Assembly (NCBI GenBank): GCA_963692865.2
Contig: OY843592.1
Coordinates: 3,488,001-3,552,000, forward strand
Direction: 5' to 3'
Source of the DNA: a bacterium
GTDB lineage: Bacteria > UBA8248
DNA: 64,000 nt
Shown here: positions 1 through 64,000 of the stretch, piece by piece
Numbering within the stretch: position 1 is the stretch's first letter
Layout: every line of letters begins with the position of its first letter
Position numbers and translations under genes: made by a program
Notes under the pieces: generated by a model
Seen by the model: the letters and a program-made list of their open reading frames with translations, nothing else
Database searches by the model: none
What the model was told of the DNA's origin: nothing

Positions 1-69
1 GGCCGCATGTCTGCGGCTCCTACGGAAAGCAATCCGCTGCCCCCCTTGGCAGGGTTTTTCAACAGCCCC
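1..69. repeat. Right end of a composite repeat cut by the window edge: REP-like half (GGCCGCATGTCTGCGGCTCCTAC) followed by GGGTTTTTCAACAGCCC terminal motif
   Basis: Same order (palindrome ending CCTAC, then TTTTTCAAC) as at 20025-20108 and 62410-62476. Confidence 0.65.
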
Positions 70-138
70 GATGAGGGAGCGATTGCAATCGCGGGCATGG
101 TTCGCCCGTCATGCCGGAACCCTATCGTCCGGCATCCT

Positions 139-278
139 GTAGGGGCGGTTCGCGAACCGCCCTGCTTTCTTAGGTCGAAATTTCCGCGCCTTATCCTGAA
201 ATGCGTGTGCTTTGGGTTGAAAATAGATGACCGATTCCAGGCGAGAGATTGTGTAGGGGCGGACCTATGTGTCCGCCC
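139..278. repeat. Two GTAG-type REP-like palindromes
   Basis: GTAGGGGCGGTTCGCGAACCGCCC from 139 and GTAGGGGCGGACCTATGTGTCCGCCC from 253; GTAG tetranucleotide followed by a GC-rich hairpin. Confidence 0.75.
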
Positions 279-409
279 AATTTTTCGTCATTCCGGTATT
301 TAACCCGACTGAGGATGGGAGATTTTCTGAATCCAGAACTTGGCCAGCTAGGAACCACGCCCGAAAATATGCGACACTCCCGTCCCATGAACACGCAGGG
401 GAAAGAATA

Positions 410-3400
410 ATGTCGGAACAAAACCCGGCGAGCGCGCTTCGCGCATATCGCCGTGAGGTGGAACAGGCGCACGCGACCGGGCAGGCGACCGAGCACAGCT
501 ATCGGCCCGCACTCAAGTCGCTCATCGAGACTTTGGGCGGCGATGGTGTCCTCGCACTGAACGAACCCGCGCACGTCGCCTGCGGCGCGCCTGATTTCAT
601 CGTCGAGCGGAGCGATGTCCCCATAGGCCACATCGAATGCAAGGACGTCGGCCTCAATCTGGATCGCGTCGAAATCGACGATCAGTTGAAGCGCTACCGA
701 AAGGGCCTGCCGAATCTCATACTCACGGATTACCTGGAGTTTCGCTGGTTCGTGGAAGGAGAAATACGCGAAACGGCGCGTTTGGGGCGCATTGACGCCC
801 AAGGCAATATCGCGGTGGACAGGGCAGGCTCTGAAAAGGTCAAGGCGTTGCTCGGCGCATTCTTCGAGGCTGATCCGCCTTCCATCAACAGCCCGCGCGA
901 ACTCGCCGAACGCATGGCGGCCAAGGCGCGCCTGTTGCGGGACGGCATCGGACGCATTCTTGAACGCGGCGATCAGGCGGGTTCGCTGCGTGAATTGCTG
1001 GAGGGCTATCGCAACGTTCTGATCGCCGGTCTCTCGACGGAGGAATTCGCCGATTTACAGGCGCAGACCGCCGCCTACGGTTTGTTCGCGGCGCGCTGCC
1101 TCCACGATTCCCAGGCGGAGCCGTTTACGCGCCAATCCGCCGTGTTCACGGACACGACGCCGTTTTTGCGCGACCTCTTCGGCCGCATTGCCGGTCCCGG
1201 CATCGACCCCCGCCTTGCGTGGATCGTGGACGATCTGGCGTTGTTGCTGAAGCGGGCGGACATGGCGGCGATCCTCGCCGATTTCGGCGGACGAACGCGG
1301 CGGGAAGACCCGGTGGTGCATTTTTACGAGGATTTTCTGGCCGCCTACGATCCGGGGCTGCGCGAGACGCGCGGCGTCTACTATACGCCGGAACCCGTGG
1401 TTTCCTATATCGTGCGGAGTCTGGATCGCCTGCTTCGCGCCCGCTTCGATCTGGCGGACGGACTTGCGGATACCGCAGCAATCACGCTCGAAACGCCCGA
1501 CGGCGGAGGGGCGTCGAGTCCGAGAGTGCTGATTCTCGATCCCTCGGCGGGCACGGGCACCTTCCTGCGAGAAACAGTCGCCACGATTCGCCGAACGATT
1601 GAGGAGAAAGGACTGATCGGCGCCTGGCCCGATTACGTTCGGAAACATCTTTTGGAGAGGTTGTTCGGCTTCGAGTTGCTGATGGCTCCCTATGCGATCT
1701 GCCATCTCAAGCTCGCGCTCGAAATCGGCGGCGCGGACGCCGGGTTCAGAATGCCGGACGGCCAGCGTCTCGGCATCTTCCTCACCAACACGCTGGAAGA
1801 GGCGCACGAGAGAACCAGCGACCCGTTGTTCGCTTCCGAGATATTGCGCGAGGCGGCCAGCGCGGACGCCGTGAAGCGCGAGAAGCCCGTGATGGTGGTG
1901 CTCGGCAATCCTCCCTATTCCGGCCACTCCGCCAACAAGGGAGCGTGGATCAGGGCCTTGTTACGGGGAGACGGAGCCGGAGCGGCCGGCAGTTATTTCC
2001 ATATTGATCGGCAATCAATCGGCGAAAGGAATCCCAAGTGGCTGAACGATGATTACGTCAAGTTCATCCGCTTTGCGCAGTGGCGGATAGAGCGCACCGG
2101 CGAGGGCGTTCTCGGCTTTGTTACAAATCACGCCTATCTCGATAATCCAACTTTTCGGGGAATGCGCCGCAGTTTGATGGAAACTTTCGATGAGATATAC
2201 CTGCTCGACCTGCACGGCAACGCCAAGAAGAGAGAAAAGGCGCCGGATGGTGGGAAGGACGAGAACGTGTTCGACATTCAGCAGGGCGTCGCCATCGGTC
2301 TTTTCGTCAAGCAGGGTGAAACTGCCGACACTCCGGCGCGGGTATTTCATACCGATCTTTGGGGCGCGCGGGAAGCCGGGCCGGACGGTGGCAAATACGG
2401 CTGGCTGGCCGCCAACGACGTCGAAAGCACCAAATGGACGGAGCTCTCGCCCAAATCGCCTCTTTACCTTTTCATTCCGCGCAACGAAGAACTGGCCGGG
2501 GAATACGAGAAGGGCCATAAACTCACCGCAATTTTTCCCGTCAATTCCGTCGGAATCGTAACGGCGCGCGACAGGCTGGCGATTCAGTGGACGGCGGACG
2601 ATATGTGTCGGGTCGCCGAGGACTTCGTTTCGCGTGATGCCGAAGATGCAAGAAACATTTTTGCGCTCGGCAAGGATTCCAAAGATTGGAAAGTCGTAGA
2701 TGCACAACAGGACATACGAGACCATTCCGAAGTGGATCAGCGGACCACGCCCGTACTATATCGACCATTCGATACTCGGTTCACTTATTACACTGGTCGG
2801 GCTGGCGGCTTCATTTGCCGTCCTCGTCCAAATGTCATGCAGCACATGCTGGCCGGGCCGAATTTGGGTCTCTCAAGTACCAGATCGACTGAAATAGCCG
2901 GGGGCTGGGAACACGTTTTTATCTCACGAACTATTACTCAACATCACACGGTATCGCTGAAAGAAGTAAATTATCTCTTTCCTCTCTACCTCTACCCGCG
3001 GGAAACCCCATCGGATGCCGGTCAGGCGCGTGAGCCGAATATCGACAGGGAGTTTGCCAAGGCAGTCGCTTCCGCCGTCGGCCTCGAATTCGTCTCCGAG
3101 AACAAGGGCGATCTCGCGGCCACATTCGGGCCGGAGGATTTGTTTCACTACATCTACGCCGTGCTTCACAGTCCCGAATACCGCCGCCGCTATGCGGATT
3201 TTCTGAAATCGGATTTTCCAAGGGTTTCATTCACAACAGACCGCGCGCTCTTCGCCGCTCTCGCCGGCATCGGCGCGCGCCTCGCCGCCCTTCACCTGAT
3301 GGAAGCCGATGCAGGCGATAAGCCCGCCTTTCCGCGCTCAGGCGACAACCGGGTGGATAAAGTGCGCTATGCGCCGCCTTCCAAGGACGCGCCGGGCCGT

Positions 3401-3634
3401 GTGTGGATCAACGACGCGCAGTATTTCGAGGGCGTGTCGCCGGAAACTTGGGCCTTTACCATCGGCGGCTACCGCCCGGCGGAGAAGTGGCTGAAAGACC
3501 GCAAGAACCGCGTCCTTTCATACGACGAAATCGCCCATTACGCGCGAATCTGCGCGGTCTTGGCCGAAACGCCCAGGGTCATGGTCCGCATCGACGAAAC
3601 GATTGAGGCGCACGGCGGCTGGCCGCTCGCTTGA
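410..3634 (+). CDS. Fused restriction endonuclease / N6-adenine methyltransferase (Type IIG-like, with Type ISP-like C-terminal specificity domain)
   Basis: N-terminal PD-(D/E)xK-like PDF...IECK; GVYYTP; SAM motif I ILDPSAGTGTF; catalytic GNPPY; C-terminal YRPFD, DFPRV, IGGY..AEKWLKDRK. ATG at 410 after a purine-rich RBS-like stretch preferred over the ORF start at 269. Confidence 0.88.
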   Translation: MSEQNPASALRAYRREVEQAHATGQATEHSYRPALKSLIETLGGDGVLALNEPAHVACGAPDFIVERSDVPIGHIECKDVGLNLDRVEIDDQLKRYRKGLPNLILTDYLEFRWFVEGEIRETARLGRIDAQGNIAVDRAGSEKVKALLGAFFEADPPSINSPRELAERMAAKARLLRDGIGRILERGDQAGSLRELLEGYRNVLIAGLSTEEFADLQAQTAAYGLFAARCLHDSQAEPFTRQSAVFTDTTPFLRDLFGRIAGPGIDPRLAWIVDDLALLLKRADMAAILADFGGRTRREDPVVHFYEDFLAAYDPGLRETRGVYYTPEPVVSYIVRSLDRLLRARFDLADGLADTAAITLETPDGGGASSPRVLILDPSAGTGTFLRETVATIRRTIEEKGLIGAWPDYVRKHLLERLFGFELLMAPYAICHLKLALEIGGADAGFRMPDGQRLGIFLTNTLEEAHERTSDPLFASEILREAASADAVKREKPVMVVLGNPPYSGHSANKGAWIRALLRGDGAGAAGSYFHIDRQSIGERNPKWLNDDYVKFIRFAQWRIERTGEGVLGFVTNHAYLDNPTFRGMRRSLMETFDEIYLLDLHGNAKKREKAPDGGKDENVFDIQQGVAIGLFVKQGETADTPARVFHTDLWGAREAGPDGGKYGWLAANDVESTKWTELSPKSPLYLFIPRNEELAGEYEKGHKLTAIFPVNSVGIVTARDRLAIQWTADDMCRVAEDFVSRDAEDARNIFALGKDSKDWKVVDAQQDIRDHSEVDQRTTPVLYRPFDTRFTYYTGRAGGFICRPRPNVMQHMLAGPNLGLSSTRSTEIAGGWEHVFISRTITQHHTVSLKEVNYLFPLYLYPRETPSDAGQAREPNIDREFAKAVASAVGLEFVSENKGDLAATFGPEDLFHYIYAVLHSPEYRRRYADFLKSDFPRVSFTTDRALFAALAGIGARLAALHLMEADAGDKPAFPRSGDNRVDKVRYAPPSKDAPGRVWINDAQYFEGVSPETWAFTIGGYRPAEKWLKDRKNRVLSYDEIAHYARICAVLAETPRVMVRIDETIEAHGGWPLA

Positions 3635-3742
3635 GTCGCGCCTCGCCTGGATGAACGCGCCCGCCGTTATAGTCGTTATCAATCAACACGCATTCGGCTT
3701 GCGCCCGAAAAGCCCTCAATCCGCTCATCGAAAACGATGCGG

Positions 3743-4408
3743 TCAATCGACTCCCATCGATGCCAGAAATCGTATCTTGTCCCGAAAATAACAAAAACTG
3801 GGCGATTCGTTCTTTTCTATATCCATGACCGGCGAAATGTTATCGGCCCATTTCGACTTTTCCATTCCTACGGCCTGCCATCCATTTTTCTGTAAAGCGA
3901 CTACTCCGCCGGGATAAACGGCGTCGGCCAGGGTTTCCCAAGTGCCGCAAATCGAATCCTTCACATAGTTATCGAGTATCGTCTTTTTGGCATTTGGGTA
4001 GGCCCGCATGACCGCCGCAAGATCGCCTAGTAACCAAGCCTCTCCTTCTTCTATTGCAAAGCAGAAATTGGTTTTCGGTTTCGGGTGAATGGCGTTCAAA
4101 AGATTGATAAGCTCGGCGCGAAATTCCTTGTGGCACTTGTCGTCGAGATCACAGACAAAGATCAGCGCAGCGGAATATCCGGGCGGATGATTAGAGAATG
4201 TCCGCCCATACGCTCTCAGCAGACGAGGAAGTTGATCGAGCAGGATGCGTTTCCAAGGATCAGTCTTTGGCACAAGGCCTTTGGGGAGTCGCCCGATACC
4301 CTTGTAAAAGATGACTTTGCAGGTATGTTCGTCTCCAATGATTTTAGGAACGATGACATCCAGCATTCTTTTGCCTGATTGGTCCTCGACCAGAATTTCA
4401 AAGTGCAC
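3743..4408 (-). CDS. DUF4276-like / TOPRIM-like protein, partner of the upstream ATPase
   Basis: GTG start 4 nt after the ATPase stop; ILVED (TOPRIM-like Glu), CDLDD (DxD), IEEGEAWLLGD, C-terminal NESPSF. Confidence 0.72.
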   Translation of the reverse strand: MHFEILVEDQSGKRMLDVIVPKIIGDEHTCKVIFYKGIGRLPKGLVPKTDPWKRILLDQLPRLLRAYGRTFSNHPPGYSAALIFVCDLDDKCHKEFRAELINLLNAIHPKPKTNFCFAIEEGEAWLLGDLAAVMRAYPNAKKTILDNYVKDSICGTWETLADAVYPGGVVALQKNGWQAVGMEKSKWADNISPVMDIEKNESPSFCYFRDKIRFLASMGVD

Positions 4409-4412
4409 CCGA

Positions 4413-5684
4413 TTACTTTCCGTCCAAATAGTCGCTGTACCACAGCCCCCCCAAAGGAAGCCCTTCGGCAACCAGATTCGTTATCGCCTCATCTTCGCTG
4501 GCGCGCCTTACCTTTGCGAAACCATCGTCACCTTTTTCGAGTATCCAGACTTCCTCGGGGTCGAGAGCATCGACAAAATATGGCTGATGCGTGGTGATGA
4601 AAACCTGCGACCCGCCTCCTTTTCCGGTAGCATGAGCGCGAAATTCTTGAGCCAGCGTCTCGAGTAATTTGTGGTACAAGCCGTTTTCCGGTTCCTCGAT
4701 ACACAAGAACGGCGGTGGCGAGGGATCTTCGAGCAATAGAAGATATGCGAAAACCTTCAACGTCCCATCCGACATTTGCTGGGCGTAGAATGGATCCTCA
4801 AACCCCTTGTCGTTGAACCGCAGCAGCAAACGGCCGTCGGGCGTTCGTTCGGTGTCGATTTGATCTACTCCCGGAATCTTCTCCGCTATGCGCGTCAAAA
4901 TAGACTGAAATCGTTTGGGGTGCTCCCTCTGCATGAATTGGACGACGTTTCCAAGGTTATCGCCATGAATGTTCAGGTGCTTTTGGGGACCGGCGAGCGG
5001 CAGATCCCGAGCCGCGTCCGGAGTGAAATAGCTTAAATACCAATCCTCAATGAAACGCCGAAAGGCTGCGATTCGAGGATGCTGCTTCAACGAACCCAGC
5101 GTCGCTATGCCGAGATGGCCGGCGTCATCGAGTTCGACGGCTTCTTGTTCCGGCGATTCACTCAACTCCGTATCCGGAATCTGTGTTCCTGAGATGTCAT
5201 CGTCATCATTGATGGTATTAAGAGCCTCTTCGCCCTTCCAGGCGACGCCTCGGCCACCTTCGAGACGCAAGAACGAGAAAGGACGACCGCGCCCTTGCCC
5301 CTTACGTCTTTGCCGGAGGCGCTCGCTTGAGACGAATGGCCGCCCTTGTTGCTCGTCAATGGACAATTCGTAGGTAATCGGGCGGGAGTTGCCTTGCTGT
5401 CGATAATATATTTCGAACCGAATCGGGTCGGTTAGCCCTTGCGTGCGAAGGCGTTGAAATCCTCCGCGCCCACGGGAATCGCACGCTTCCTCGACACCGG
5501 ATTTCAACGCATCGGCCAGAAAACCCAAAGCATCGAAGATGGTGCTTTTCCCGACGCCGTTCTTGCCGATGACCGCCGTCATGGGCGTTAAGGGATCGAT
5601 TTGCTGAGTATTCCAGAGCTTGCCGAGCGTTACGTCTTTGAGAACGCGATAATTTTCGATGCGAAATCCTTCAATTGTCGCCAT
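4413..5684 (-). CDS. ABC-type (AAA_21 / RecF-SMC-like) ATPase
   Basis: N-terminal FRIENYR strand, Walker A GKNGVGKS, signature MSDGTL, Walker B CIEEPENGL, H-loop ITTHQP. Confidence 0.88.
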   Translation of the reverse strand: MATIEGFRIENYRVLKDVTLGKLWNTQQIDPLTPMTAVIGKNGVGKSTIFDALGFLADALKSGVEEACDSRGRGGFQRLRTQGLTDPIRFEIYYRQQGNSRPITYELSIDEQQGRPFVSSERLRQRRKGQGRGRPFSFLRLEGGRGVAWKGEEALNTINDDDDISGTQIPDTELSESPEQEAVELDDAGHLGIATLGSLKQHPRIAAFRRFIEDWYLSYFTPDAARDLPLAGPQKHLNIHGDNLGNVVQFMQREHPKRFQSILTRIAEKIPGVDQIDTERTPDGRLLLRFNDKGFEDPFYAQQMSDGTLKVFAYLLLLEDPSPPPFLCIEEPENGLYHKLLETLAQEFRAHATGKGGGSQVFITTHQPYFVDALDPEEVWILEKGDDGFAKVRRASEDEAITNLVAEGLPLGGLWYSDYLDGK

Positions 5685-5948
5685 GACAACAGTCTCCGCC
5701 TCCGAAAAAAATCGCACCCTTTATTATTGCTTGCCCTGAATCCTGGCCTGGCGAATCGGTGCTTTCGCCCTATCGGAACTAAATCATCGCTCACGACTCG
5801 GCCATAGTCTCATATCAGAACGATGCATAGAATAGCCGGTATCGCCTCACACAGGATTCCGAAACCTCTATAAGTTTCCAAGGCGAGGCCAACCCTCTCT
5901 TTTACGGCCTGCAACAAACAGCTATCGCACTTCCCGAACCGCCCCCCC

Positions 5949-6929
5949 CTACACACTCACCCCCAGCGCCTTCTTCGCGGCGTCGACGACGTTGGTTGTG
6001 TTGGGGAGAACGAAGTCCTCGAGGCGGGGCTCGAAGGGGATGGGCGCGTCGAGGGCGGCCACGCGGCCGATGGGGGCGTCGAGGTAGTCGAAGGCTTCCT
6101 CCTGGACGGCGGCGGATATCTCCGAACCCACGCCGCTCCTGAGATGGCCTTCCTCGACGATGATGCAGCGGTTCGTCTTGCGGACCGATTCGGCGAGCGT
6201 CTCGGTGTCCAGCGGGGCCAGGGTTCTCGGGTCGACCACTTCGGCGCTGACGCCCTCCTTGGCGAGTTCATCCGCCGCCGCCAGGCAGTTGTGCACCTGG
6301 TAGCCCACGCCGATGAGGGTGATGTCGGCGCCCTCGCGCTTCACGTCCGCCTGCCCGAAGGGGGTTACGTGCTCGCCCTCGGGAACGGGGCCCTTCATCT
6401 TGTAGAGCATCTTGTGCTCCACCATGAGCACGGGGTTGTCGTCCCGGATCGCCGCGCACATGAGTCCTTTCGCATCCGCGGGGTCGCTCGGCGCCGCCAC
6501 CTTGATGCCCGGAATCTGCATGAACCAGGCCTCCAGGCACTGGCTGTGCGTGGGGCCGTACTGCACGCCGCCGCCGCCGGGGGTGCGCACGACCAGGGGC
6601 ACGCTCAACTGCCCGCCCAGCATGTAGCGCAGCTTGGCCGCCTGGTTGATGAGCGGGTCCATCGCCAGCATGATGAAGTCCATGAACATGATCTCGACGA
6701 TGGGCCGGTAGCCCGCCATGGCGGCGCCCACGCCGGCGCCCACGATGCCGAGCTCGCTTATGGGCGTGTCGCGCACGCGGTCGCGCCCGAACTTCTCCGC
6801 GAGTCCCTTCGTCACGCCGAAGACGTAGGCCAACTCCACGTCCTCGCCCATGACGATCACGCGCTCATCCCTCTCCATCTCCTCGTGATGGGCTTCGGTC
6901 AACGCATCCACAAAAGTGATCTCTCGCAT
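5949..6929 (-). CDS. TPP-dependent 2-oxoacid/acetoin dehydrogenase E1 beta subunit
   Basis: MGEDV, DTPISE, EIMFMDF, HSQCLEAWF, DPRTLAPLD, LDAPIGRV motifs. Confidence 0.92.
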   Translation of the reverse strand: MREITFVDALTEAHHEEMERDERVIVMGEDVELAYVFGVTKGLAEKFGRDRVRDTPISELGIVGAGVGAAMAGYRPIVEIMFMDFIMLAMDPLINQAAKLRYMLGGQLSVPLVVRTPGGGGVQYGPTHSQCLEAWFMQIPGIKVAAPSDPADAKGLMCAAIRDDNPVLMVEHKMLYKMKGPVPEGEHVTPFGQADVKREGADITLIGVGYQVHNCLAAADELAKEGVSAEVVDPRTLAPLDTETLAESVRKTNRCIIVEEGHLRSGVGSEISAAVQEEAFDYLDAPIGRVAALDAPIPFEPRLEDFVLPNTTNVVDAAKKALGVSV

Positions 6930-7078
6930 GTCGCCTCTCTCCAGTGTTTTTATTCAAGCGCACCGCGCCGGGGGACGGGGTTTTCCAGAGAAATTATATA
7001 CTTCTGTCGACAACTCCTTTTTGGCCGGTCAATTCACAATTCCTTCTCGAAAACAACTATCTGCCGCCCGGGCTTTTT

Positions 7079-7424
7079 TCACTCCCCCCTTGCAGAGCGC
7101 CAACCGACCACTCTCCACTTTCCGGGACTGGCCTCCATGCCTGTTCTGCTACGCAAAACGCGATGGCATTGTAGGGGCCGCATATTATGCGGCCCTGCCT
7201 TTTCGCCCTCACAACACGGGTCGCATGATATGCGACCCCTACACTCCGAATACGGGATGATGAAACACGGCGCTCGCTCCCAGGGTCGGGTTTTTCAACG
7301 ACCGCATAATATGCGTGGGGCGCTCCCAAGGAGGGAGCGCCACCTACAAAAACCGCTCCCTCCCCAGTCGCGTCATATCCTCGTTAATCATCACTTTTCC
7401 AACACTCCCTCAAGGGGGGAGTGA
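7079..7424. mobile_element. MITE-like element with 14-bp inverted ends enclosing REP-like palindromes
   Basis: TCACTCCCCCCTTG (7079-7092) and its exact reverse complement CAAGGGGGGAGTGA (7411-7424); same family as 8803-9006. Confidence 0.65.
7171..7242. repeat. REP doublet (inverted pair of GTAG palindromes)
   Basis: GTAGGGGCCGCATATTATGCGGCCC ... GGGTCGCATGATATGCGACCCCTAC; near-identical arms at 8462-8531. Confidence 0.85.
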
Positions 7425-7441
7425 TTCCATCATTCCCTTCC

Positions 7442-8431
7442 CTAGGCGTATACGTCTTCGAGCGCGGATTCGAGCGTGGCCTCGGGGCTTCCCTCCGCAA
7501 ACGCGATGGCGTCGTTCAATTCCTCGTCCACGGCTTTCAGGTGCGCCTTTTTCTGCGCTTCGGTCAATTTCAGCATATCCGCCGCGATCGTCAGCGGGTC
7601 GCGCTTTCTCCACTCGTCCACCTCTTCCTTCGTGCGGTAGGGGCCGAACTGGGGGTCGCCGCGCGAGTGGCCGAAGAAGCGGTAGGTCTTCGCCTCGATG
7701 AGGCTGGGGCCGCCGCCCTCGCGCGCGCGGCGCACGGCCTCGGCCGTCGCCTCGTAGACGGCCACCACGTCCATGCCGTCCACCGTGAGGCCCGGCGCGT
7801 TGTAGCCCTGCGCGCGCACGCTGATGTCCCTGACGGCCGTTGAGCGCTCCACGTGGTAGCTCACCGCGTAGTGGTTGTTCTCGCAGAAGAAGACGACCGG
7901 CAGCTTCCAGATGGCGCACAGGTTCATCGACTCATGGAAGCTGCCCTGGTTGGACGCCCCGTCGCCGAAAAAGACCACCGCCACGCGGCCCGCGCCTTCA
8001 AGCTGGTAGGCGAGGCCCATGCCCGTGGCCATCGGCATGTTCGCCCCCACGATGGAGTGCGCGCCGTAGTGGCCCTTGGAGATGTCGGCGATGTGCATGG
8101 AGCCGCCCCGCGCCTTGCAGAGGCCGGTGGACTTGCCGAGCAACTCCGCCATCATCTCGGGCATCCGGGTGCCCTTGGCGATGGAGTGCCCGTGGCCCCG
8201 GTGGGTGGTCAGGATGGCGTCTTCGTCGTTCAGTGCCGCGCAGACGCCGACCGAGCACGCCTCCTGCCCGATGCTCACGTGAACCGCCCCCTTCACCCGG
8301 CCCGCCATGAAGAACTCGTCCGTCTTCTCCTCGAAGCGGCGGATGCGCAGCATGTTGCGGTACATCGCGTTCAGGTCCTTTTTCGTCAACCTCTTCGGCT
8401 TCGCCGACCTTCGCTTCGCCCTGGTGGCCAC
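7442..8431 (-). CDS. TPP-dependent 2-oxoacid/acetoin dehydrogenase E1 alpha subunit
   Basis: GQEA, HRGHGH, GGSMH, TPP motif FGDGASNQG...CENN, TYRFFGHS. Confidence 0.93.
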   Translation of the reverse strand: MATRAKRRSAKPKRLTKKDLNAMYRNMLRIRRFEEKTDEFFMAGRVKGAVHVSIGQEACSVGVCAALNDEDAILTTHRGHGHSIAKGTRMPEMMAELLGKSTGLCKARGGSMHIADISKGHYGAHSIVGANMPMATGMGLAYQLEGAGRVAVVFFGDGASNQGSFHESMNLCAIWKLPVVFFCENNHYAVSYHVERSTAVRDISVRAQGYNAPGLTVDGMDVVAVYEATAEAVRRAREGGGPSLIEAKTYRFFGHSRGDPQFGPYRTKEEVDEWRKRDPLTIAADMLKLTEAQKKAHLKAVDEELNDAIAFAEGSPEATLESALEDVYA

Positions 8432-8461
8432 GGCCTCCTCCTTGAGGGTTTGATTTGTTCC

Positions 8462-8531
8462 GTAGGGGCCGCATATTATGCGGCCCGCCTTGTGGGGGCG
8501 AAAATCAGGGTCGCATGTATGCGACCCCTAC
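8462..8531. repeat. REP doublet, second copy
   Basis: GTAGGGGCCGCATATTATGCGGCCC ... GGGTCGCATGTATGCGACCCCTAC with a spacer different from the 7171 copy. Confidence 0.85.
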
Positions 8532-8802
8532 TACGTTCACCTCCTCACTCCTCGCTCGCAGCAATCGCTCCCGCATCGGCCGCGAGAATTCCTCCTTCAT
8601 CAGTCGGAACCCACCCATTCTCTTCAAGTCATATATATGATTCCGTATTTCAGGCTTTTATGAGTATCACATGGCGCGGTGGCGGTTCAATCGGCGCGGT
8701 GGGGGGTCGTTGGAAAAGTCCTGGGAAGCGATTTTGGGTTGCGCGCATGCTTTTGAAGTTCACTCCCCCCTTGAGGGTCATCTCATCACTCGCGAGATAA
8801 AC

Positions 8803-9006
8803 AATCACTCCCCCCTTGAGGGGGAGTCGAAGAGCTAAGGGCGAATGCCCGAAAGCGATTCGGTGGGGGGAGAATTCCGACTGATGAAAGAGGGATTCCT
8901 ACGACCAAGGACAAAGGATTTCCTATAAGAAAAAGTTCCCCCCACCACATCGGCCTTCGTCCATAGGACTCGGCCTCTGTGACTCCCCCTCAAGGGGGGA
9001 GTGATT
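8803..9006. mobile_element. 204-bp MITE-like element with perfect 26-bp terminal inverted repeats
   Basis: AATCACTCCCCCCTTGAGGGGGAGTC (8803-8828) and GACTCCCCCTCAAGGGGGGAGTGATT (8981-9006); each end is itself a hairpin; a partial extra left end lies at 8761-8777. Confidence 0.8.
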
Positions 9007-9077
9007 CTTGCTCATTCATCGGTCGCGTAAAACCTTCGTTCATAGGCACTTTCTAAACACCTCCGCTGAGCGTGCCG

Positions 9078-9752
9078 TCACTCGCGCTTCGCCTTGTAGC
9101 GCAGGAACAGCTCATCACCCTCCCGCCGGACCTCCGCGAGCGTGAGTCCCAGAAACTCGCCCGAGCGGAATCCCGGCCCGTCCATGAGGGTCGGGGCGTC
9201 GGAGCCGCCGGCCAGCCAGGGGGTGAGCGTCACGTGAAATTCGTCGATATATCGGGCGAACTCCCATACCAGGTTTCCGCCGCCTTCGAGCAACACGTTC
9301 TTCATCCCCCCCTCCCCGAGATGAGCCAGCACCTGGCCGGCGAGAGATTCCGCCTCGTTCAGAACGACGATCTGCGCACCGCCGGTTTGGGCTTCACTTA
9401 GGCGGCGCGCGCCCTCCCGCGCCGTGAAAATGAACCGCTCGATCCCATCGGCTGAAAACCAGGGCAGTTTATCGGGGAAAGCGCCGCTTTTCGTGATCAG
9501 CGCGTTCGCCGGGTGCGGCGGCAGGCCGCGTTCCGCGCGCTCGCGGGCGAGGGATTCCTCGCGCACCCTTGCGGGATGCCGCGCCGTCCTGAGCGTCTCG
9601 CCGCCCCATACCACGACGTCCGCACAGGCTCTCAGCCGATCCATCTCCAGGCGATCCGCTCCCGAACCCAGGGAGAAATCCGCGCGGTCGAAACTCGCGA
9701 TTTTCCCGTCGAGCGTCATGGCCAAGTTCGCGTATACGAAGGGCTTCTCCAC
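9078..9752 (-). CDS. RibD C-terminal (pyrimidine reductase / DHFR-like) domain protein
   Basis: AMTLDGKIA, GGETLR, VLLEGGG, DEFHVTLTPWLAGG; no deaminase domain. Confidence 0.85.
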   Translation of the reverse strand: MEKPFVYANLAMTLDGKIASFDRADFSLGSGADRLEMDRLRACADVVVWGGETLRTARHPARVREESLARERAERGLPPHPANALITKSGAFPDKLPWFSADGIERFIFTAREGARRLSEAQTGGAQIVVLNEAESLAGQVLAHLGEGGMKNVLLEGGGNLVWEFARYIDEFHVTLTPWLAGGSDAPTLMDGPGFRSGEFLGLTLAEVRREGDELFLRYKAKRE

Positions 9753-9860
9753 TATAATTCTCGCTCAAGCTTGTGGTGCGCCCGCATAAGGCAGTAAAGT
9801 TTCCTGTCGCCTCGTCTTCATGAACGCGGGGCATTCATCAGACAAAGGAGAGAAAACGAC

Positions 9861-10508
9861 ATGGGCGAATTCGACCAGAGAGTGGACCTTCCGGCGCTCG
9901 ATTTCCAGAAACTCAACATCGGCCCCTACAGCAACAACGTGTACGTCCTCACGTGCAAGGCGACGAAGGAGTGCGTCATCATCGACACCTCCCATTCCGC
10001 CGAGCCGATTCTCGCCGCGTGCGAAGGCGCCGCGCCCAGGTACATTCTACAGACCCATTGCCACGGCGACCACATCGACGCGCTCGACGAGGTGCGCAGC
10101 CGCACGGGCGCGCCCCTGGGCCAGCACGCCGAGGACGCGAAGGAGTTCGGCATCAGCCCGGATTTCACCATCGCGGACGGCGAGGAGATAACCTTCGGCG
10201 AGATCACGCTCAGGGCCATCCACACGCCCGGCCACTGCAAGGGCATGCTGATGTTCCACTATCCGGGCCACTGCGTCTGCGGGGACACGATTTTCCCCGG
10301 CGGCCCGGGAAAGACCTGGAACCACGGGCAACTGCTGACCTCGCTCGATTCCATCGAGAACAAGGTCTTCGCCTTGGCCGACGAGACGGTCCTCTACCCC
10401 GGCCACGGGGCGAACAGCACCGTCGCGCAGAGCAAGGCGGAAGTCGCCCGATTCCGGGCCGCGGGCAGGCCGGGGCCGGACGAATTCGGGGACGTGACCT
10501 GGGACTGA
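9861..10508 (+). CDS. Metallo-beta-lactamase-fold hydrolase (glyoxalase II-like)
   Basis: THCHGDH, HTPGH, GDTIF, YPGHG; GGAG RBS. Confidence 0.9.
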   Translation: MGEFDQRVDLPALDFQKLNIGPYSNNVYVLTCKATKECVIIDTSHSAEPILAACEGAAPRYILQTHCHGDHIDALDEVRSRTGAPLGQHAEDAKEFGISPDFTIADGEEITFGEITLRAIHTPGHCKGMLMFHYPGHCVCGDTIFPGGPGKTWNHGQLLTSLDSIENKVFALADETVLYPGHGANSTVAQSKAEVARFRAAGRPGPDEFGDVTWD

Positions 10509-10586
10509 CGGGCGGGAAAACCATCTGACATCGGCGCGCGCGACAGCTTCGCGCGGCCCCGGAGAATAAGAGACAGGAGCCAAGCA

Positions 10587-10979
10587 ATGAGTTCAGCCGG
10601 CATCGTATTCGATCACGTGCACGTCATCAGCAAGGACCCCGAAGCGAGCGTGAACTGGTTCGTCGAGAACCTCGGCGGCGAACGCGGCGAGGGCGGCGTG
10701 TTCAAGGGCGCGCCGCAGATTCCCGTACAGTTCGACGGCGCGACGGTCATCGTCCGGGGCGAGAGAACGGGCGAGAGCGCGGGGGAGAAGAGCGGCCTGG
10801 AGTGGGGGACGGATCATTTCGCCTTCGAGGTATCGGGGGATTTCGACGCCTATTGTGAAGATCTCAAGAACAAGGGCGTGAAATTCACGGTGGGCCCGGT
10901 GCAATTCAACCCCGCGACGCGCATCGCCTTCATCGAGGCGCCCGACGGCGTCAGCATCGAACTGCTGCAGAGATCATGA
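10587..10979 (+). CDS. VOC (glyoxalase I-like) family protein
   Basis: FDHVHV, DHFAFEV, FIEAPDGVSIEL; GGAG RBS. Confidence 0.88.
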   Translation: MSSAGIVFDHVHVISKDPEASVNWFVENLGGERGEGGVFKGAPQIPVQFDGATVIVRGERTGESAGEKSGLEWGTDHFAFEVSGDFDAYCEDLKNKGVKFTVGPVQFNPATRIAFIEAPDGVSIELLQRS

Positions 10980-11018
10980 AGCCGGAGAGCCTTCCCTCCG
11001 CCCGATGAGGGACCCGGT

Positions 11019-12095
11019 TTGAAGAGAAATACCTTGTTTCACCTCACGCGAATCGCGGCGCCGCCTCTCCTGATAGCGGCGCTCGTCGGGGCGCCCGCGT
11101 TGCCGGCGCATGCGCAGGACGCGCGCGCTCAGGCGCAAGAGGAATTCCCTCCCGAACCGCCCCTGGGCCTCGACGACGTGCCCGTGCCCGAGGACAACCC
11201 CATGACGCGGCCCAAGGTCGAACTCGGGAGGCTGCTCTATTTCGAGAAACGCTTCTCCGGCGACGGGAAGGTCTCCTGCGCGACCTGCCACGCGCCCCGC
11301 CGCGGATTCTCGAACGCGCGCCAGTACGGGACGGGTTTCGAGGGCAGGCTCACGCTCAGGAACGTGCCCACCGTCATCAACGCGGCCTACAACGAGTCCC
11401 AGTTCTGGGACGGACGCGCCGCGAGCCTGGAGGAGCAGGCCAGGGGCCCCATTCTCCATCCGAGCGAGATGGCGTCGAGCGAGGAGAAAATCATCCGCAC
11501 GATCGGGGCGATCCCCGAATACCGGGAGCGATTCGCAGCGGCATTCGAAAGCCCCGGGGTCAGCCTGGAACGAGTCGTTCAGGCCATCGCCGCGTTCGAG
11601 CGCACCCTGCTCTCGGGGAACTCCCCGTTCGACCGCTGGAAATACGGGGGCGATGAGTCCGCGCTCTCGCCCCGCGCCCTCCGGGGGTTCGAGGTCTTCA
11701 TGAAGCGGGGGAATTGCGTGAAATGCCATCTGGTGGATGAATTCAGCGCGCCCTTCACGGACGACAAGTTCCACAACCTCGGCGTCGGGATGGACAAGAA
11801 GCCGCTGCAACTCGGACGAGAGGCGATCACGAAGAAAATCAAGGACCGGGGCAAGTTCAAGACGCCCACGCTCCGCCACGTCACCCAGACGGCGCCCTAC
11901 ATGCACGACGGCCGCTTCGTATCGCTTGAGGAAGTCGTCGATTTCTACGACAAGGGCGGCCACCCGAACCCCCACCTCGACCCGGACATGAAGCCCCTCC
12001 AGCTCACGAAGACCGAGAAAGAGGACCTGATCGCCTTCATGGGCGCGCTCACGGGCGACCTCCCCGAGGTCAAAACCCCCGAGTTGCCGAAGTGA
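11019..12095 (+). CDS. Periplasmic di-heme cytochrome c peroxidase superfamily enzyme, MauG/MbnH type
   Basis: Signal peptide (AHA-Q); CATCH and CVKCH; FWDGR; PSEM; FKTPTLR; TAPYMHDG...VVDFY. Confidence 0.88.
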   Translation: MKRNTLFHLTRIAAPPLLIAALVGAPALPAHAQDARAQAQEEFPPEPPLGLDDVPVPEDNPMTRPKVELGRLLYFEKRFSGDGKVSCATCHAPRRGFSNARQYGTGFEGRLTLRNVPTVINAAYNESQFWDGRAASLEEQARGPILHPSEMASSEEKIIRTIGAIPEYRERFAAAFESPGVSLERVVQAIAAFERTLLSGNSPFDRWKYGGDESALSPRALRGFEVFMKRGNCVKCHLVDEFSAPFTDDKFHNLGVGMDKKPLQLGREAITKKIKDRGKFKTPTLRHVTQTAPYMHDGRFVSLEEVVDFYDKGGHPNPHLDPDMKPLQLTKTEKEDLIAFMGALTGDLPEVKTPELPK

Positions 12096-12160
12096 GGCTT
12101 TTTCGGCAAACTCATCTTCGACGCCACCCAAGGTGATTCGGAGGATCAAGGACCTTCCGC

Positions 12161-12880
12161 ATGACACGCATGAAAAAGCTTTTCCCCCTCGCGCTCACGG
12201 GCGTTCTGTCCCTCCTGCTCACGTGCGCTCATTCCCGTGGCGCGGAGGTGGGCGAGGGAAAATCCCTTTTTCAGAACAACAACTGCGGAAGCTGCCACAC
12301 GCTGAAAGGCCCTGAAACCAGGATGCCCCCGCCCGCGCGCCACGGCATAAAAGGCCCCACGCTCTGGTATGCGGGCAGCAAGTTCCGGCCCGGCTTTCTG
12401 GCGAAATGGCTGGCCGAGCCGGAACCTTTCCGCGGCGTCGTCTACGGAACCATGAAGCGCGGCAGATACCCGCACCCCGCCCTTCCCGAGGAGGAGGCGG
12501 CGAAAGTCGCGGCTTATCTGGAAAGCCTGAAAGACCCCGAAATGCCCGTGGGCGTCGTTCCGCGCTGGAAGAAAATCCCCCGAAAAGTGCTCAGGCGCGC
12601 GAGAATCCTGTTCCAGAAGAAACAGCCGTGTTATTCGTGCCACATGGTCTCGATACGAAAGACGGTCTACCGCACGCGCATCGAGGTGGGCGGCCACAGC
12701 GCGCCGAATTTCATAGAGGGGGGCCGCAGGCTGAACCCCGATTTCATCGTCGCCTTCCTCAAGAAGCCTGCGCGCTACAACCCCAACGGCAGGATGCCCG
12801 TGTACGGGGATAAGGCGTTCACGAAGCTGAGCGAGAAGGATTTCATCGCGCTCGCCGCCTACATCGCGAGCTTCAAATGA
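12161..12880 (+). CDS. Periplasmic di-heme cytochrome c (NcgB-like)
   Basis: Signal peptide; CGSCH and CYSCH; internally repeated GPTLWYAGSKF / APNFIEGGRRL segments; C-terminal RMP. Confidence 0.82.
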   Translation: MTRMKKLFPLALTGVLSLLLTCAHSRGAEVGEGKSLFQNNNCGSCHTLKGPETRMPPPARHGIKGPTLWYAGSKFRPGFLAKWLAEPEPFRGVVYGTMKRGRYPHPALPEEEAAKVAAYLESLKDPEMPVGVVPRWKKIPRKVLRRARILFQKKQPCYSCHMVSIRKTVYRTRIEVGGHSAPNFIEGGRRLNPDFIVAFLKKPARYNPNGRMPVYGDKAFTKLSEKDFIALAAYIASFK

Positions 12881-13305
12881 AGTTTCACTCTCTCGCAAGA
12901 AGGCTGATTCTCGCCCTCGCAATGGCGGCGACGGGCGCCCCCCTCCCGGCAGGCGCGGAGGAGCCTGCAAGCCGCGTGAGCGCGCAGGAGAACTTCCGCT
13001 GGTACTGCATCCAGTGCCACGGCCCCAAGGGAGACGGCAAGGGGGTCAACAACACCAGGAAGCTGCCCGTGAACCCACGCAACCTCACCGACGGGAAGGA
13101 CATGGCCCAGTTCTCGGACGAAGACATGGTGCGCACCATCACCCACGGGGGCGGGGCGAGCGACCTCTCCCCCATCATGCCGCCGTGGGGCAACGTGTTT
13201 ACAAAACGGGAGATTCGTGATTTGGTGGCCCTGATCCGCAAGATGTGCAACTGCCGCTTCGACCCCAAGGCGAAAGAGGCTTTTCTGAAGCAACAAGGCC
13301 GCTAG
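12877..13305 (+). CDS. Periplasmic mono-heme cytochrome c (NcgC-like)
   Basis: ATGA overlap with the previous gene; signal peptide; CIQCHG..GDG.G; MPPWG distal Met; C-terminal CNC. Confidence 0.85.
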   Translation: MKFHSLARRLILALAMAATGAPLPAGAEEPASRVSAQENFRWYCIQCHGPKGDGKGVNNTRKLPVNPRNLTDGKDMAQFSDEDMVRTITHGGGASDLSPIMPPWGNVFTKREIRDLVALIRKMCNCRFDPKAKEAFLKQQGR

Positions 13306-13315
13306 GTTTCATACC

Positions 13316-14287
13316 ATGCGCGACATGACTCTCCCACTCGTCATCCTCTCTCTTCTGCTCTCGGCGCCCGCTCCAGCGCTCGGGGCGGGCGAGCGGATTC
13401 TCGTCACGAACACGCGCGACGGCACGCTGAGCGTCATCTCGCGCGATACGCACGAGGTCATCAAGACGATCCCGGCGGGCAGGAAGGCGAACCGCCTCTC
13501 GCTCGCGCCGGACGGCCGCCACGCCTACGTCATCAACGACGGCAGCGCCTTCGTGCGCGTATTCGACACGCACACGCTCCAGTTCGTCCGCCGCGTGCGC
13601 GCGGGGCGCGACCCCTACAACCTCGCGTTCTCCCCCGACGGCGCGCTCGCCTATTTCGTGAACACCTATTCGGACAACGTGACGGTCCTGGACATCGCGG
13701 CGCGGAAGATCATCGGCCTCATCAAGCACGGGGGCAACAACCCGGTGAACATCAAGCTGAGCCCCGACGGCCGCCTCGCCTTCGTGGCGAACGAATTGAG
13801 CGAGGACGTCTCCGTCGTCGATCTCGAAACGAGAAAGCCGATCAGGCAGATCGAGGCGGGCCACTACATCGAGGGCATCGACGTGACGCGCGACGGCAAG
13901 CGGCTCTACGTCATGAACGGGGAACGGAACTCCTACAGCGTGGTGGATTTGGAGGCGCTCGAAATCATCCGTACCGTCAAACTCTCCGGCGAGCCGCACG
14001 ACGCCCTCATCACGCCGGACGGGAAATTCCTCTACGTCACCCTGCCGCACAAGAACCGGGTGTCTGTCTTCTCCTTGCCCGCACAAAAGCGCGTCGCCGG
14101 CGTGAGGCAGGGGGTCCGGCCCGACCTCATCGCCTTTACGCCCGACGGCGCGCTCGCCTACGTGACGAACCGCGATTCCAGGGAAGTGTTCGTGATGGAC
14201 GCCAGACGACACCGCAACATCAGGAAAATCCGCGTGGGAAACGGGGCGCACGGCGTGCTCGTCGTGCCGCCCGCGCCGGTGAACTGA
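13316..14287 (+). CDS. Secreted YVTN/YncE-type beta-propeller (about 7 blades)
   Basis: Signal peptide; about 42-aa repeats of the form SPDG..AYVTN....VSV.D. Confidence 0.87.
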   Translation: MRDMTLPLVILSLLLSAPAPALGAGERILVTNTRDGTLSVISRDTHEVIKTIPAGRKANRLSLAPDGRHAYVINDGSAFVRVFDTHTLQFVRRVRAGRDPYNLAFSPDGALAYFVNTYSDNVTVLDIAARKIIGLIKHGGNNPVNIKLSPDGRLAFVANELSEDVSVVDLETRKPIRQIEAGHYIEGIDVTRDGKRLYVMNGERNSYSVVDLEALEIIRTVKLSGEPHDALITPDGKFLYVTLPHKNRVSVFSLPAQKRVAGVRQGVRPDLIAFTPDGALAYVTNRDSREVFVMDARRHRNIRKIRVGNGAHGVLVVPPAPVN

Positions 14288-14474
14288 GGGTTTTCGCTAT
14301 ATTACGCGCGTCATCCCCTCGAACGAAGAAGCCCCGGGTCGGCCTCAACGTAACGAAGACCATCGCTCATCCCGAACGAGCGGCGCGGGCAATGGCGGAA
14401 GTTGCGTTCCCCTCCCTCATGCGCCATATTCGAGAGACGAGGTTATTTCCAATCCAGACCCGCGGAGAGGAAAA

Positions 14475-14756
14475 ATGACGGAATTTGAAATTGCAACGCT
14501 CGAATTTGCACGTATCGGCCTATGGATTTCTGCGATTCACGCCTTCATATCGCTCATCGTGGGCAGCGTTCAATGTTTTCTCATCATGTTTGGACTGAAA
14601 CAGATGAGCCGCGCTTCGGCAGCCAGAGACAAGCAGCACGAAGAAACCATGGCCGCTCTGGACACCCGACACCGCGAAATCATGGGGGCCCAGGAAGCCC
14701 GCCACCGCGAAAACATGAAGGCCCTGGAAGCCCTGATCGAGAGAACCTCGAAGTGA
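14475..14756 (+). CDS. Small predicted membrane-anchored protein with 11-aa HxxxM repeats
   Basis: GGAGAGG RBS; candidate promoter TTGCGT-17-CATATT at 14402-14430; hydrophobic N-terminal helix; three degenerate 33-bp repeats. Confidence 0.7.
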   Translation: MTEFEIATLEFARIGLWISAIHAFISLIVGSVQCFLIMFGLKQMSRASAARDKQHEETMAALDTRHREIMGAQEARHRENMKALEALIERTSK

Positions 14757-14879
14757 GCGGATAAAAAACCGCCGCTCCGCCTGATTTGCCCGATCATTCC
14801 CCGGCGAGCCGCAATCCTCCGCAACGCGCAGTTTGACTCCGCTCGTTTTCAGGCTCTGTGTCGTACGACTCGGGCCGTA

Positions 14880-15764
14880 TCAAGAACCCTCGCCCGTCGC
14901 GCAGCGAAAGCCGATCTTGTTGTTCGTATAATCGGGGCGACGGTGATAGCGGTTGTGCGCCGTGGCCCAGGCGACCGGACTGCCCCAGGACGCGCCGCGA
15001 ACGACCCTCGTTTTCCCCTTCGCAGGCCCGTGCGGGTCGCGCTCGGCCATTTTCCGGTAGGCTCTCGAACCATAGCGGTCGGCCACCCACTCCCAGACGT
15101 TGCCCGACATGTCGAGCGCGCCGAAGGAGCTCGCGCCCTTCGGGAAGCGGCCCGCGGGAGCGACGCCGGGGAACCCGTCCTTGCCGCCCTTCAGGTTGGC
15201 TCTCATCGCGTCGCGCGCCTCCCCCCAGGGGTAGCGTCTCCCGTCTCCGCCGCGCGCCGCGCGCTCCCATTCCGCCTCGGTCGGCAGACGCCTGCCCGCC
15301 CACCCGCAATAGGCCTCCGCGTCGGGCCAGCTCACGTGGGAGACAGGCTGCGTCGGCGTGGTTTTCCAGCTCGATTTCGGGCCTTCGGGCCGGCGCCAGT
15401 CAGCGCCTCTGGTCTTTCGCCACCCGCCCTTCCCCTTCCTGAGGGAAGCGTCCCACGTCCAGGACCATTTTCGCTTCTCGGCCGTCGTCTTGTAGCCCGT
15501 TTGGGCGACGAAGCGCGCGAAGCGCTCCGCCGTCGCTTCGGTCTCGTCGATCCAGAAGCCTGAGACAAAGATTTTCCGGGGCGGGCGCTCGTCCTTGTCG
15601 CCGGATTTGCTGCCCATCACGAACCAGCCCGAGGGAACGCGCACCAGCGCCGCGCCGTCGAAACCGGATACTTTCTTGCCTGCCTGCTGCGCCTGTACCA
15701 ATGAGCCGGTGCCGCCCAGGAGGCAGGCGATCAGCAGACAAACGAGGCGTCTGGTAGAAAACAT
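14880..15764 (-). CDS. Secreted FGE/SUMF1-fold (FGE-sulfatase domain) protein
   Basis: [43 protein letters not shown]; signal peptide. Confidence 0.9.
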
Positions 15765-15831
15765 GCGTGCCCTTATCTCCTTGCCACTGGCAATGACGGG
15801 CGGATAGCGAGCGCCCCGGAAAAGCGAATCA

Positions 15832-16260
15832 CTAGTCCCTCAGCGGGTCTCTGGGGTCGTCCACGAACGTCGTGCCCGCCGCTTCCTTGTTGGGCATTCC
15901 GCCGTAGGTGAATATCAACTCCGCAGGCTCGTCCGCGCTCGGATTCTCCTGTCCGTGGATGCACCCGCAGGGAAAATAGACGAAATGGCCGACGGGAATC
16001 TCTTTCCTTTCAATCTCCCCGCCCTCTTTCCAGTAGATGTTGATGGGGCCTTTCACCACGTAGATCGTGGTGTCGCAGTTCTTGTGATAGTGCAGCGCGT
16101 TGCGGCCTCTCGGGGGGATGATGGTTCTCCCCATCGTGATGGTATCCGTCCCCGTCGTCTCCCGGTTCACGCCCCAGCGGATGTCGTAGGGCGGCTCATA
16201 GGCCTTGTCCTCGTCCACGTCCAGTGAATTTACGACTTGCGGTATCGGCAGATCCGCCAT
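15832..16260 (-). CDS. Cupin domain protein
   Basis: [10 protein letters not shown] and [10 protein letters not shown] cupin motifs; GGAGG RBS. Confidence 0.82.
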
Positions 16261-16316
16261 GTGATCACCTCCAAAATATGAATGAAACCCGGAAAATTCT
16301 CGCTCCGTCCTTCGCG

Positions 16317-17540
16317 CTACCCCTCGGGCGGAGCGCTCCAGGACACGATGTTCTTCTCTCTCAATTCCTCGAGTTCGTCAGAACCCATGCCGAGCAGGTC
16401 GCCCAGAACTTCTCTGGTGTGTTCTCCCAGATAAGGCGCTCTCACGTACTTCATATCCGCGCCCGGCAGCCTGATGGGCGCCCCCAGGACCTTCATCTTC
16501 CCGGCTTCGGGGTGCTCCATCTCGACAATCATGTCCCGCGCCAGAATCTGGGGGTCTTCCATCGCCTGCGCCACGGTGTTCACCGGCGCGAAGGGAACAT
16601 GGCCCTGGAGCAGGTCTGTCCACTCCGCGTTCGTCTTTTCCTGGAACGACTTTTCTAAGATATCCAGCAGAACTTCCCGGTTCTCGAAACGGTCCTGGGC
16701 CAGCTTGAAGCGCGGGTCCCCGGCGAGCGCCGGCAAGCCCATGCGCTCGACGAGAACCGGGAAGAAGCTCTGCTTGAGGCAAAGCACGCTTATCCAGCCG
16801 TCCTTGGTCTCGAAATTCTGCGCGGGCACCATCGAGGGGTGCGCGCTTCGGGAGAATTTTTGCGGCGCGTAGCCGCAGTTGAGCGCCCAAGTGGCCATGT
16901 AGGCAAGCTGCACCAGGGCGCCGTCCATGAGCGCCACGTCGACGTCCCTGCCCTTGCCCGTGCGGTTCGCCTCCCACAGCGCGGCCAGCAGGCCCACGAG
17001 CGATATGAAGCCGCCCGAGAAATCGACGAAGCTCACGCCGGCCTTGGTCGGGGGGCCGTCGGGCTCTCCCGTCAGGTCCATGATGCCCGCATAGGCCTGC
17101 ATGAGGTAGTCATAGGCCGGTTCGGGCGCTCTGGGGCCCGTCATCCCGTAGCCGGAGAGAAAACAGCATACGATTTTTTCATTGTAGGGACTCAAGTGCT
17201 TGTAGGTGAGCTCGAGCTTCTCGGGCGCATCGCCCCGGCAATTCGCATAGAGCGCATCCGCTTTCGGCACGAGCCTGCGCAGTATCGCCTTGCCCTCGGG
17301 CGTGCGAATCCTGAGCGCGACGCTCTTCTTGTTGCGGTTGAAGGACTGGAAATAGTAGCTGTCGTTATGGGGAAGGGCATACGGGGGTACGGGCCGCGCG
17401 GAATCGCCGCCCACGGCGTGATCCTCTATCTTGATGACCTCGGCCCCCATATCACCCAACAGTTGCGATGCCAGCGGCCCGGCGCCGAACTGCTCCACCG
17501 CCAGGATTCGAAGCCCCTCCAGCGGCAATCGACCATTCAT
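16317..17540 (-). CDS. Family III CoA-transferase (CaiB/BaiF)
   Basis: PLEGLRIL, AGP, LGDMGAEVIKIE, NRNKKS, SGYG.TGP, AYD catalytic Asp, APYLGEHT. Confidence 0.92.
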   Translation of the reverse strand: MNGRLPLEGLRILAVEQFGAGPLASQLLGDMGAEVIKIEDHAVGGDSARPVPPYALPHNDSYYFQSFNRNKKSVALRIRTPEGKAILRRLVPKADALYANCRGDAPEKLELTYKHLSPYNEKIVCCFLSGYGMTGPRAPEPAYDYLMQAYAGIMDLTGEPDGPPTKAGVSFVDFSGGFISLVGLLAALWEANRTGKGRDVDVALMDGALVQLAYMATWALNCGYAPQKFSRSAHPSMVPAQNFETKDGWISVLCLKQSFFPVLVERMGLPALAGDPRFKLAQDRFENREVLLDILEKSFQEKTNAEWTDLLQGHVPFAPVNTVAQAMEDPQILARDMIVEMEHPEAGKMKVLGAPIRLPGADMKYVRAPYLGEHTREVLGDLLGMGSDELEELREKNIVSWSAPPEG

Positions 17541-17825
17541 CAAAAAATCCTCTCCAGAATCCCGTCCGGAGATTCAACTCACCAGACGGGAAAAATTCAT
17601 TTCGTGAGGCCTGGGATTCCTCCAAATCTCAAGCAATATCAACGCTTTTTAGCTGTGATTCACTCATCCGCAAAAATGAGCGCACATGAGATTATTACAA
17701 AACGTCGTGAAAGTATATTTGCGGTTTCTCTCTCGTCGCGTATTTGCTAGAATCATCTTGCTTTAACTCGATTTCAATTCACCCGAAAGGCTAAGTCTTT
17801 CATCATTTTGGGAATACATCTATTT

Positions 17826-18572
17826 ATGGTCACAAAAATATCGATTCAAAACCTGAGAAAAATCTATGACACGCCCGAAAGGCGGGTGCATGCCTTGGAA
17901 GGCGTGAACCTCAACATCGAGGACGGCGAGTTCATCTGCCTCGTGGGACTCTCGGGCTGCGGGAAGACGACGCTGCTCAACATGCTGGCGGGTTTCGTCG
18001 AGATCACCGCGGGCACGATCACCATGGACGGCAGGCCACTCACCCAGGATTACGACAAGGGCGTCGTGTTTCAGGAATACGCCCTCTTCCCGTGGCGCAC
18101 GGCGAGGCAGAACGTGGAATACGGCCTCGAAATCAGAAACTTGCCCGAGGAGGAGCGCAGGCAAATCGCCATGGAGTTCCTGCGTCTCGTCCGCCTCGAG
18201 GAATTTGCGGATTTCTTCCCCCACAACCTCTCTGGCGGAATGCGCCAGCGGGTGGCCGTGGCGAGAGCCATGGCGTTCGACCCGCAAATCCTCTTGATGG
18301 ACGAGCCCTTCGGCGCGCTCGACGCCCAGACGCGCGAGGAGTTGCAGGCACTTACCGTCGACGTATGGCAGAAGACGAAAAAGACGATTCTCTACGTCAC
18401 GCACAATCTGAGTGAAGCCGTCTACCTCGGGAACCGGATCGTCGTTTTCGTTCCGAATCCGGGGAGAATCCGCGAGATCGTGAGAGTCGATCTTCCCAGA
18501 CCCAGGGACGATCTCGCGCCAGAGTTCATCAGACTGCAACGACACGTGAATGATTTGATTCGCGATTTCTAG
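17826..18572 (+). CDS. ABC transporter ATP-binding protein, TauB/SsuB/NrtD type
   Basis: GLSGCGKT, VFQEYALFPW, LSGGMRQR, LLMDEPFGALD, YVTH. Confidence 0.93.
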   Translation: MVTKISIQNLRKIYDTPERRVHALEGVNLNIEDGEFICLVGLSGCGKTTLLNMLAGFVEITAGTITMDGRPLTQDYDKGVVFQEYALFPWRTARQNVEYGLEIRNLPEEERRQIAMEFLRLVRLEEFADFFPHNLSGGMRQRVAVARAMAFDPQILLMDEPFGALDAQTREELQALTVDVWQKTKKTILYVTHNLSEAVYLGNRIVVFVPNPGRIREIVRVDLPRPRDDLAPEFIRLQRHVNDLIRDF

Positions 18573-18585
18573 AGAGGAATAATCC

Positions 18586-19512
18586 ATGCAGACATCCGAA
18601 GCACCGCCTGTTCCTCCATCTTTGGACGAGAAGAAAAAAGAGGTGAGATCGCCCATTTGGGTGAAGCTCAGGCCAATCTACCCGTTCATCGTCATCCTCG
18701 CCATCTGGCAGGTCGCCGCCATGCAGGCCCAGGGCAACCAGGGAAGGCTCTTCCCCACCGTGGACGCCATCATGTTCAGGGCCTGGGAACTCGTGACGGA
18801 CCCCTTGTTCCGCGCGCTGGCCGAGAACCCGAATCTCGACATCATGGGTTATTTCTGGAAACTCCTGGAGAGCCCGATACTGCTGCATACGCTCAACACC
18901 GCGTGGCGCCTCCCGTTCTCGTTCTTCATCGCCGCCATCGTCGGCACCATCGTGGGCATATTGATGGGCCGCTTCGCCTTCTGGGAATCGTTCTTCGTGC
19001 CGCTTCTCTCCGTGCTGCTGCCGATTCCGGCCATCGCGTGGACGCCCATCGTGGTCATCTGGTCGGGCATCGGGGACCAGACGGTCATCGTCATCACGGC
19101 CTTCGCTTCGTTCCTGCCCATCGCCATGGCGGTGTGGACGGGCGTGAAAACCGTGAACCCGGTATGGATACGCGCTGCCCAGTCGATGAACGCGGACAAG
19201 ATGACGATTTTCCGCACGGTCGTCCTGCCCGGCTCGCTGCCGATGATTCTGAGCGGCATGCGCATCGGCCTGGCGCGCGCCTGGCGCGCGGGCGTGGGGG
19301 CGGAGGCGTTCGCCGGCATCCGCTGGGGGCTTTCGGCCGGTATCTTCGACGCGCAGGAATATCTCGACATCGCGTTCATGATGGTCGCGCTCGGCATCCT
19401 CGGCCTCTTCGGCTTCGTGCTCGAGAAGGTGCTTTTCCAGCCCATCGAGAGCCGCACCGTCATCCGCTGGGGCATGATGGAGGCGATGGGCGCGCAGGAC
19501 AAGAAAGTATAA
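18586..19512 (+). CDS. ABC transporter permease, TauC/SsuC type
   Basis: Multiple TM helices; PIPAIAWTP; EAA-like IRAAQSMNA; VVLPGSLP.ILSGMR. Confidence 0.9.
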   Translation: MQTSEAPPVPPSLDEKKKEVRSPIWVKLRPIYPFIVILAIWQVAAMQAQGNQGRLFPTVDAIMFRAWELVTDPLFRALAENPNLDIMGYFWKLLESPILLHTLNTAWRLPFSFFIAAIVGTIVGILMGRFAFWESFFVPLLSVLLPIPAIAWTPIVVIWSGIGDQTVIVITAFASFLPIAMAVWTGVKTVNPVWIRAAQSMNADKMTIFRTVVLPGSLPMILSGMRIGLARAWRAGVGAEAFAGIRWGLSAGIFDAQEYLDIAFMMVALGILGLFGFVLEKVLFQPIESRTVIRWGMMEAMGAQDKKV

Positions 19513-19547
19513 TCAGGCAAGCAACGATCATCCCCATTCACCATTCA

Positions 19548-19581
19548 GCCGGGCGCGGCGAGAGCCGCGCCCGGTTTTTTT
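19548..19581 (+). terminator. Rho-independent terminator
   Basis: GCCGGGCGCGGC-GAGA-GCCGCGCCCGGT followed by a T run, about 35 nt after the permease stop. Confidence 0.85.
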
Positions 19582-19682
19582 GTCTCGGGGAGATGTCCCC
19601 TGCGTCCCGTGTTGTCTATCCACGGGCGCAGGGAAATAGCTTCCTTGAGGAGGTGGCTGGTTTCAATAAGCAGAGGGGCTCC

Positions 19683-19709
19683 GTAGGGACAGGCCTCCGT
19701 GCCTGTCCT
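19683..19709. repeat. GTAG-type REP-like palindrome
   Basis: GTAGGGACAGGCCTCCGTGCCTGTCCT, related to the 20025 and 62410 copies. Confidence 0.7.
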
Positions 19710-19782
19710 GTATCAGGGTGAATATGATCGACGGGCGGGCACGGTCGTCGTTTTGTTGCTTCGATTGCAGGGGACGCATGTG

Positions 19783-20108
19783 AGGCTGTTGAAAAACCCC
19801 TCCTCACCGGAATTGGCTGCCACCGTCATTCCGGCGAAAGCCGGAATCCGGAGCAGACGGGGATACCGAATCGCAGGACGACCAAGAAAAACGAGAAAGC
19901 GAAAAGACGAATACAGAAACAAAGTCCCTGGATTCCGGCTTTCGCCGGAATGACGGCGAGGGCAAACCCCTCGGAGAGGAAAAGCGGGTTCATCGGATGG
20001 GCCTGCGCAGGGCGCGATGGTTCTGTAGGGACAGGTCGCGACCTGTCCCTACGGTGAACAATTCGATGATTGAGATGCCCTCCTCCTTTGAGGCTTTATC
20101 AACAACCC
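19783..20108. mobile_element. Composite MITE-like element: TGTTGAAAAA end, GTCATTCCGGCGAAAGCCGGAATCC inverted pair, GTAG REP, TTTATCAACAA end
   Basis: Left end 19783-19799; 25-bp arms 19825-19849 and 19930-19954 (exact inverted); GTAGGGACAGGTCGCGACCTGTCCCTAC 20025-20052; right end about 20090-20108. Confidence 0.75.
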
Positions 20109-20121
20109 CGCGTCCAGCCTC

Positions 20122-20160
20122 AAACAAGAAACCCCCGGGGGTGCGAAACTCCCGGGGGCT
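20122..20160 (-). terminator. Rho-independent terminator of binding protein copy 1
   Basis: Minus strand CCCCCGGGAG-loop-CCCCCGGGGG then TTTCTTGTTT. Confidence 0.7.
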
Positions 20161-20185
20161 TTGGTGTTGCTTCTTGTCCGTCCGC

Positions 20186-21175
20186 CTAGTTGAAGCCGAT
20201 GTCCTTCGCGGCCCTGCGGAGGATGGAGTCATCGAGGTGCGGACTCTTGGTGAAGTCGGGGTGGCTCTTGATCCAGCCGAGCTGGATCTGCTTGTCCCCC
20301 ATGTCGTTCAGGTATTTCTTCACCTCTTTGCTCAGGAAAACCTCCGTCTTGAGCTTTTTCACGACCTTGAGAGTGGTGCTCTCCTTGGCCTTGTCGCCCA
20401 CTTCCTGCAGCGCCCTGGTGTAGACCTTGGCGTAGGTTCCGGGGTCATTCTTGAGCAACTGGTGCGCCTTCAGCCAACCCCTGAAGTACCTGTAGTAGAG
20501 ATCGGGGTGCTTCTTGATGGTGATGGGATTGCCCACGTGCATCATTCTCGTATTGTCGTATTTGCAGAGATTCTCCAGATAGCGAATCAGGCCCTGCTCG
20601 CGGGCGATTTCACCCTGCGGTTCGCCGACCATGGCCGCCTGGGCGGCGCCGGACACCAGCGCGGCGATGCGCTCGGTGGTGCGGACGCTCAGAAGCGGGA
20701 AGTCCGAGCGTTTCAGGCCATGCGCGGGTACGACGTAGAACTGGAACGCGAAGTCCGTGCTCGTGCCCTTCTTGTTGGCGAACACCGAACCCTTGAGGTC
20801 CTTCAGGCTCTTCGCCTTCGATTTCGCGGGCACGATAATGGCGACCATGCCGCAGATGTTCGCCGTCACCCCGATGGCCGTTATCTTCGCCCCCTTGGAA
20901 ATCGCCGTGGTGAAGGGAGAGAAGCCCGTTGTGCCGGTATCCAGGTTGTTCTGGATGATGGCGTTGCGCATCAGTTTGCCCTGCTTGAAGTGGCTCATCG
21001 TGTACTTCAAGCCCTCTTTCTTCCAGTAGTCCATGCGGTGGGCGACGACCTCGAAAGACCCCATCAGGGCCCGGTGCGCGCCGATGCGCAGCGTCGCCGA
21101 CTCGGCGGGTGTGACCACCACGAACGTACCCACCACGAACGCGGCGGCCAGTGCGAAACCAACTAACCGTTTCAT
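20186..21175 (-). CDS. ABC substrate-binding protein, SsuA/TauA/NMT1-like (paralogue 1, 329 aa)
   Basis: GGAGG RBS; signal peptide ending AES-A; SLKDLKG...KGTST; SGAAQAA...EP. Confidence 0.88.
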   Translation of the reverse strand: MKRLVGFALAAAFVVGTFVVVTPAESATLRIGAHRALMGSFEVVAHRMDYWKKEGLKYTMSHFKQGKLMRNAIIQNNLDTGTTGFSPFTTAISKGAKITAIGVTANICGMVAIIVPAKSKAKSLKDLKGSVFANKKGTSTDFAFQFYVVPAHGLKRSDFPLLSVRTTERIAALVSGAAQAAMVGEPQGEIAREQGLIRYLENLCKYDNTRMMHVGNPITIKKHPDLYYRYFRGWLKAHQLLKNDPGTYAKVYTRALQEVGDKAKESTTLKVVKKLKTEVFLSKEVKKYLNDMGDKQIQLGWIKSHPDFTKSPHLDDSILRRAAKDIGFN

Positions 21176-21414
21176 GCTTGCTCCTCCTTCGAGTGAATGA
21201 AGACTGCCATGGATAGACCGAAGCATTTCCGGAAAACACAAGGTTTGCGGCGCAAGGATGTCCCCGACGCCGGAAACTCCTTCTCTATTGGTTCGATGCC
21301 CTCCTCTCAAGGTGTGAAAAGAGAGATTCCGCCCCAAACAAGTTTCTTAACCATGTCAATATTATCTTAATTATACAACATGCGGGGAAAATACAACACG
21401 CAGGGAGATTTCAC

Positions 21415-21450
21415 AAAAAAACCCCCGGGAGCATGGAAACTCCCGGGGGC
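21415..21450 (-). terminator. Rho-independent terminator of binding protein copy 2
   Basis: Minus strand CCCCCGGGAG-loop-CTCCCGGGGG then T7; homologous to 20122-20160. Confidence 0.85.
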
Positions 21451-21475
21451 TTCGTTTCGCGTAAAGCGTAGTCGT

Positions 21476-22465
21476 CTAGTTGAATCCGATGTCCTTCGCT
21501 GCCTTGCGGAGGATGGAATCATCTATGAACGGACTCTTGGTGAAGTCGGGGCGGCTCTTGATCCAGCCGAGCTTGATCTGCTTGTCGCCCATGTCGTTCA
21601 GGTAGTTCTTCACCCGATCGGTGATGAAAACCTCGGTTTTGAGCTTTTTGATGGCTTTGAGCGTGATGTTCACCTTGGCCTTGTCGCCCACCTCGTTCAA
21701 GGCCTTGGTGTAGACCGTAGCGTACTTTTTGACGTCGTTCTTCAGCAACTGATGCGCCTTCAGCCAGCCCCGGAAATACTTGTAGATGAGATCGGGGTGT
21801 TTTTTGATGGTCTGCGGGTTGCCCACGTGCATCATGCTCGTGTTGTCGTACTTGCAGAGATTCTCCAGATAGCGGATGTAGCCCGCCTCACGGGCGATTT
21901 CGCCCTGCGGCTCGCCGACCATGGCCGCCTTGGCGGCGCCGGAGAGAAGCGCTGCGATGCGCTCGGTGGCGCGGACGCTCAGGAGCGGGAAATCGGAACT
22001 CTTGAGCCCATACGCGGGAACGACATAGGACTGGAACGCGAAATCCGTGCTCGTGCCCTTCTTGTTGGCGAACACCGAGCCCTTGAGATCTTTCAGGCTC
22101 TTGGCCTTCGATTTCGCGGGTACGATGATGTTGATGGCGGCGCAAATGTTCGCCGTAACGCCGATGGCCGTTACCTTGGCGCCCTTGGAGATCGCCGTGG
22201 TGAAGGGCGAGAAGCCCGTGGTGCCGGTATCCAGGTTGTTCTGAATGATGGCGTTGCGCATCAGTTTGCCCTGCTTGAAGTAACCTACCTTGTACTTGAG
22301 CCCTTCCTTCTTCCAATAGTCCATGCGGTCGGCGATGACCTCGAAAGAACCCCACATGGAGCGGTGCGCGCCGATTCGAAGCGTGGCCGACTCGGCCGGT
22401 GCGACCACCACGAACGTACCCACTACGAACGCGGCGGCCAGTATGAAACCAACAAACCTTTTCAT
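21476..22465 (-). CDS. ABC substrate-binding protein, SsuA/TauA/NMT1-like (paralogue 2, 329 aa)
   Basis: Same length as, and colinear with, 20186-21175, with long identical blocks; GGAGG RBS. Confidence 0.88.
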   Translation of the reverse strand: MKRFVGFILAAAFVVGTFVVVAPAESATLRIGAHRSMWGSFEVIADRMDYWKKEGLKYKVGYFKQGKLMRNAIIQNNLDTGTTGFSPFTTAISKGAKVTAIGVTANICAAINIIVPAKSKAKSLKDLKGSVFANKKGTSTDFAFQSYVVPAYGLKSSDFPLLSVRATERIAALLSGAAKAAMVGEPQGEIAREAGYIRYLENLCKYDNTSMMHVGNPQTIKKHPDLIYKYFRGWLKAHQLLKNDVKKYATVYTKALNEVGDKAKVNITLKAIKKLKTEVFITDRVKNYLNDMGDKQIKLGWIKSRPDFTKSPFIDDSILRKAAKDIGFN

Positions 22466-22774
22466 TCCATTCCTCCTTGAAGTGGATGAAGACTTCCTTG
22501 GACAGCCCAAGGCATTCTGAGAAGACGCAAGGCTCACCAAACGGGACATCTTTTGTGCCCGATCAAGCCATACGCCCATAAACCGAGAAAGATTCGCTTA
22601 GTATGCAGGAAAGCGAAATTTAATTAAAAATAAACTCAAAATACTTGAGGCTACAATACAATAAACCCCGGCTAAAACCAAAACTCGCCGACACCCCGGA
22701 ATCGGGATAGGGAGAGCCGCCCTCTACACCTCCAGACCCATGAGGATCAGTAGATTCCACATGGCGGCAATAAG

Positions 22775-22852
22775 TGGCGGGGCTGACGGGACTCGAACCC
22801 GCGATCTCTGGCTTGACAGGCCAGCGCGATAACCAAACTTCGCTACAGCCCC
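22775..22852 (-). tRNA. tRNA-Asp(GTC)
   Basis: GGGGCTG acceptor stem, anticodon arm CTGGC-CTGTCAA-GCCAG, GGTTCGAGTCC, encoded CCA. Confidence 0.96.
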
Positions 22853-22890
22853 CACGGGAAAGATTCCGAAAACCGCCCGGAGAATGTCGG

Positions 22891-22920
22891 TTTATAGCCC
22901 GCTCTCGGGGCCTAAGTCAA
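22891..22920 (-). promoter_or_regulatory. Candidate sigma70 promoter for tRNA-Asp
   Basis: TTGACT-18 nt-TATAAA on the minus strand about 40 nt upstream of the tRNA. Confidence 0.55.
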
Positions 22921-22984
22921 CACGAGAAGACGACATCCCGCTTTGAAACGGCAAACTTGACGCCTCCGTACGAGGAGAAGCATT

Positions 22985-24043
22985 TCAACTCAGGATCGAG
23001 CCGAGAGACTCTCCTTCGGCAAGGCGAACCAACCCCCGTTCCGTCACCAGGGCGTCCACGAAGCGCGCGGGCGTCACGTCGAACGCGGGGTTGAACACGC
23101 GCACGTTCTCCGGCGCGACGGGCGCGCCGCCGAAGGAGCGGACCTCCTCCTCCGGGCGCTCCTCGATGGGGATATCCGCGCCGCCTTTCGCCTCCATGTC
23201 GATGGTGCTCGTCGGCGCCGCCACGTAGAAGGGCACCCCGTGCTCCCTGGCGAGCACGGCAAGGCCGTACGTGCCGATCTTGTTGGCGACGTCCCCGTTG
23301 GCCGCCACGCGGTCCGCGCCCACGACGATCGCGTCGATCCTGCCCAGGCTCATGCAGTGCGCGGCCATGTTGTCGGTGATGAGGACGACGGGAATGCCGT
23401 CGCGGCTCAACTCCCAGGCGGTAAGGCGCGCTCCCTGCAGGAAGGGCCTGGTCTCGTCCACGAAAACCTCCCGCACCCGCCCGTCCCGGAAGCCGCTGCG
23501 AATCACGCCGCCCGCCGTGCCGTAGCCCGCCGTCGCCAGCGCGCCCGCGTTGCAATGGGTGAGAACGCTGCTCTCCTCCGGCAGGAGTTCCGCGCCCAGG
23601 TCGCCTATCCGGCGGCAGACCGCCGCGTCCTCCTCGCGCATCGCTTCGGCCAGACGGAGGAGTTCTTCGGCCAACGCGTCGGGCGCGGAGCCGCTCTTGT
23701 CGACGTGCGACATCATTTTTTCAATCGCCCAGAAGAGATTGACCGCCGTGGGGCGCGTGGCGGCCAGCGCCCGGGCCGCCCGCTCGATCGCCTCGCGCTG
23801 CGCATCGGCGCCTGAACCCGCATGGCGGGCGGCGGCCAGGGCGATGCCGTAGCCCGCCGCTATCCCGATGGCGGGCGCGCCGCGCACCACCATGCTCCTG
23901 ATGGCCTCGGCCGTCTCGTCTTCCGTGCGGCATTCGAGATAAACCTCCTCGCGGGGGAGTTTCCGCTGGTCGAGAAGAACGAGCGCGCCGTCCCGATACG
24001 CGATGTTGTGGAAGTTCCCCTCAATCTCTTTATTTCCACCCAT
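22985..24043 (-). CDS. mtnA: S-methyl-5-thioribose-1-phosphate isomerase
   Basis: LLDQRKLP, VRGAPAIG, RPTAVNL, LTHCNAGALAT, ETRPFLQGARLTAWE, NKIGTY, NPAFDVTP. Start could be the GTG at 24061. Confidence 0.95.
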   Translation of the reverse strand: MGGNKEIEGNFHNIAYRDGALVLLDQRKLPREEVYLECRTEDETAEAIRSMVVRGAPAIGIAAGYGIALAAARHAGSGADAQREAIERAARALAATRPTAVNLFWAIEKMMSHVDKSGSAPDALAEELLRLAEAMREEDAAVCRRIGDLGAELLPEESSVLTHCNAGALATAGYGTAGGVIRSGFRDGRVREVFVDETRPFLQGARLTAWELSRDGIPVVLITDNMAAHCMSLGRIDAIVVGADRVAANGDVANKIGTYGLAVLAREHGVPFYVAAPTSTIDMEAKGGADIPIEERPEEEVRSFGGAPVAPENVRVFNPAFDVTPARFVDALVTERGLVRLAEGESLGSILS

Positions 24044-24085
24044 TCGGATTCTCCCACTCACGGCTTCGCGCGGGCGCGCGGCATT

Positions 24086-24379
24086 CTACGCCGAGGCGAT
24101 CAGGATATTCTTCACCTCTTTGATACTCATCCCTAAGATTTTCAGGCGTTTTCTGCGCGCGCCCGCGCCCGAGGCTATTCGTATGGCGCGCTTTGGTATC
24201 TTCATTTTCCGGGAGAGCAAATCGATGCACTGCCTGTTGGCGGCCCCGTCGGCGGGCGGCGCCGTCAGCCGCACCCGCAGGGCGCCATCGAGAACTCCAC
24301 TGATTTCCGCTTTGGATGAGCGCGGCTGGACCCGGACTTCAAAGCTGACGCCGTCCGCCTCCTCCCGGAGGCCGATCAC
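24086..24379 (-). CDS. yggU: DUF167 (YggU) family protein
   Basis: VRVQPRSS, APPADGAAN, G...RRK; conserved neighbourhood. Confidence 0.88.
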   Translation of the reverse strand: MIGLREEADGVSFEVRVQPRSSKAEISGVLDGALRVRLTAPPADGAANRQCIDLLSRKMKIPKRAIRIASGAGARRKRLKILGMSIKEVKNILIASA

Positions 24380-24954
24380 GACGCATCGCCCTCCGCTTTC
24401 TGGTTCAGCTTGATGACGTTTTCGCTTTCCTCGTCTGGTGCGTCTCCGCCTCCCTCCTCCAGGAGGCGGGCGAGGTCGACCCCCATGCGGACGCCTTCGG
24501 TTTCGAGCGTTCGCATCTGGGAGAGGAACGTCTCGTACAGATCCGTGAGAATCTTGTCCCTCCGCTCCGTCAATCTCGCTATTTCCTCGCGCAGCCCTTC
24601 GGTATCTTTTTCGGCTTTCGCCCGAATCCGCTCCGCCTCGGCGCCGGCCTCTTCGATGATCCCTTCGGCGTCGGCCTCCGCCTTCTGCACCAATTCGCCG
24701 GACTTGGCCGCCGCCTGGTCCTTGAGTTCATTCACGGAGATGAGGATTTTCTGCAGATTGGCGTGCTCTTCCCTCAAACCATTGTATTGCTCGAACAGGT
24801 CCTTGCATTGCAGGCTGAGCTGTTCGTTCTTGCGCACCGACTGATCCAGCCAGTCGGCCACCTTGAACAGGAACGCATCGACTTCGAGCCGATCGTAGCC
24901 CCGGATCTTGCTCGAAAAGCTGTGGCTACGAACGTCGTTGCCGGTGAACTTCAT
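24376..24954 (-). CDS. DivIVA domain coiled-coil protein
   Basis: N-terminal F...IRGYDRLEVDAFL followed by coiled coil. Confidence 0.85.
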   Translation of the reverse strand: MKFTGNDVRSHSFSSKIRGYDRLEVDAFLFKVADWLDQSVRKNEQLSLQCKDLFEQYNGLREEHANLQKILISVNELKDQAAAKSGELVQKAEADAEGIIEEAGAEAERIRAKAEKDTEGLREEIARLTERRDKILTDLYETFLSQMRTLETEGVRMGVDLARLLEEGGGDAPDEESENVIKLNQKAEGDAS

Positions 24955-24975
24955 CGCAGGCTCCCAGGGTGAAAA

Positions 24976-25272
24976 TCAACGCAGCATGCTCGCCAGATCA
25001 AAAATACTCTGTACCAGGAAACTTTGCAAAAAGAATATGATCAACAACACCACAATCGGACTCGCATCGATGCCTCCGATGTCCGGCATCCGGTAGCGCA
25101 CGGGCGCCAGCACCGGCTCCGTCAGGCGATACAGTATCTGGACTATCGGGTTGTAGGGGTCGGGGTTCACCCACGACAAAAGCGCGCGGATGATGATGAT
25201 CCAGATGTAGATGGTGAGCAGATAGCTGAGAATCACCCCGATTCCGTGCATGAAATTCGATATCAAGAACAC
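24976..25272 (-). CDS. yggT: YggT family membrane protein
   Basis: IIRALLSWVNPDPYNPIV...TEPVLAP...GIDASP. Confidence 0.93.
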   Translation of the reverse strand: MFLISNFMHGIGVILSYLLTIYIWIIIIRALLSWVNPDPYNPIVQILYRLTEPVLAPVRYRMPDIGGIDASPIVVLLIIFFLQSFLVQSIFDLASMLR

Positions 25273-25296
25273 GGCCGAGCCCCCGTTTGAGAAAAT

Positions 25297-26103
25297 CTAG
25301 CCACGGCCCAACTCCTCGCTCCTGCGCGCGGCGGCGCGCACGGCGTTCATGACGGCGGAGCGCAGCCCTCCGTTTTCCAGCGCGTGCAAACCGGCGATGG
25401 TCGTTCCCCCGGGCGACGCCACCATGTCCTTCAAGCGCCCCGGATGCTCTCCCGTCTCGAGGACCATCCGGGCGGAGCCCAGAACGGTCTGGGCCGCCAG
25501 CAGCATCGCCTCCTCGCGCGGCAGGCCCGCCCGCACCCCGCCGTCCGCCAGCGCCTCGATGAACTGAAAGACGTACGCGGGGCCGCTGCCCGACAAGCCC
25601 GTCACGGCGTCCATCAACGACTCGGGCAGTACCACCGCCTTGCCCACGGACTCCAGGAGCCCCCTCGCCTGCGACAAGTCCGCTTCCAACGCGCCTCCGC
25701 CCGCGCACAGCCCCGCTGCGCCTTCCCCCACGAGGGCGGGCGTGTTCGGCATGACGCGGACGATGCGCGCCTCATCGCCCAGAATCCCCGTGAACCGGTT
25801 CGTCGGCGCGCCCGCGACGACGGAAATCAGGAGCGGGCGGTGCGCCAGGGCGTCCTTCAGGCCATCCAGAACGACGTCCAGCACCTGCGGCTTCACGGCG
25901 AGCACCACCTTGTTCGCCTGGGGAGCCGCCTCCGCCCCGTCGGAGACCACCCGAAATCCCGACGTTCGCCCGAGATATTCGGCGCGCTCGGCCAGGGGTT
26001 CCGCGATGACGACCTCATCGACTTTCGCATAGGCGGAGTTCACCATTCCCATGGCGAGCGCTTCGCCCATGTTGCCGCCGCCGACTACGAGGATTTCCGC
26101 CAT
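25297..26103 (-). CDS. proC: Pyrroline-5-carboxylate reductase
   Basis: GGGNMG, LAVKPQ, RVMPNTP, TGLSGSGPAY, VASPGGTT. Confidence 0.96.
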   Translation of the reverse strand: MAEILVVGGGNMGEALAMGMVNSAYAKVDEVVIAEPLAERAEYLGRTSGFRVVSDGAEAAPQANKVVLAVKPQVLDVVLDGLKDALAHRPLLISVVAGAPTNRFTGILGDEARIVRVMPNTPALVGEGAAGLCAGGGALEADLSQARGLLESVGKAVVLPESLMDAVTGLSGSGPAYVFQFIEALADGGVRAGLPREEAMLLAAQTVLGSARMVLETGEHPGRLKDMVASPGGTTIAGLHALENGGLRSAVMNAVRAAARRSEELGRG

Positions 26104-26196
26104 CTCAGAAAAACCTTCCGTATATGGGGTCGAAACCGTCCTGAACTCCGGAGCCGGCCCATCCTACTGAAATGACCGGCTTGGTTCAAATTCGCT

Positions 26197-26913
26197 TCAG
26201 TTCGTTTCCCTCGGCCCGAAAATGGCCGTGCCGATGCGGACGAGCGTCGCTCCCTCGGCTATCGCGACTTCGAAGTCGTTCGACATGCCCATCGACAACT
26301 CCCGGACATGGGTGAGACCGGCGTCTTGCGCCTCATCCCTCAGTTTTCTCAACAACTCGAAGTGGGGGCGGCTCTCCTCCGCCTCCCGCCCCAGGGGAGG
26401 GATGCACATCAAGCCGACCACCCGCAAGGCTTCCAGACCGGAGGCCTCCCGCACGAACGCCGTCGCATCCGCCGGAGCAACCCCTCCCTTCTGGGCTTCT
26501 TCCCCGGTATTGACCTGAACGAACACTTCGAGGGGGTCTCCCCCCGCGCCCGCCACGCGCTTGTCCAGCTCCCGCGCGAGAGCGAGAGAATCGAGCGATT
26601 CCACCACGTCGAACAGTCCGGGCACGGCGCGGGCCTTGTTGCGTTGTAAGCTGCCGATGAGATGCCACATCGCCCTGCCCGCGACTTGCAAGTCAATCCC
26701 GCCCCGCTTGCGCTGGGCTTCCTGCACCCGGTTCTCCCCGATGATGTCGACGCCCGCCTCGATGGCTTCGACGACGCGCTCGGGTGGCTGGGTCTTGCTC
26801 ACGGCCAGAACGCGGATTTCATCCGGGTTCCGGCCGCAGGCCAGAGCGGCGTCCGCCACGCGCCCCTTCACCATCTCGTATCGCCGCCCAATCCCGCTCA
26901 CCGTCTTCCTCAT
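26197..26913 (-). CDS. yggS: PLP homeostasis protein (YggS family)
   Basis: LAVSKT, GENRVQE, WHLIGSLQRNK, LSMGMSNDF, VRIGTAIFG. Confidence 0.95.
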   Translation of the reverse strand: MRKTVSGIGRRYEMVKGRVADAALACGRNPDEIRVLAVSKTQPPERVVEAIEAGVDIIGENRVQEAQRKRGGIDLQVAGRAMWHLIGSLQRNKARAVPGLFDVVESLDSLALARELDKRVAGAGGDPLEVFVQVNTGEEAQKGGVAPADATAFVREASGLEALRVVGLMCIPPLGREAEESRPHFELLRKLRDEAQDAGLTHVRELSMGMSNDFEVAIAEGATLVRIGTAIFGPRETN

Positions 26914-27707
26914 CCTCGTATCCAGATGACCGACAACAGTCTCCCCGTGGGCGTCCCGTCGCGGCGGTAGGAGAAAAATCTCGATGACTCGGAGAACGTG
27001 CAAGGCCCCGGCGCGCCTATGCGGCTCTCGGGAATCCCCGCCGAAGCCAACTGAAACCTCGCGGCCAGGGGAAGATTCAGCAGCCACTTGCCCCTTCCCG
27101 AGGGCGCGGCGAAATCTCTCCAGTTCGAGTGCCGTTCGCGAAAAGGCGGCAGGCACTCCTCGCCCACCTCGTAGCGCTCCCCGGAAATGGCGGGGCCCAG
27201 GGCGGCCCGCATGTCCCGGGGGTCGCAGCCGTACTCCTCCCGCATCCGCTCTATCGTCGCGGGCAAAACGCCGCAGGCCACGCCCTTGCGTCCCGCGTGA
27301 ACGGCGGCGACGGCCTCCTTGCGGGCGTCGGCGATGAGCACGGGAATGCAATCCGCCGTCTGAACCGCCACGCCCAGGCCCTTGGCGTTTGTAATCAGAG
27401 CGTCGCCGCACGCCCTCTCACCGGGGGAGATACGCTCGGCGGGGAGAACGCCGCACCCGTGCACCTGTTTTGCTTCCACCAGGCGGCCCGACGGAAAATC
27501 GGCGGCTTCAAAAAAACGCCTTCTGTTTTCCGCCACGTTTTCGGGAGCCTCGCCCCCGGCGCGTCCGAGGTTCAGGGAACCGAATCGGCCCTCGCTCACA
27601 CCGCCCCTGCGGGTGCTGAACCCGTGACGCAAGAAACCGAGTTCTTCCAGCAGGGATGACCCGAGAAACTCAACGCCGCCGGATTCGCGGCGCTCCAAAG
27701 AATTCAT
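26910..27707 (-). CDS. pgeF: Peptidoglycan editing factor / purine nucleoside phosphorylase (YfiH)
   Basis: FSTRRGGVS, QVHG, TADCIPV, VHAG, GPAI, FFSYRR. Confidence 0.93.
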   Translation of the reverse strand: MNSLERRESGGVEFLGSSLLEELGFLRHGFSTRRGGVSEGRFGSLNLGRAGGEAPENVAENRRRFFEAADFPSGRLVEAKQVHGCGVLPAERISPGERACGDALITNAKGLGVAVQTADCIPVLIADARKEAVAAVHAGRKGVACGVLPATIERMREEYGCDPRDMRAALGPAISGERYEVGEECLPPFRERHSNWRDFAAPSGRGKWLLNLPLAARFQLASAGIPESRIGAPGPCTFSESSRFFSYRRDGTPTGRLLSVIWIRG

Positions 27708-27772
27708 CCGCAATCCATCCCGGACGACGAGAAATCATCGAACACCTCTGAACAAACCCCTTGCCAGGCTTC

Positions 27773-27801
27773 ATTATAATGAGAGGTTCGCGCCGCCACA
27801 A
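27773..27801 (-). promoter_or_regulatory. Candidate sigma70 promoter for pgeF-yggS
   Basis: TTGTGG-17 nt-TATAAT on the minus strand. Confidence 0.6.
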
Positions 27802-27923
27802 GAAACAGGCCCATGCCGTCGAGAGAGGCGGGGCTGGGGGAGAATGCTCTCCCCCAGGCGCGTCTATGGGGAATGCGTCGTCAGGCGCGAGAGAGGCCCC
27901 CTCGTCCAAACGACGTTGGGGGG

Positions 27924-29072
27924 TTAGTCAACCTGCTTACGCAGGAAGGTAGGCACGTCCAGATCGTCGTCCTCCAGGTTGTCCGCGACGCCGGATTGCG
28001 TCTTGTTGCTTTTCAGGCGGATATAAGCCGGAACCGAGATTTTCCCGCCCTCGGTGCCCGTGGCTTCCGATTCCAGGGGGGGGACCTCGCGGACCGACTC
28101 CCGCCCGAAGCCCGTCGCGATGACGGTCACGCGAATCTGGTCGTCCATGTTCGCGTCGATCACCGAGCCGAAAATGATGTTGGCGTCCTGGTGCGCTTTT
28201 TCATGAACGAGTTTGCAGGCTTCGTTCACCTCGAACAGCGAAAGGTCCCTTCCGCCGGTGATGTTGATGAGTACGCCTCGGGAACCCTCGATGGTCCCCT
28301 CTTCGAGCAGCGGACTGTTGATGGCGTTCTGCGCGGCGATGACGGCGCGGTTCTCACCCTGGCCCATGCCGCTGCCCATGAGCGCCTTGCCGCCCATGTC
28401 GCGCATGATGGCGCGCACGTCGGCGAAATCGAGATTGATCAGACCGGGTGTGGTGATGAGGTCGGCGATTCCCTTGCACGCCTGCAACAAGACGTTGTTC
28501 GCCTTCTGGAAAGCCTCCATCATCGGCGTGGAGCGCTCGACCATTCCCAGGAGGCGCTGGTTGGGGATGGTGATGAGCGTGTTCACGGCGTCGCGCAACT
28601 CCTCGATCCCCTCGTCGGCCTGGCTCATCCGGCGCGGACCCTCGAAATCGAACGGCTTGGTGACGACGCCCACCGTCAGCACGCCCGCCTCCTTCGCGAT
28701 GCGCGCGATGACGGGAGCGGCGCCCGTGCCCGTGCCGCCGCCCATCCCGGCGGTGACGAACACCATCTCCAGGTTCTGCATGAACTCGGAGAGACGCTCG
28801 GTGTCCTCCAGGGCGGCTTTCCTGCCGACATCGGGATTTCCGCCGGCCCCCAGCCCGTGCGTCAACTCCTGGCCGAGCTGGATTTTTTCGGACGCGAGAG
28901 AGCGATCCAGAACCTGGGCGTCCGTGTTGGCGGCCACGAACTGAACACCCTCCATGCCCGCTGAAATCATGGTGTTGACGGCGTTGCCTCCGCCACCTCC
29001 TACGCCGACGACCGCGATTCTCGCGCTGCACGGCGTTTCCTGCTCCAATGTGAAAAACGTCGAATCACTCAT
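27924..29072 (-). CDS. ftsZ: Cell division protein FtsZ
   Basis: [28 protein letters not shown]-terminal [10 protein letters not shown]. Confidence 0.99.
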
Positions 29073-29120
29073 TCTCCCCCCCCTTCGATCCTGGGAAGCT
29101 CCTCCCGCCTCCCCTCCCGA

Positions 29121-30362
29121 TCATTTGAATACGCTAGCCAAAACATGGCGGATTTTTTCCGTTGTTTGCCGAATGGGGCCATGCGCCGCCCCGTTCGCAA
29201 TGCCGCGACGCCTCGGGGCGCCCATTTTCATGGCGTAAATCACCAGGCCCACGGCGGTGGAGTAGATGGGTCCGTTGACCATATCCACCAGCCCGCCGAT
29301 GCCGCCGGGAACGCCCAGCCTCACCGGAAGCTGGAGCACGTTCTCGGCCAGTTCATCGGCGCCTTCGATGATGCTCGCCCCGCCCGTGAGCACGACGCCG
29401 GCGGGCAGGAGATCCTCCATGCCGCTTTTCTGGATCTCGCGGCGGATGAGCGTCAATATCTCCTCCATGCGGGGCTCGATGATCTCGGCGAGCATCTGCC
29501 GGCTCAACACGCGCGGCGGGCGGCCGCCCACGCTGGGCACCTCGATCTCCTCGTCGTGCGACACCCGGGCGGCGAGGGCGCAGCCGTGCTCCTGCTTGAT
29601 TCGCTCCGCCTGGTAGTCCGGCGTCCGCAACCCTATCGCCATATCCCGCGTGATGTGGCTTCCGCCTACGGGGATGACGGCCGAATAGCGCAGCGCGCCT
29701 CCGCTGATGACGGCGACGTCCGCCGTGCCGCTGCCGATGTCGACAATAGCCACGCCCAGGTCGCGCTCGTCATCGCTCAGCGCGGCCAGCGAGGAGGCGA
29801 AAGGCTGAAGCACCAGGCGCTCGACGTTCAAGCCCGCCCTCTCGACGCTGCGGGTGATGTTCTGGATCGCGGGAATCGCGCCCGTTACGACGTGGACCTT
29901 GCACTCCAGGCGAACGCCCGCCATGCCCGCGGGTTCGGTGACGCCCTCCTGATCGTCGACGATGTATTCCTGCGGCAGCACGTGGATGATTTCGTGATCC
30001 GTCGGCATCGTGACCGCGCGCGCCTGCTCGACGACGCGATCGATATCCTCTTGCGTCACGATTTTGTTCTTGATGGCCACGATCCCGTTGGTGTTGAAGC
30101 TGCGGATGTGTCCCCCCGCCACGCCGACGTATGCGGACCGGATGGGCGAGCCGCTGATGAACTCCGCCTCTCCCACCGCCGTTTGAACCGACTCCACCGT
30201 CTGGTCGATGTTCACCACCGAGCCCCGGTTGAGACCTTTCGAGGCGGTTTTTCCCAAACCCACGATCTCCAGGGAGCCGTCTTCGTTCACCTCGGCCACG
30301 ACCACGCAGATTTTCGAGGTGCCGATGTCCAGACCCACCAGCACGTCGCCCTGTTTGTTCAT
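29121..30362 (-). CDS. ftsA: Cell division protein FtsA
   Basis: GLDIGTSKI, VDIGSGT, AERIK, VLTGG. Confidence 0.97.
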   Translation of the reverse strand: MNKQGDVLVGLDIGTSKICVVVAEVNEDGSLEIVGLGKTASKGLNRGSVVNIDQTVESVQTAVGEAEFISGSPIRSAYVGVAGGHIRSFNTNGIVAIKNKIVTQEDIDRVVEQARAVTMPTDHEIIHVLPQEYIVDDQEGVTEPAGMAGVRLECKVHVVTGAIPAIQNITRSVERAGLNVERLVLQPFASSLAALSDDERDLGVAIVDIGSGTADVAVISGGALRYSAVIPVGGSHITRDMAIGLRTPDYQAERIKQEHGCALAARVSHDEEIEVPSVGGRPPRVLSRQMLAEIIEPRMEEILTLIRREIQKSGMEDLLPAGVVLTGGASIIEGADELAENVLQLPVRLGVPGGIGGLVDMVNGPIYSTAVGLVIYAMKMGAPRRRGIANGAAHGPIRQTTEKIRHVLASVFK

Positions 30363-31273
30363 CCTGTTGTCCCTCCATCCTTTGTGTGCGGCCGAACGAT
30401 AACCCTTCCGGGAAATCTCAGATCAAACCGGAGGCCGCCCGCTCCGAATTTCTTCTGGCGGAGAACGTCACCCGCAACGGCCCGGAGCCGACCGGCCTGA
30501 CTCTCCATCCTCTCTTCACTGACCACCAGTTCCATCTTTCCCTCCAGGACGCGAAGCCGGAGTTGACCCGCTCCGGTGTCCCGGACGGAAATGCACCCGC
30601 CGCGAATCCCCGGGGAATCCCGGAATAAAAAGGCCGCCTCCATGGAGCGCGCCAGGCGCGGGTCGCGCACTACGTCGCCCGGCCGCCGGCGGCGCGAGTC
30701 GAATCCCTCGATCACGGGCAGACATCCCGCAAGCGGCGCGACGGGTTTGCCGAGCACGACGCCGTCCTCATCCACCGCGAGAGACCCATCGCTCATGATG
30801 AGCGCGGCGGGTCTGCGCTCGAGAATATCGACCTCGAGAAAATGGGGCGGGCGCGTACGGACGCTCGCGCGTTTTACCCACGGATGAGAAGCCACCCGGG
30901 CGCGCACGGCCGCCAGATCGGCGTCGAACAGGTTCGTCCCAGGCTCGACCCCCACGAGTTTTCTGATGGTCTCGGCCCGAAGCGTTCGCTGTCCGGTCAC
31001 CACCACCTCGCTCAACTCGAAATGGCGGCTGCTCTTCGCCCATCGGACCGCGTGCCCGCCGAGGAGAAGCACCTCCACGAAAACCAGAAAACCGATTGCG
31101 GGCCATATCCAGTTTCCGCCACGTTTCTCCTGGTCTTCACGCCTGACTCTTTTGGGGGCGTCTCGCTTGACGCTCTTTTTGACGGTCCGGGGGAGTTCGG
31201 CCGTCCGGGCGAGATTCAGGAAAACCTCCCGGCTCCCGGCTTTCCCCCTCCACTTGAACGATAAACGCCTCAC
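30359..31273 (-). CDS. ftsQ: Cell division protein FtsQ/DivIB
   Basis: GTG overlapping the murB stop; single TM, POTRA (PWVK.ASV...P), ERRP.A, C-terminal DLRF. Confidence 0.82.
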   Translation of the reverse strand: MRRLSFKWRGKAGSREVFLNLARTAELPRTVKKSVKRDAPKRVRREDQEKRGGNWIWPAIGFLVFVEVLLLGGHAVRWAKSSRHFELSEVVVTGQRTLRAETIRKLVGVEPGTNLFDADLAAVRARVASHPWVKRASVRTRPPHFLEVDILERRPAALIMSDGSLAVDEDGVVLGKPVAPLAGCLPVIEGFDSRRRRPGDVVRDPRLARSMEAAFLFRDSPGIRGGCISVRDTGAGQLRLRVLEGKMELVVSEERMESQAGRLRAVAGDVLRQKKFGAGGLRFDLRFPGRVIVRPHTKDGGTTG

Positions 31274-32223
31274 GCCGGGTCCTCCCCGATGACGTTCAAC
31301 TCCAGCGCCAACTCGATGCCTCGCTGTTCCAGAATCGTTCTTTTCACCTCGCCGATGAGCGCCAGAACGTCCCCCGCCGTAGCCCCGCCGAGATTCACCA
31401 TGAAATTCCCGTGCGCCTCGCTCACCTGCGCGCCGCCGACGCGCATCCCCTTGAGGCCCGCCGACTCGATGAGCACGCCCGCGCGCTCGCCGGGCGGGTT
31501 CTTGAATATCGACCCGGCGCAGGGCGCCCCCCAGGGTTGACGCTCCCGCCTTTGAACGGCGCTTCGCCTCAGTTGCTCCCGCAGAGCGCCGGCGTCCGCC
31601 GGCCGGAGCGAGAAGCGAACGGACAACACCACGCCCGGCGCGGGCAACTCGGCGCGCCGGTACGAAAAACGCAAGTCCTCCGCGGGAAGCCGCTCGGGAG
31701 CGCCCCCGTCCAGAGGGACCCAGCGGACGCTCTCCACGGCGTCTTCGATATAGGATTCGGCGGTGCCCGCGTTCATGGCCAGCGCGCCTCCCACGGTGCC
31801 GGGAACTCCCGCCAGACATTCGGCTCCCGCCCAGCCGCGCTCGGCGGCGAAGCGCACCAGCGCCGGAATCTTCTCCCCCGCGCGCGCTTCGAGCAGCACG
31901 CGCTCCGCGCTCTCCTCGATCACCTCGATTCCCCTGAAGGCCTTGGGAAAAGCGACCACCACTCCACGAACGCCTCCGTCGCGCACCAGGGTGTTGGCGC
32001 CCCCGCCCAGAACCGTGACCGGCAACGCCTCGATCCGGCATCTCTCGAGCAACGCCACCAGTTCGTCTTCCCTCTCGGGCAGTGCGAGGGCGTCCGCCGG
32101 GCCGCCCACCTGAAACGTGGTGTACGCGGCCAGCGCCTCATCGAAAAGAATCTCGCAATCGAGGCCTTTCAGCCTTTCCGCCATCTCCAGCGCCATGACT
32201 TCCTCCGCCGACCCGATGCTCAT
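31270..32223 (-). CDS. murB: UDP-N-acetylmuramate dehydrogenase
   Basis: TTFQVGGPA, GVPGTVGGA..MNAG, FSYR, AGSIFKNP, HGNFMVN. Confidence 0.95.
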   Translation of the reverse strand: MSIGSAEEVMALEMAERLKGLDCEILFDEALAAYTTFQVGGPADALALPEREDELVALLERCRIEALPVTVLGGGANTLVRDGGVRGVVVAFPKAFRGIEVIEESAERVLLEARAGEKIPALVRFAAERGWAGAECLAGVPGTVGGALAMNAGTAESYIEDAVESVRWVPLDGGAPERLPAEDLRFSYRRAELPAPGVVLSVRFSLRPADAGALREQLRRSAVQRRERQPWGAPCAGSIFKNPPGERAGVLIESAGLKGMRVGGAQVSEAHGNFMVNLGGATAGDVLALIGEVKRTILEQRGIELALELNVIGEDPA

Positions 32224-33620
32224 ACCGCTTCCTCGGACTCTTCGTGTCCGCTCTCCAGTTTTTCGAGCAATTCCCGGCCCGCTTTCCAGACGTCGCCCGC
32301 GCCCAGCGTGAGAACGACGTCGCCGCTCCCCGCCTCCTCGAACAGACGATTCGAGGCGTCCTCCAGGCCGTCCACCACATCGCAGTTCCTGTGGCCGTGC
32401 GCCCTGATCCCCTCGGCGAGTTTTTCCGAACCGACCCCTTCGATGGGCGCCTCGCCGGCTGCGTATATGGGCGCGACGAGCACCCTGTCGGCATCGTAGA
32501 AAGCGGTGTGAAAGGCCTCTGCCAGATGATGCGTCCTCGTGTAGCGGTGCGGCTGAAACAACACCACCAGGCGGTTTTCCGGCCATGCCTCCCGAACGGC
32601 GCGGAGCGTGACCTTGATCTCCTGGGGATGGTGCCCGTAGTCGTCGAAAATCGTTACGCCCGACGCCTCGCCGACCCGCTCCAGGCGGCGGCCGATGCCG
32701 TCGAATTCGTGGAGTCCCCTTTGGATGTCCGCGAACGAGACGTCGAGTTCCATCGAAACGGCGGCGGCGGCCAGGGCGTTGTCCGCGTTGTGGCGGCCGG
32801 GCATGAGGAGGCGAATCTCGCCGAGGCGCTCTCCGCCCCGTTTGACGCCGAAGACCGTCTCGCCGTTTTCGTAGCGGAACTCTTCGCCCACGTAATCCGC
32901 CTGGGTGCCGAACCCGTAGGTGAAAAACTGCTTTTCCACGTCGGGTATGATCTCCTGAACCGCGGGATGATCCAGGCACAAGACGGAAAATCCGTAGAAG
33001 GGCACCTTGTTCACGAACTCCAGGAACGCGGTCTTGATGGCGTCGTAATTCTCGTAGAAATCGAGATGCTCCTCGTCGATGTTCGTCACAACCGCTATCG
33101 TGGGAGTGAGCCTCAAAAACGTGCCGTCACTCTCATCGGCCTCCGCCACCAGATATTCGCCCTCGCCCATTCGCGCGTTGGAACCCAGGGCGTTGATGCG
33201 TCCGCCCACGACGACCGTGGGGTCGAGGCCGCCGGCCGCCAGGGCCGCCGCGATGAACGAGGTGGTGGTCGTCTTGCCGTGTGTCCCCGCGACGCCGATG
33301 CTGTATTTCATGCGCATGAGTTCGGCCAGCATTTCCGCGCGCGGGATGACGGGGATTTTCCGCCGCCTCGCCTCGGCGACTTCCACGTTGTCGCCCGTGA
33401 CCGCCGAGCTGTAGACCAGAACGTCGGCCCCCGCCACGTTTTCCTTCCTGTGGCCCAGCGCCACCCTGGCGCCCAGACCGCGCAGCCTGAATATCGCCTC
33501 GTTGCTCGCGATGTCCGAACCGCTGATCTCATAGCCCAGGTTGAGCAAGACCTCGGCGATGCCGCACATGCCCGTCCCGCCGATGCCCACGAAATGAACG
33601 CGGCTCGAGTGCCGGAACAT
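32220..33620 (-). CDS. murC: UDP-N-acetylmuramate--L-alanine ligase
   Basis: HFVGIGGTGM, GTHGKTTT, EADESD, DDYGHHP, FQPHRYTRT. Confidence 0.97.
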   Translation of the reverse strand: MFRHSSRVHFVGIGGTGMCGIAEVLLNLGYEISGSDIASNEAIFRLRGLGARVALGHRKENVAGADVLVYSSAVTGDNVEVAEARRRKIPVIPRAEMLAELMRMKYSIGVAGTHGKTTTTSFIAAALAAGGLDPTVVVGGRINALGSNARMGEGEYLVAEADESDGTFLRLTPTIAVVTNIDEEHLDFYENYDAIKTAFLEFVNKVPFYGFSVLCLDHPAVQEIIPDVEKQFFTYGFGTQADYVGEEFRYENGETVFGVKRGGERLGEIRLLMPGRHNADNALAAAAVSMELDVSFADIQRGLHEFDGIGRRLERVGEASGVTIFDDYGHHPQEIKVTLRAVREAWPENRLVVLFQPHRYTRTHHLAEAFHTAFYDADRVLVAPIYAAGEAPIEGVGSEKLAEGIRAHGHRNCDVVDGLEDASNRLFEEAGSGDVVLTLGAGDVWKAGRELLEKLESGHEESEEAV

Positions 33621-33669
33621 GGCGTGCGTGGCGTATGGTCGCGCTATCACTCCCGGTCTCCTCTCCTCA

Positions 33670-34755
33670 TCACGCCGCCATCGCCTGCTGACGGCACAAG
33701 GCGGCCACCGCTTCGGAGGCGTTCGCGCGGGCGAGGGATTTCGTCCGCTCCGACATGGATACGAGCTTCCCGCGCTCCGCCTCGTATTCGAGCCAGACGT
33801 CCGCCAGAACACGGCCGCTTAAGTCTTCCTGAAGGATCATCCGCGCCGCCCCGCGCTCCGCGAGATAGCGGGCGTTCGCCTCCTGGTGCCCGTGGGTGGC
33901 GCTCGGCAGCGGAATCAGCACGGCGGGGAGCGACATGGCGGACAATTCCGCCACGCTCACCGCGCCCGCTCGCGAGAAGCACACCTGCGCCCAGCGATAG
34001 CGATCCGCCATGTCGTGGAGATAAGGCGCCACGTCCGCATCCGCGCCGGCCCGCTCATAGGCCCCTCTTACGCGGGAGAAATCCGCCTCTCCCGTCTGAT
34101 GGACGAACCGCATTCTTCCAAGCGCCTCGCCCATGAGGGGCAGCGCCTCCATCACCGCCTCGTTGATGGCCCGCGCTCCCTGGCTCCCGCCGAATACGAG
34201 CACCCTCAAGGGCCCGTTCCAGGAATCCCCGCCGCGCTCGAAACTTTCTGAAAACTCACTCCTGAGCGGCAGGCCCGTCTCTACGATTTTCCCGCGGGCG
34301 AAATTCGAATCCCGGACGGGCAGGCCCACGGCTACCTTGGACGCAAATCGCGAGAGCAGACGGTTCGCCACGCCGGGAACGACGTTCTGCTCGATCAGGA
34401 CAATCGGCTTTCTCCAAAGCCCGGCCGCCGCGACCGGCGGAACGCTGGAATAGCCGCCCACCCCGAGAACGACGTGGGGGCGGAAGCGCCTCATGATCCC
34501 CATCGCCTGGCAGAATCCATAGCCCACCATGGCCATCGCCCTGGCCCTTTGACCCACCGAGCGTCCCAGAACGCCGGCGGCGGAAATCGCCTGAAACGGC
34601 AGGTTCTCGCGCGGCAGCACCCTGGCCTCGATCCCGCGGGCGGTGCCCACGAACAAGACCTCGTTCGCCTCCCCGTCCGCCAGCCAGGCTTTGGCCACGG
34701 CAATGCCCGGATACAGGTGCCCACCCGTGCCGCCGCCCGCAACGAGAAGTCTCAT
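33670..34755 (-). CDS. murG: Undecaprenyl-PP-MurNAc-pentapeptide GlcNAc transferase
   Basis: GGGTGGHLYP, GGY, EQN, GGSQGA, RAGA, HQEANA. Confidence 0.97.
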   Translation of the reverse strand: MRLLVAGGGTGGHLYPGIAVAKAWLADGEANEVLFVGTARGIEARVLPRENLPFQAISAAGVLGRSVGQRARAMAMVGYGFCQAMGIMRRFRPHVVLGVGGYSSVPPVAAAGLWRKPIVLIEQNVVPGVANRLLSRFASKVAVGLPVRDSNFARGKIVETGLPLRSEFSESFERGGDSWNGPLRVLVFGGSQGARAINEAVMEALPLMGEALGRMRFVHQTGEADFSRVRGAYERAGADADVAPYLHDMADRYRWAQVCFSRAGAVSVAELSAMSLPAVLIPLPSATHGHQEANARYLAERGAARMILQEDLSGRVLADVWLEYEAERGKLVSMSERTKSLARANASEAVAALCRQQAMAA

Positions 34756-35939
34756 GAGTGCGCCCTCCCGCGGAAGAGCGGCTTGCGCGCGCGCGAAATC
34801 CACCCGACCGCCGCGTCGAGCGGACTCCCCCGCCCGGATTGCCTGGGAGCGTGATGCGACGATTCGATGGAAATCAGCACCCCCAGAGAGATGAGCGTGA
34901 ACACCAGAGACGACCCGCCCAGGCTGATCAGGGGCAGCGGTATGCCCGTGGTGGGCAGAAGGCCCGTCGCGACCGCCATGTTCAAAAACCCTTGCGCGGT
35001 GACCAGAAACGTCAAGCCCGCCGCCAACAGGGCGTTGAAGGAATCCTCGCAGCGGGCGGAGATCTGGAATCCGCGCCAGAGCAGGACCACGAACGCCGCC
35101 GCGACGCACAAGGCGCCGATGAGCCCCAACTCCTCGCCCACCACCGCGTAGATGAAATCCGTGTGGGGTTCGGGCAAATAGAAGAGTTTCTGCTTCCCCT
35201 CGCCCAGGCCGAGCCCCGCGAGGCCGCCCCGCGCGATGGCCAGCAGCGACTGAATGAGCTGATAGCCCGCGCCTTTCGCCACGGCGAAGGGATCCCAAAA
35301 GGCGAATATCCGCTTCATGCGCCAGGGCGCGAAAACCACCATGCCGAACAGGACGAACCCCGTCGCGAGCGCGCAGACGCCCAGGTGATGCAGCCGCGCG
35401 CCCGCCAGATACAAGAGGACGCCGACGACCGCGGCGGTCAGGGTGGCCGTACCCAAATCCGGCTGAATCAGCATGAGGGCCAGGATGATCCCCGCGAACC
35501 CGACCGGCGGCAGGAAACCGTACGTCCAATGACCCAGGCGCTCGCCCTTGAGCGCCAGAAAATGGGCGAGAAAAATCACCAGCACCACCTTGGCGGCTTC
35601 GGCCGGCTGGAAAGAAAAGGGGCCCAGCATCAGCCACCGGCGCGCGCCGCCCGCCTCTCTTCCGATGCCCGGCGCGAACACCATCAAAAGCGCGATGATC
35701 GCGACGATCATCAAGGGAAACGCGATCCTGCGGAGGCGGCGCGGGTCCGTTTGGGAGATGGCCAACATGCAGGCGAACCCGACAAAGGCCCATACGACGT
35801 GGCGCTTCACGAAGTAGAACGCATCGCCGTACCTGTCCAGGGCCAGGATATGGCTCGCGCTGAACACCATCACGACGCCGAAGGCCACCAGCCCCAGCGA
35901 GACGAAAAAGATGACGGGGTCGATGCGTTTGCGGATCAA
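34752..35939 (-). CDS. ftsW: SEDS peptidoglycan polymerase FtsW
   Basis: GARRW, FQPAE.AK, QPDLG, YLPEPHTDFI, PLISLGGSS. Confidence 0.96.
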   Translation of the reverse strand: MIRKRIDPVIFFVSLGLVAFGVVMVFSASHILALDRYGDAFYFVKRHVVWAFVGFACMLAISQTDPRRLRRIAFPLMIVAIIALLMVFAPGIGREAGGARRWLMLGPFSFQPAEAAKVVLVIFLAHFLALKGERLGHWTYGFLPPVGFAGIILALMLIQPDLGTATLTAAVVGVLLYLAGARLHHLGVCALATGFVLFGMVVFAPWRMKRIFAFWDPFAVAKGAGYQLIQSLLAIARGGLAGLGLGEGKQKLFYLPEPHTDFIYAVVGEELGLIGALCVAAAFVVLLWRGFQISARCEDSFNALLAAGLTFLVTAQGFLNMAVATGLLPTTGIPLPLISLGGSSLVFTLISLGVLISIESSHHAPRQSGRGSPLDAAVGWISRARKPLFRGRAHS

Positions 35940-37333
35940 CTCTCATCCCTCCCCATCAGTTCCTGCGCCATTCGTCGGAAGGCGTCGCCACGGTGGGCGT
36001 AATCGCGAAACTGATCGAAGCTCGAACAGGCGGGCGAGAGGAGAACCGTATCGCCCTCCCGCGCCTCCTCGCGCGAAATGCGCACGGCCTCATCCAGCGT
36101 TTTGGCGTAGACGACCGGCGCGCACCCATCGAAAAAACGCCCGAAGCGCTCCGCCGCCTCGCCGATGAGGATCATGCGCTTCACCTTCTTCTCCACCACG
36201 GCGCGCAAGGGCGCGAGATCGCCCCCCTTGTCCACGCCCCCGGCGATGAGGAGCACGTTCCCCGCCAGACTCTCCAGGCTCATCGCCGTGGCGCCCACGT
36301 TCGTTCCCTTCGAGTCGTTCACCCAGCGCACGCCCCCCGTCTCGCCGACGACCTCCATGCGGTGGGGCAGTCCCTCGAAGGCGCGCGCCACGCGCGCCAT
36401 CGCGCTCGCGTCCGCGCCCAGAAAATGCGCCGCCGCGCACGCGGCCAGAAAATTCTCCAGGTTGTGGAGGCCGGGAACCAGCAGTTCGTCCGCGCCGCAG
36501 ACGCGGGCGGAACCCGCCTCGTCGGCCAGGAACACGCCGCCGCTCTCGACGTAAACGCCCCGGCGCACACGCCCTTTCCGGCTGAACGCCAGGACGCTCT
36601 GGGAGCCTGGGGTCATGTAGCGCGCCGCCAGCGGGTCGTCGGCATTGAGGACTTTGGCGTCTCCCTCTCCCTGGTTGGCGAACAGCCTCGCCTTGAGGGC
36701 AGCGTATGCATCCATATCCGGATGCCGATCCAGATGGTCCGGCGTCACGTTCGTCATCACGCCGACTTTCGGCCTGATCGTGGGCGCCCATTCGAGTTGA
36801 AAGCTGCTCACCTCGCCGACGATGAAATCCGCATCATCCCCCTCGGCTTCGATCACCTCGACGAGCGCTCTTCCGATGTTTCCGCCCACAGGCGCGCGAA
36901 AACCGCTTTCTTCCAGAATCCGCCCCAGCATCGTGGTGACCGTCGTCTTCCCGTTCGTACCGGTGACGGCGGCGATGGGCGCGGAACAGAGCCGGCCGGC
37001 GAGTTCCACCTCGCCGATCACCTCGGCGCCCGACGCCCTCGCCAGGGCGACGTAGCGATTCGTCGCCGGAACCCCCGGACTCACCACGAGCAGGTCGCAC
37101 TTCTTGAAACTTGCCTCCCGGTGGCCGCCGAGTTCGAGCGCCACGCCCGGGGGCAAACGCTCGCCCAAGCCCGGAATCTCCTCCAGGTCCGTGGCCACCA
37201 CCCTCGCGCCCAGGCGCGCCAGGGCGCCCGCCGCGGCGACCCCGCTCCTCGCCATTCCCATGACGAGCGCGCGCCGCGCGGGCAGCGCTTCTATCCACGC
37301 CGTGGCCTTATTGTCCAAAACAAGATTCCTCAT
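35936..37333 (-). CDS. murD: UDP-MurNAc-L-Ala--D-glutamate ligase
   Basis: SPGV, GTNGKTT, GGNIG, EVSSFQL, DHLDRH, NDSKGTN, LSPACSSFDQF. Confidence 0.97.
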   Translation of the reverse strand: MRNLVLDNKATAWIEALPARRALVMGMARSGVAAAGALARLGARVVATDLEEIPGLGERLPPGVALELGGHREASFKKCDLLVVSPGVPATNRYVALARASGAEVIGEVELAGRLCSAPIAAVTGTNGKTTVTTMLGRILEESGFRAPVGGNIGRALVEVIEAEGDDADFIVGEVSSFQLEWAPTIRPKVGVMTNVTPDHLDRHPDMDAYAALKARLFANQGEGDAKVLNADDPLAARYMTPGSQSVLAFSRKGRVRRGVYVESGGVFLADEAGSARVCGADELLVPGLHNLENFLAACAAAHFLGADASAMARVARAFEGLPHRMEVVGETGGVRWVNDSKGTNVGATAMSLESLAGNVLLIAGGVDKGGDLAPLRAVVEKKVKRMILIGEAAERFGRFFDGCAPVVYAKTLDEAVRISREEAREGDTVLLSPACSSFDQFRDYAHRGDAFRRMAQELMGRDES

Positions 37334-38415
37334 CTCAACTTCAGTGTCGCCAAACTCATGAGGGCCAACACGACCGCCACTATCCAGAAGCGGACCGTCA
37401 CCTTGGGTTCGGACCAACCCTCCTCCTCGAAGTGGTGATGCAGCGGCGCCATGCGGAACACGCGCCGGCCGGTGAATTTGAAGGAGATCACCTGCACGAT
37501 GACCGAAAGCGCCTCGAGGACGAACAAACCGCCCACCAGGAACAAGAGGAGTTCCTGCTTGATCGCCAGCGCCACCGTGGCCAGCAACGCGCCGAGTGAA
37601 AGCGCGCCCACGTCGCCCATGAAGACCTGCGCCGGATACGCGTTGAACCACAAGAATCCAAGCCCCGCGCCGAACATGGCGCCGCAGAGGACGGCCAGCT
37701 CCCCCGCGCCCCGGACGTGGAGGATGAGCAGATACTTCGATATGCCCGCGTGGCCCGAGACGTAGCTGAAAACGAGATAGGCGCCCGCCGCTATCAGCAG
37801 CGGGCCGGTGGCGAGGCCGTCCAGGCCGTCCGTGAGGTTCACGGCGTTGCTCGTCGACACGATGACCACGGCGGCGTAGGGCACGAACCATATCCCGATG
37901 TCGGGCTGGATGTTCTTGAAAAAGGGGAACATGACGACGGGTTTGAAATCCATCTCCACCAGACCGCTATAAAGGGCGTACCCCACGGCGAGGCCGATGA
38001 TTCCCTGGGCCAGAAATTTCCTGGAGGGCCTCACGCCGTTTTTGTCCTTCAGCATCACTTTCCTGTAATCGTCCCAGAAACCCAACAGGCCGTAGGCGAA
38101 CAGAACGAACAGGGAGAGCCAGATGTAGCCGTTCGCGAGGTCGTTCCACAGCAGAACCGGCGCGGCCACGCACAGGAGGATGAGAACGCCCCCCATCGTC
38201 GGCGTGCCCTTCTTCGCCATGTGGGTTTGGGGGCCGTCGTCGCGGATGACTTCGCCGATTTGACGTTCCTGGAGATAACGAATGAGGCGAGGCCCCAGCA
38301 GCAGCGACATGACGAGGGCGGAGAACACCGCCATCGCCGTCCTGAACGTGATGAAGCGAAACACGTTGAGCGCCGAAATCGTCTCACTCATAGAGATGAA
38401 AACGGAGTAAAGCAT
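37330..38415 (-). CDS. mraY: Phospho-MurNAc-pentapeptide transferase
   Basis: KKGTPTMGG, DDY, NAVNLTDGLDGL, VFMGD, MAPLHHHFE. Confidence 0.98.
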   Translation of the reverse strand: MLYSVFISMSETISALNVFRFITFRTAMAVFSALVMSLLLGPRLIRYLQERQIGEVIRDDGPQTHMAKKGTPTMGGVLILLCVAAPVLLWNDLANGYIWLSLFVLFAYGLLGFWDDYRKVMLKDKNGVRPSRKFLAQGIIGLAVGYALYSGLVEMDFKPVVMFPFFKNIQPDIGIWFVPYAAVVIVSTSNAVNLTDGLDGLATGPLLIAAGAYLVFSYVSGHAGISKYLLILHVRGAGELAVLCGAMFGAGLGFLWFNAYPAQVFMGDVGALSLGALLATVALAIKQELLLFLVGGLFVLEALSVIVQVISFKFTGRRVFRMAPLHHHFEEEGWSEPKVTVRFWIVAVVLALMSLATLKLR

Positions 38416-39830
38416 CAGATTTCGAGTCCTTCAATGAAGCGCTCCATCTCCATCGAACGCGACCCCTTCACCAAAACCCAATCGCCGGAGAGGAGCATAT
38501 CGCCCAGCGCGGAAGCGGCCTGCTCCGGCGTGTCGAAATTCATGATCCGGGCGCCGTCCACCCCCGCCCGTCGCGCCTCATCGGCTGCGAGCCTCATGAG
38601 CGGCCCCACGCCGGCGAACAGGTCCACGCCGCAAGCGGCCAGCTTCCGGCCCACTTCGCGGTGCGCGCTCTCCGCGGCCGGCCCCAGTTCCGCCATGTCG
38701 CCGAGAACCGATATGAGCCGCCCGTCGCCCCTGAGGGCGCTTGCGGTCTCCAGCGCCTGCGAAACGGAGGCGGGATTCGCGTTGTAGGAATCATCCAGAA
38801 GGTGGACGCCCCTGCGTCCGCGCATCTCGCGCGCCTGTAACCGCATCTTCGGAAGGACGGCCCGGGAAAGGCCGGCGGCGATCTCATCCAAGGTGATTCC
38901 CATGGTCGACGCGCAAGCCGCGGCGGCCAGCGCGTTCAGGACGTTGTGCCGTCCGAGCGCCTTGATCCGAACCCCGCTCTCGCCGTCCGCGCAGCGAAGC
39001 GTGAAGCGGGTTCCGCCGGCGGAGACGTGAACCTCATCCGCCCGGAAATCGCTTTGCGGCGAAAAGCCGAAACGAATCACGCGCCCGCCCGCCGCCTCGT
39101 GTCTTTCGGCCAAAACGCGGCTGTGCGGATCTTCGTTCGAGAGCACGGCCACGCCGCCCGGGGGCATGGCTTCCAGTATCTCGCCCTTTGCGTCGCGCAC
39201 CGCCTCCACGCTGCCGAGCCCCTCGATGTGCGCGAGCCCCACGTTCGTGATGACGGCGACCTCGGGCCGGGCGATTCCGGCGAGCCTCCTGATCTCGCCG
39301 GGCTCGCTCATCCCCATCTCGAAGACGGCGTATGCGTGCTCCTCGCCCAGGCGGAGAACCTGGTGCGGCAGGCCCACCAGGTTGTTCAGGTTCCCCTCGC
39401 TCCTGCACGTCTCGCCTCTTGCGGAGAGCAGCGCCGCCGTCATCTCCTTGGTCGTCGTCTTCCCGTTGCTGCCCGTCACCCCCGCCACGGGGATGTCGAA
39501 GCGGCTCCGGTGCGCGCCCGCCAGATCGCCCAAGGCGCGCAGCGCGTCCGCAACCTCGACGACGAAAGCCGCATCCCCACCCGGCACGTCCGCGCCTTTC
39601 TCCACCACGACGCCCGCCGCTTTTTTCTCCACCGCCTGGGGCAGGAAATCGGCGCCGTCGAAGTTGGGGCCCTTGAGCGCGATGAACAGCTCGCCCGCTT
39701 CGATCGTGCGCGTATCCGTGCTCACGCCCGCGGCGTGGGCCGAGCCGTCCCCGCGGACGAGCTTCCCGCCCGTCGCCGCCGCGATCTCGTTTGCGCTGAA
39801 AACAGCCGCCATCGATTCCGCCCCTATCAT
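38415..39830 (-). CDS. murF: UDP-MurNAc-tripeptide--D-Ala-D-Ala ligase
   Basis: DTR, GSNGKTTTKE, EMGM, DDSYNANP, LGDMAELG, VKGSR. Confidence 0.96.
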   Translation of the reverse strand: MIGAESMAAVFSANEIAAATGGKLVRGDGSAHAAGVSTDTRTIEAGELFIALKGPNFDGADFLPQAVEKKAAGVVVEKGADVPGGDAAFVVEVADALRALGDLAGAHRSRFDIPVAGVTGSNGKTTTKEMTAALLSARGETCRSEGNLNNLVGLPHQVLRLGEEHAYAVFEMGMSEPGEIRRLAGIARPEVAVITNVGLAHIEGLGSVEAVRDAKGEILEAMPPGGVAVLSNEDPHSRVLAERHEAAGGRVIRFGFSPQSDFRADEVHVSAGGTRFTLRCADGESGVRIKALGRHNVLNALAAAACASTMGITLDEIAAGLSRAVLPKMRLQAREMRGRRGVHLLDDSYNANPASVSQALETASALRGDGRLISVLGDMAELGPAAESAHREVGRKLAACGVDLFAGVGPLMRLAADEARRAGVDGARIMNFDTPEQAASALGDMLLSGDWVLVKGSRSMEMERFIEGLEI

Positions 39831-41323
39831 TTCTCGTATCCCGCGAGGCGCAGCGCCGCGCGGGCCTCTTCGCGGTCGTCGAACGGCGTGCGCTCGGCCC
39901 CCAGGATCTGATACGTCTCGTGCCCCTTGCCCGCGATGACCACGGCGTCCCCCGCGCGCGCTTCGGCGATGACGGCGCGAATCGCCTCGCGCCTGTCCAG
40001 AACGCTGCGCCAGCGTCCATCGCTCCCGGGCGCGAGAGCCGCGCCGGATTCCACTTCTCTCAGAATCGAGGCGGGGTCTTCCGTGCGCGGATTGTCGGAG
40101 GTCATCACCACGTAATCGCTCGCCCGCAGGGCGGCGGCGGCCATGAGCGGACGTTTTCTCCTGTCCCTGTCGCCCCCGCACCCCATGAGGGTGAGGATTC
40201 TCCCCTCCGTGATGGGCCGGGCGAACTCCAGCACGCGGGCGAGGGCGTCCTCGGTGTGCGCGTAATCCACCACCACCAGAAAGGGCTGGCCCGCGTCTAT
40301 CTTCTCGAAGCGTCCGGGGATGTTCTCCAAAGACGCGACCCCCGCCGCCACCTCATCGGGCGTCAAACCCTGTGAGAGACAAGCCGCAGATGCCGCCAGG
40401 ATGTTGCTCAGGTTGTGGCGGCCGATGAGCGCCGTTTCGACCCTCACCGCTCCGGCGGGCGTCAGCATCCGGAAATCCATGCCCGCAGGGGAACTCGAGA
40501 GGTTCTCCACGCCCAGGTCCGCCCCGGCGCCCAGGGCGTACGTCCAGACTTCTCCCCTCGCCTCTTTGGCGATTCTCCTTCCGTATTCATCATCGGCGTT
40601 GACGATGGAGTTCGCGGGCGAGAACTCTTTGAACAGCCTCAGTTTCGCCTGGAAGTAAGATTCCATGTCGCCGTGAAAATCGAGGTGATCCTGGGTGAGA
40701 TTGCTGAACACCGCCGCCTGAAACTCGCAGCCGAACAATCTGTCCAGGGCCAGTCCGTGGCTCGACGCCTCCATCACGGCATGAGAGGCGCCGGCGTCCG
40801 CCATGCGGCGCAGGTACCGCTGAAGGTCGGGGCCTTCCGAAGTGGTGCGCGGCTCCTCGAATACCTCATCTCCCACGCGGTAATGAATCGTCCCCATCAG
40901 ACCGGTGCGCCTGCCCGAGGAGCGGAGGATCGCATCGACGAGGAACGCGGTGGTCGTCTTCCCGTTCGTGCCCGTGACGCCAACGAGCGCCAACTCGCCG
41001 GAGGGATGGCCGTAGAACGCATCGCCGATGCGCGATAAGGCCTCGCGGCCGGAAGGCGCGACGAACTGGGGCGTCTCGGTGGAGACGCCCTCGATTTTTC
41101 TCTCGACGACGAGGGCGGCGGCGCCCCTGGTGAGCGCGTCTTCCGCGAAATCGTGCCCGTCGGCCTGGAAACCCGCGACCGCGACGAAGACGTCGCCCGG
41201 CTCGACGAGGCGCGAATCGTAGGCCACGCCGGTGATTTGCGCGGAAAAATCTCCACCGGCCCTCGCGCCGGGCACGGTCTGCGTCAATTCCTCGAATGAG
41301 GCGCTTCTCTCACTCACGACCAT
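39827..41323 (-). CDS. murE: UDP-MurNAc-dipeptide--meso-DAP ligase
   Basis: GTNGKTT, MEASSH, DHLDFH, DYAHT, GCGGDRD, DNPR (DAP-type), AGKGHE. Confidence 0.97.
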   Translation of the reverse strand: MVVSERSASFEELTQTVPGARAGGDFSAQITGVAYDSRLVEPGDVFVAVAGFQADGHDFAEDALTRGAAALVVERKIEGVSTETPQFVAPSGREALSRIGDAFYGHPSGELALVGVTGTNGKTTTAFLVDAILRSSGRRTGLMGTIHYRVGDEVFEEPRTTSEGPDLQRYLRRMADAGASHAVMEASSHGLALDRLFGCEFQAAVFSNLTQDHLDFHGDMESYFQAKLRLFKEFSPANSIVNADDEYGRRIAKEARGEVWTYALGAGADLGVENLSSSPAGMDFRMLTPAGAVRVETALIGRHNLSNILAASAACLSQGLTPDEVAAGVASLENIPGRFEKIDAGQPFLVVVDYAHTEDALARVLEFARPITEGRILTLMGCGGDRDRRKRPLMAAAALRASDYVVMTSDNPRTEDPASILREVESGAALAPGSDGRWRSVLDRREAIRAVIAEARAGDAVVIAGKGHETYQILGAERTPFDDREEARAALRLAGYEK

Positions 41324-41331
41324 TGCTCCGT

Positions 41332-43188
41332 TCAACGCGCCGCATCCCATGAAGCCGCCTTCGAACGGTCGCCATGCAGATAGCGGCGCACTTCCCTTGC
41401 GGCGTCCAGAACCCTATCGCCTATCGTCCGATTTCCGTTCTCCACCTCGGCTCGAACGCCGACCCGTGGGCGCGAATCCGCCACCTGCAGGATTCTGGCT
41501 CCCTGCGGCGGCACGCGCATGTAGCGCAGCGCCTGCCAGGCGATGCGCCGCCAAACCGGCGCCGCGACCGTCCCCCCCCACGCGCCACCGGGCGCCTTCC
41601 CCTCATCGAAAATCACGATGAGGGCGAAGCGGGGGTTCTCGTAGGGAGCGAAACCCACGAACGACATGATGAATTTCGAGCGGCTGTAGCCTCTTTGGCC
41701 CGGGAGAACCTTCTGCGCCGTACCCGTTTTCCCCGCGGCGCCGTAACCCGGAATTTCGGCCCTCCTCCCCGTGCCCTCGGCCACGACCTTCCTCATCAAA
41801 GCGCCGAGGCGCTGCGCCACGCGGCGCGAGACGACGCGCCTGAACTGCGGTCCCTGGGCCGGAAGCGTCTCCTTTCCGCCGCGTTCGACGGCATCGTGCA
41901 GAACGGGCCTGGCCATCAGGCCGCCGTTCGCCACCGCGGCCGCGGCCATCACCATTTGAAGCGGGGTGACACCCACTTCCTGGCCGATGGATACCGACGC
42001 CAACGAAATTCCGGACCACTTCTCCGGCGAGCGGAGCACGCCCCGGGCCTCTCCGGGGAAATTGACTCCCGTCTCCCGGCCGAAACCGAACCGGTGCGCC
42101 ATGAAATAGAGCCGGCGCCTGCCCAACTCCCGCGCCATCTTGTAGGTGCCGATGTTCGAGGATTTCACAATCACCTGCTCGGCGGTGAGCCAGCCGTATT
42201 TCTTGTAATCGTGGAGGGTATGGCGTCCCCGACCGGTCCGGTAGGAACCGTTTTCGGCGAAATATCTCTTGGTGAGCGACTTGCCCGCGTCCAGATAAGC
42301 CGCCGCCGTGACGATCTTGAACGTCGAGCCGGGTTCGTAGAACTCCTGGACGGCGGGCTCCTTCCAGAGGAACGCGCCATACCGTTCATAGGTGTTCGGG
42401 TTAAAGCCCGGCACGGACGCCAGGGCCAGAATCCTTCCGCTGCGGGGTTCGACCATCACCCCGATGGCGCGCCGCGCGCCCACCCGGCGCACCTGGGCGC
42501 TCAATTCCTTTTCGACGATATACTGAAGCACCTCGTCAATCGTTAGGCGAACGTCCGCGCCCGGACGCGGCGCCACGATTACCCGCGACTCGGGGTGAAC
42601 CGACCTGCCCTTCGCGTCGCGCTCGATGCGGATGCGGCCCACGCGGCCGCCCATGTGCTTTTGGTAGGATTGCTCCACGCCGTACATGCCCGCGTCATCG
42701 ACGCCGACGAAACCGACCAGAGACGACGCAAGCTCGCGCTTGGGATAAAACCGCCTGCTCTCAATGACGAAGCCCAGGCCGTCGATCCCCAGTTTTTCGA
42801 TTTTTCGTTGTTGATCGGGATTGATCTTCCGCTTGAGCCATACGTATTTTCGGCGGCCGCTCAATTTTTCGAGATAATCTTCCGTCGAGCCGCCCAGAAT
42901 TTCCTTGAGCGCCAGCGAGGTGTTCCGGGGGTCGGCCACTACCCTGGCGTTGGCGAAAAGAGAGGGCGCGTTGATGCTCACCGCCAAAGGCCGGCCCCTC
43001 GCGTCCACGACGTCCCCGCGCCTGGGGCGCACGACGAGCGTGCGGCGCAACTGGCGCTCCGCATAAGCTACGAGGTAATCCCGGTCGCGGATCTGGATGA
43101 TGAAGAGCTTGACGCCCAACGGACAAAATCCAAAAACCACCAACAAGGAGCCGCAAATCATCAAGCGGCGGGTGAAGCCCTGCTTCAT
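41332..43188 (-). CDS. ftsI: Class B penicillin-binding protein (PBP3)
   Basis: RGD..D..G, RFYP, EPGSTFK (SxxK), SSN, KTGTAQK; position in the dcw cluster. Confidence 0.94.
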   Translation of the reverse strand: MKQGFTRRLMICGSLLVVFGFCPLGVKLFIIQIRDRDYLVAYAERQLRRTLVVRPRRGDVVDARGRPLAVSINAPSLFANARVVADPRNTSLALKEILGGSTEDYLEKLSGRRKYVWLKRKINPDQQRKIEKLGIDGLGFVIESRRFYPKRELASSLVGFVGVDDAGMYGVEQSYQKHMGGRVGRIRIERDAKGRSVHPESRVIVAPRPGADVRLTIDEVLQYIVEKELSAQVRRVGARRAIGVMVEPRSGRILALASVPGFNPNTYERYGAFLWKEPAVQEFYEPGSTFKIVTAAAYLDAGKSLTKRYFAENGSYRTGRGRHTLHDYKKYGWLTAEQVIVKSSNIGTYKMARELGRRRLYFMAHRFGFGRETGVNFPGEARGVLRSPEKWSGISLASVSIGQEVGVTPLQMVMAAAAVANGGLMARPVLHDAVERGGKETLPAQGPQFRRVVSRRVAQRLGALMRKVVAEGTGRRAEIPGYGAAGKTGTAQKVLPGQRGYSRSKFIMSFVGFAPYENPRFALIVIFDEGKAPGGAWGGTVAAPVWRRIAWQALRYMRVPPQGARILQVADSRPRVGVRAEVENGNRTIGDRVLDAAREVRRYLHGDRSKAASWDAAR

Positions 43189-43225
43189 GGGCCAACCTGC
43201 TATGGGCGGGAGGAGGAAGGTATGG

Positions 43226-43588
43226 TTATTCTACGCTTCCGGGCCCTAGTCTTACATACACTATTTGCCCGGGATACGGAAAAACCATCTCCATTTTTTT
43301 TCGCGCAATCGACTCGATGCGATCCAGCTGACGAAGCGCGGCCACTTCGATCCGCAAGACGCGCCTGTCCTGCAAGAGTTTTGCTTTCTGGCGCTCCAGG
43401 CGCGCCAGGCGATACCCGATCTTCACCATTTCCAGATGGGGCCACACCAGCGCGGCGGCGCTGCACGCGATGAAAGCAATGCACAGGCCGGCCCTGAGCA
43501 GCGAGACGCCCGAGCCGACGGACGTCTTGCCGGAAAAACGCGCGCTGAACCCCTTTCGCCATCCATTCCGGGTTTTCGAGCGCCTCAT
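43226..43588 (-). CDS. ftsL: Cell division protein FtsL
   Basis: TM helix then leucine-zipper coiled coil and RIESIARKKMEM..P; between rsmH and ftsI. Confidence 0.8.
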   Translation of the reverse strand: MRRSKTRNGWRKGFSARFSGKTSVGSGVSLLRAGLCIAFIACSAAALVWPHLEMVKIGYRLARLERQKAKLLQDRRVLRIEVAALRQLDRIESIARKKMEMVFPYPGQIVYVRLGPGSVE

Positions 43589-44508
43589 CCCCCGGCCCCC
43601 CCGAGGCGTTCGGCGGCGCGCAGTTTCGCGCTGCGGCTGCGCGGGTTTTCCCTCACTTGCGACTCATCGGGCCGAACGACCCGCCGCGTGAGGATTTCGA
43701 GGGTCGGCTCCTCGCCGCCGGAGAGCTCGCGAAAAAGGTTCTTGACGATTCTGTCTTCGAGTGAATGAAAGCTGATGACGACGATGCGCCCGCCCGGGCG
43801 CAGAAGGTACACCGCGTCGCGCAAGGAATCCTCGAGCGTCTCCATCTCGCGGTTCACGGCGACCCGCAGCGCCTGGAACGTCCGGGTTGCGGGGTGAATG
43901 CGCCAACGCCTCCCGCGGCGGCCGCTCCTTCTGGCGGCGACCGCGGCGATGAGCGATGCGAGTTCGTCGCAACGCCTCACGCCTCCATCCGCGCGCGCCC
44001 GTCCGATGGCGCGCGCGATGGCGCGGGAGTGGCGCTCTTCCCCATATCGATAGATGAGATCGGCGAGTTCTTCTTCCGGCAATTGCTCGATCAAATCGGC
44101 CGCGGTCGGCCCCTGCGTCCGGTCCATTCGCATGTCCAGAGGCTCGGGCGCGTTCATACGGAACCCGCGGCCGGGCGTGTCGAGCTGCATCGAGGAAAGG
44201 CCGAGGTCGAACAAAACGCCGTCGACCGACTCATACCCCTCGGCCCGCACGATGCGCTTCATTTCGCCATGATGCGCATGATGAATTCTGGCGGCTGACC
44301 CGTATTTCGCCAGCCGCTCCCTGCAGATGTCGACGGCATCCCGGTCCCGGTCACAGCCGATCAGCACACCCGATGGCTGAACCGCATCCAAAACCGCCTC
44401 ACCGTGTCCCCCTCCGCCCAAGGTAGTATCTAAGAACACGGCGCCCGGAGATGGCGCCAGGAAGCGCAAGACCTCCTGAACCATGACCGGGACGTGAGAC
44501 GCCGTCAT
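43585..44508 (-). CDS. rsmH: 16S rRNA m4C1402 methyltransferase
   Basis: HVPVM, DTTLGGGGH, DLGLSS.Q, LDMRMD, ISFHSLEDR, NPRSRSAKLR. Confidence 0.97.
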   Translation of the reverse strand: MTASHVPVMVQEVLRFLAPSPGAVFLDTTLGGGGHGEAVLDAVQPSGVLIGCDRDRDAVDICRERLAKYGSAARIHHAHHGEMKRIVRAEGYESVDGVLFDLGLSSMQLDTPGRGFRMNAPEPLDMRMDRTQGPTAADLIEQLPEEELADLIYRYGEERHSRAIARAIGRARADGGVRRCDELASLIAAVAARRSGRRGRRWRIHPATRTFQALRVAVNREMETLEDSLRDAVYLLRPGGRIVVISFHSLEDRIVKNLFRELSGGEEPTLEILTRRVVRPDESQVRENPRSRSAKLRAAERLGGAGG

Positions 44509-44607
44509 GTTCACGCTCTCACCGCAAAAGTCGTCCTCAGCGGCGCATTCGTTTGAAATTGGTTTTTCCAGTGCGGCAAACACCCCCGCTCCCCCCATGA
44601 GCCCGCA

Positions 44608-45066
44608 TCAGAATTCGAATTCGATCAAATCTTCTGCGGACTCCTCATCGACGGCCCCGGATTCCCCATTTTCCACTTCACCCATTTCTTCATTCCATTT
44701 CGCCTTGTCCCAAATCTCCAGCCTGTTTTCGATACCCGCTACGATTGCGTCCTTCTCGATGGAAGTTTTCGCGCGCAAATCGGCGGGCAAGAGAATCCTG
44801 CCCTGCCGGTCGAACTCGCACGATTCGGCGCGGCCATAGAGCCTGCGGAGCGTGCGGCGAACCTCTTTCGACGCCGTAGAGAGCTCCTTGAGTTTCTCGC
44901 TGAACTTGCGTTTCCATTCCTGCGCGGGATAGACGAATATGCAGCCGTCCTTGTTGATGAGAACGACCTGCTCGCCGTAAGTGGCGCTCAGATGCTCCCT
45001 GTACCGCGCCGGGATGTTGACGCGGCCTTTTGCATCCACCGATACCGGATGGGCGCTGATGAGCAT
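44608..45066 (-). CDS. mraZ: dcw transcriptional repressor MraZ
   Basis: Two SpoVT-AbrB repeats (DAKGRV.IP, DRQGRILLP), LEIW; GGAGG RBS. Confidence 0.93.
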   Translation of the reverse strand: MLISAHPVSVDAKGRVNIPARYREHLSATYGEQVVLINKDGCIFVYPAQEWKRKFSEKLKELSTASKEVRRTLRRLYGRAESCEFDRQGRILLPADLRAKTSIEKDAIVAGIENRLEIWDKAKWNEEMGEVENGESGAVDEESAEDLIEFEF

Positions 45067-45079
45067 CCTGACTGCACCT

Positions 45080-45104
45080 CCCACTTTACCCCATATTTTC
45101 CCAC
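45080..45104 (-). promoter_or_regulatory. MraZ binding repeats
   Basis: Minus strand GTGGG-AAAAT-ATGGG-GTAAA-GTGGG: three TGGG boxes at 10-bp period between the promoter and the mraZ RBS, as in known MraZ operators. Confidence 0.8.
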
Positions 45105-45115
45105 TTAGATTTCTT

Positions 45116-45144
45116 CTTATATCCCGGCACGAGAAGCCTGTCAA
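45116..45144 (-). promoter_or_regulatory. sigma70 promoter of the dcw operon
   Basis: TTGACA-17 nt-TATAAG directly upstream of the MraZ boxes. Confidence 0.8.
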
Positions 45145-45541
45145 CACGAAAATTCGAAAAAGTGAGAAAAAACAATGATTTCTATCATTAAAAAGCAAGG
45201 AGTATGTCAAATTTTTTACGTCAGTATCAGCCATAAAATATAATGTATTACTTTAATAAAATAATTTTAATTTATTGAAATTAAATTAAAATTAAAGTTT
45301 AGGTGGGTTGTAGTGGGGAAATTTTAGAAAAGAAGAAGCGAGAAAAATCTTTTACCATGATGAGAAAAGAACGAGCGGCACGGTTTCGACGATCACGCTT
45401 GCGGCGCAGGGGCGCGCGCGTGAATCATCCACGGAACGCTTCGATGGGTGGGCAAGACGAAGAGGGGCGCGAGTTTCCCCTATCGAGAATCCGCCTTTTG
45501 GGCCAGAACCAAATCCGGAGACCAGGCCCGGCTAAGGAAAA

Positions 45542-46414
45542 TCAGAAGCAATGCTCTTCTGCGGGAAACGCGCCTTCCCGCACCTCCCGGCAGTAGCGCT
45601 CCATCGCCTCCGTGGTCATTCGCCCGACGTCGGCATACACCTTAACGAACTTCGGCGTGAAATCGCTGAACAGGCGAAGCATGTCGTGGGTGACGAGCAC
45701 CTGGCCGTCGCAATCGGGGCCCGCGCCGATGCCGATGGTGGGAATGTCGATCTCCCGCGTCACGCGCGCGCCCAGGGCCGCCGGTATGCCTTCGAGCACG
45801 AGGGAGAACGCGCCGCCCTCCTGCACGGCCACCGCGTCGCGCAGCACCTGATCCGCCCCTTCATCGGTTTTCCCCTGCACCTTGAAGCCGCCGAACGCAT
45901 GGACGCTCTGGGGGGTGAGGCCCACGTGCCCCATCACGGGAATCTGGCTTTCCACCACCGCGCGAATCTCGTCCTTGACGCGGACGCCGCCTTCGAGCTT
46001 CACCGCCTCGGCGCAGCCCTCCTGAATGAGGCGGCCCGCGTTCAGGACGGTATCGCGCGCGCTGACGCCGAAGCTCAGGAACGGCAGGTCGGCCACGAGC
46101 AGCGCCCTGGGGTTCGCGCGGCTCACCGCCCGGGTGTGGTGCGCCATGTCGTCGAGGGTCACCTTCGTCGTGTCGGGATAGCCCAATACCACCATCCCGA
46201 GGCTGTCGCCGACCAGGATGACGTCCACGTCGGCGCCGTCCACGAGTTTCGCCGTGGGGTAGTCGTACGCGGTGACGGAGGTGATCTTCTTCCCGCCCTT
46301 GCGCGCCCGAATGGTGGCGGCCGTGACCTTTCTGCGCGTTTTCTTGTGCGCGCCGTTTCCGTTGATGGGATTGCTACCGTTGGAATAGAACTTCTCGAGG
46401 CTTTTCGTGCTCAT
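45542..46414 (-). CDS. panB: 3-methyl-2-oxobutanoate hydroxymethyltransferase
   Basis: TAYD, ILVGDSLG, ADLPF, VKLEGG, GHVGLTPQ, IGIGAG..CDGQVLV. Confidence 0.97.
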   Translation of the reverse strand: MSTKSLEKFYSNGSNPINGNGAHKKTRRKVTAATIRARKGGKKITSVTAYDYPTAKLVDGADVDVILVGDSLGMVVLGYPDTTKVTLDDMAHHTRAVSRANPRALLVADLPFLSFGVSARDTVLNAGRLIQEGCAEAVKLEGGVRVKDEIRAVVESQIPVMGHVGLTPQSVHAFGGFKVQGKTDEGADQVLRDAVAVQEGGAFSLVLEGIPAALGARVTREIDIPTIGIGAGPDCDGQVLVTHDMLRLFSDFTPKFVKVYADVGRMTTEAMERYCREVREGAFPAEEHCF

Positions 46415-46519
46415 GGTCGCTCCCTCTCTGGGTGAACGCCTGCTTCCGGGTTGATTTCGATGCTTTATTGCTCTGTTAAAGTGTCCAGGGCGCAAGGCTC
46501 CCGGCACGTCTTGCCAAGA

Positions 46520-47518
46520 TTATGCACTCTCCCCCTCGCCGTCAAGGCGCGAATCGCTTTCCGCGCCGTGTGAGGAGGAATCTTTTTCAAGAGACAATAT
46601 CCGATAATACAACGATTTATGGGCCGAAAACAAGACGCCGCGCGCATCCGCGCGCTCGATGAAGCGCCCCGTCACCTCGCGTATCTCGCTCCGGCGGCCC
46701 CGCATCAAATCCTGCCACATGGAATTTCTGTTGCCGGCCGTGGCGCGGGCGGTTTCCCGGACGATCTCCAGAGCGTCGAGCGCCATGCCTTCCGAGTCGA
46801 TGAGCGCCTGCAACTCCCTCGCCAGGGCGTCCACGAGCACCGCGGCGGAGGGAGTTTCCAGCAACTCGCCGTTTCTGAGTTCCAGCGCGGCTCCCAGGGG
46901 GTTGATGACGGCGTTGGCCACCGCCTTTCGCCATTCCGCCTCCTTGCCGTCGCGCTCTTCGCGGACGCGAATCCCCAGAGGCTCCAGGAATTCGGCCAGT
47001 CGCCCCACGAGCGGGGCGTCGTCCGCTGTTCCCGGCTCGGGCGCCAGGGCGACGTCCAGCGCGCCGAACTGGTTCACGCGCCCCGGTTTCGTGATCTCCG
47101 CCCCCGTGCCCACGAGACCCCGCACGACCCCGCCCTCCCGGAAAGAGGGCGGGAGGTCCTTGCAGACGTCCAGTCCGTTCGAGAAAACGACCGTGATGGT
47201 TCCCTCGCCCGTCATCCCGGAGAATTCCTCCGCCGCCTCTGCGATTCGACCCGCTTTCACGGTGAAGAAAAGGTGCGAGGCCGTGAGGTCGAGGGCTCCC
47301 CTGCATACCCGTGGCCGGGCGGCATAGGCCGCCTCGCCGTGGACGTGGACGCCGCCTTTCTCGATTTCATCCAAATGCGCGGAGGTTTCCGGGCCCGGAT
47401 TGGCGGAACCCGCCAGATAAACGCGGCCCTCGGGGAGGTGCTTCTGCAACTGCGCCGCAAGCATGGTTCCCACGGCGCCGGGGCCTGCGACGACGACGGG
47501 GCGAGTATCCTTTGCCAA
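46520..47518 (-). CDS. panE: 2-dehydropantoate 2-reductase family protein
   Basis: GPGAVG, TVK, NGL, WRK...N..INP, NSMWQD, SEI; adjacent to panB. Confidence 0.85.
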   Translation of the reverse strand: MAKDTRPVVVAGPGAVGTMLAAQLQKHLPEGRVYLAGSANPGPETSAHLDEIEKGGVHVHGEAAYAARPRVCRGALDLTASHLFFTVKAGRIAEAAEEFSGMTGEGTITVVFSNGLDVCKDLPPSFREGGVVRGLVGTGAEITKPGRVNQFGALDVALAPEPGTADDAPLVGRLAEFLEPLGIRVREERDGKEAEWRKAVANAVINPLGAALELRNGELLETPSAAVLVDALARELQALIDSEGMALDALEIVRETARATAGNRNSMWQDLMRGRRSEIREVTGRFIERADARGVLFSAHKSLYYRILSLEKDSSSHGAESDSRLDGEGESA

Positions 47519-47527
47519 GGGTCGCGC

Positions 47528-48388
47528 CTAGCCGCCCAGGGAGCGCCAGAGAAGCAATACGCCCACAAAGATGAAGACGAAGGCGAGAAACACCTTCATC
47601 TTCTCGCCGTCGACGCGGTTGTTGATGAAGGGCGATATCTGGCCGCCGCAGGCGACCGCGGGGATCGTCATGAACAGGATGTTCCAGTGCACGTCCACCT
47701 CGCCGGATGAGAACACGTAGGCGTGCACCAGGGTGGCGGGCAGCACCGTCGCGAAGACGATCAGAATCCCCGTGCCCACCGCCACGCGGACGGGCAGCTT
47801 GTCCTTCACGATCAGGGCGGTGGTCGTGAGCTCGCCGATGCCGATGCCCGTAAACCCCACGAGAACACCTCCCAGGGCCGACCAGCCATGGCCGAAGGCT
47901 CCATGCTCGTAGCGATACCAGTACCTCCTGCCCGCCGCGTCCATCCGGGTTGGTTTTCCGGTTCCCTCGGACTGTTCCGCTTCCTGGATGCCGCCCTGAA
48001 AATATGCGAAGAGCATGGCGACGGAGAGAAACACCATCATCCCGCCCAGAAGGCCCAGAATCAGCCCGGCGGGCACCGAGTGGGCCAGAAAACCGAACGC
48101 CATGCCCACGGGGACGGACACGACGAGCACCTTTTTGGCGATGGAGTAATCGACCAGCCTTCTCCTCATGTAGCCGGTGAGCGCGCTGCCGAAACCGAAA
48201 ATCTCGATGGAAAGCGCGAGAAAAACGGCCTCCAGGGGGACGATGGTCACCCCCGCCGCCCAGGGGAAGAGAAGGATGAAAATGGGCGCGAAGAAAACCG
48301 CGCCCTCCACGCTCGTGCTCGTCGCCGTGAGGCACACGCAAAACGCGACGGGCAGCATCCACCAGAACTCGAAAACGTATTCGATCAC
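47528..48388 (-). CDS. Sulfite exporter TauE/SafE family membrane protein
   Basis: About 8 TM helices in two repeats; GVLVGFTGIGIG, AVGT, GGQI.P. Confidence 0.78.
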   Translation of the reverse strand: MIEYVFEFWWMLPVAFCVCLTATSTSVEGAVFFAPIFILLFPWAAGVTIVPLEAVFLALSIEIFGFGSALTGYMRRRLVDYSIAKKVLVVSVPVGMAFGFLAHSVPAGLILGLLGGMMVFLSVAMLFAYFQGGIQEAEQSEGTGKPTRMDAAGRRYWYRYEHGAFGHGWSALGGVLVGFTGIGIGELTTTALIVKDKLPVRVAVGTGILIVFATVLPATLVHAYVFSSGEVDVHWNILFMTIPAVACGGQISPFINNRVDGEKMKVFLAFVFIFVGVLLLWRSLGG

Positions 48389-48481
48389 GACGCAGGTCTT
48401 CCTTTATGACGAACCCATGAGGACCAGATGATCAATATCGAATTGTTCGGGGACTGAGCGGGAAGGCGGCTTGAAACGCCG

Positions 48482-49360
48482 TCAGGGCGCAACGCTTCCC
48501 CGGCGGATGGCCTCGCCCATGCGCGCCGCCTCGACGGCCTCCCCCACGTCGTGGGTGCGAATCACGTCCGCACCGACGACGACGGCGAAGGCCTCGGCGA
48601 CCTTCGAGCCGATCAGCCGCTCCCCGGCCGCCTCGACGCCCGTGATCGCCCCGATGAAACCCTTTCTCGAAACGCCGACGATAAGGGGCCGGCCCAATTC
48701 CCTCAACGCATCCAGCCGCCTCAATATCTCGAGGTTGTGATCCCAGGATTTCCCGAAACCGACGCCCGGGTCGATGAATACCGAGCGTATACCGTCGCGC
48801 TCGGCCAGTTGCGCGCTTTCGCGCAGACAGTCCGACAACTCGCCCATGAGGTCCGCGTATTCAGGATTCTCCTGCATCGTGCGCGGCTCGCCCTTCATGT
48901 GCATGGCGACGGCCGCCGCGCCGGACTCGGCAATCACCGCGCGCATCCCGGGATCGCGAAGGCCCGTAACGTCGTTCACGATGTGAGCGCCCGCCTCGAG
49001 CGCCGCCCGCGCCACGCCGGCCTTGGACGTATCGACCGAGACGAGAGGACCGTCTTCCATGTCCATCCGCTCTAAAATCGGAATAATCCGCCGGATTTCC
49101 TCCGCCTCGTCCACACCGCTCGAGCCGGGACGGGTGCTCTCGCCGCCGATGTCGATGACGTCGGCTCCCTCATCCCTCATGCGCGCGATTTGATCGAGCG
49201 CCGCGTGGAGGTCGAAAAACGCTCCGCCGTCGGAAAAGCTGTCGGGCGTGGCGTTCAGGACGCCCATGATGCGAACCTGCTCGAAATCAAGCTCGCGTCC
49301 GCGGCACTTCACGGCGGGCGCGGGAGTCCATTTCGCAGGCGCGAAGCGCAGGCCCTCCAT
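48482..49360 (-). CDS. folP: Dihydropteroate synthase
   Basis: MGVLNATPDSFSDGG, DIGGESTRPG, DPGVGFGK, GVSRK, IRTHDV. Confidence 0.96.
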   Translation of the reverse strand: MEGLRFAPAKWTPAPAVKCRGRELDFEQVRIMGVLNATPDSFSDGGAFFDLHAALDQIARMRDEGADVIDIGGESTRPGSSGVDEAEEIRRIIPILERMDMEDGPLVSVDTSKAGVARAALEAGAHIVNDVTGLRDPGMRAVIAESGAAAVAMHMKGEPRTMQENPEYADLMGELSDCLRESAQLAERDGIRSVFIDPGVGFGKSWDHNLEILRRLDALRELGRPLIVGVSRKGFIGAITGVEAAGERLIGSKVAEAFAVVVGADVIRTHDVGEAVEAARMGEAIRRGSVAP

Positions 49361-50793
49361 CACGGGAGCGCCTCGGGCGGAAACGCGCTGCCGCTCTCCA
49401 CGATGCGCTCCTCGCCCACCCAGCGGCGCCTGAGTTCTCCGGCCAGGAACATCGACCCGGTGACGACGATGAGGTCGTTCTCCCCGGCCTCCCCTAGCGC
49501 CTCGTCGAGCGCCCCCCATGCGTCGATGCGCGTCTCCACATTGCCTGCGCCCGCCTCAAGGAGAGCGCGCGCAAAAACTTCCGGCGCGAGGCCGGGTCTC
49601 GGCGCGCTCGCCGGAGGGAGCGTGACGAAAAACTTGTCTCCAACGGGAGCGAACGCCTCCGCCATCCCGGCGTAATCCTTGTCGTTCACCGCCCCGAGAA
49701 CGAAGACGAGGCGCTCGAACGTCCAGCACGAGACGCCCTCCACCAGCGCCTGCGCCTTGTCGCGGTTGTGCGCGCCGTCGAGCAGAACGCGCGGGCCGGT
49801 CTGCGCCACCTCCATCCGGCACGGCAGACGCGCCGAAGCGACGCCCCGGCGCACCTCCTGTTCTCTCAGCCCCAGAAGTCGGCCTGCGCCGGCGGCGAGG
49901 CCCGCGTTTTGCGCCTGATGGACGCCGGGCATGGCCGTCGAGAGGCCTTCCCAACGGAGGCCGTCGTCGAACGCCAAGTCGAAACCAGCGCCGTCGGGGC
50001 GCAAGGCCAGGTTCTCCACGCGGGGCGGAGAAAACAAGGCGGCTTCACGCTCATGGGCGACGCGCTTGATTTCGGCGCGCGCATCGGGCGGGACGGTTTG
50101 CAAGACGACGCGGCCTTTTTCCGTGATGATGCCGGCCTTGTCCCGCGCGATCTGCGCGATGGAATCACCGAGCAGATCGGTGTGGTCCAGGCCGATAGAG
50201 GTGATTACGTCGAGGACGGCGGGACCCACGGCGTTCGTGGCGTCGAACGCGCCGCCCAGCCCCGCTTCGAGTACGAGGTATTCACACTCCTCCTCCCTGG
50301 CCATCAAGAGCAAAAGCGCGAGCGTCGACTCGAAAAACGAGGGCGGCCCGAACTCGGCCTCTCCCGCCATCTGCGCGGCGGCGTCGGCGAGTTCTTTCGC
50401 GCACCGCCCGATGAGGCCCGCCTCGGCGAAGCGGCCCCGGATCCAGAAACGCTCGATTATCGAGGTGAGATGGGGGGAGAAAAAGGCCGCCGTTTTCTTG
50501 CCGGTCGCAAGGAGGGACTGCGCCATCATGAGCGCGGTGGAACCCTTGCCGCTCGTTCCCACGACGTGGACCACCGACTGCTCAGCCCCGGGAACTCCGA
50601 GGATTTCATACAATCTGGCGGCCCGGGTGAGCCCCGGCCCTTCCACCTTGATGCCGCGCGGGTCGAGGCGCGTGCGCCAGGATTTCTTGGGCAGCGCGGC
50701 CAGGGCGCTCAGAAAAACCTCCACCCGCCGCAGCGTTTCCATGGGCGCGAGGGAATCTTCCAGAACGGGAGGGGCGAGGATGTTTTGGGGCAT
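49360..50793 (-). CDS. folC: Folylpolyglutamate/dihydrofolate synthase family ligase
   Basis: HVVGTSGKGS, SPHL...ER, EAGLGG.FDATN, DH, KAGI, LDGAHN, VTGSMFLAGE. Confidence 0.87.
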   Translation of the reverse strand: MPQNILAPPVLEDSLAPMETLRRVEVFLSALAALPKKSWRTRLDPRGIKVEGPGLTRAARLYEILGVPGAEQSVVHVVGTSGKGSTALMMAQSLLATGKKTAAFFSPHLTSIIERFWIRGRFAEAGLIGRCAKELADAAAQMAGEAEFGPPSFFESTLALLLLMAREEECEYLVLEAGLGGAFDATNAVGPAVLDVITSIGLDHTDLLGDSIAQIARDKAGIITEKGRVVLQTVPPDARAEIKRVAHEREAALFSPPRVENLALRPDGAGFDLAFDDGLRWEGLSTAMPGVHQAQNAGLAAGAGRLLGLREQEVRRGVASARLPCRMEVAQTGPRVLLDGAHNRDKAQALVEGVSCWTFERLVFVLGAVNDKDYAGMAEAFAPVGDKFFVTLPPASAPRPGLAPEVFARALLEAGAGNVETRIDAWGALDEALGEAGENDLIVVTGSMFLAGELRRRWVGEERIVESGSAFPPEALP

Positions 50794-50794
50794 C

Positions 50795-52336
<1,542 letters not shown>

Positions 52337-52339
52337 GGG

Positions 52340-53584
52340 TTACGCTTCCTCCCGGCGCACTTCGTACCCTTCCTTGAGCAGAATCTGTATCAACTCTTCG
52401 AGATGCTCCCGCCCGCGCACCTCCATGTGGAGGGTCGAGAGGGTATGGTTGATGGGCACTTCCGTCGAAAGCCTGTCGTGCTCGATGTGGATGATGTTCA
52501 CCCGGCAATCGGCCACGATTTGGGAAAGACGCATCAGCGCGCCGGGCACGTCGTGCAGCGGCACCTGTATCCGCGCGTAGCGGTTCGCGAGAGCCAGCCC
52601 CTTGCCGATGATTCGCGAGAGCAGGTTGACGTCCAGATTCCCGCCGCTGATCAGAGCCACCACCTTGCCGCTCACCCTGGTTTTTCTCTCGATGAGCGCC
52701 GCGAGGGAGGAAGCCCCCGCCGCTTCGCTCAGCATCCGCTCGCGCTCCAGGAGCCCCAGAATGGCGTTGGCCATCGCATCGTCGGAAACCGAGACCACCT
52801 GATCGACAAGATCCTGAATCAGGGGGAAGCAAAGTTCTCCGTTTCTCTTGACGGCGATGCCGTCCGCAATCGTCTGAACCGTTTTCGACTCGACGATTCT
52901 CCCCGCATCGAGCGAGCGCATGAGCGCCGCGGCGCCCTCGGCCACCACGCCGATGAGACGCACGTCGGGCTTTCGGGTTTTCACCACCGCGGCGAGGCCC
53001 GAGATGAGGCCGCCGCCTCCGACGGGGACGAGGATGGTGCCCACGTCTGGCACTTCTTCGAGTATCTCGATGCCCAGCGTTCCCTGGCCCGTGATGACGT
53101 CCGGGTGATCGAACGGCGGGATCATCGCGAGGCCGCGCTCTTCCTCATAGGCGCGCGCGCGCGCATAGGCGTCATCGAAGGATGCGCCGAACAGTTCGGT
53201 CTCGGCGCCCAGGGCCCGCACGGCGTCGAGCTTGGTGTTCGGGGTGGCTTCGGGCATCACCACCAAGGCCCTGACGCCCAACTGCTTGGCCGCGAAGGCC
53301 ACGCCCTGGGCGTGGTTCCCCGCGCTCGCGGTAACGACGCCCCACTGAAGCCGGGCGGGTTCGAGTTTTTGCAGCGCATACAAAGCGCCGCGCACCTTGA
53401 ACGAGCCGGTGCGCTGGAAATTCTCCGGCTTGAGATATACCTCGACGCCCAACTGCTCGGAGAAATGCTCCGTAAGGCGGGCGGGGGTCGGCCTCAGATG
53501 AGAGGATATCGCCTCCGCCGCCCGAGCCGCCTCGGCGGCGATGAGCGCCGGCTCCAGCGCCTTTTGTGATACCTGGGATTCCAT
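52340..53584 (-). CDS. ilvA: Threonine ammonia-lyase with C-terminal ACT domain
   Basis: ENFQRTGSFKVRGA, SAGNHAQG, VGGGGLISG, SGGN, ACT-like DVPGAL. Confidence 0.88.
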   Translation of the reverse strand: MESQVSQKALEPALIAAEAARAAEAISSHLRPTPARLTEHFSEQLGVEVYLKPENFQRTGSFKVRGALYALQKLEPARLQWGVVTASAGNHAQGVAFAAKQLGVRALVVMPEATPNTKLDAVRALGAETELFGASFDDAYARARAYEEERGLAMIPPFDHPDVITGQGTLGIEILEEVPDVGTILVPVGGGGLISGLAAVVKTRKPDVRLIGVVAEGAAALMRSLDAGRIVESKTVQTIADGIAVKRNGELCFPLIQDLVDQVVSVSDDAMANAILGLLERERMLSEAAGASSLAALIERKTRVSGKVVALISGGNLDVNLLSRIIGKGLALANRYARIQVPLHDVPGALMRLSQIVADCRVNIIHIEHDRLSTEVPINHTLSTLHMEVRGREHLEELIQILLKEGYEVRREEA

Positions 53585-53740
53585 ATGTCCTTGTTTTCCT
53601 TTGTCCTGTTTGAACAGAAAAACGCGCCTTTCCCTGCTCCGACGCTCGCCCGTCTTCGAACGGCCAACCCCCTGTTCGCGCGTCAAGAGGCGCGAGGCGG
53701 TCGCTTTCGCGGCTTGCGGAGCGCGCACCTGAACATATCG

Positions 53741-54107
<367 letters not shown>

Positions 54108-54181
54108 AGATATTTCATACTCCAGCGCCGTTGCCCGCACAACCGGCGGCCGACATGCGGCATGGCGCGTGATTGCGGCTC

Positions 54182-54595
54182 CTAACCCATCCCGCCGTCG
54201 ATGGCGCGATTGGCGGCGGCGTCGGCAGCCGTGTTTTCGCCGCGGCGCACATGGCGCACTTCGACCGAGCCGAATTTCCTCGCCGCTTCCTTCGCACGCT
54301 CATACAAGGGCTTGAGGGCCTTGTTCCTGACCCGATACTCACCGCTCCACTGGCGGGCCATGAGTTCTGAATCCGTAACGACTTCCACGCTCCGGGCGCC
54401 GAGCTTCACGGCTCGCTCCAGACCCAGCAAAAACGCCTGGTATTCCGCCACGTTGTTCGTCGCCGCGCCCAGAAACCTGGTTTCCTCCGCCACGCAATTG
54501 CCCGCATCGTCATACAACAGGGCGGCGGCGCCCGCTGGACCCGGATTTCCCCGCGCGGCGCCATCGGTATGAATCCGCAGGTGGCCTGCCTTCAT
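54182..54595 (-). CDS. rnhA: Ribonuclease HI family protein
   Basis: TDGAARGNPGPAG, TNNVAEY, DSEL, HVRR..N..AD..AN. Confidence 0.92.
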   Translation of the reverse strand: MKAGHLRIHTDGAARGNPGPAGAAALLYDDAGNCVAEETRFLGAATNNVAEYQAFLLGLERAVKLGARSVEVVTDSELMARQWSGEYRVRNKALKPLYERAKEAARKFGSVEVRHVRRGENTAADAAANRAIDGGMG

Positions 54596-55341
54596 TCCTC
54601 GTCCACCGCCGGCAGGCTCAACTCCACGGTTTCGCCCTCCTGGTAGTACAGGATGCGCTTGCAATTCGAGCAGGTGTAAATCCTGTCTTCCGAATCCCTG
54701 ATCTCCAAGAAACGCTTGATGGTCTCCGCCATGCGGCAGCCCTGGCAGGTGCGGTTGACGACGGCGCAGACGGCCAGCCCTTTCCGGGATTTCCTCAAGC
54801 CGCGGTAGCGCTCCATCCACTCCCCGCTCACGCCGCCTGCGAGGGTTTTCGACTGTTCGAGGAGTTCGCCCAGTTCACGCTCGAAACCGGCTTGATGGTT
54901 CTCATACTTCTTCACCTCGCCCTGCACCTTGCTCCGGGCCGTCTCAAGCTCCCCGCGCGCTTCCGCCAGCTTCTCCTCGTGCGCGGGCATGCTCTCCATG
55001 ATCTCGAGAACGGTATCCTCGAGGGCGCTGATCCGGTTCTGATACCCTTCGATCTCCGCGCCCAGGGCGCGGTATTCCTCGTTCGTCCTGACGAGCGTCT
55101 GCTTGCCGCGCGTGTCCCTGAGCTTCTGATCGAAGGATTGAATTTCGCCCTCCGCCTCGCGCAATTTCTTCCTGGCCGTTTCCACTTCCTCTTCGAGTTC
55201 AGCAACGGACGACTCGAAGCCCGTCAAATACCGCTTTTCCCTGTCGATGGACGCGGGAATTTTCGAAATCGCATCGCGGCATTGGTCCATCTTGACGTCA
55301 ATCGCCTGAAGCTCCATCAAAGCCGCCAGTTCCGGGTGCAC
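54592..55341 (-). CDS. C4-type zinc-ribbon domain coiled-coil protein (DUF164)
   Basis: LQ.ID N-terminus, long coiled coil, CQGC and CSNC.RILY. Confidence 0.9.
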   Translation of the reverse strand: MHPELAALMELQAIDVKMDQCRDAISKIPASIDREKRYLTGFESSVAELEEEVETARKKLREAEGEIQSFDQKLRDTRGKQTLVRTNEEYRALGAEIEGYQNRISALEDTVLEIMESMPAHEEKLAEARGELETARSKVQGEVKKYENHQAGFERELGELLEQSKTLAGGVSGEWMERYRGLRKSRKGLAVCAVVNRTCQGCRMAETIKRFLEIRDSEDRIYTCSNCKRILYYQEGETVELSLPAVDEE

Positions 55342-55386
55342 CGCGCCATACTCCTCGCATCGTTCGGTGATCGATCAGAAATCGCG

Positions 55387-55461
55387 TGGTGGGCCCACCT
55401 GGATTCGAACCAAGGACCAGCCGGTTATGAGCCGGCGGCTCTACCGCTGAGCTATGGGCCC
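55387..55461 (-). tRNA. tRNA with CAT anticodon, most likely tRNA-Ile2 (lysidine)
   Basis: GGGCCCA acceptor, GCCGG-CTCATAA-CCGGC, GGTTCGAATCC, CCA; paired 1-72 excludes initiator; acceptor sequence and location after rpoD fit Ile2. Confidence 0.9.
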
Positions 55462-55587
55462 GATAGCAACGCGACCGTCAAGAGGACGCATCGGGAAACC
55501 GGTGCGTCCTCCGCCTCGGGCGCCGCCCGTTCGCTGTGCATATATGGCCCCGCGCGCGTTCAATGTCAATCGCGCGAGGTTTTCGGC

Positions 55588-57372
<1,785 letters not shown>

Positions 57373-57448
57373 TGTCGCTCTCCTCTTCATCCGGTCAGGC
57401 AGTGGAACCACTGCGAATCCATAGAAAGTAAAATCCGCCTAAAACGCT

Positions 57449-59335
57449 TCAACGCGGTGAGGCGGCCCGCTGCCGCTCGCGCAGAAGCGCGTTTTTCCGT
57501 TCCAGAAGTTTCCACATTTCAGGGGAATCCTCCCCCTCGTCCTTGCGCGTCTGCTCGATGCGCTTGAGCAAATCTTCTTCCACCTTTCGTCGGCGGCGCT
57601 CCCTGAGCCGCTCGATGCAATCGAAAAGCTCCGCCTCCACCTCTTCGGGCTCCACCTCCACGACGGCCAGCTCCACCACCAGGGCGCGCGCGGCGGGACT
57701 CTCCAGCCTGTCCGCGATGGAAGCCGCCGTGAGCGAGGCCGCGTCCTGAGATTTCATGAGGGAGAGCACCTCGCCCACCTCCGGGTCGGTCATCAACTCG
57801 TCGGGCACCTCGGACGCCAGCTCCGGCCTGATGAGCAGAAGCTGCAGGGCGTCCATCTCGAACTTTGGACGCTCGAGGTTCTCCCCCAGCAGATCGACCT
57901 TTTCTTCCTCTCTTCGAGGCGAGGCTTCCCGGGCGTTTTCCGCCAGCAATCTCCTCACCATGGCCGTCAGCGTGGGATAGGGAATCCCGAGCTGATCCTC
58001 CAACAAGGCCAAATATTGGTCCTGAACGCTGCGGTGGCAAGCCCCGAGTATGGGCAGGAGCCGCTGGACGGCCTCGATTTTCTCGGCCTGGCTCGCGCCC
58101 GCGGATATTCCGGCCATCGCGCTCTGGACGGTGTTCTCCAGAATGCCCTGCGCGTCGGCGAGGAGCCGGGAGAAGTCCTCCGCCCCGTTCTCGCCCAGAA
58201 ACGTATCGACGTCGCGCCCCTCGGGCAGGTTCACCACCTTGAGGCGCACGGCGCCCGCCCCGTCGCGGTCGATGAAATTCTTGCGCAGCACGTCGCTCGC
58301 CACGAGGAGGTCGGGCGCGCCCGCGAGACCGAGCAACCGCCCCGCCACAGAACCCGCCCGCTCTGAGGCCGCGAGACCCGCCGCATCGGGATCGAAGACG
58401 AACACGAGTTCCTCGGCGTGGGCCCGCAGGCTGCGGATGTGCTCTGCCGTCAGCGCGGTGCCGAGGGGCGCCACCGCCTCCGTGAAGCCATGCCGCCAGA
58501 GCGATATGACGTCGAAATACCCCTCCGTCACGAGGACGCGCTTTTTCTCGCGAACCGACTCCCTGCCCTCGTAAAAGCCATAGAGCGTCCTGCCCTTCTT
58601 GAAGAGCGCCGTATCCGGCGAGTTCACGTATTTCGCGGTGGCGTGGCGCGGGTCGCTGTCGGGCAGCGAACGCCCGCCGAAACCCACTATCTCACCCTCG
58701 TGATTGCGGATGGGGAACATGATGCGGTCCCGGAAGCGGTCGTAATGCCCGCTCCCGTCCTCGCGCCGCACCGCGAGGCCCGCCTCCGCGAGGTCATCGG
58801 GAGACACCCCTCTTTTGCCCGCGGCGTTGATGAGGGCGTCCCATCGCGGGGGCGCGAATCCGATTCGAAACCTCTCGACGGCTTCTTTCCCGACGCCGCG
58901 CTCATCCAGATACAGGCGGCCCCTCTCACCCGGGTTGCTCCCGAGCGCCGCCCGGAAGAAATCGGCCGCCATGCGATTGATGGACAACATCTTCCGGCGC
59001 GCGTCGGGCTTTTGCGGACTTCGCTCCCGGGAATCCTCATAGCGGGAGAGATCGACGCCCTGGCGTTTCGCCAGGCGCGAGAGCGCCTCGGGAAAGGTCA
59101 TCCCCTCGTGCTGCATCAGGAACTGGAAGACGTTGCCCCCCGCCCCGCAGCCGAAACACTTGTAGATGCCCATGCGCGGGTTCACGTTGAACGAAGGCGT
59201 CTTCTCGTCGTGGAACGGGCAAAGCCCCTTGTAGTTCGTCCCCGCCTTCTTGAGGCTCACGAACTCGCCGACGACGTCCTCTATCGGAGCGCCGTCCCGT
59301 ATCTGATCGACGACTTCTTCAGGAACCCTTGCCAT
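57449..59335 (-). CDS. dnaG: DNA primase
   Basis: CPFH..KTPSF..CFGC zinc finger, DRFRDRIMFPI, GFGGR, KYVNSP, EGYFDV, FDPD.AG. Confidence 0.97.
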   Translation of the reverse strand: MARVPEEVVDQIRDGAPIEDVVGEFVSLKKAGTNYKGLCPFHDEKTPSFNVNPRMGIYKCFGCGAGGNVFQFLMQHEGMTFPEALSRLAKRQGVDLSRYEDSRERSPQKPDARRKMLSINRMAADFFRAALGSNPGERGRLYLDERGVGKEAVERFRIGFAPPRWDALINAAGKRGVSPDDLAEAGLAVRREDGSGHYDRFRDRIMFPIRNHEGEIVGFGGRSLPDSDPRHATAKYVNSPDTALFKKGRTLYGFYEGRESVREKKRVLVTEGYFDVISLWRHGFTEAVAPLGTALTAEHIRSLRAHAEELVFVFDPDAAGLAASERAGSVAGRLLGLAGAPDLLVASDVLRKNFIDRDGAGAVRLKVVNLPEGRDVDTFLGENGAEDFSRLLADAQGILENTVQSAMAGISAGASQAEKIEAVQRLLPILGACHRSVQDQYLALLEDQLGIPYPTLTAMVRRLLAENAREASPRREEEKVDLLGENLERPKFEMDALQLLLIRPELASEVPDELMTDPEVGEVLSLMKSQDAASLTAASIADRLESPAARALVVELAVVEVEPEEVEAELFDCIERLRERRRRKVEEDLLKRIEQTRKDEGEDSPEMWKLLERKNALLRERQRAASPR

Positions 59336-59365
59336 TCCACCATCCTCATTCCGAAAAACGGAGCA

Positions 59366-61717
59366 TCAGCGCAGGGCCAACTCCACGTTCGTAACGCCCC
59401 AGCCGCCCTCTTCGGGCCGCGCGGGGCTGAACTTCGACACCAGAGCGTGTTCCTTGAGCCGCTCCGCGATGACCTTGGAGAGCACCCCCTCCCCCTTGCC
59501 GTGGACGATGCGGACCGACGCGACGCCCACGAGCGCGGCGTCGTCGAGATATTTGTCCACCATCTCGACGGCGCGCTCGGCGCGCACGCCGCGCAGTTGC
59601 AGCTCGGGCGAGAAATCATCCCCCCTCGACAGGACATCGTGCGTCACCGTGCTCCTCCGGGCGGGCCGGGCCGGCGCATCGTCGAGAACTTCCACCACGC
59701 TGCAGGACAGACGCAGGGACTTGCCGTTCACCGACACGGTCAGTTCATCCTCTCCGTGCAGGGCGGCCACCTCGCCCGCGCAATTCATGAGCGGGATGCG
59801 CACCCTGTCTCCCACGCGAAGCGAAACCGGCGCGCGCGCCGCCTCCCCTTCTCCCGCGGGCAGCGCTTCTTCAATTTTGGCGCTCATCTCGCGGATGCGC
59901 TCGCGCGCGATTCGCTTGGCCTCTTCCATTTCGAGTGATCCGCGCATCTCGTTCAAAAGATCGTCGGCCTCGCGCCTCAGGTCCTTCATGAACCGGGCCG
60001 CCTCGTCGCTTCTTTCGCGCGCTTCCTCGCCTATCCGGCGTTCGAGTTCGCTTTCGCGCGCATCGAGCCGCACCCCCCGGGCCGCGAACCCGGCTTCTTG
60101 TTCTTCCATCTCGCGCTGCCGGTCGGAGAGGTTCGCCATGAGGCGGTCCACCTGGACGGGGCCTTTCATGAGCAGCGCCTCCGCGCGCGCCAGCACGGAT
60201 TCGGGCAAGCCCATCATCTGCGCCACCGACATGGCGTTGCTCGGCCCCGCCGCGCCCATACGGATCCGGTAGGTGGGCGAGAGGTCGTCGGCGTCGAACT
60301 CCACCGAGGCGTTCTCGGCGTGCGCGGCCTGATAGGCGTAATGCTTGAGCGCGTCGTGGTGCGTCGTCACGATACAGAGCGCGCCGCTCTGCGCCAGATG
60401 CTCCAGCACGGAGACGCCGATGGCCGAACCCTCCGCCGGGTCGGTGCCGGAGCCCAACTCGTCGAGGAGCACGAGCACGCCCTCTCCCGCCTCGCGCACC
60501 GCGCCCGAGACGCGCGCCATGTGGCCCGAGAAGGTGCTCAGGTTCTGCTGAATGTCCTGCTCATCGCCGATGTCGGCGACGAGCGTCTTCACGACGGGCA
60601 GCGCGCTCTCGGGCGCGGCCGGTACGGGCACGCCGCACTGGTGCAGCGCCACGCATAGGCCCACCGTCTTGAGGGCCACCGTCTTGCCGCCCGTGTTGGG
60701 CCCGGTGATGAGGAGCTGGCGCACCCCGTCCATCCCGACTTCCAGGTCGATGGGCACCACCTGCTCCTTCGGCACCGCGCCGACGCCCGCCGTGAGCAGG
60801 GGATGACGCGCGGCTCTGAGCCGGATGCCCCCGTCCGCGCTCGCCTGCGCGCGCGCGCCGCGCCAATCGACCCCAAGGCGCGCCTTCGCCCAGATGAGAT
60901 CGAGCCCGGCCAGGCATTGCACCAGATAGGCGATGGACTCGCGCGCCGCCATTACTTCCGCGGTCAGTTCGCGCAGTATTCGCTCCACCTCCGCGCGCTC
61001 GGCCTCGCGCTCCTCGGCGATGGCGTTGTTCACGGGCACCGCCGATAGCGGCTCGACGAACAAGGTCTCCCCGCTCGCGGAGCGGTCCTGGATCACGCCC
61101 TCGAAGGAACGCTTATAGGTCGTTTTGGCGGGAATCAGGTACCGATCGCGCCGCTGAACGATCAGGTTTTCCTGAATCGCATTCGGGTGCGTGTTCATTA
61201 TCCTGTCAAGCAGACGCCGTATCTCCGCCCTGAGCGCGCGCTGTTTCGTTCTCGATTCCTGGAGTTCGAAGCTCGCGTCGTCGCGCACCTCGCCGCGTTC
61301 ATCGAGAATGCGCCTTATACACGCTGCAAGGGGATACTGCATGTCCGCGCCGTGAATGCGCATCCTGAGCCTGGGCAGACGCTCTGCGCGCTCCTCCACG
61401 AAGCGGCGCACGTCGGAGGCGAGGTTCAAAAGCGAGAGAATAGAGAGGAATTTATCACCCTCGAGGTTCCCGCCCCGGCGTCTGATGTCCTCGAGCCATG
61501 CTTCGGGGTCGTCGAAGGCGGCCAGGGGCATGTATTCCCCGGCGCCCAGGAGCGCCGTGGCCTCATCCGTCTCATCGAGCAGGGTATCGACCTTGAAGGA
61601 CGACGTGAGCGGAACGAGCGCGGCGGCCGCGGCCGCGCCCGAAGCGGAGGCGCAGCGAGCCGCAAGCAGCTTCAAAACGCTTTCGAATTCAATGCCTTGC
61701 AGCGTGCGGTCATCCAT
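59366..61717 (-). CDS. mutS2: Endonuclease MutS2
   Basis: SASGETLFVEP, GPNTGGKT, DIGDEQ...LSTFS, LDELGSGTDP, TTH, C-terminal Smr domain (VHGKG.G). Confidence 0.95.
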   Translation of the reverse strand: MDDRTLQGIEFESVLKLLAARCASASGAAAAAALVPLTSSFKVDTLLDETDEATALLGAGEYMPLAAFDDPEAWLEDIRRRGGNLEGDKFLSILSLLNLASDVRRFVEERAERLPRLRMRIHGADMQYPLAACIRRILDERGEVRDDASFELQESRTKQRALRAEIRRLLDRIMNTHPNAIQENLIVQRRDRYLIPAKTTYKRSFEGVIQDRSASGETLFVEPLSAVPVNNAIAEEREAERAEVERILRELTAEVMAARESIAYLVQCLAGLDLIWAKARLGVDWRGARAQASADGGIRLRAARHPLLTAGVGAVPKEQVVPIDLEVGMDGVRQLLITGPNTGGKTVALKTVGLCVALHQCGVPVPAAPESALPVVKTLVADIGDEQDIQQNLSTFSGHMARVSGAVREAGEGVLVLLDELGSGTDPAEGSAIGVSVLEHLAQSGALCIVTTHHDALKHYAYQAAHAENASVEFDADDLSPTYRIRMGAAGPSNAMSVAQMMGLPESVLARAEALLMKGPVQVDRLMANLSDRQREMEEQEAGFAARGVRLDARESELERRIGEEARERSDEAARFMKDLRREADDLLNEMRGSLEMEEAKRIARERIREMSAKIEEALPAGEGEAARAPVSLRVGDRVRIPLMNCAGEVAALHGEDELTVSVNGKSLRLSCSVVEVLDDAPARPARRSTVTHDVLSRGDDFSPELQLRGVRAERAVEMVDKYLDDAALVGVASVRIVHGKGEGVLSKVIAERLKEHALVSKFSPARPEEGGWGVTNVELALR

Positions 61718-62043
61718 CGAGCATCATCCACGGATAATAGATTCAACGACGAATCATGCGCTTCGTCCCGGCGTCGGGGCCGGGCGGCGAATTCCGAAAA
61801 TCTCGATTGAAAATCAGGCGGTTCTCTTCCGGCATGCCTCTGTGGAACCAGCGAGAAAATGCCGATGGAGCGAAGTGGTGCTCGGAGTCCTTATTGCCGG
61901 TCGTTCTTCCAGACGGACCAAAGAACGAGATGTCCATGAACAAAACACGGGGGACGACCCTCGTCATCCCGCATCTTTTTGAAATTCAATCGTTTATAAA
62001 CATCAACAGCACAGATTGCGCAATAACCCCATTGTCAGGAATC

Positions 62044-62072
62044 AATATAGGAGCCGAGGCTGGATCTGTCAA
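62044..62072 (-). promoter_or_regulatory. Candidate sigma70 promoter reading toward mutS2
   Basis: TTGACA-17 nt-TATATT on the minus strand with an AT-rich upstream tract. Confidence 0.65.
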
Positions 62073-62132
62073 GAAAAATGAAAATAATTAAATTTTTCGC
62101 CGCTTCGGACGGGAAATAGTCCTATTTGGAGA

Positions 62133-62476
62133 TTGTTGAAAAAGTCCACCTCGGTCGTAATTGGCCACTACCGTCATTCCGGCGAAAGCCGGAATCCATT
62201 TTCACCCGCCGATGGAACCGGGCACCGCCGTCATTCCCTCCGCACGGATACCGCATTCAGGCGTTGCGCAACAACGACAGCGTGGCCACTCCGCCCGGTG
62301 AAAAGTCAAAATGGATTCCGGCTTTCGCCGGAATGACGAACGAAAACCAAATTCGTCGTGGGTACCGAGAAGCCAGTTCCGACCGCAGAGGGAGGAACCG
62401 CCACCTACCGTAGGGACAGGTCGCAACCTGTCCCTACAACAAACGTAAACCCTCCCGCATTGGACTTTTTCAACAA
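62133..62476. mobile_element. Composite MITE-like element, second complete copy
   Basis: Perfect 16-bp inverted ends TTGTTGAAAAAGTCCA (62133-62148) / TGGACTTTTTCAACAA (62461-62476); 25-bp arms 62173-62197 and 62313-62337 identical to those at 19825/19930; REP GTAGGGACAGGTCGCAACCTGTCCCTAC at 62410-62437. Confidence 0.8.
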
Positions 62477-62497
62477 CCCCATTTTGCCGAGAGCCCC

Positions 62498-63172
62498 CTA
62501 CCTCTCGGATTCGGGCCTGCCGCCGCGCCCGAAGCGGCGTGCGAGTTCCGCAAAGACCCGCCCCGGCGGCACGCCGCGCGCGGCCATCCCCACCAGGGTG
62601 TGGAACCACAAGTCGGCCACCTCGTTCGTTACCGCTTCGGGGCCCTCCTCGCGCATCGCCCTGACGACCTCGGCGGCTTCCTCGTCTATCTTCTCCAGCA
62701 CCCGCTCTTCACCCCTGGCGAACAGGCGCGCCACGTAGCTCGAATCCGTATCCCCCGCCCCTTTCCTCTCCAGGATCAGGCGATACACCGATTCGAGCAG
62801 GTTCTGGTCGAAATCGAACGCCGTATCGCCCCCTTCACCCCCGGACGCCGGTATTTCGGTGAAGAAACAAGACATGCGGTTCGTGTGGCAGGCCGGCCCG
62901 TCGGGCCTTACGATGAACACCAGGGCGTCGGAGTCGCAATCGAGCCTCGCCGACACCAGCCTGAGATAATTCCCCGAAGTCTCGCCCTTGTGCCAAAGCT
63001 CTTTCCGGGAGCGGGACCAGAAGTGGACGGTTCCTTTCTCCAGCGTCAAGCGGAGCGATTCTTCGTTCACCCAGGCCAGGGTGAGCACCTCGCCCGTACC
63101 GGCGTCCTGACAAATCGCAGGGGCCAGACCCTGCTCGTTCCACTTGACCTCGGGGATTTCCAACTCGCTCAC
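62498..63172 (-). CDS. hisIE: Bifunctional phosphoribosyl-AMP cyclohydrolase / phosphoribosyl-ATP pyrophosphatase
   Basis: [45 protein letters not shown]; GTG overlaps the hisF stop. Confidence 0.95.
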
Positions 63173-63939
63173 AGTCTCACCTCCACGCCGCGCCCGCGCA
63201 GATACGTTTTCACCTCCTCGACCGAGTAATCGCCGAAGTGGAAGATCGAGGCGGCCAGAACGGCGTCGGCGCAGCCTTCCTCCAGACCCTCGTAAAGATG
63301 CTCCAGGTTCCCCACGCCGCCCGAGGCGATGACGGGCACGCTCACCCGCTCGGCTATCGTGCGCGTGAGCGCGAGGTCGTAGCCGTCCTTCGTGCCGTCC
63401 CTGTCCATGCTGGTGAGGAGAATCTCGCCCGCGCCCAGCGCGCAAGCCTCCTCCGCCCAGGCCACGGCGTCCCGGCCGGTGGGGCGCGAGCCACCGTGCG
63501 TGAACGCCTGCCAGCGAGGCGCATCCGCATCGTCCGGGACGCGCTTGGCGTCTACGGCGCACACGATGGTGGAGCTTCCGTAGCGCTCCGCCGATCGCTT
63601 GAGGACGCCCGGGTCCCTGAGCGCCGCGCTGTTGATGCTCACCTTGTCCGCGCCCGCCCTCAGCAGGTCGCGCACATCTTCCTCCTCGCGAACGCCGCCG
63701 CCCACCGTGAGGGGAACGAACACGCGCTCCGCGGTGCGGCGCACCATGTCGAGCAGGGTGCCGCGCTTTTCCTTGGAAGCCGTGATGTCGAGAAAGCAGA
63801 TTTCATCCGCCCCCATCTCGTCGTAATGCGCGGCGCACTCCACGGGGTCGCCCGCGTCGCGCAAGCCTTCAAAATTCACGCCCTTCACCACGCGGCCCTC
63901 TTTCACGTCGAGACAGGGAATGATTCTCTTCGCTAGCAA
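63169..63939 (-). CDS. hisF: Imidazole glycerol phosphate synthase subunit HisF
   Basis: [41 protein letters not shown]. Confidence 0.98.
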
Positions 63940-64000
63940 GAGAGCATCTCCATCGCCTTTGGAAAATCCATGGTCCCCTCATACAGCGCGCGCCCCACGA
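63933..64000 (-). CDS. hisA: C-terminal fragment of HisA (truncated by the window edge)
   Basis: Minus-strand frame reads [21 protein letters not shown]-stop, overlapping the hisF start. Confidence 0.75.

Follow-up and report, generated by a model that had tools for sequence, protein, structure and literature searches.

A run of four closely spaced genes, encoding an exported dihaem enzyme that is of the MauG type by its predicted haem ligand, a dihaem and a monohaem cytochrome c and a seven-blade beta-propeller, is accompanied by a convergent gene for an FGE-fold protein, and this gene set is conserved, inherited and lost as a block in the bacterial family of its host, an uncultured Nitrospinota-related bacterium. 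We read the set, tentatively and with rather less than even confidence, as a peroxide- or oxygen-driven MauG-type enzyme with its own cytochrome pair, for which the propeller and the FGE-like protein are lineage-specific partners. MauG-type dihaem enzymes generate bis-Fe(IV), which is among the strongest biological oxidants. Genes that are passed on and lost together offer a short list of candidate partners for such an enzyme, and the analysis also brings to light a widespread, unnamed pair of dihaem and monohaem cytochromes c. According to the part of PMC11892367 available to us, two natural substrates of MauG-type enzymes are known and the activity of a further member, BthA, has been called cryptic.

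Organization of the locus

The window (the whole stretch of DNA that was analysed, 64,000 nucleotides) carries the four co-directional genes on its plus strand: the dihaem enzyme gene at 11019-12095 (358 aa; PF03150), the dihaem cytochrome c gene at 12161-12880 (239 aa; Pfam Cytochrom_C), the monohaem cytochrome c gene at 12877-13305 (142 aa; assigned by Pfam) and the gene for the YVTN beta-propeller at 13316-14287 (323 aa; Pfam, NCBIfam and AlphaFold2). The FGE-fold gene (294 aa; PF03781) lies on the minus strand at 14880-15764 and converges on this run. The ORF coordinates gave intergenic gaps of 65, -4 and 10 nt, and the translations and Pfam matches (Cytochrom_C/Cytochrome_CBB3 for both cytochromes) likewise confirmed the preliminary description of four close, exported genes with 2+2+1 CxxCH sites. 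When read by eye, the N-termini of all five proteins were basic and then hydrophobic, of the Sec signal peptide type.

The 592 nt between the propeller stop codon and the FGE-fold gene hold a plus-strand ORF for a small membrane-helix protein of 93 aa (14475-14756). It had no Pfam or NCBIfam match and was present in 0-3 copies in relatives by tblastn, and it probably lies outside the system. Upstream, and without signal peptides, are an MBL-fold GloB-like hydrolase gene (9861-10508) and a VOC/glyoxalase-fold gene (10587-10979), both on the plus strand and assigned by Pfam; these are probably neighbours only, and synteny showed that they still adjoin the MauG-type gene where the downstream block has been lost (L104 and L110 included). 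A scan for consensus promoters and terminators returned no promoters and nine terminator-like sites against 6.9 expected, which was no better than shuffled sequence.

The absence of NirK and MbnP genes, noted earlier for the window together with that of methylamine dehydrogenase (MADH) genes, held for the source genome, which is 97.4% complete. Genome-wide, no NirK match (TIGR02376) exceeded the cut-off (best 43 bits against 296.3), and the genome had no match to the MbnP-like model (TIGR04052) or to the MADH light chain (PF02975), although the light-chain result is weak because control genomes were equally blank. Because the genome has no nirK over the cut-off, the possibility that the genes are the displaced accessory set of a nirK locus is excluded. 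The gene set was undescribed in the literature that we found and matched no characterised operon there; the portion of the main text of PMC10839748 available to us makes no mention of peroxidase, MauG or propeller.

Conservation and loss of the gene set

The enzyme, the dihaem cytochrome, the propeller and the FGE-fold gene occur together in 31 of the 41 other genomes of the family, so that the genes do co-occur elsewhere, and partial sets were seen in fragmented assemblies only. Five family genomes have lost the two cytochromes together with the propeller and the FGE-fold orthologue, and two of these genomes (G015 and G048) retain the enzyme; in G015 a clean excision has taken the block out from between the enzyme gene and a cupin gene. 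In well-assembled genomes the block was never found without the enzyme gene, giving a nested phyletic pattern. An in-frame stop codon interrupts three of 37 enzyme orthologues (G011, G050 and G056), and in G011, where the stop was confirmed, the dihaem cytochrome, propeller and FGE-fold genes are nevertheless all present.

The dihaem enzyme

The first protein of the run matched Pfam CCP_MauG (PF03150) with 194 bits and has its CxxCH motifs at residues 87 and 233. In this superfamily a His-Met ligated E haem marks the canonical enzymes and a His-Tyr ligated one the MauG type (available portions of PMC11892367 and PMC6405878). Tyr310 aligned with the haem ligand Tyr294 of MauG and with the equivalent Tyr of 6e1c and therefore, as judged by alignment, the enzyme belongs to the MauG-type class by E-haem ligand position, as had been proposed for this gene. 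Tyr310 (at least 90% conserved) and the inter-haem Trp130 are conserved in alignment A3, and the distal-pocket stretch FWDGRA...EQ...P...EM is also conserved. A search of representatives returned 22,677 CCP/MauG-family clusters, and among the 150 best representatives of these a Tyr occupied the E-haem ligand position in 149 of 163 motif instances. Given this number of clusters and a Tyr in nearly all of the 150 closest, the alignments place the enzyme in a very large, mostly unstudied Tyr-bearing branch.

Scores against the NCBIfam models for MauG (TIGR03791; 259.4 bits, cut-off 443.85) and MbnH (TIGR04039; 244.3 bits, cut-off 362.85) were both below threshold, and Foldseek matched the AlphaFold2 model (pLDDT 88) to CCP/MauG structures. 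Among solved structures, bacterial cytochrome c peroxidases (bCCPs) scored 155-190 bits by sequence, and the canonical enzymes of S. oneidensis (3o5c) and N. europaea (1iqc) were the top overall matches in both sequence and fold (190 bits, 35-37% identity, TMq 0.74-0.76). An exported enzyme encoded beside c-type cytochromes also fits the donor-peroxidase pairing of bCCPs with cytochrome c donors. However, Tyr310 takes the place of the E-haem Met that canonical bCCPs have 14 residues beyond the PYFH His, and Phe108 occupies the position of the His in the N. europaea IGH motif, which we take to be the distal ligand of the closed form. MbnH (6e1c), the MauG-like enzyme of copper homeostasis and methanobactin operons, is likewise an exported dihaem enzyme with a Tyr at the E-haem ligand position, and no other solved structure matched the C-terminal ligand segment better (47 bits; 158 bits and a fold TMq of 0.73 for the whole enzyme), but its partner is MbnP, whereas the genes found here in that place encode cytochromes, a propeller and an FGE-fold protein. 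With P. denitrificans MauG (3l4m) the enzyme shares the inter-haem Trp, the distal Gln/Pro/Glu stretch and the Thr-x-Pro of the PYMH motif, at only 95 bits and 27% identity; a seven-blade propeller gene lies nearby, as the MADH heavy-chain gene does in mau clusters. BthA of Burkholderia (6nx0), another His/Tyr dihaem enzyme, scored only 48 bits and has neither the inter-haem Trp nor the Ca site (available part of PMC11892367), whereas the enzyme described here has that Trp. As stated in the part of PMC6405878 available to us, BthA forms bis-Fe(IV) yet reduces H2O2 with an external donor.

The cytochrome pair

The dihaem cytochrome matched Cytochrom_C with 63 bits, and the translations gave its haem motifs as CGSCH and CYSCH and that of the monohaem protein as CIQCH. 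The dihaem protein also carries the motif LW[FY]AGSKF, a second domain with the Met of NGRMP and, in alignment A1, invariant Trp69 and Trp83; the monohaem protein has a conserved C-terminal CxC. The dihaem cytochrome represents an unnamed family with 256 confirmed loci in species genomes, whose clusters in the ESM Atlas are labelled only 'cytochrome c domain-containing protein'. In other phyla, a monohaem homologue lies directly 3' of the dihaem gene at 55 of 60 loci, and contig ends account for three of the five exceptions.

Outside the bacterial family only this cytochrome pair is widespread, occurring in many phyla and in other respiratory settings, with bc-type complexes, bd-like oxidases and CCP-family enzymes among its neighbours. 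The propeller accompanied it at none of the 60 loci, and FGE-like matches were near it at only two, several kb away. The suggestion that parts of amine-dehydrogenase or NirK systems are combined here is not supported for the cytochromes; given their wide distribution in other respiratory contexts, they seem to be general electron carriers and not borrowed parts, and the pair may be a general periplasmic electron shuttle. At six of the 60 loci, in Desulfobacterota, the pair has Rieske/cytochrome b genes on one side and another CCP-family gene on the other, and in a quick tree the clade of that CCP-family gene was not the nearest relative of the clade of this locus. From these six loci and the separate clades, the pair appears to have been recruited to a CCP-family enzyme two times.

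A 37-bit match of the cytochrome to 6h5l_B, considered as a sign of a hydrazine-synthase-binding heterodimer, was dropped, since 6H5L is, from the part of its description available to us, a Kuenenia HAO structure; the resemblance is of a kind common to class-I cytochromes in general.

The propeller and the FGE-fold protein

As modelled by AlphaFold2 (pLDDT 92.5), the propeller contains 28 strands and hence seven blades of four, in agreement with the earlier estimate of about seven, and its Pfam matches are of the YNCE/Lactonase/Cytochrom_D1 type. The protein contains no Trp and no Cys, so it can neither carry a TTQ/CTQ-type cofactor nor be a Cys-type FGE substrate. Scores fell below the cut-offs of the model for a PQQ-dependent catabolism-associated propeller (TIGR03866; 233.2 bits, cut-off 287.3) and of the MADH heavy-chain model (30 bits, cut-off 454). 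A family survey by genome searches found orthologues confined to this bacterial family, with the next relatives at most 39% identical among the matches listed. Complex prediction for enzyme residues 41-358 with propeller residues 24-323, run without controls, gave a score of 0.00, which speaks neither for nor against binding.

The FGE-fold protein matched PF03781 (FGE-sulfatase) with 213 bits, human FGE with 154 bits and PvdO with 62 bits, and is thus closer to true FGE than to PvdO. Nevertheless, the positions of human FGE C336 and C341 are occupied by Ser and Ala, and both catalytic cysteines are missing in all nine orthologues aligned. From its sequence the protein looks inactive as a formylglycine-generating enzyme. 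Other exported Cys-less FGE-fold proteins (pFGE/SUMF2, 1y4j; PvdO; NirV; Tsi3) likewise lack the Cu-binding Cys pair and act as binding or accessory proteins (available portion of bioRxiv 10.1101/2021.05.21.445229), but the genes examined here include no nirK, pyoverdine or T6SS context. Our preferred reading assigns no defined job to either the propeller or the FGE-fold protein.

A candidate periplasmic redox module

In the reading that we prefer, the MauG-type (His/Tyr-ligated) enzyme would form the core of a periplasmic redox module, the oxidant being either H2O2 or O2 plus electrons. The dihaem and monohaem cytochromes would be its dedicated redox partners and would link it to the membrane respiratory chain, with electrons passing from quinol or a bc-type complex through the cytochrome pair to the dihaem enzyme and on to peroxide. 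The propeller and the Cys-less FGE-fold protein, as lineage-specific partners, might assist the cytochrome pair by binding a substrate or by providing a scaffold. We infer the direction of electron flow, peroxide as the oxidant and physical contacts between the proteins. Because the peroxidase activity of MauG-type enzymes is described as poor (PMC11892367, available part), simple detoxification is not an obvious role.

The foremost alternative, though an unlikely one, is cofactor maturation, in which the MauG-type enzyme would oxidatively modify one of its neighbours, either a cytochrome or the FGE-fold protein, in the way that MauG acts on preMADH and MbnH on MbnP, and the matured block would be a new periplasmic oxidoreductase from which the cytochromes export electrons. 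Bis-Fe(IV) is formed by each of the three His/Tyr enzymes that have been studied, and for two of these the protein that they modify is encoded close by (available portions of PMC6405878 and PMC11892367), and the nested phyletic pattern, the invariant Trp69 and Trp83 of the dihaem cytochrome and the conserved CxC of the monohaem one are consistent with such a role. However, the propeller, the obvious partner candidate, has neither Trp nor Cys, and the same cytochrome residues are conserved at the 49 of 55 paired loci with no CCP-family gene adjoining the pair, so that they do not depend on such an enzyme. In addition, two genomes retain the enzyme after losing every candidate substrate, and the genome gave no match to MbnP or, with the weaker result noted above, to the MADH light chain. 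Protein-cofactor biogenesis is a possible but unlikely role, and there is a small chance that the two cytochromes, the propeller and the Cys-less FGE-fold protein make up an undescribed periplasmic oxidoreductase in which the MauG-type enzyme either installs a protein-derived cofactor in one of these proteins or is their catalytic haem subunit. If true, this would be the third natural substrate system of a MauG-type enzyme, after preMADH and MbnP.

Another explanation is that the genes are not one system at all, the enzyme, with or without the cytochromes, being a stand-alone periplasmic peroxidase and the propeller and FGE-fold genes unrelated neighbours kept by synteny. The whole region from ribD to a CoA-transferase gene is syntenic across the family and, because flanking housekeeping genes are equally syntenic, synteny alone is no proof of coupling; likewise, because the block genes are contiguous, one deletion removes them all, whether they cooperate or not. 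G015 and G048 have kept the enzyme but not the block, and propeller paralogues occur in other contexts, for example after the SoxY and SoxZ genes of L014 and L113. Nevertheless, the monohaem cytochrome gene is tightly linked to both of its neighbours, the dihaem cytochrome gene (-4 nt) and the propeller gene (10 nt), the confinement of incomplete sets to fragmented assemblies argues for a unit, and in one relative, L014, genes for a propeller, a monohaem cytochrome c and an FGE-fold protein are again consecutive on the same strand. We consider such independence unlikely.

It is improbable that the propeller and enzyme form a cytochrome-fed complex of the hydrazine synthase beta-gamma type acting on NO, hydroxylamine or peroxide. 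Hydrazine synthase likewise combines a YVTN-type propeller and a CCP-like dihaem protein with c-type cytochromes, related propeller-CCP fusions, among them homologues from outside anammox, are widespread (PMC12758564, available part), and its beta subunit was the second solved match of the propeller (140 bits by sequence; TMq 0.75 by Foldseek, behind 1l0q). However, the archetypal YVTN propeller 1l0q was a far better sequence match (277 bits), so the likeness is generic, and the score against hydrazine_beta (175 bits) was below the cut-off of 560. The enzyme reached only 44 of the 625 bits required by hydrazine_gamma, matched 5c2v_C with 30 bits and has the Trp of the CCP/MauG enzymes (Trp130) in place of gamma His144 (same part of PMC12758564); moreover, the genes are unfused, and no alpha homologue was found by Pfam or NCBIfam among the ten genes scanned.

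Least probable is a sulfur-compound oxidation module related to the Sox/Tsd systems, for which there are the weakly SoxX-like second domain of the dihaem cytochrome (33 bits, below the cut-off of 61; 24 bits to 1h31_B), the propeller paralogue after SoxY and SoxZ, and a 47%-identical enzyme in G026 that adjoins a metallophosphoesterase and a SoxA/TsdA-type cytochrome, but against which the source genome gave no SoxY match and no tblastn match to the L014 SoxY/SoxZ or L109 proteins, and the enzyme has a Tyr where SoxA/TsdA have a Cys ligand.

A conserved gene set without a previous description

The gene set is real, conserved and so far undescribed, and combines an enzyme of a known kind with a widespread pair of cytochromes, to which two lineage-specific proteins have been added. 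Four genes follow one another on the forward strand: a MauG-type dihaem enzyme (11019-12095; 358 aa; Pfam CCP_MauG, 194 bits), a dihaem cytochrome c (12161-12880; 239 aa), a monohaem cytochrome c (12877-13305; 142 aa; both cytochromes match Pfam Cytochrom_C/Cytochrome_CBB3) and a propeller protein (13316-14287; 323 aa; Pfam YVTN-type propeller families). Convergent on these, on the reverse strand, is the gene for an FGE-fold protein (14880-15764; 294 aa; Pfam FGE-sulfatase, 213 bits). These positions, the intergenic gaps of 65, -4 and 10 nt and the counts of two, two and one CxxCH motifs in the enzyme and the dihaem and monohaem cytochromes reproduce those of the preliminary description, and the N-termini of all five proteins, read by eye rather than with a predictor, are signal-peptide-like, as it had proposed. 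It did not recognise the module, and no description of the gene set was found in the papers searched or by term search of a Nitrospinota comparative-genomics paper (PMC10839748). The GC content of the set (0.63-0.66) is the same as that of its surroundings in this 4.15-Mb, 97.4% complete genome, and close homologues are from MAGs carrying the label Nitrospinota, Nitrospinaceae or Candidatus Tectomicrobia.

The propeller gene is separated from the FGE-fold gene by a 93-aa ORF (14475-14756, forward strand) that encodes a single hydrophobic helix with a repetitive, charged tail, matches no family in Pfam or NCBIfam, and is present in zero to three tandem copies in relatives (loci L002-L012 and L021-L029). 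Elsewhere the window carries RNase P RNA (53740-54104; 315 bits), tRNA-Asp (22775-22852) and tRNA-Met (55387-55461), all on the reverse strand.

The ligand residue of the dihaem enzyme sides with MauG

Over its whole length, the enzyme was closest among solved proteins to the canonical cytochrome c peroxidases of bacteria (155-190 bits, 35-37% identity, TMq 0.74-0.76). After these ranked 6e1c (158 bits, TMq 0.73), 'a MauG-like protein associated with microbial copper homeostasis'; MauG was more distant (95 bits, TMq 0.68), and BthA and hydrazine synthase gamma scored 48 and 30 bits. In alignments to the peroxidases, Tyr310 replaces their Met at 14 residues past the PYFH histidine, and when the C-terminal segment alone was used as query, 6e1c and MauG were the best matches and Tyr310 aligned with MauG Tyr294. 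According to PMC6405878 and PMC11892367, the E haem is His-Met-ligated in canonical enzymes and His-Tyr-ligated in MauG-type enzymes, and a bis-Fe(IV) state is formed by MauG, MbnH and BthA, all of which perform poorly as dye-linked peroxidases. Judged by alignment, the class-separating residue sides with MauG. The enzyme falls under the curated NCBIfam cut-offs for both MauG (259 versus 443.85) and MbnH (244 versus 362.85). Trp130, which lies between the haems, is conserved, as is the distal FWDGRA...EQ...P...EM stretch, and Phe108 aligns with the His of the N. europaea IGH motif, which we take to be the distal ligand of the closed form.

Using HMMER (E up to 0.001), we obtained 22,677 representative clusters matching the enzyme, and Tyr was found at +14 in 149 of the 163 PYxHxG motifs of the best 150 representatives. 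By these counts, the enzyme is not a rare protein and belongs to a very large branch with Tyr at this position, most of which is unstudied.

One in-frame stop each was observed in 3 of 37 MauG-type orthologues (genomes G011, at L021 5867-6931, G050 and G056), that in G011 being confirmed; these could be sequencing errors or decay. The genes for the dihaem cytochrome, the propeller and the FGE-fold protein are all retained in G011 and G050. Some genomes of the genus carry a tandem pair of further CCP/MauG-family genes (L111 6923-12843; L112), 37-42% identical to the enzyme and adjoining a small cytochrome c and an arsenite-oxidase-like molybdoenzyme with Rieske 3Fe-4S and molybdopterin domains; this tandem set is absent from the window's genome. 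In a genome of a neighbouring family (G026; L109 5818-8777), a 47%-identical MauG-type gene adjoins a metallophosphoesterase and a SoxA/TsdA-type cytochrome.

The cytochrome pair is widespread

The dihaem cytochrome represents a distinct family with the motifs LW[FY]AGSKF and NGRMP and invariant residues that include Trp69, Lys74, Trp83 and His105. The monohaem family has a C-terminal Cys-x-Cys just past the cytochrome domain that is conserved across phyla (L043-L069; residues 126-128 here, window 13250-13270, forward strand), and no solved structure is closely related to either cytochrome. Scanning a single genome for each species, we confirmed 256 dihaem cytochrome loci, and neighbourhoods were counted in the best 80, comprising 20 from the window's lineage (L021-L040) and 60 from other phyla. 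A MauG-type gene was directly upstream at all 20 lineage loci, with the monohaem cytochrome and propeller downstream at 19, the exception being a contig end. At the loci from other phyla, a monohaem homologue followed the dihaem gene in 55 cases (the misses are three contig ends and two real absences), and FGE-like matches were found at only two, several kb from the pair.

The neighbours of the pair in other phyla were varied. Six Desulfobacterota loci (L053, L055, L056, L057, L077 and L090; about 700-9400 each) have a common order of sigma factor, anti-sigma, Rieske protein, cytochrome b, cytochrome b C-terminal-like protein, paralogous dihaem cytochromes, the dihaem/monohaem pair and a CCP-family enzyme. 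Neighbours in Alphaproteobacteria include a cytochrome bd oxidase subunit I-like protein and more cytochromes; in L059, L067, L068 and similar loci (about 7000-12500), the pair is followed by a 608-aa protein, which matches that subunit weakly, and then by three more cytochrome c genes. Other neighbourhoods contain a multihaem/EB_dh protein or plain housekeeping genes. We take the pair to be a general electron shuttle of the periplasm.

At the ligand position, the Desulfobacterota CCP-family enzymes carry Cys (Met in canonical enzymes, Tyr in MauG) and may be His/Cys-ligated members of the family. In a quick tree they formed their own clade, sister to Met-bearing representatives and not to the window's clade. 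Thus, the pair seems to have come together with a CCP-family enzyme on two occasions.

The block is inherited and lost as a unit

Gene order across the family was also conserved for the flanking ribD, MBL-fold, VOC, cupin and CoA-transferase genes, so that synteny within the family is weak evidence of coupling and the phyletic pattern says more. In a phylum sample of 51 genomes, including 42 from the window's family, the other 41 family genomes contained the enzyme in 37 (E up to 1e-40), the dihaem cytochrome in 35, the FGE-fold orthologue in 34 and the propeller in 32. The co-occurrence that the preliminary description had called for checking was upheld within the family, with all four searched genes in 31 of the 41 genomes, but did not extend to the 60 loci of other phyla, none of which had the propeller.

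Five family genomes lacked the whole block of cytochromes, propeller and FGE-fold gene. The enzyme was kept in G015, where the cupin gene begins 49 nt after it (a clean excision), and in G048, where an unrelated gene follows and Tyr309/Phe310 are swapped; it was also missing from G047, G054 and G057. Partial sets occurred only in fragmented assemblies (G005, G017, G042, G044 and G024). From these joint absences, we conclude that the block is inherited or lost as a whole and occurs only together with the enzyme, a pattern that one deletion of contiguous genes would also produce.

Possible roles of the gene set

We tentatively favor a MauG-type enzyme served by its own cytochrome pair, with the propeller and FGE-fold proteins as lineage-specific partners in putative physical contact. 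The oxidant would be peroxide, or oxygen together with electrons, and the enzyme would exchange electrons with the pair in a direction that is presumptive. Modelled with AlphaFold2 (pLDDT 92.5), the propeller shows 28 strands forming seven blades, in agreement with the approximate number first proposed. Polar residues conserved at the same position blade by blade (KANR, DPYN, NPVN, IEG, PHD, RPD and AHG) suggest a putative ligand-binding face. Propeller orthologues (56-94% identical) were found only in the window's family, the next relatives being generic YVTN propellers at no more than 39% identity.

That a neighbouring protein acquires a protein-derived cofactor by maturation is rather unlikely. 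Since the propeller contains no Trp and no Cys, it is ruled out as a TTQ/CTQ-type, kynurenine-type or Cys-type FGE substrate. The lack of nirK and MbnP, first noted for the window, extends to the whole genome, in which no nirK scored over the cut-off and no MbnP was found; the MADH light chain also had no match there, a weak test given that control genomes had none either. The FGE-fold protein scored 154 bits against true FGE, and the copper-binding C336 and C341 are replaced by Ser and Ala in it and in nine orthologues. The genome has four FGE-fold genes and three sulfatases, and it is unlikely that the gene of this cluster matures sulfatases.

We consider it unlikely that a common function is limited to the haem proteins. 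Small-molecule chemistry like that of hydrazine synthase is improbable: hydrazine synthase beta was the second solved match of the propeller (140 bits, TMq 0.75), after the archaeal S-layer YVTN propeller 1l0q (277 bits, TMq 0.87), but kinship is contradicted by the score and by the residue at the gamma His144 position, no alpha homologue was found among the ten genes scanned around the cluster, and the genes are not fused. A Sox-like sulfur role is very improbable, as the window's genome has no SoxY, even though one relative (L014 67-3629) has, in a row on one strand, SoxY, SoxZ, a propeller paralogue, a monohaem cytochrome c and a cysteine-less FGE-fold gene (the last three at 34%, 35% and 38% identity).

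SoxY, SoxZ and the propeller recur at L113 (2739-4696) without the rest of that row; two genera of the family have a YVTN propeller paralogue next after SoxY-like and SoxZ-like genes (Pfam, 59 and 58 bits).
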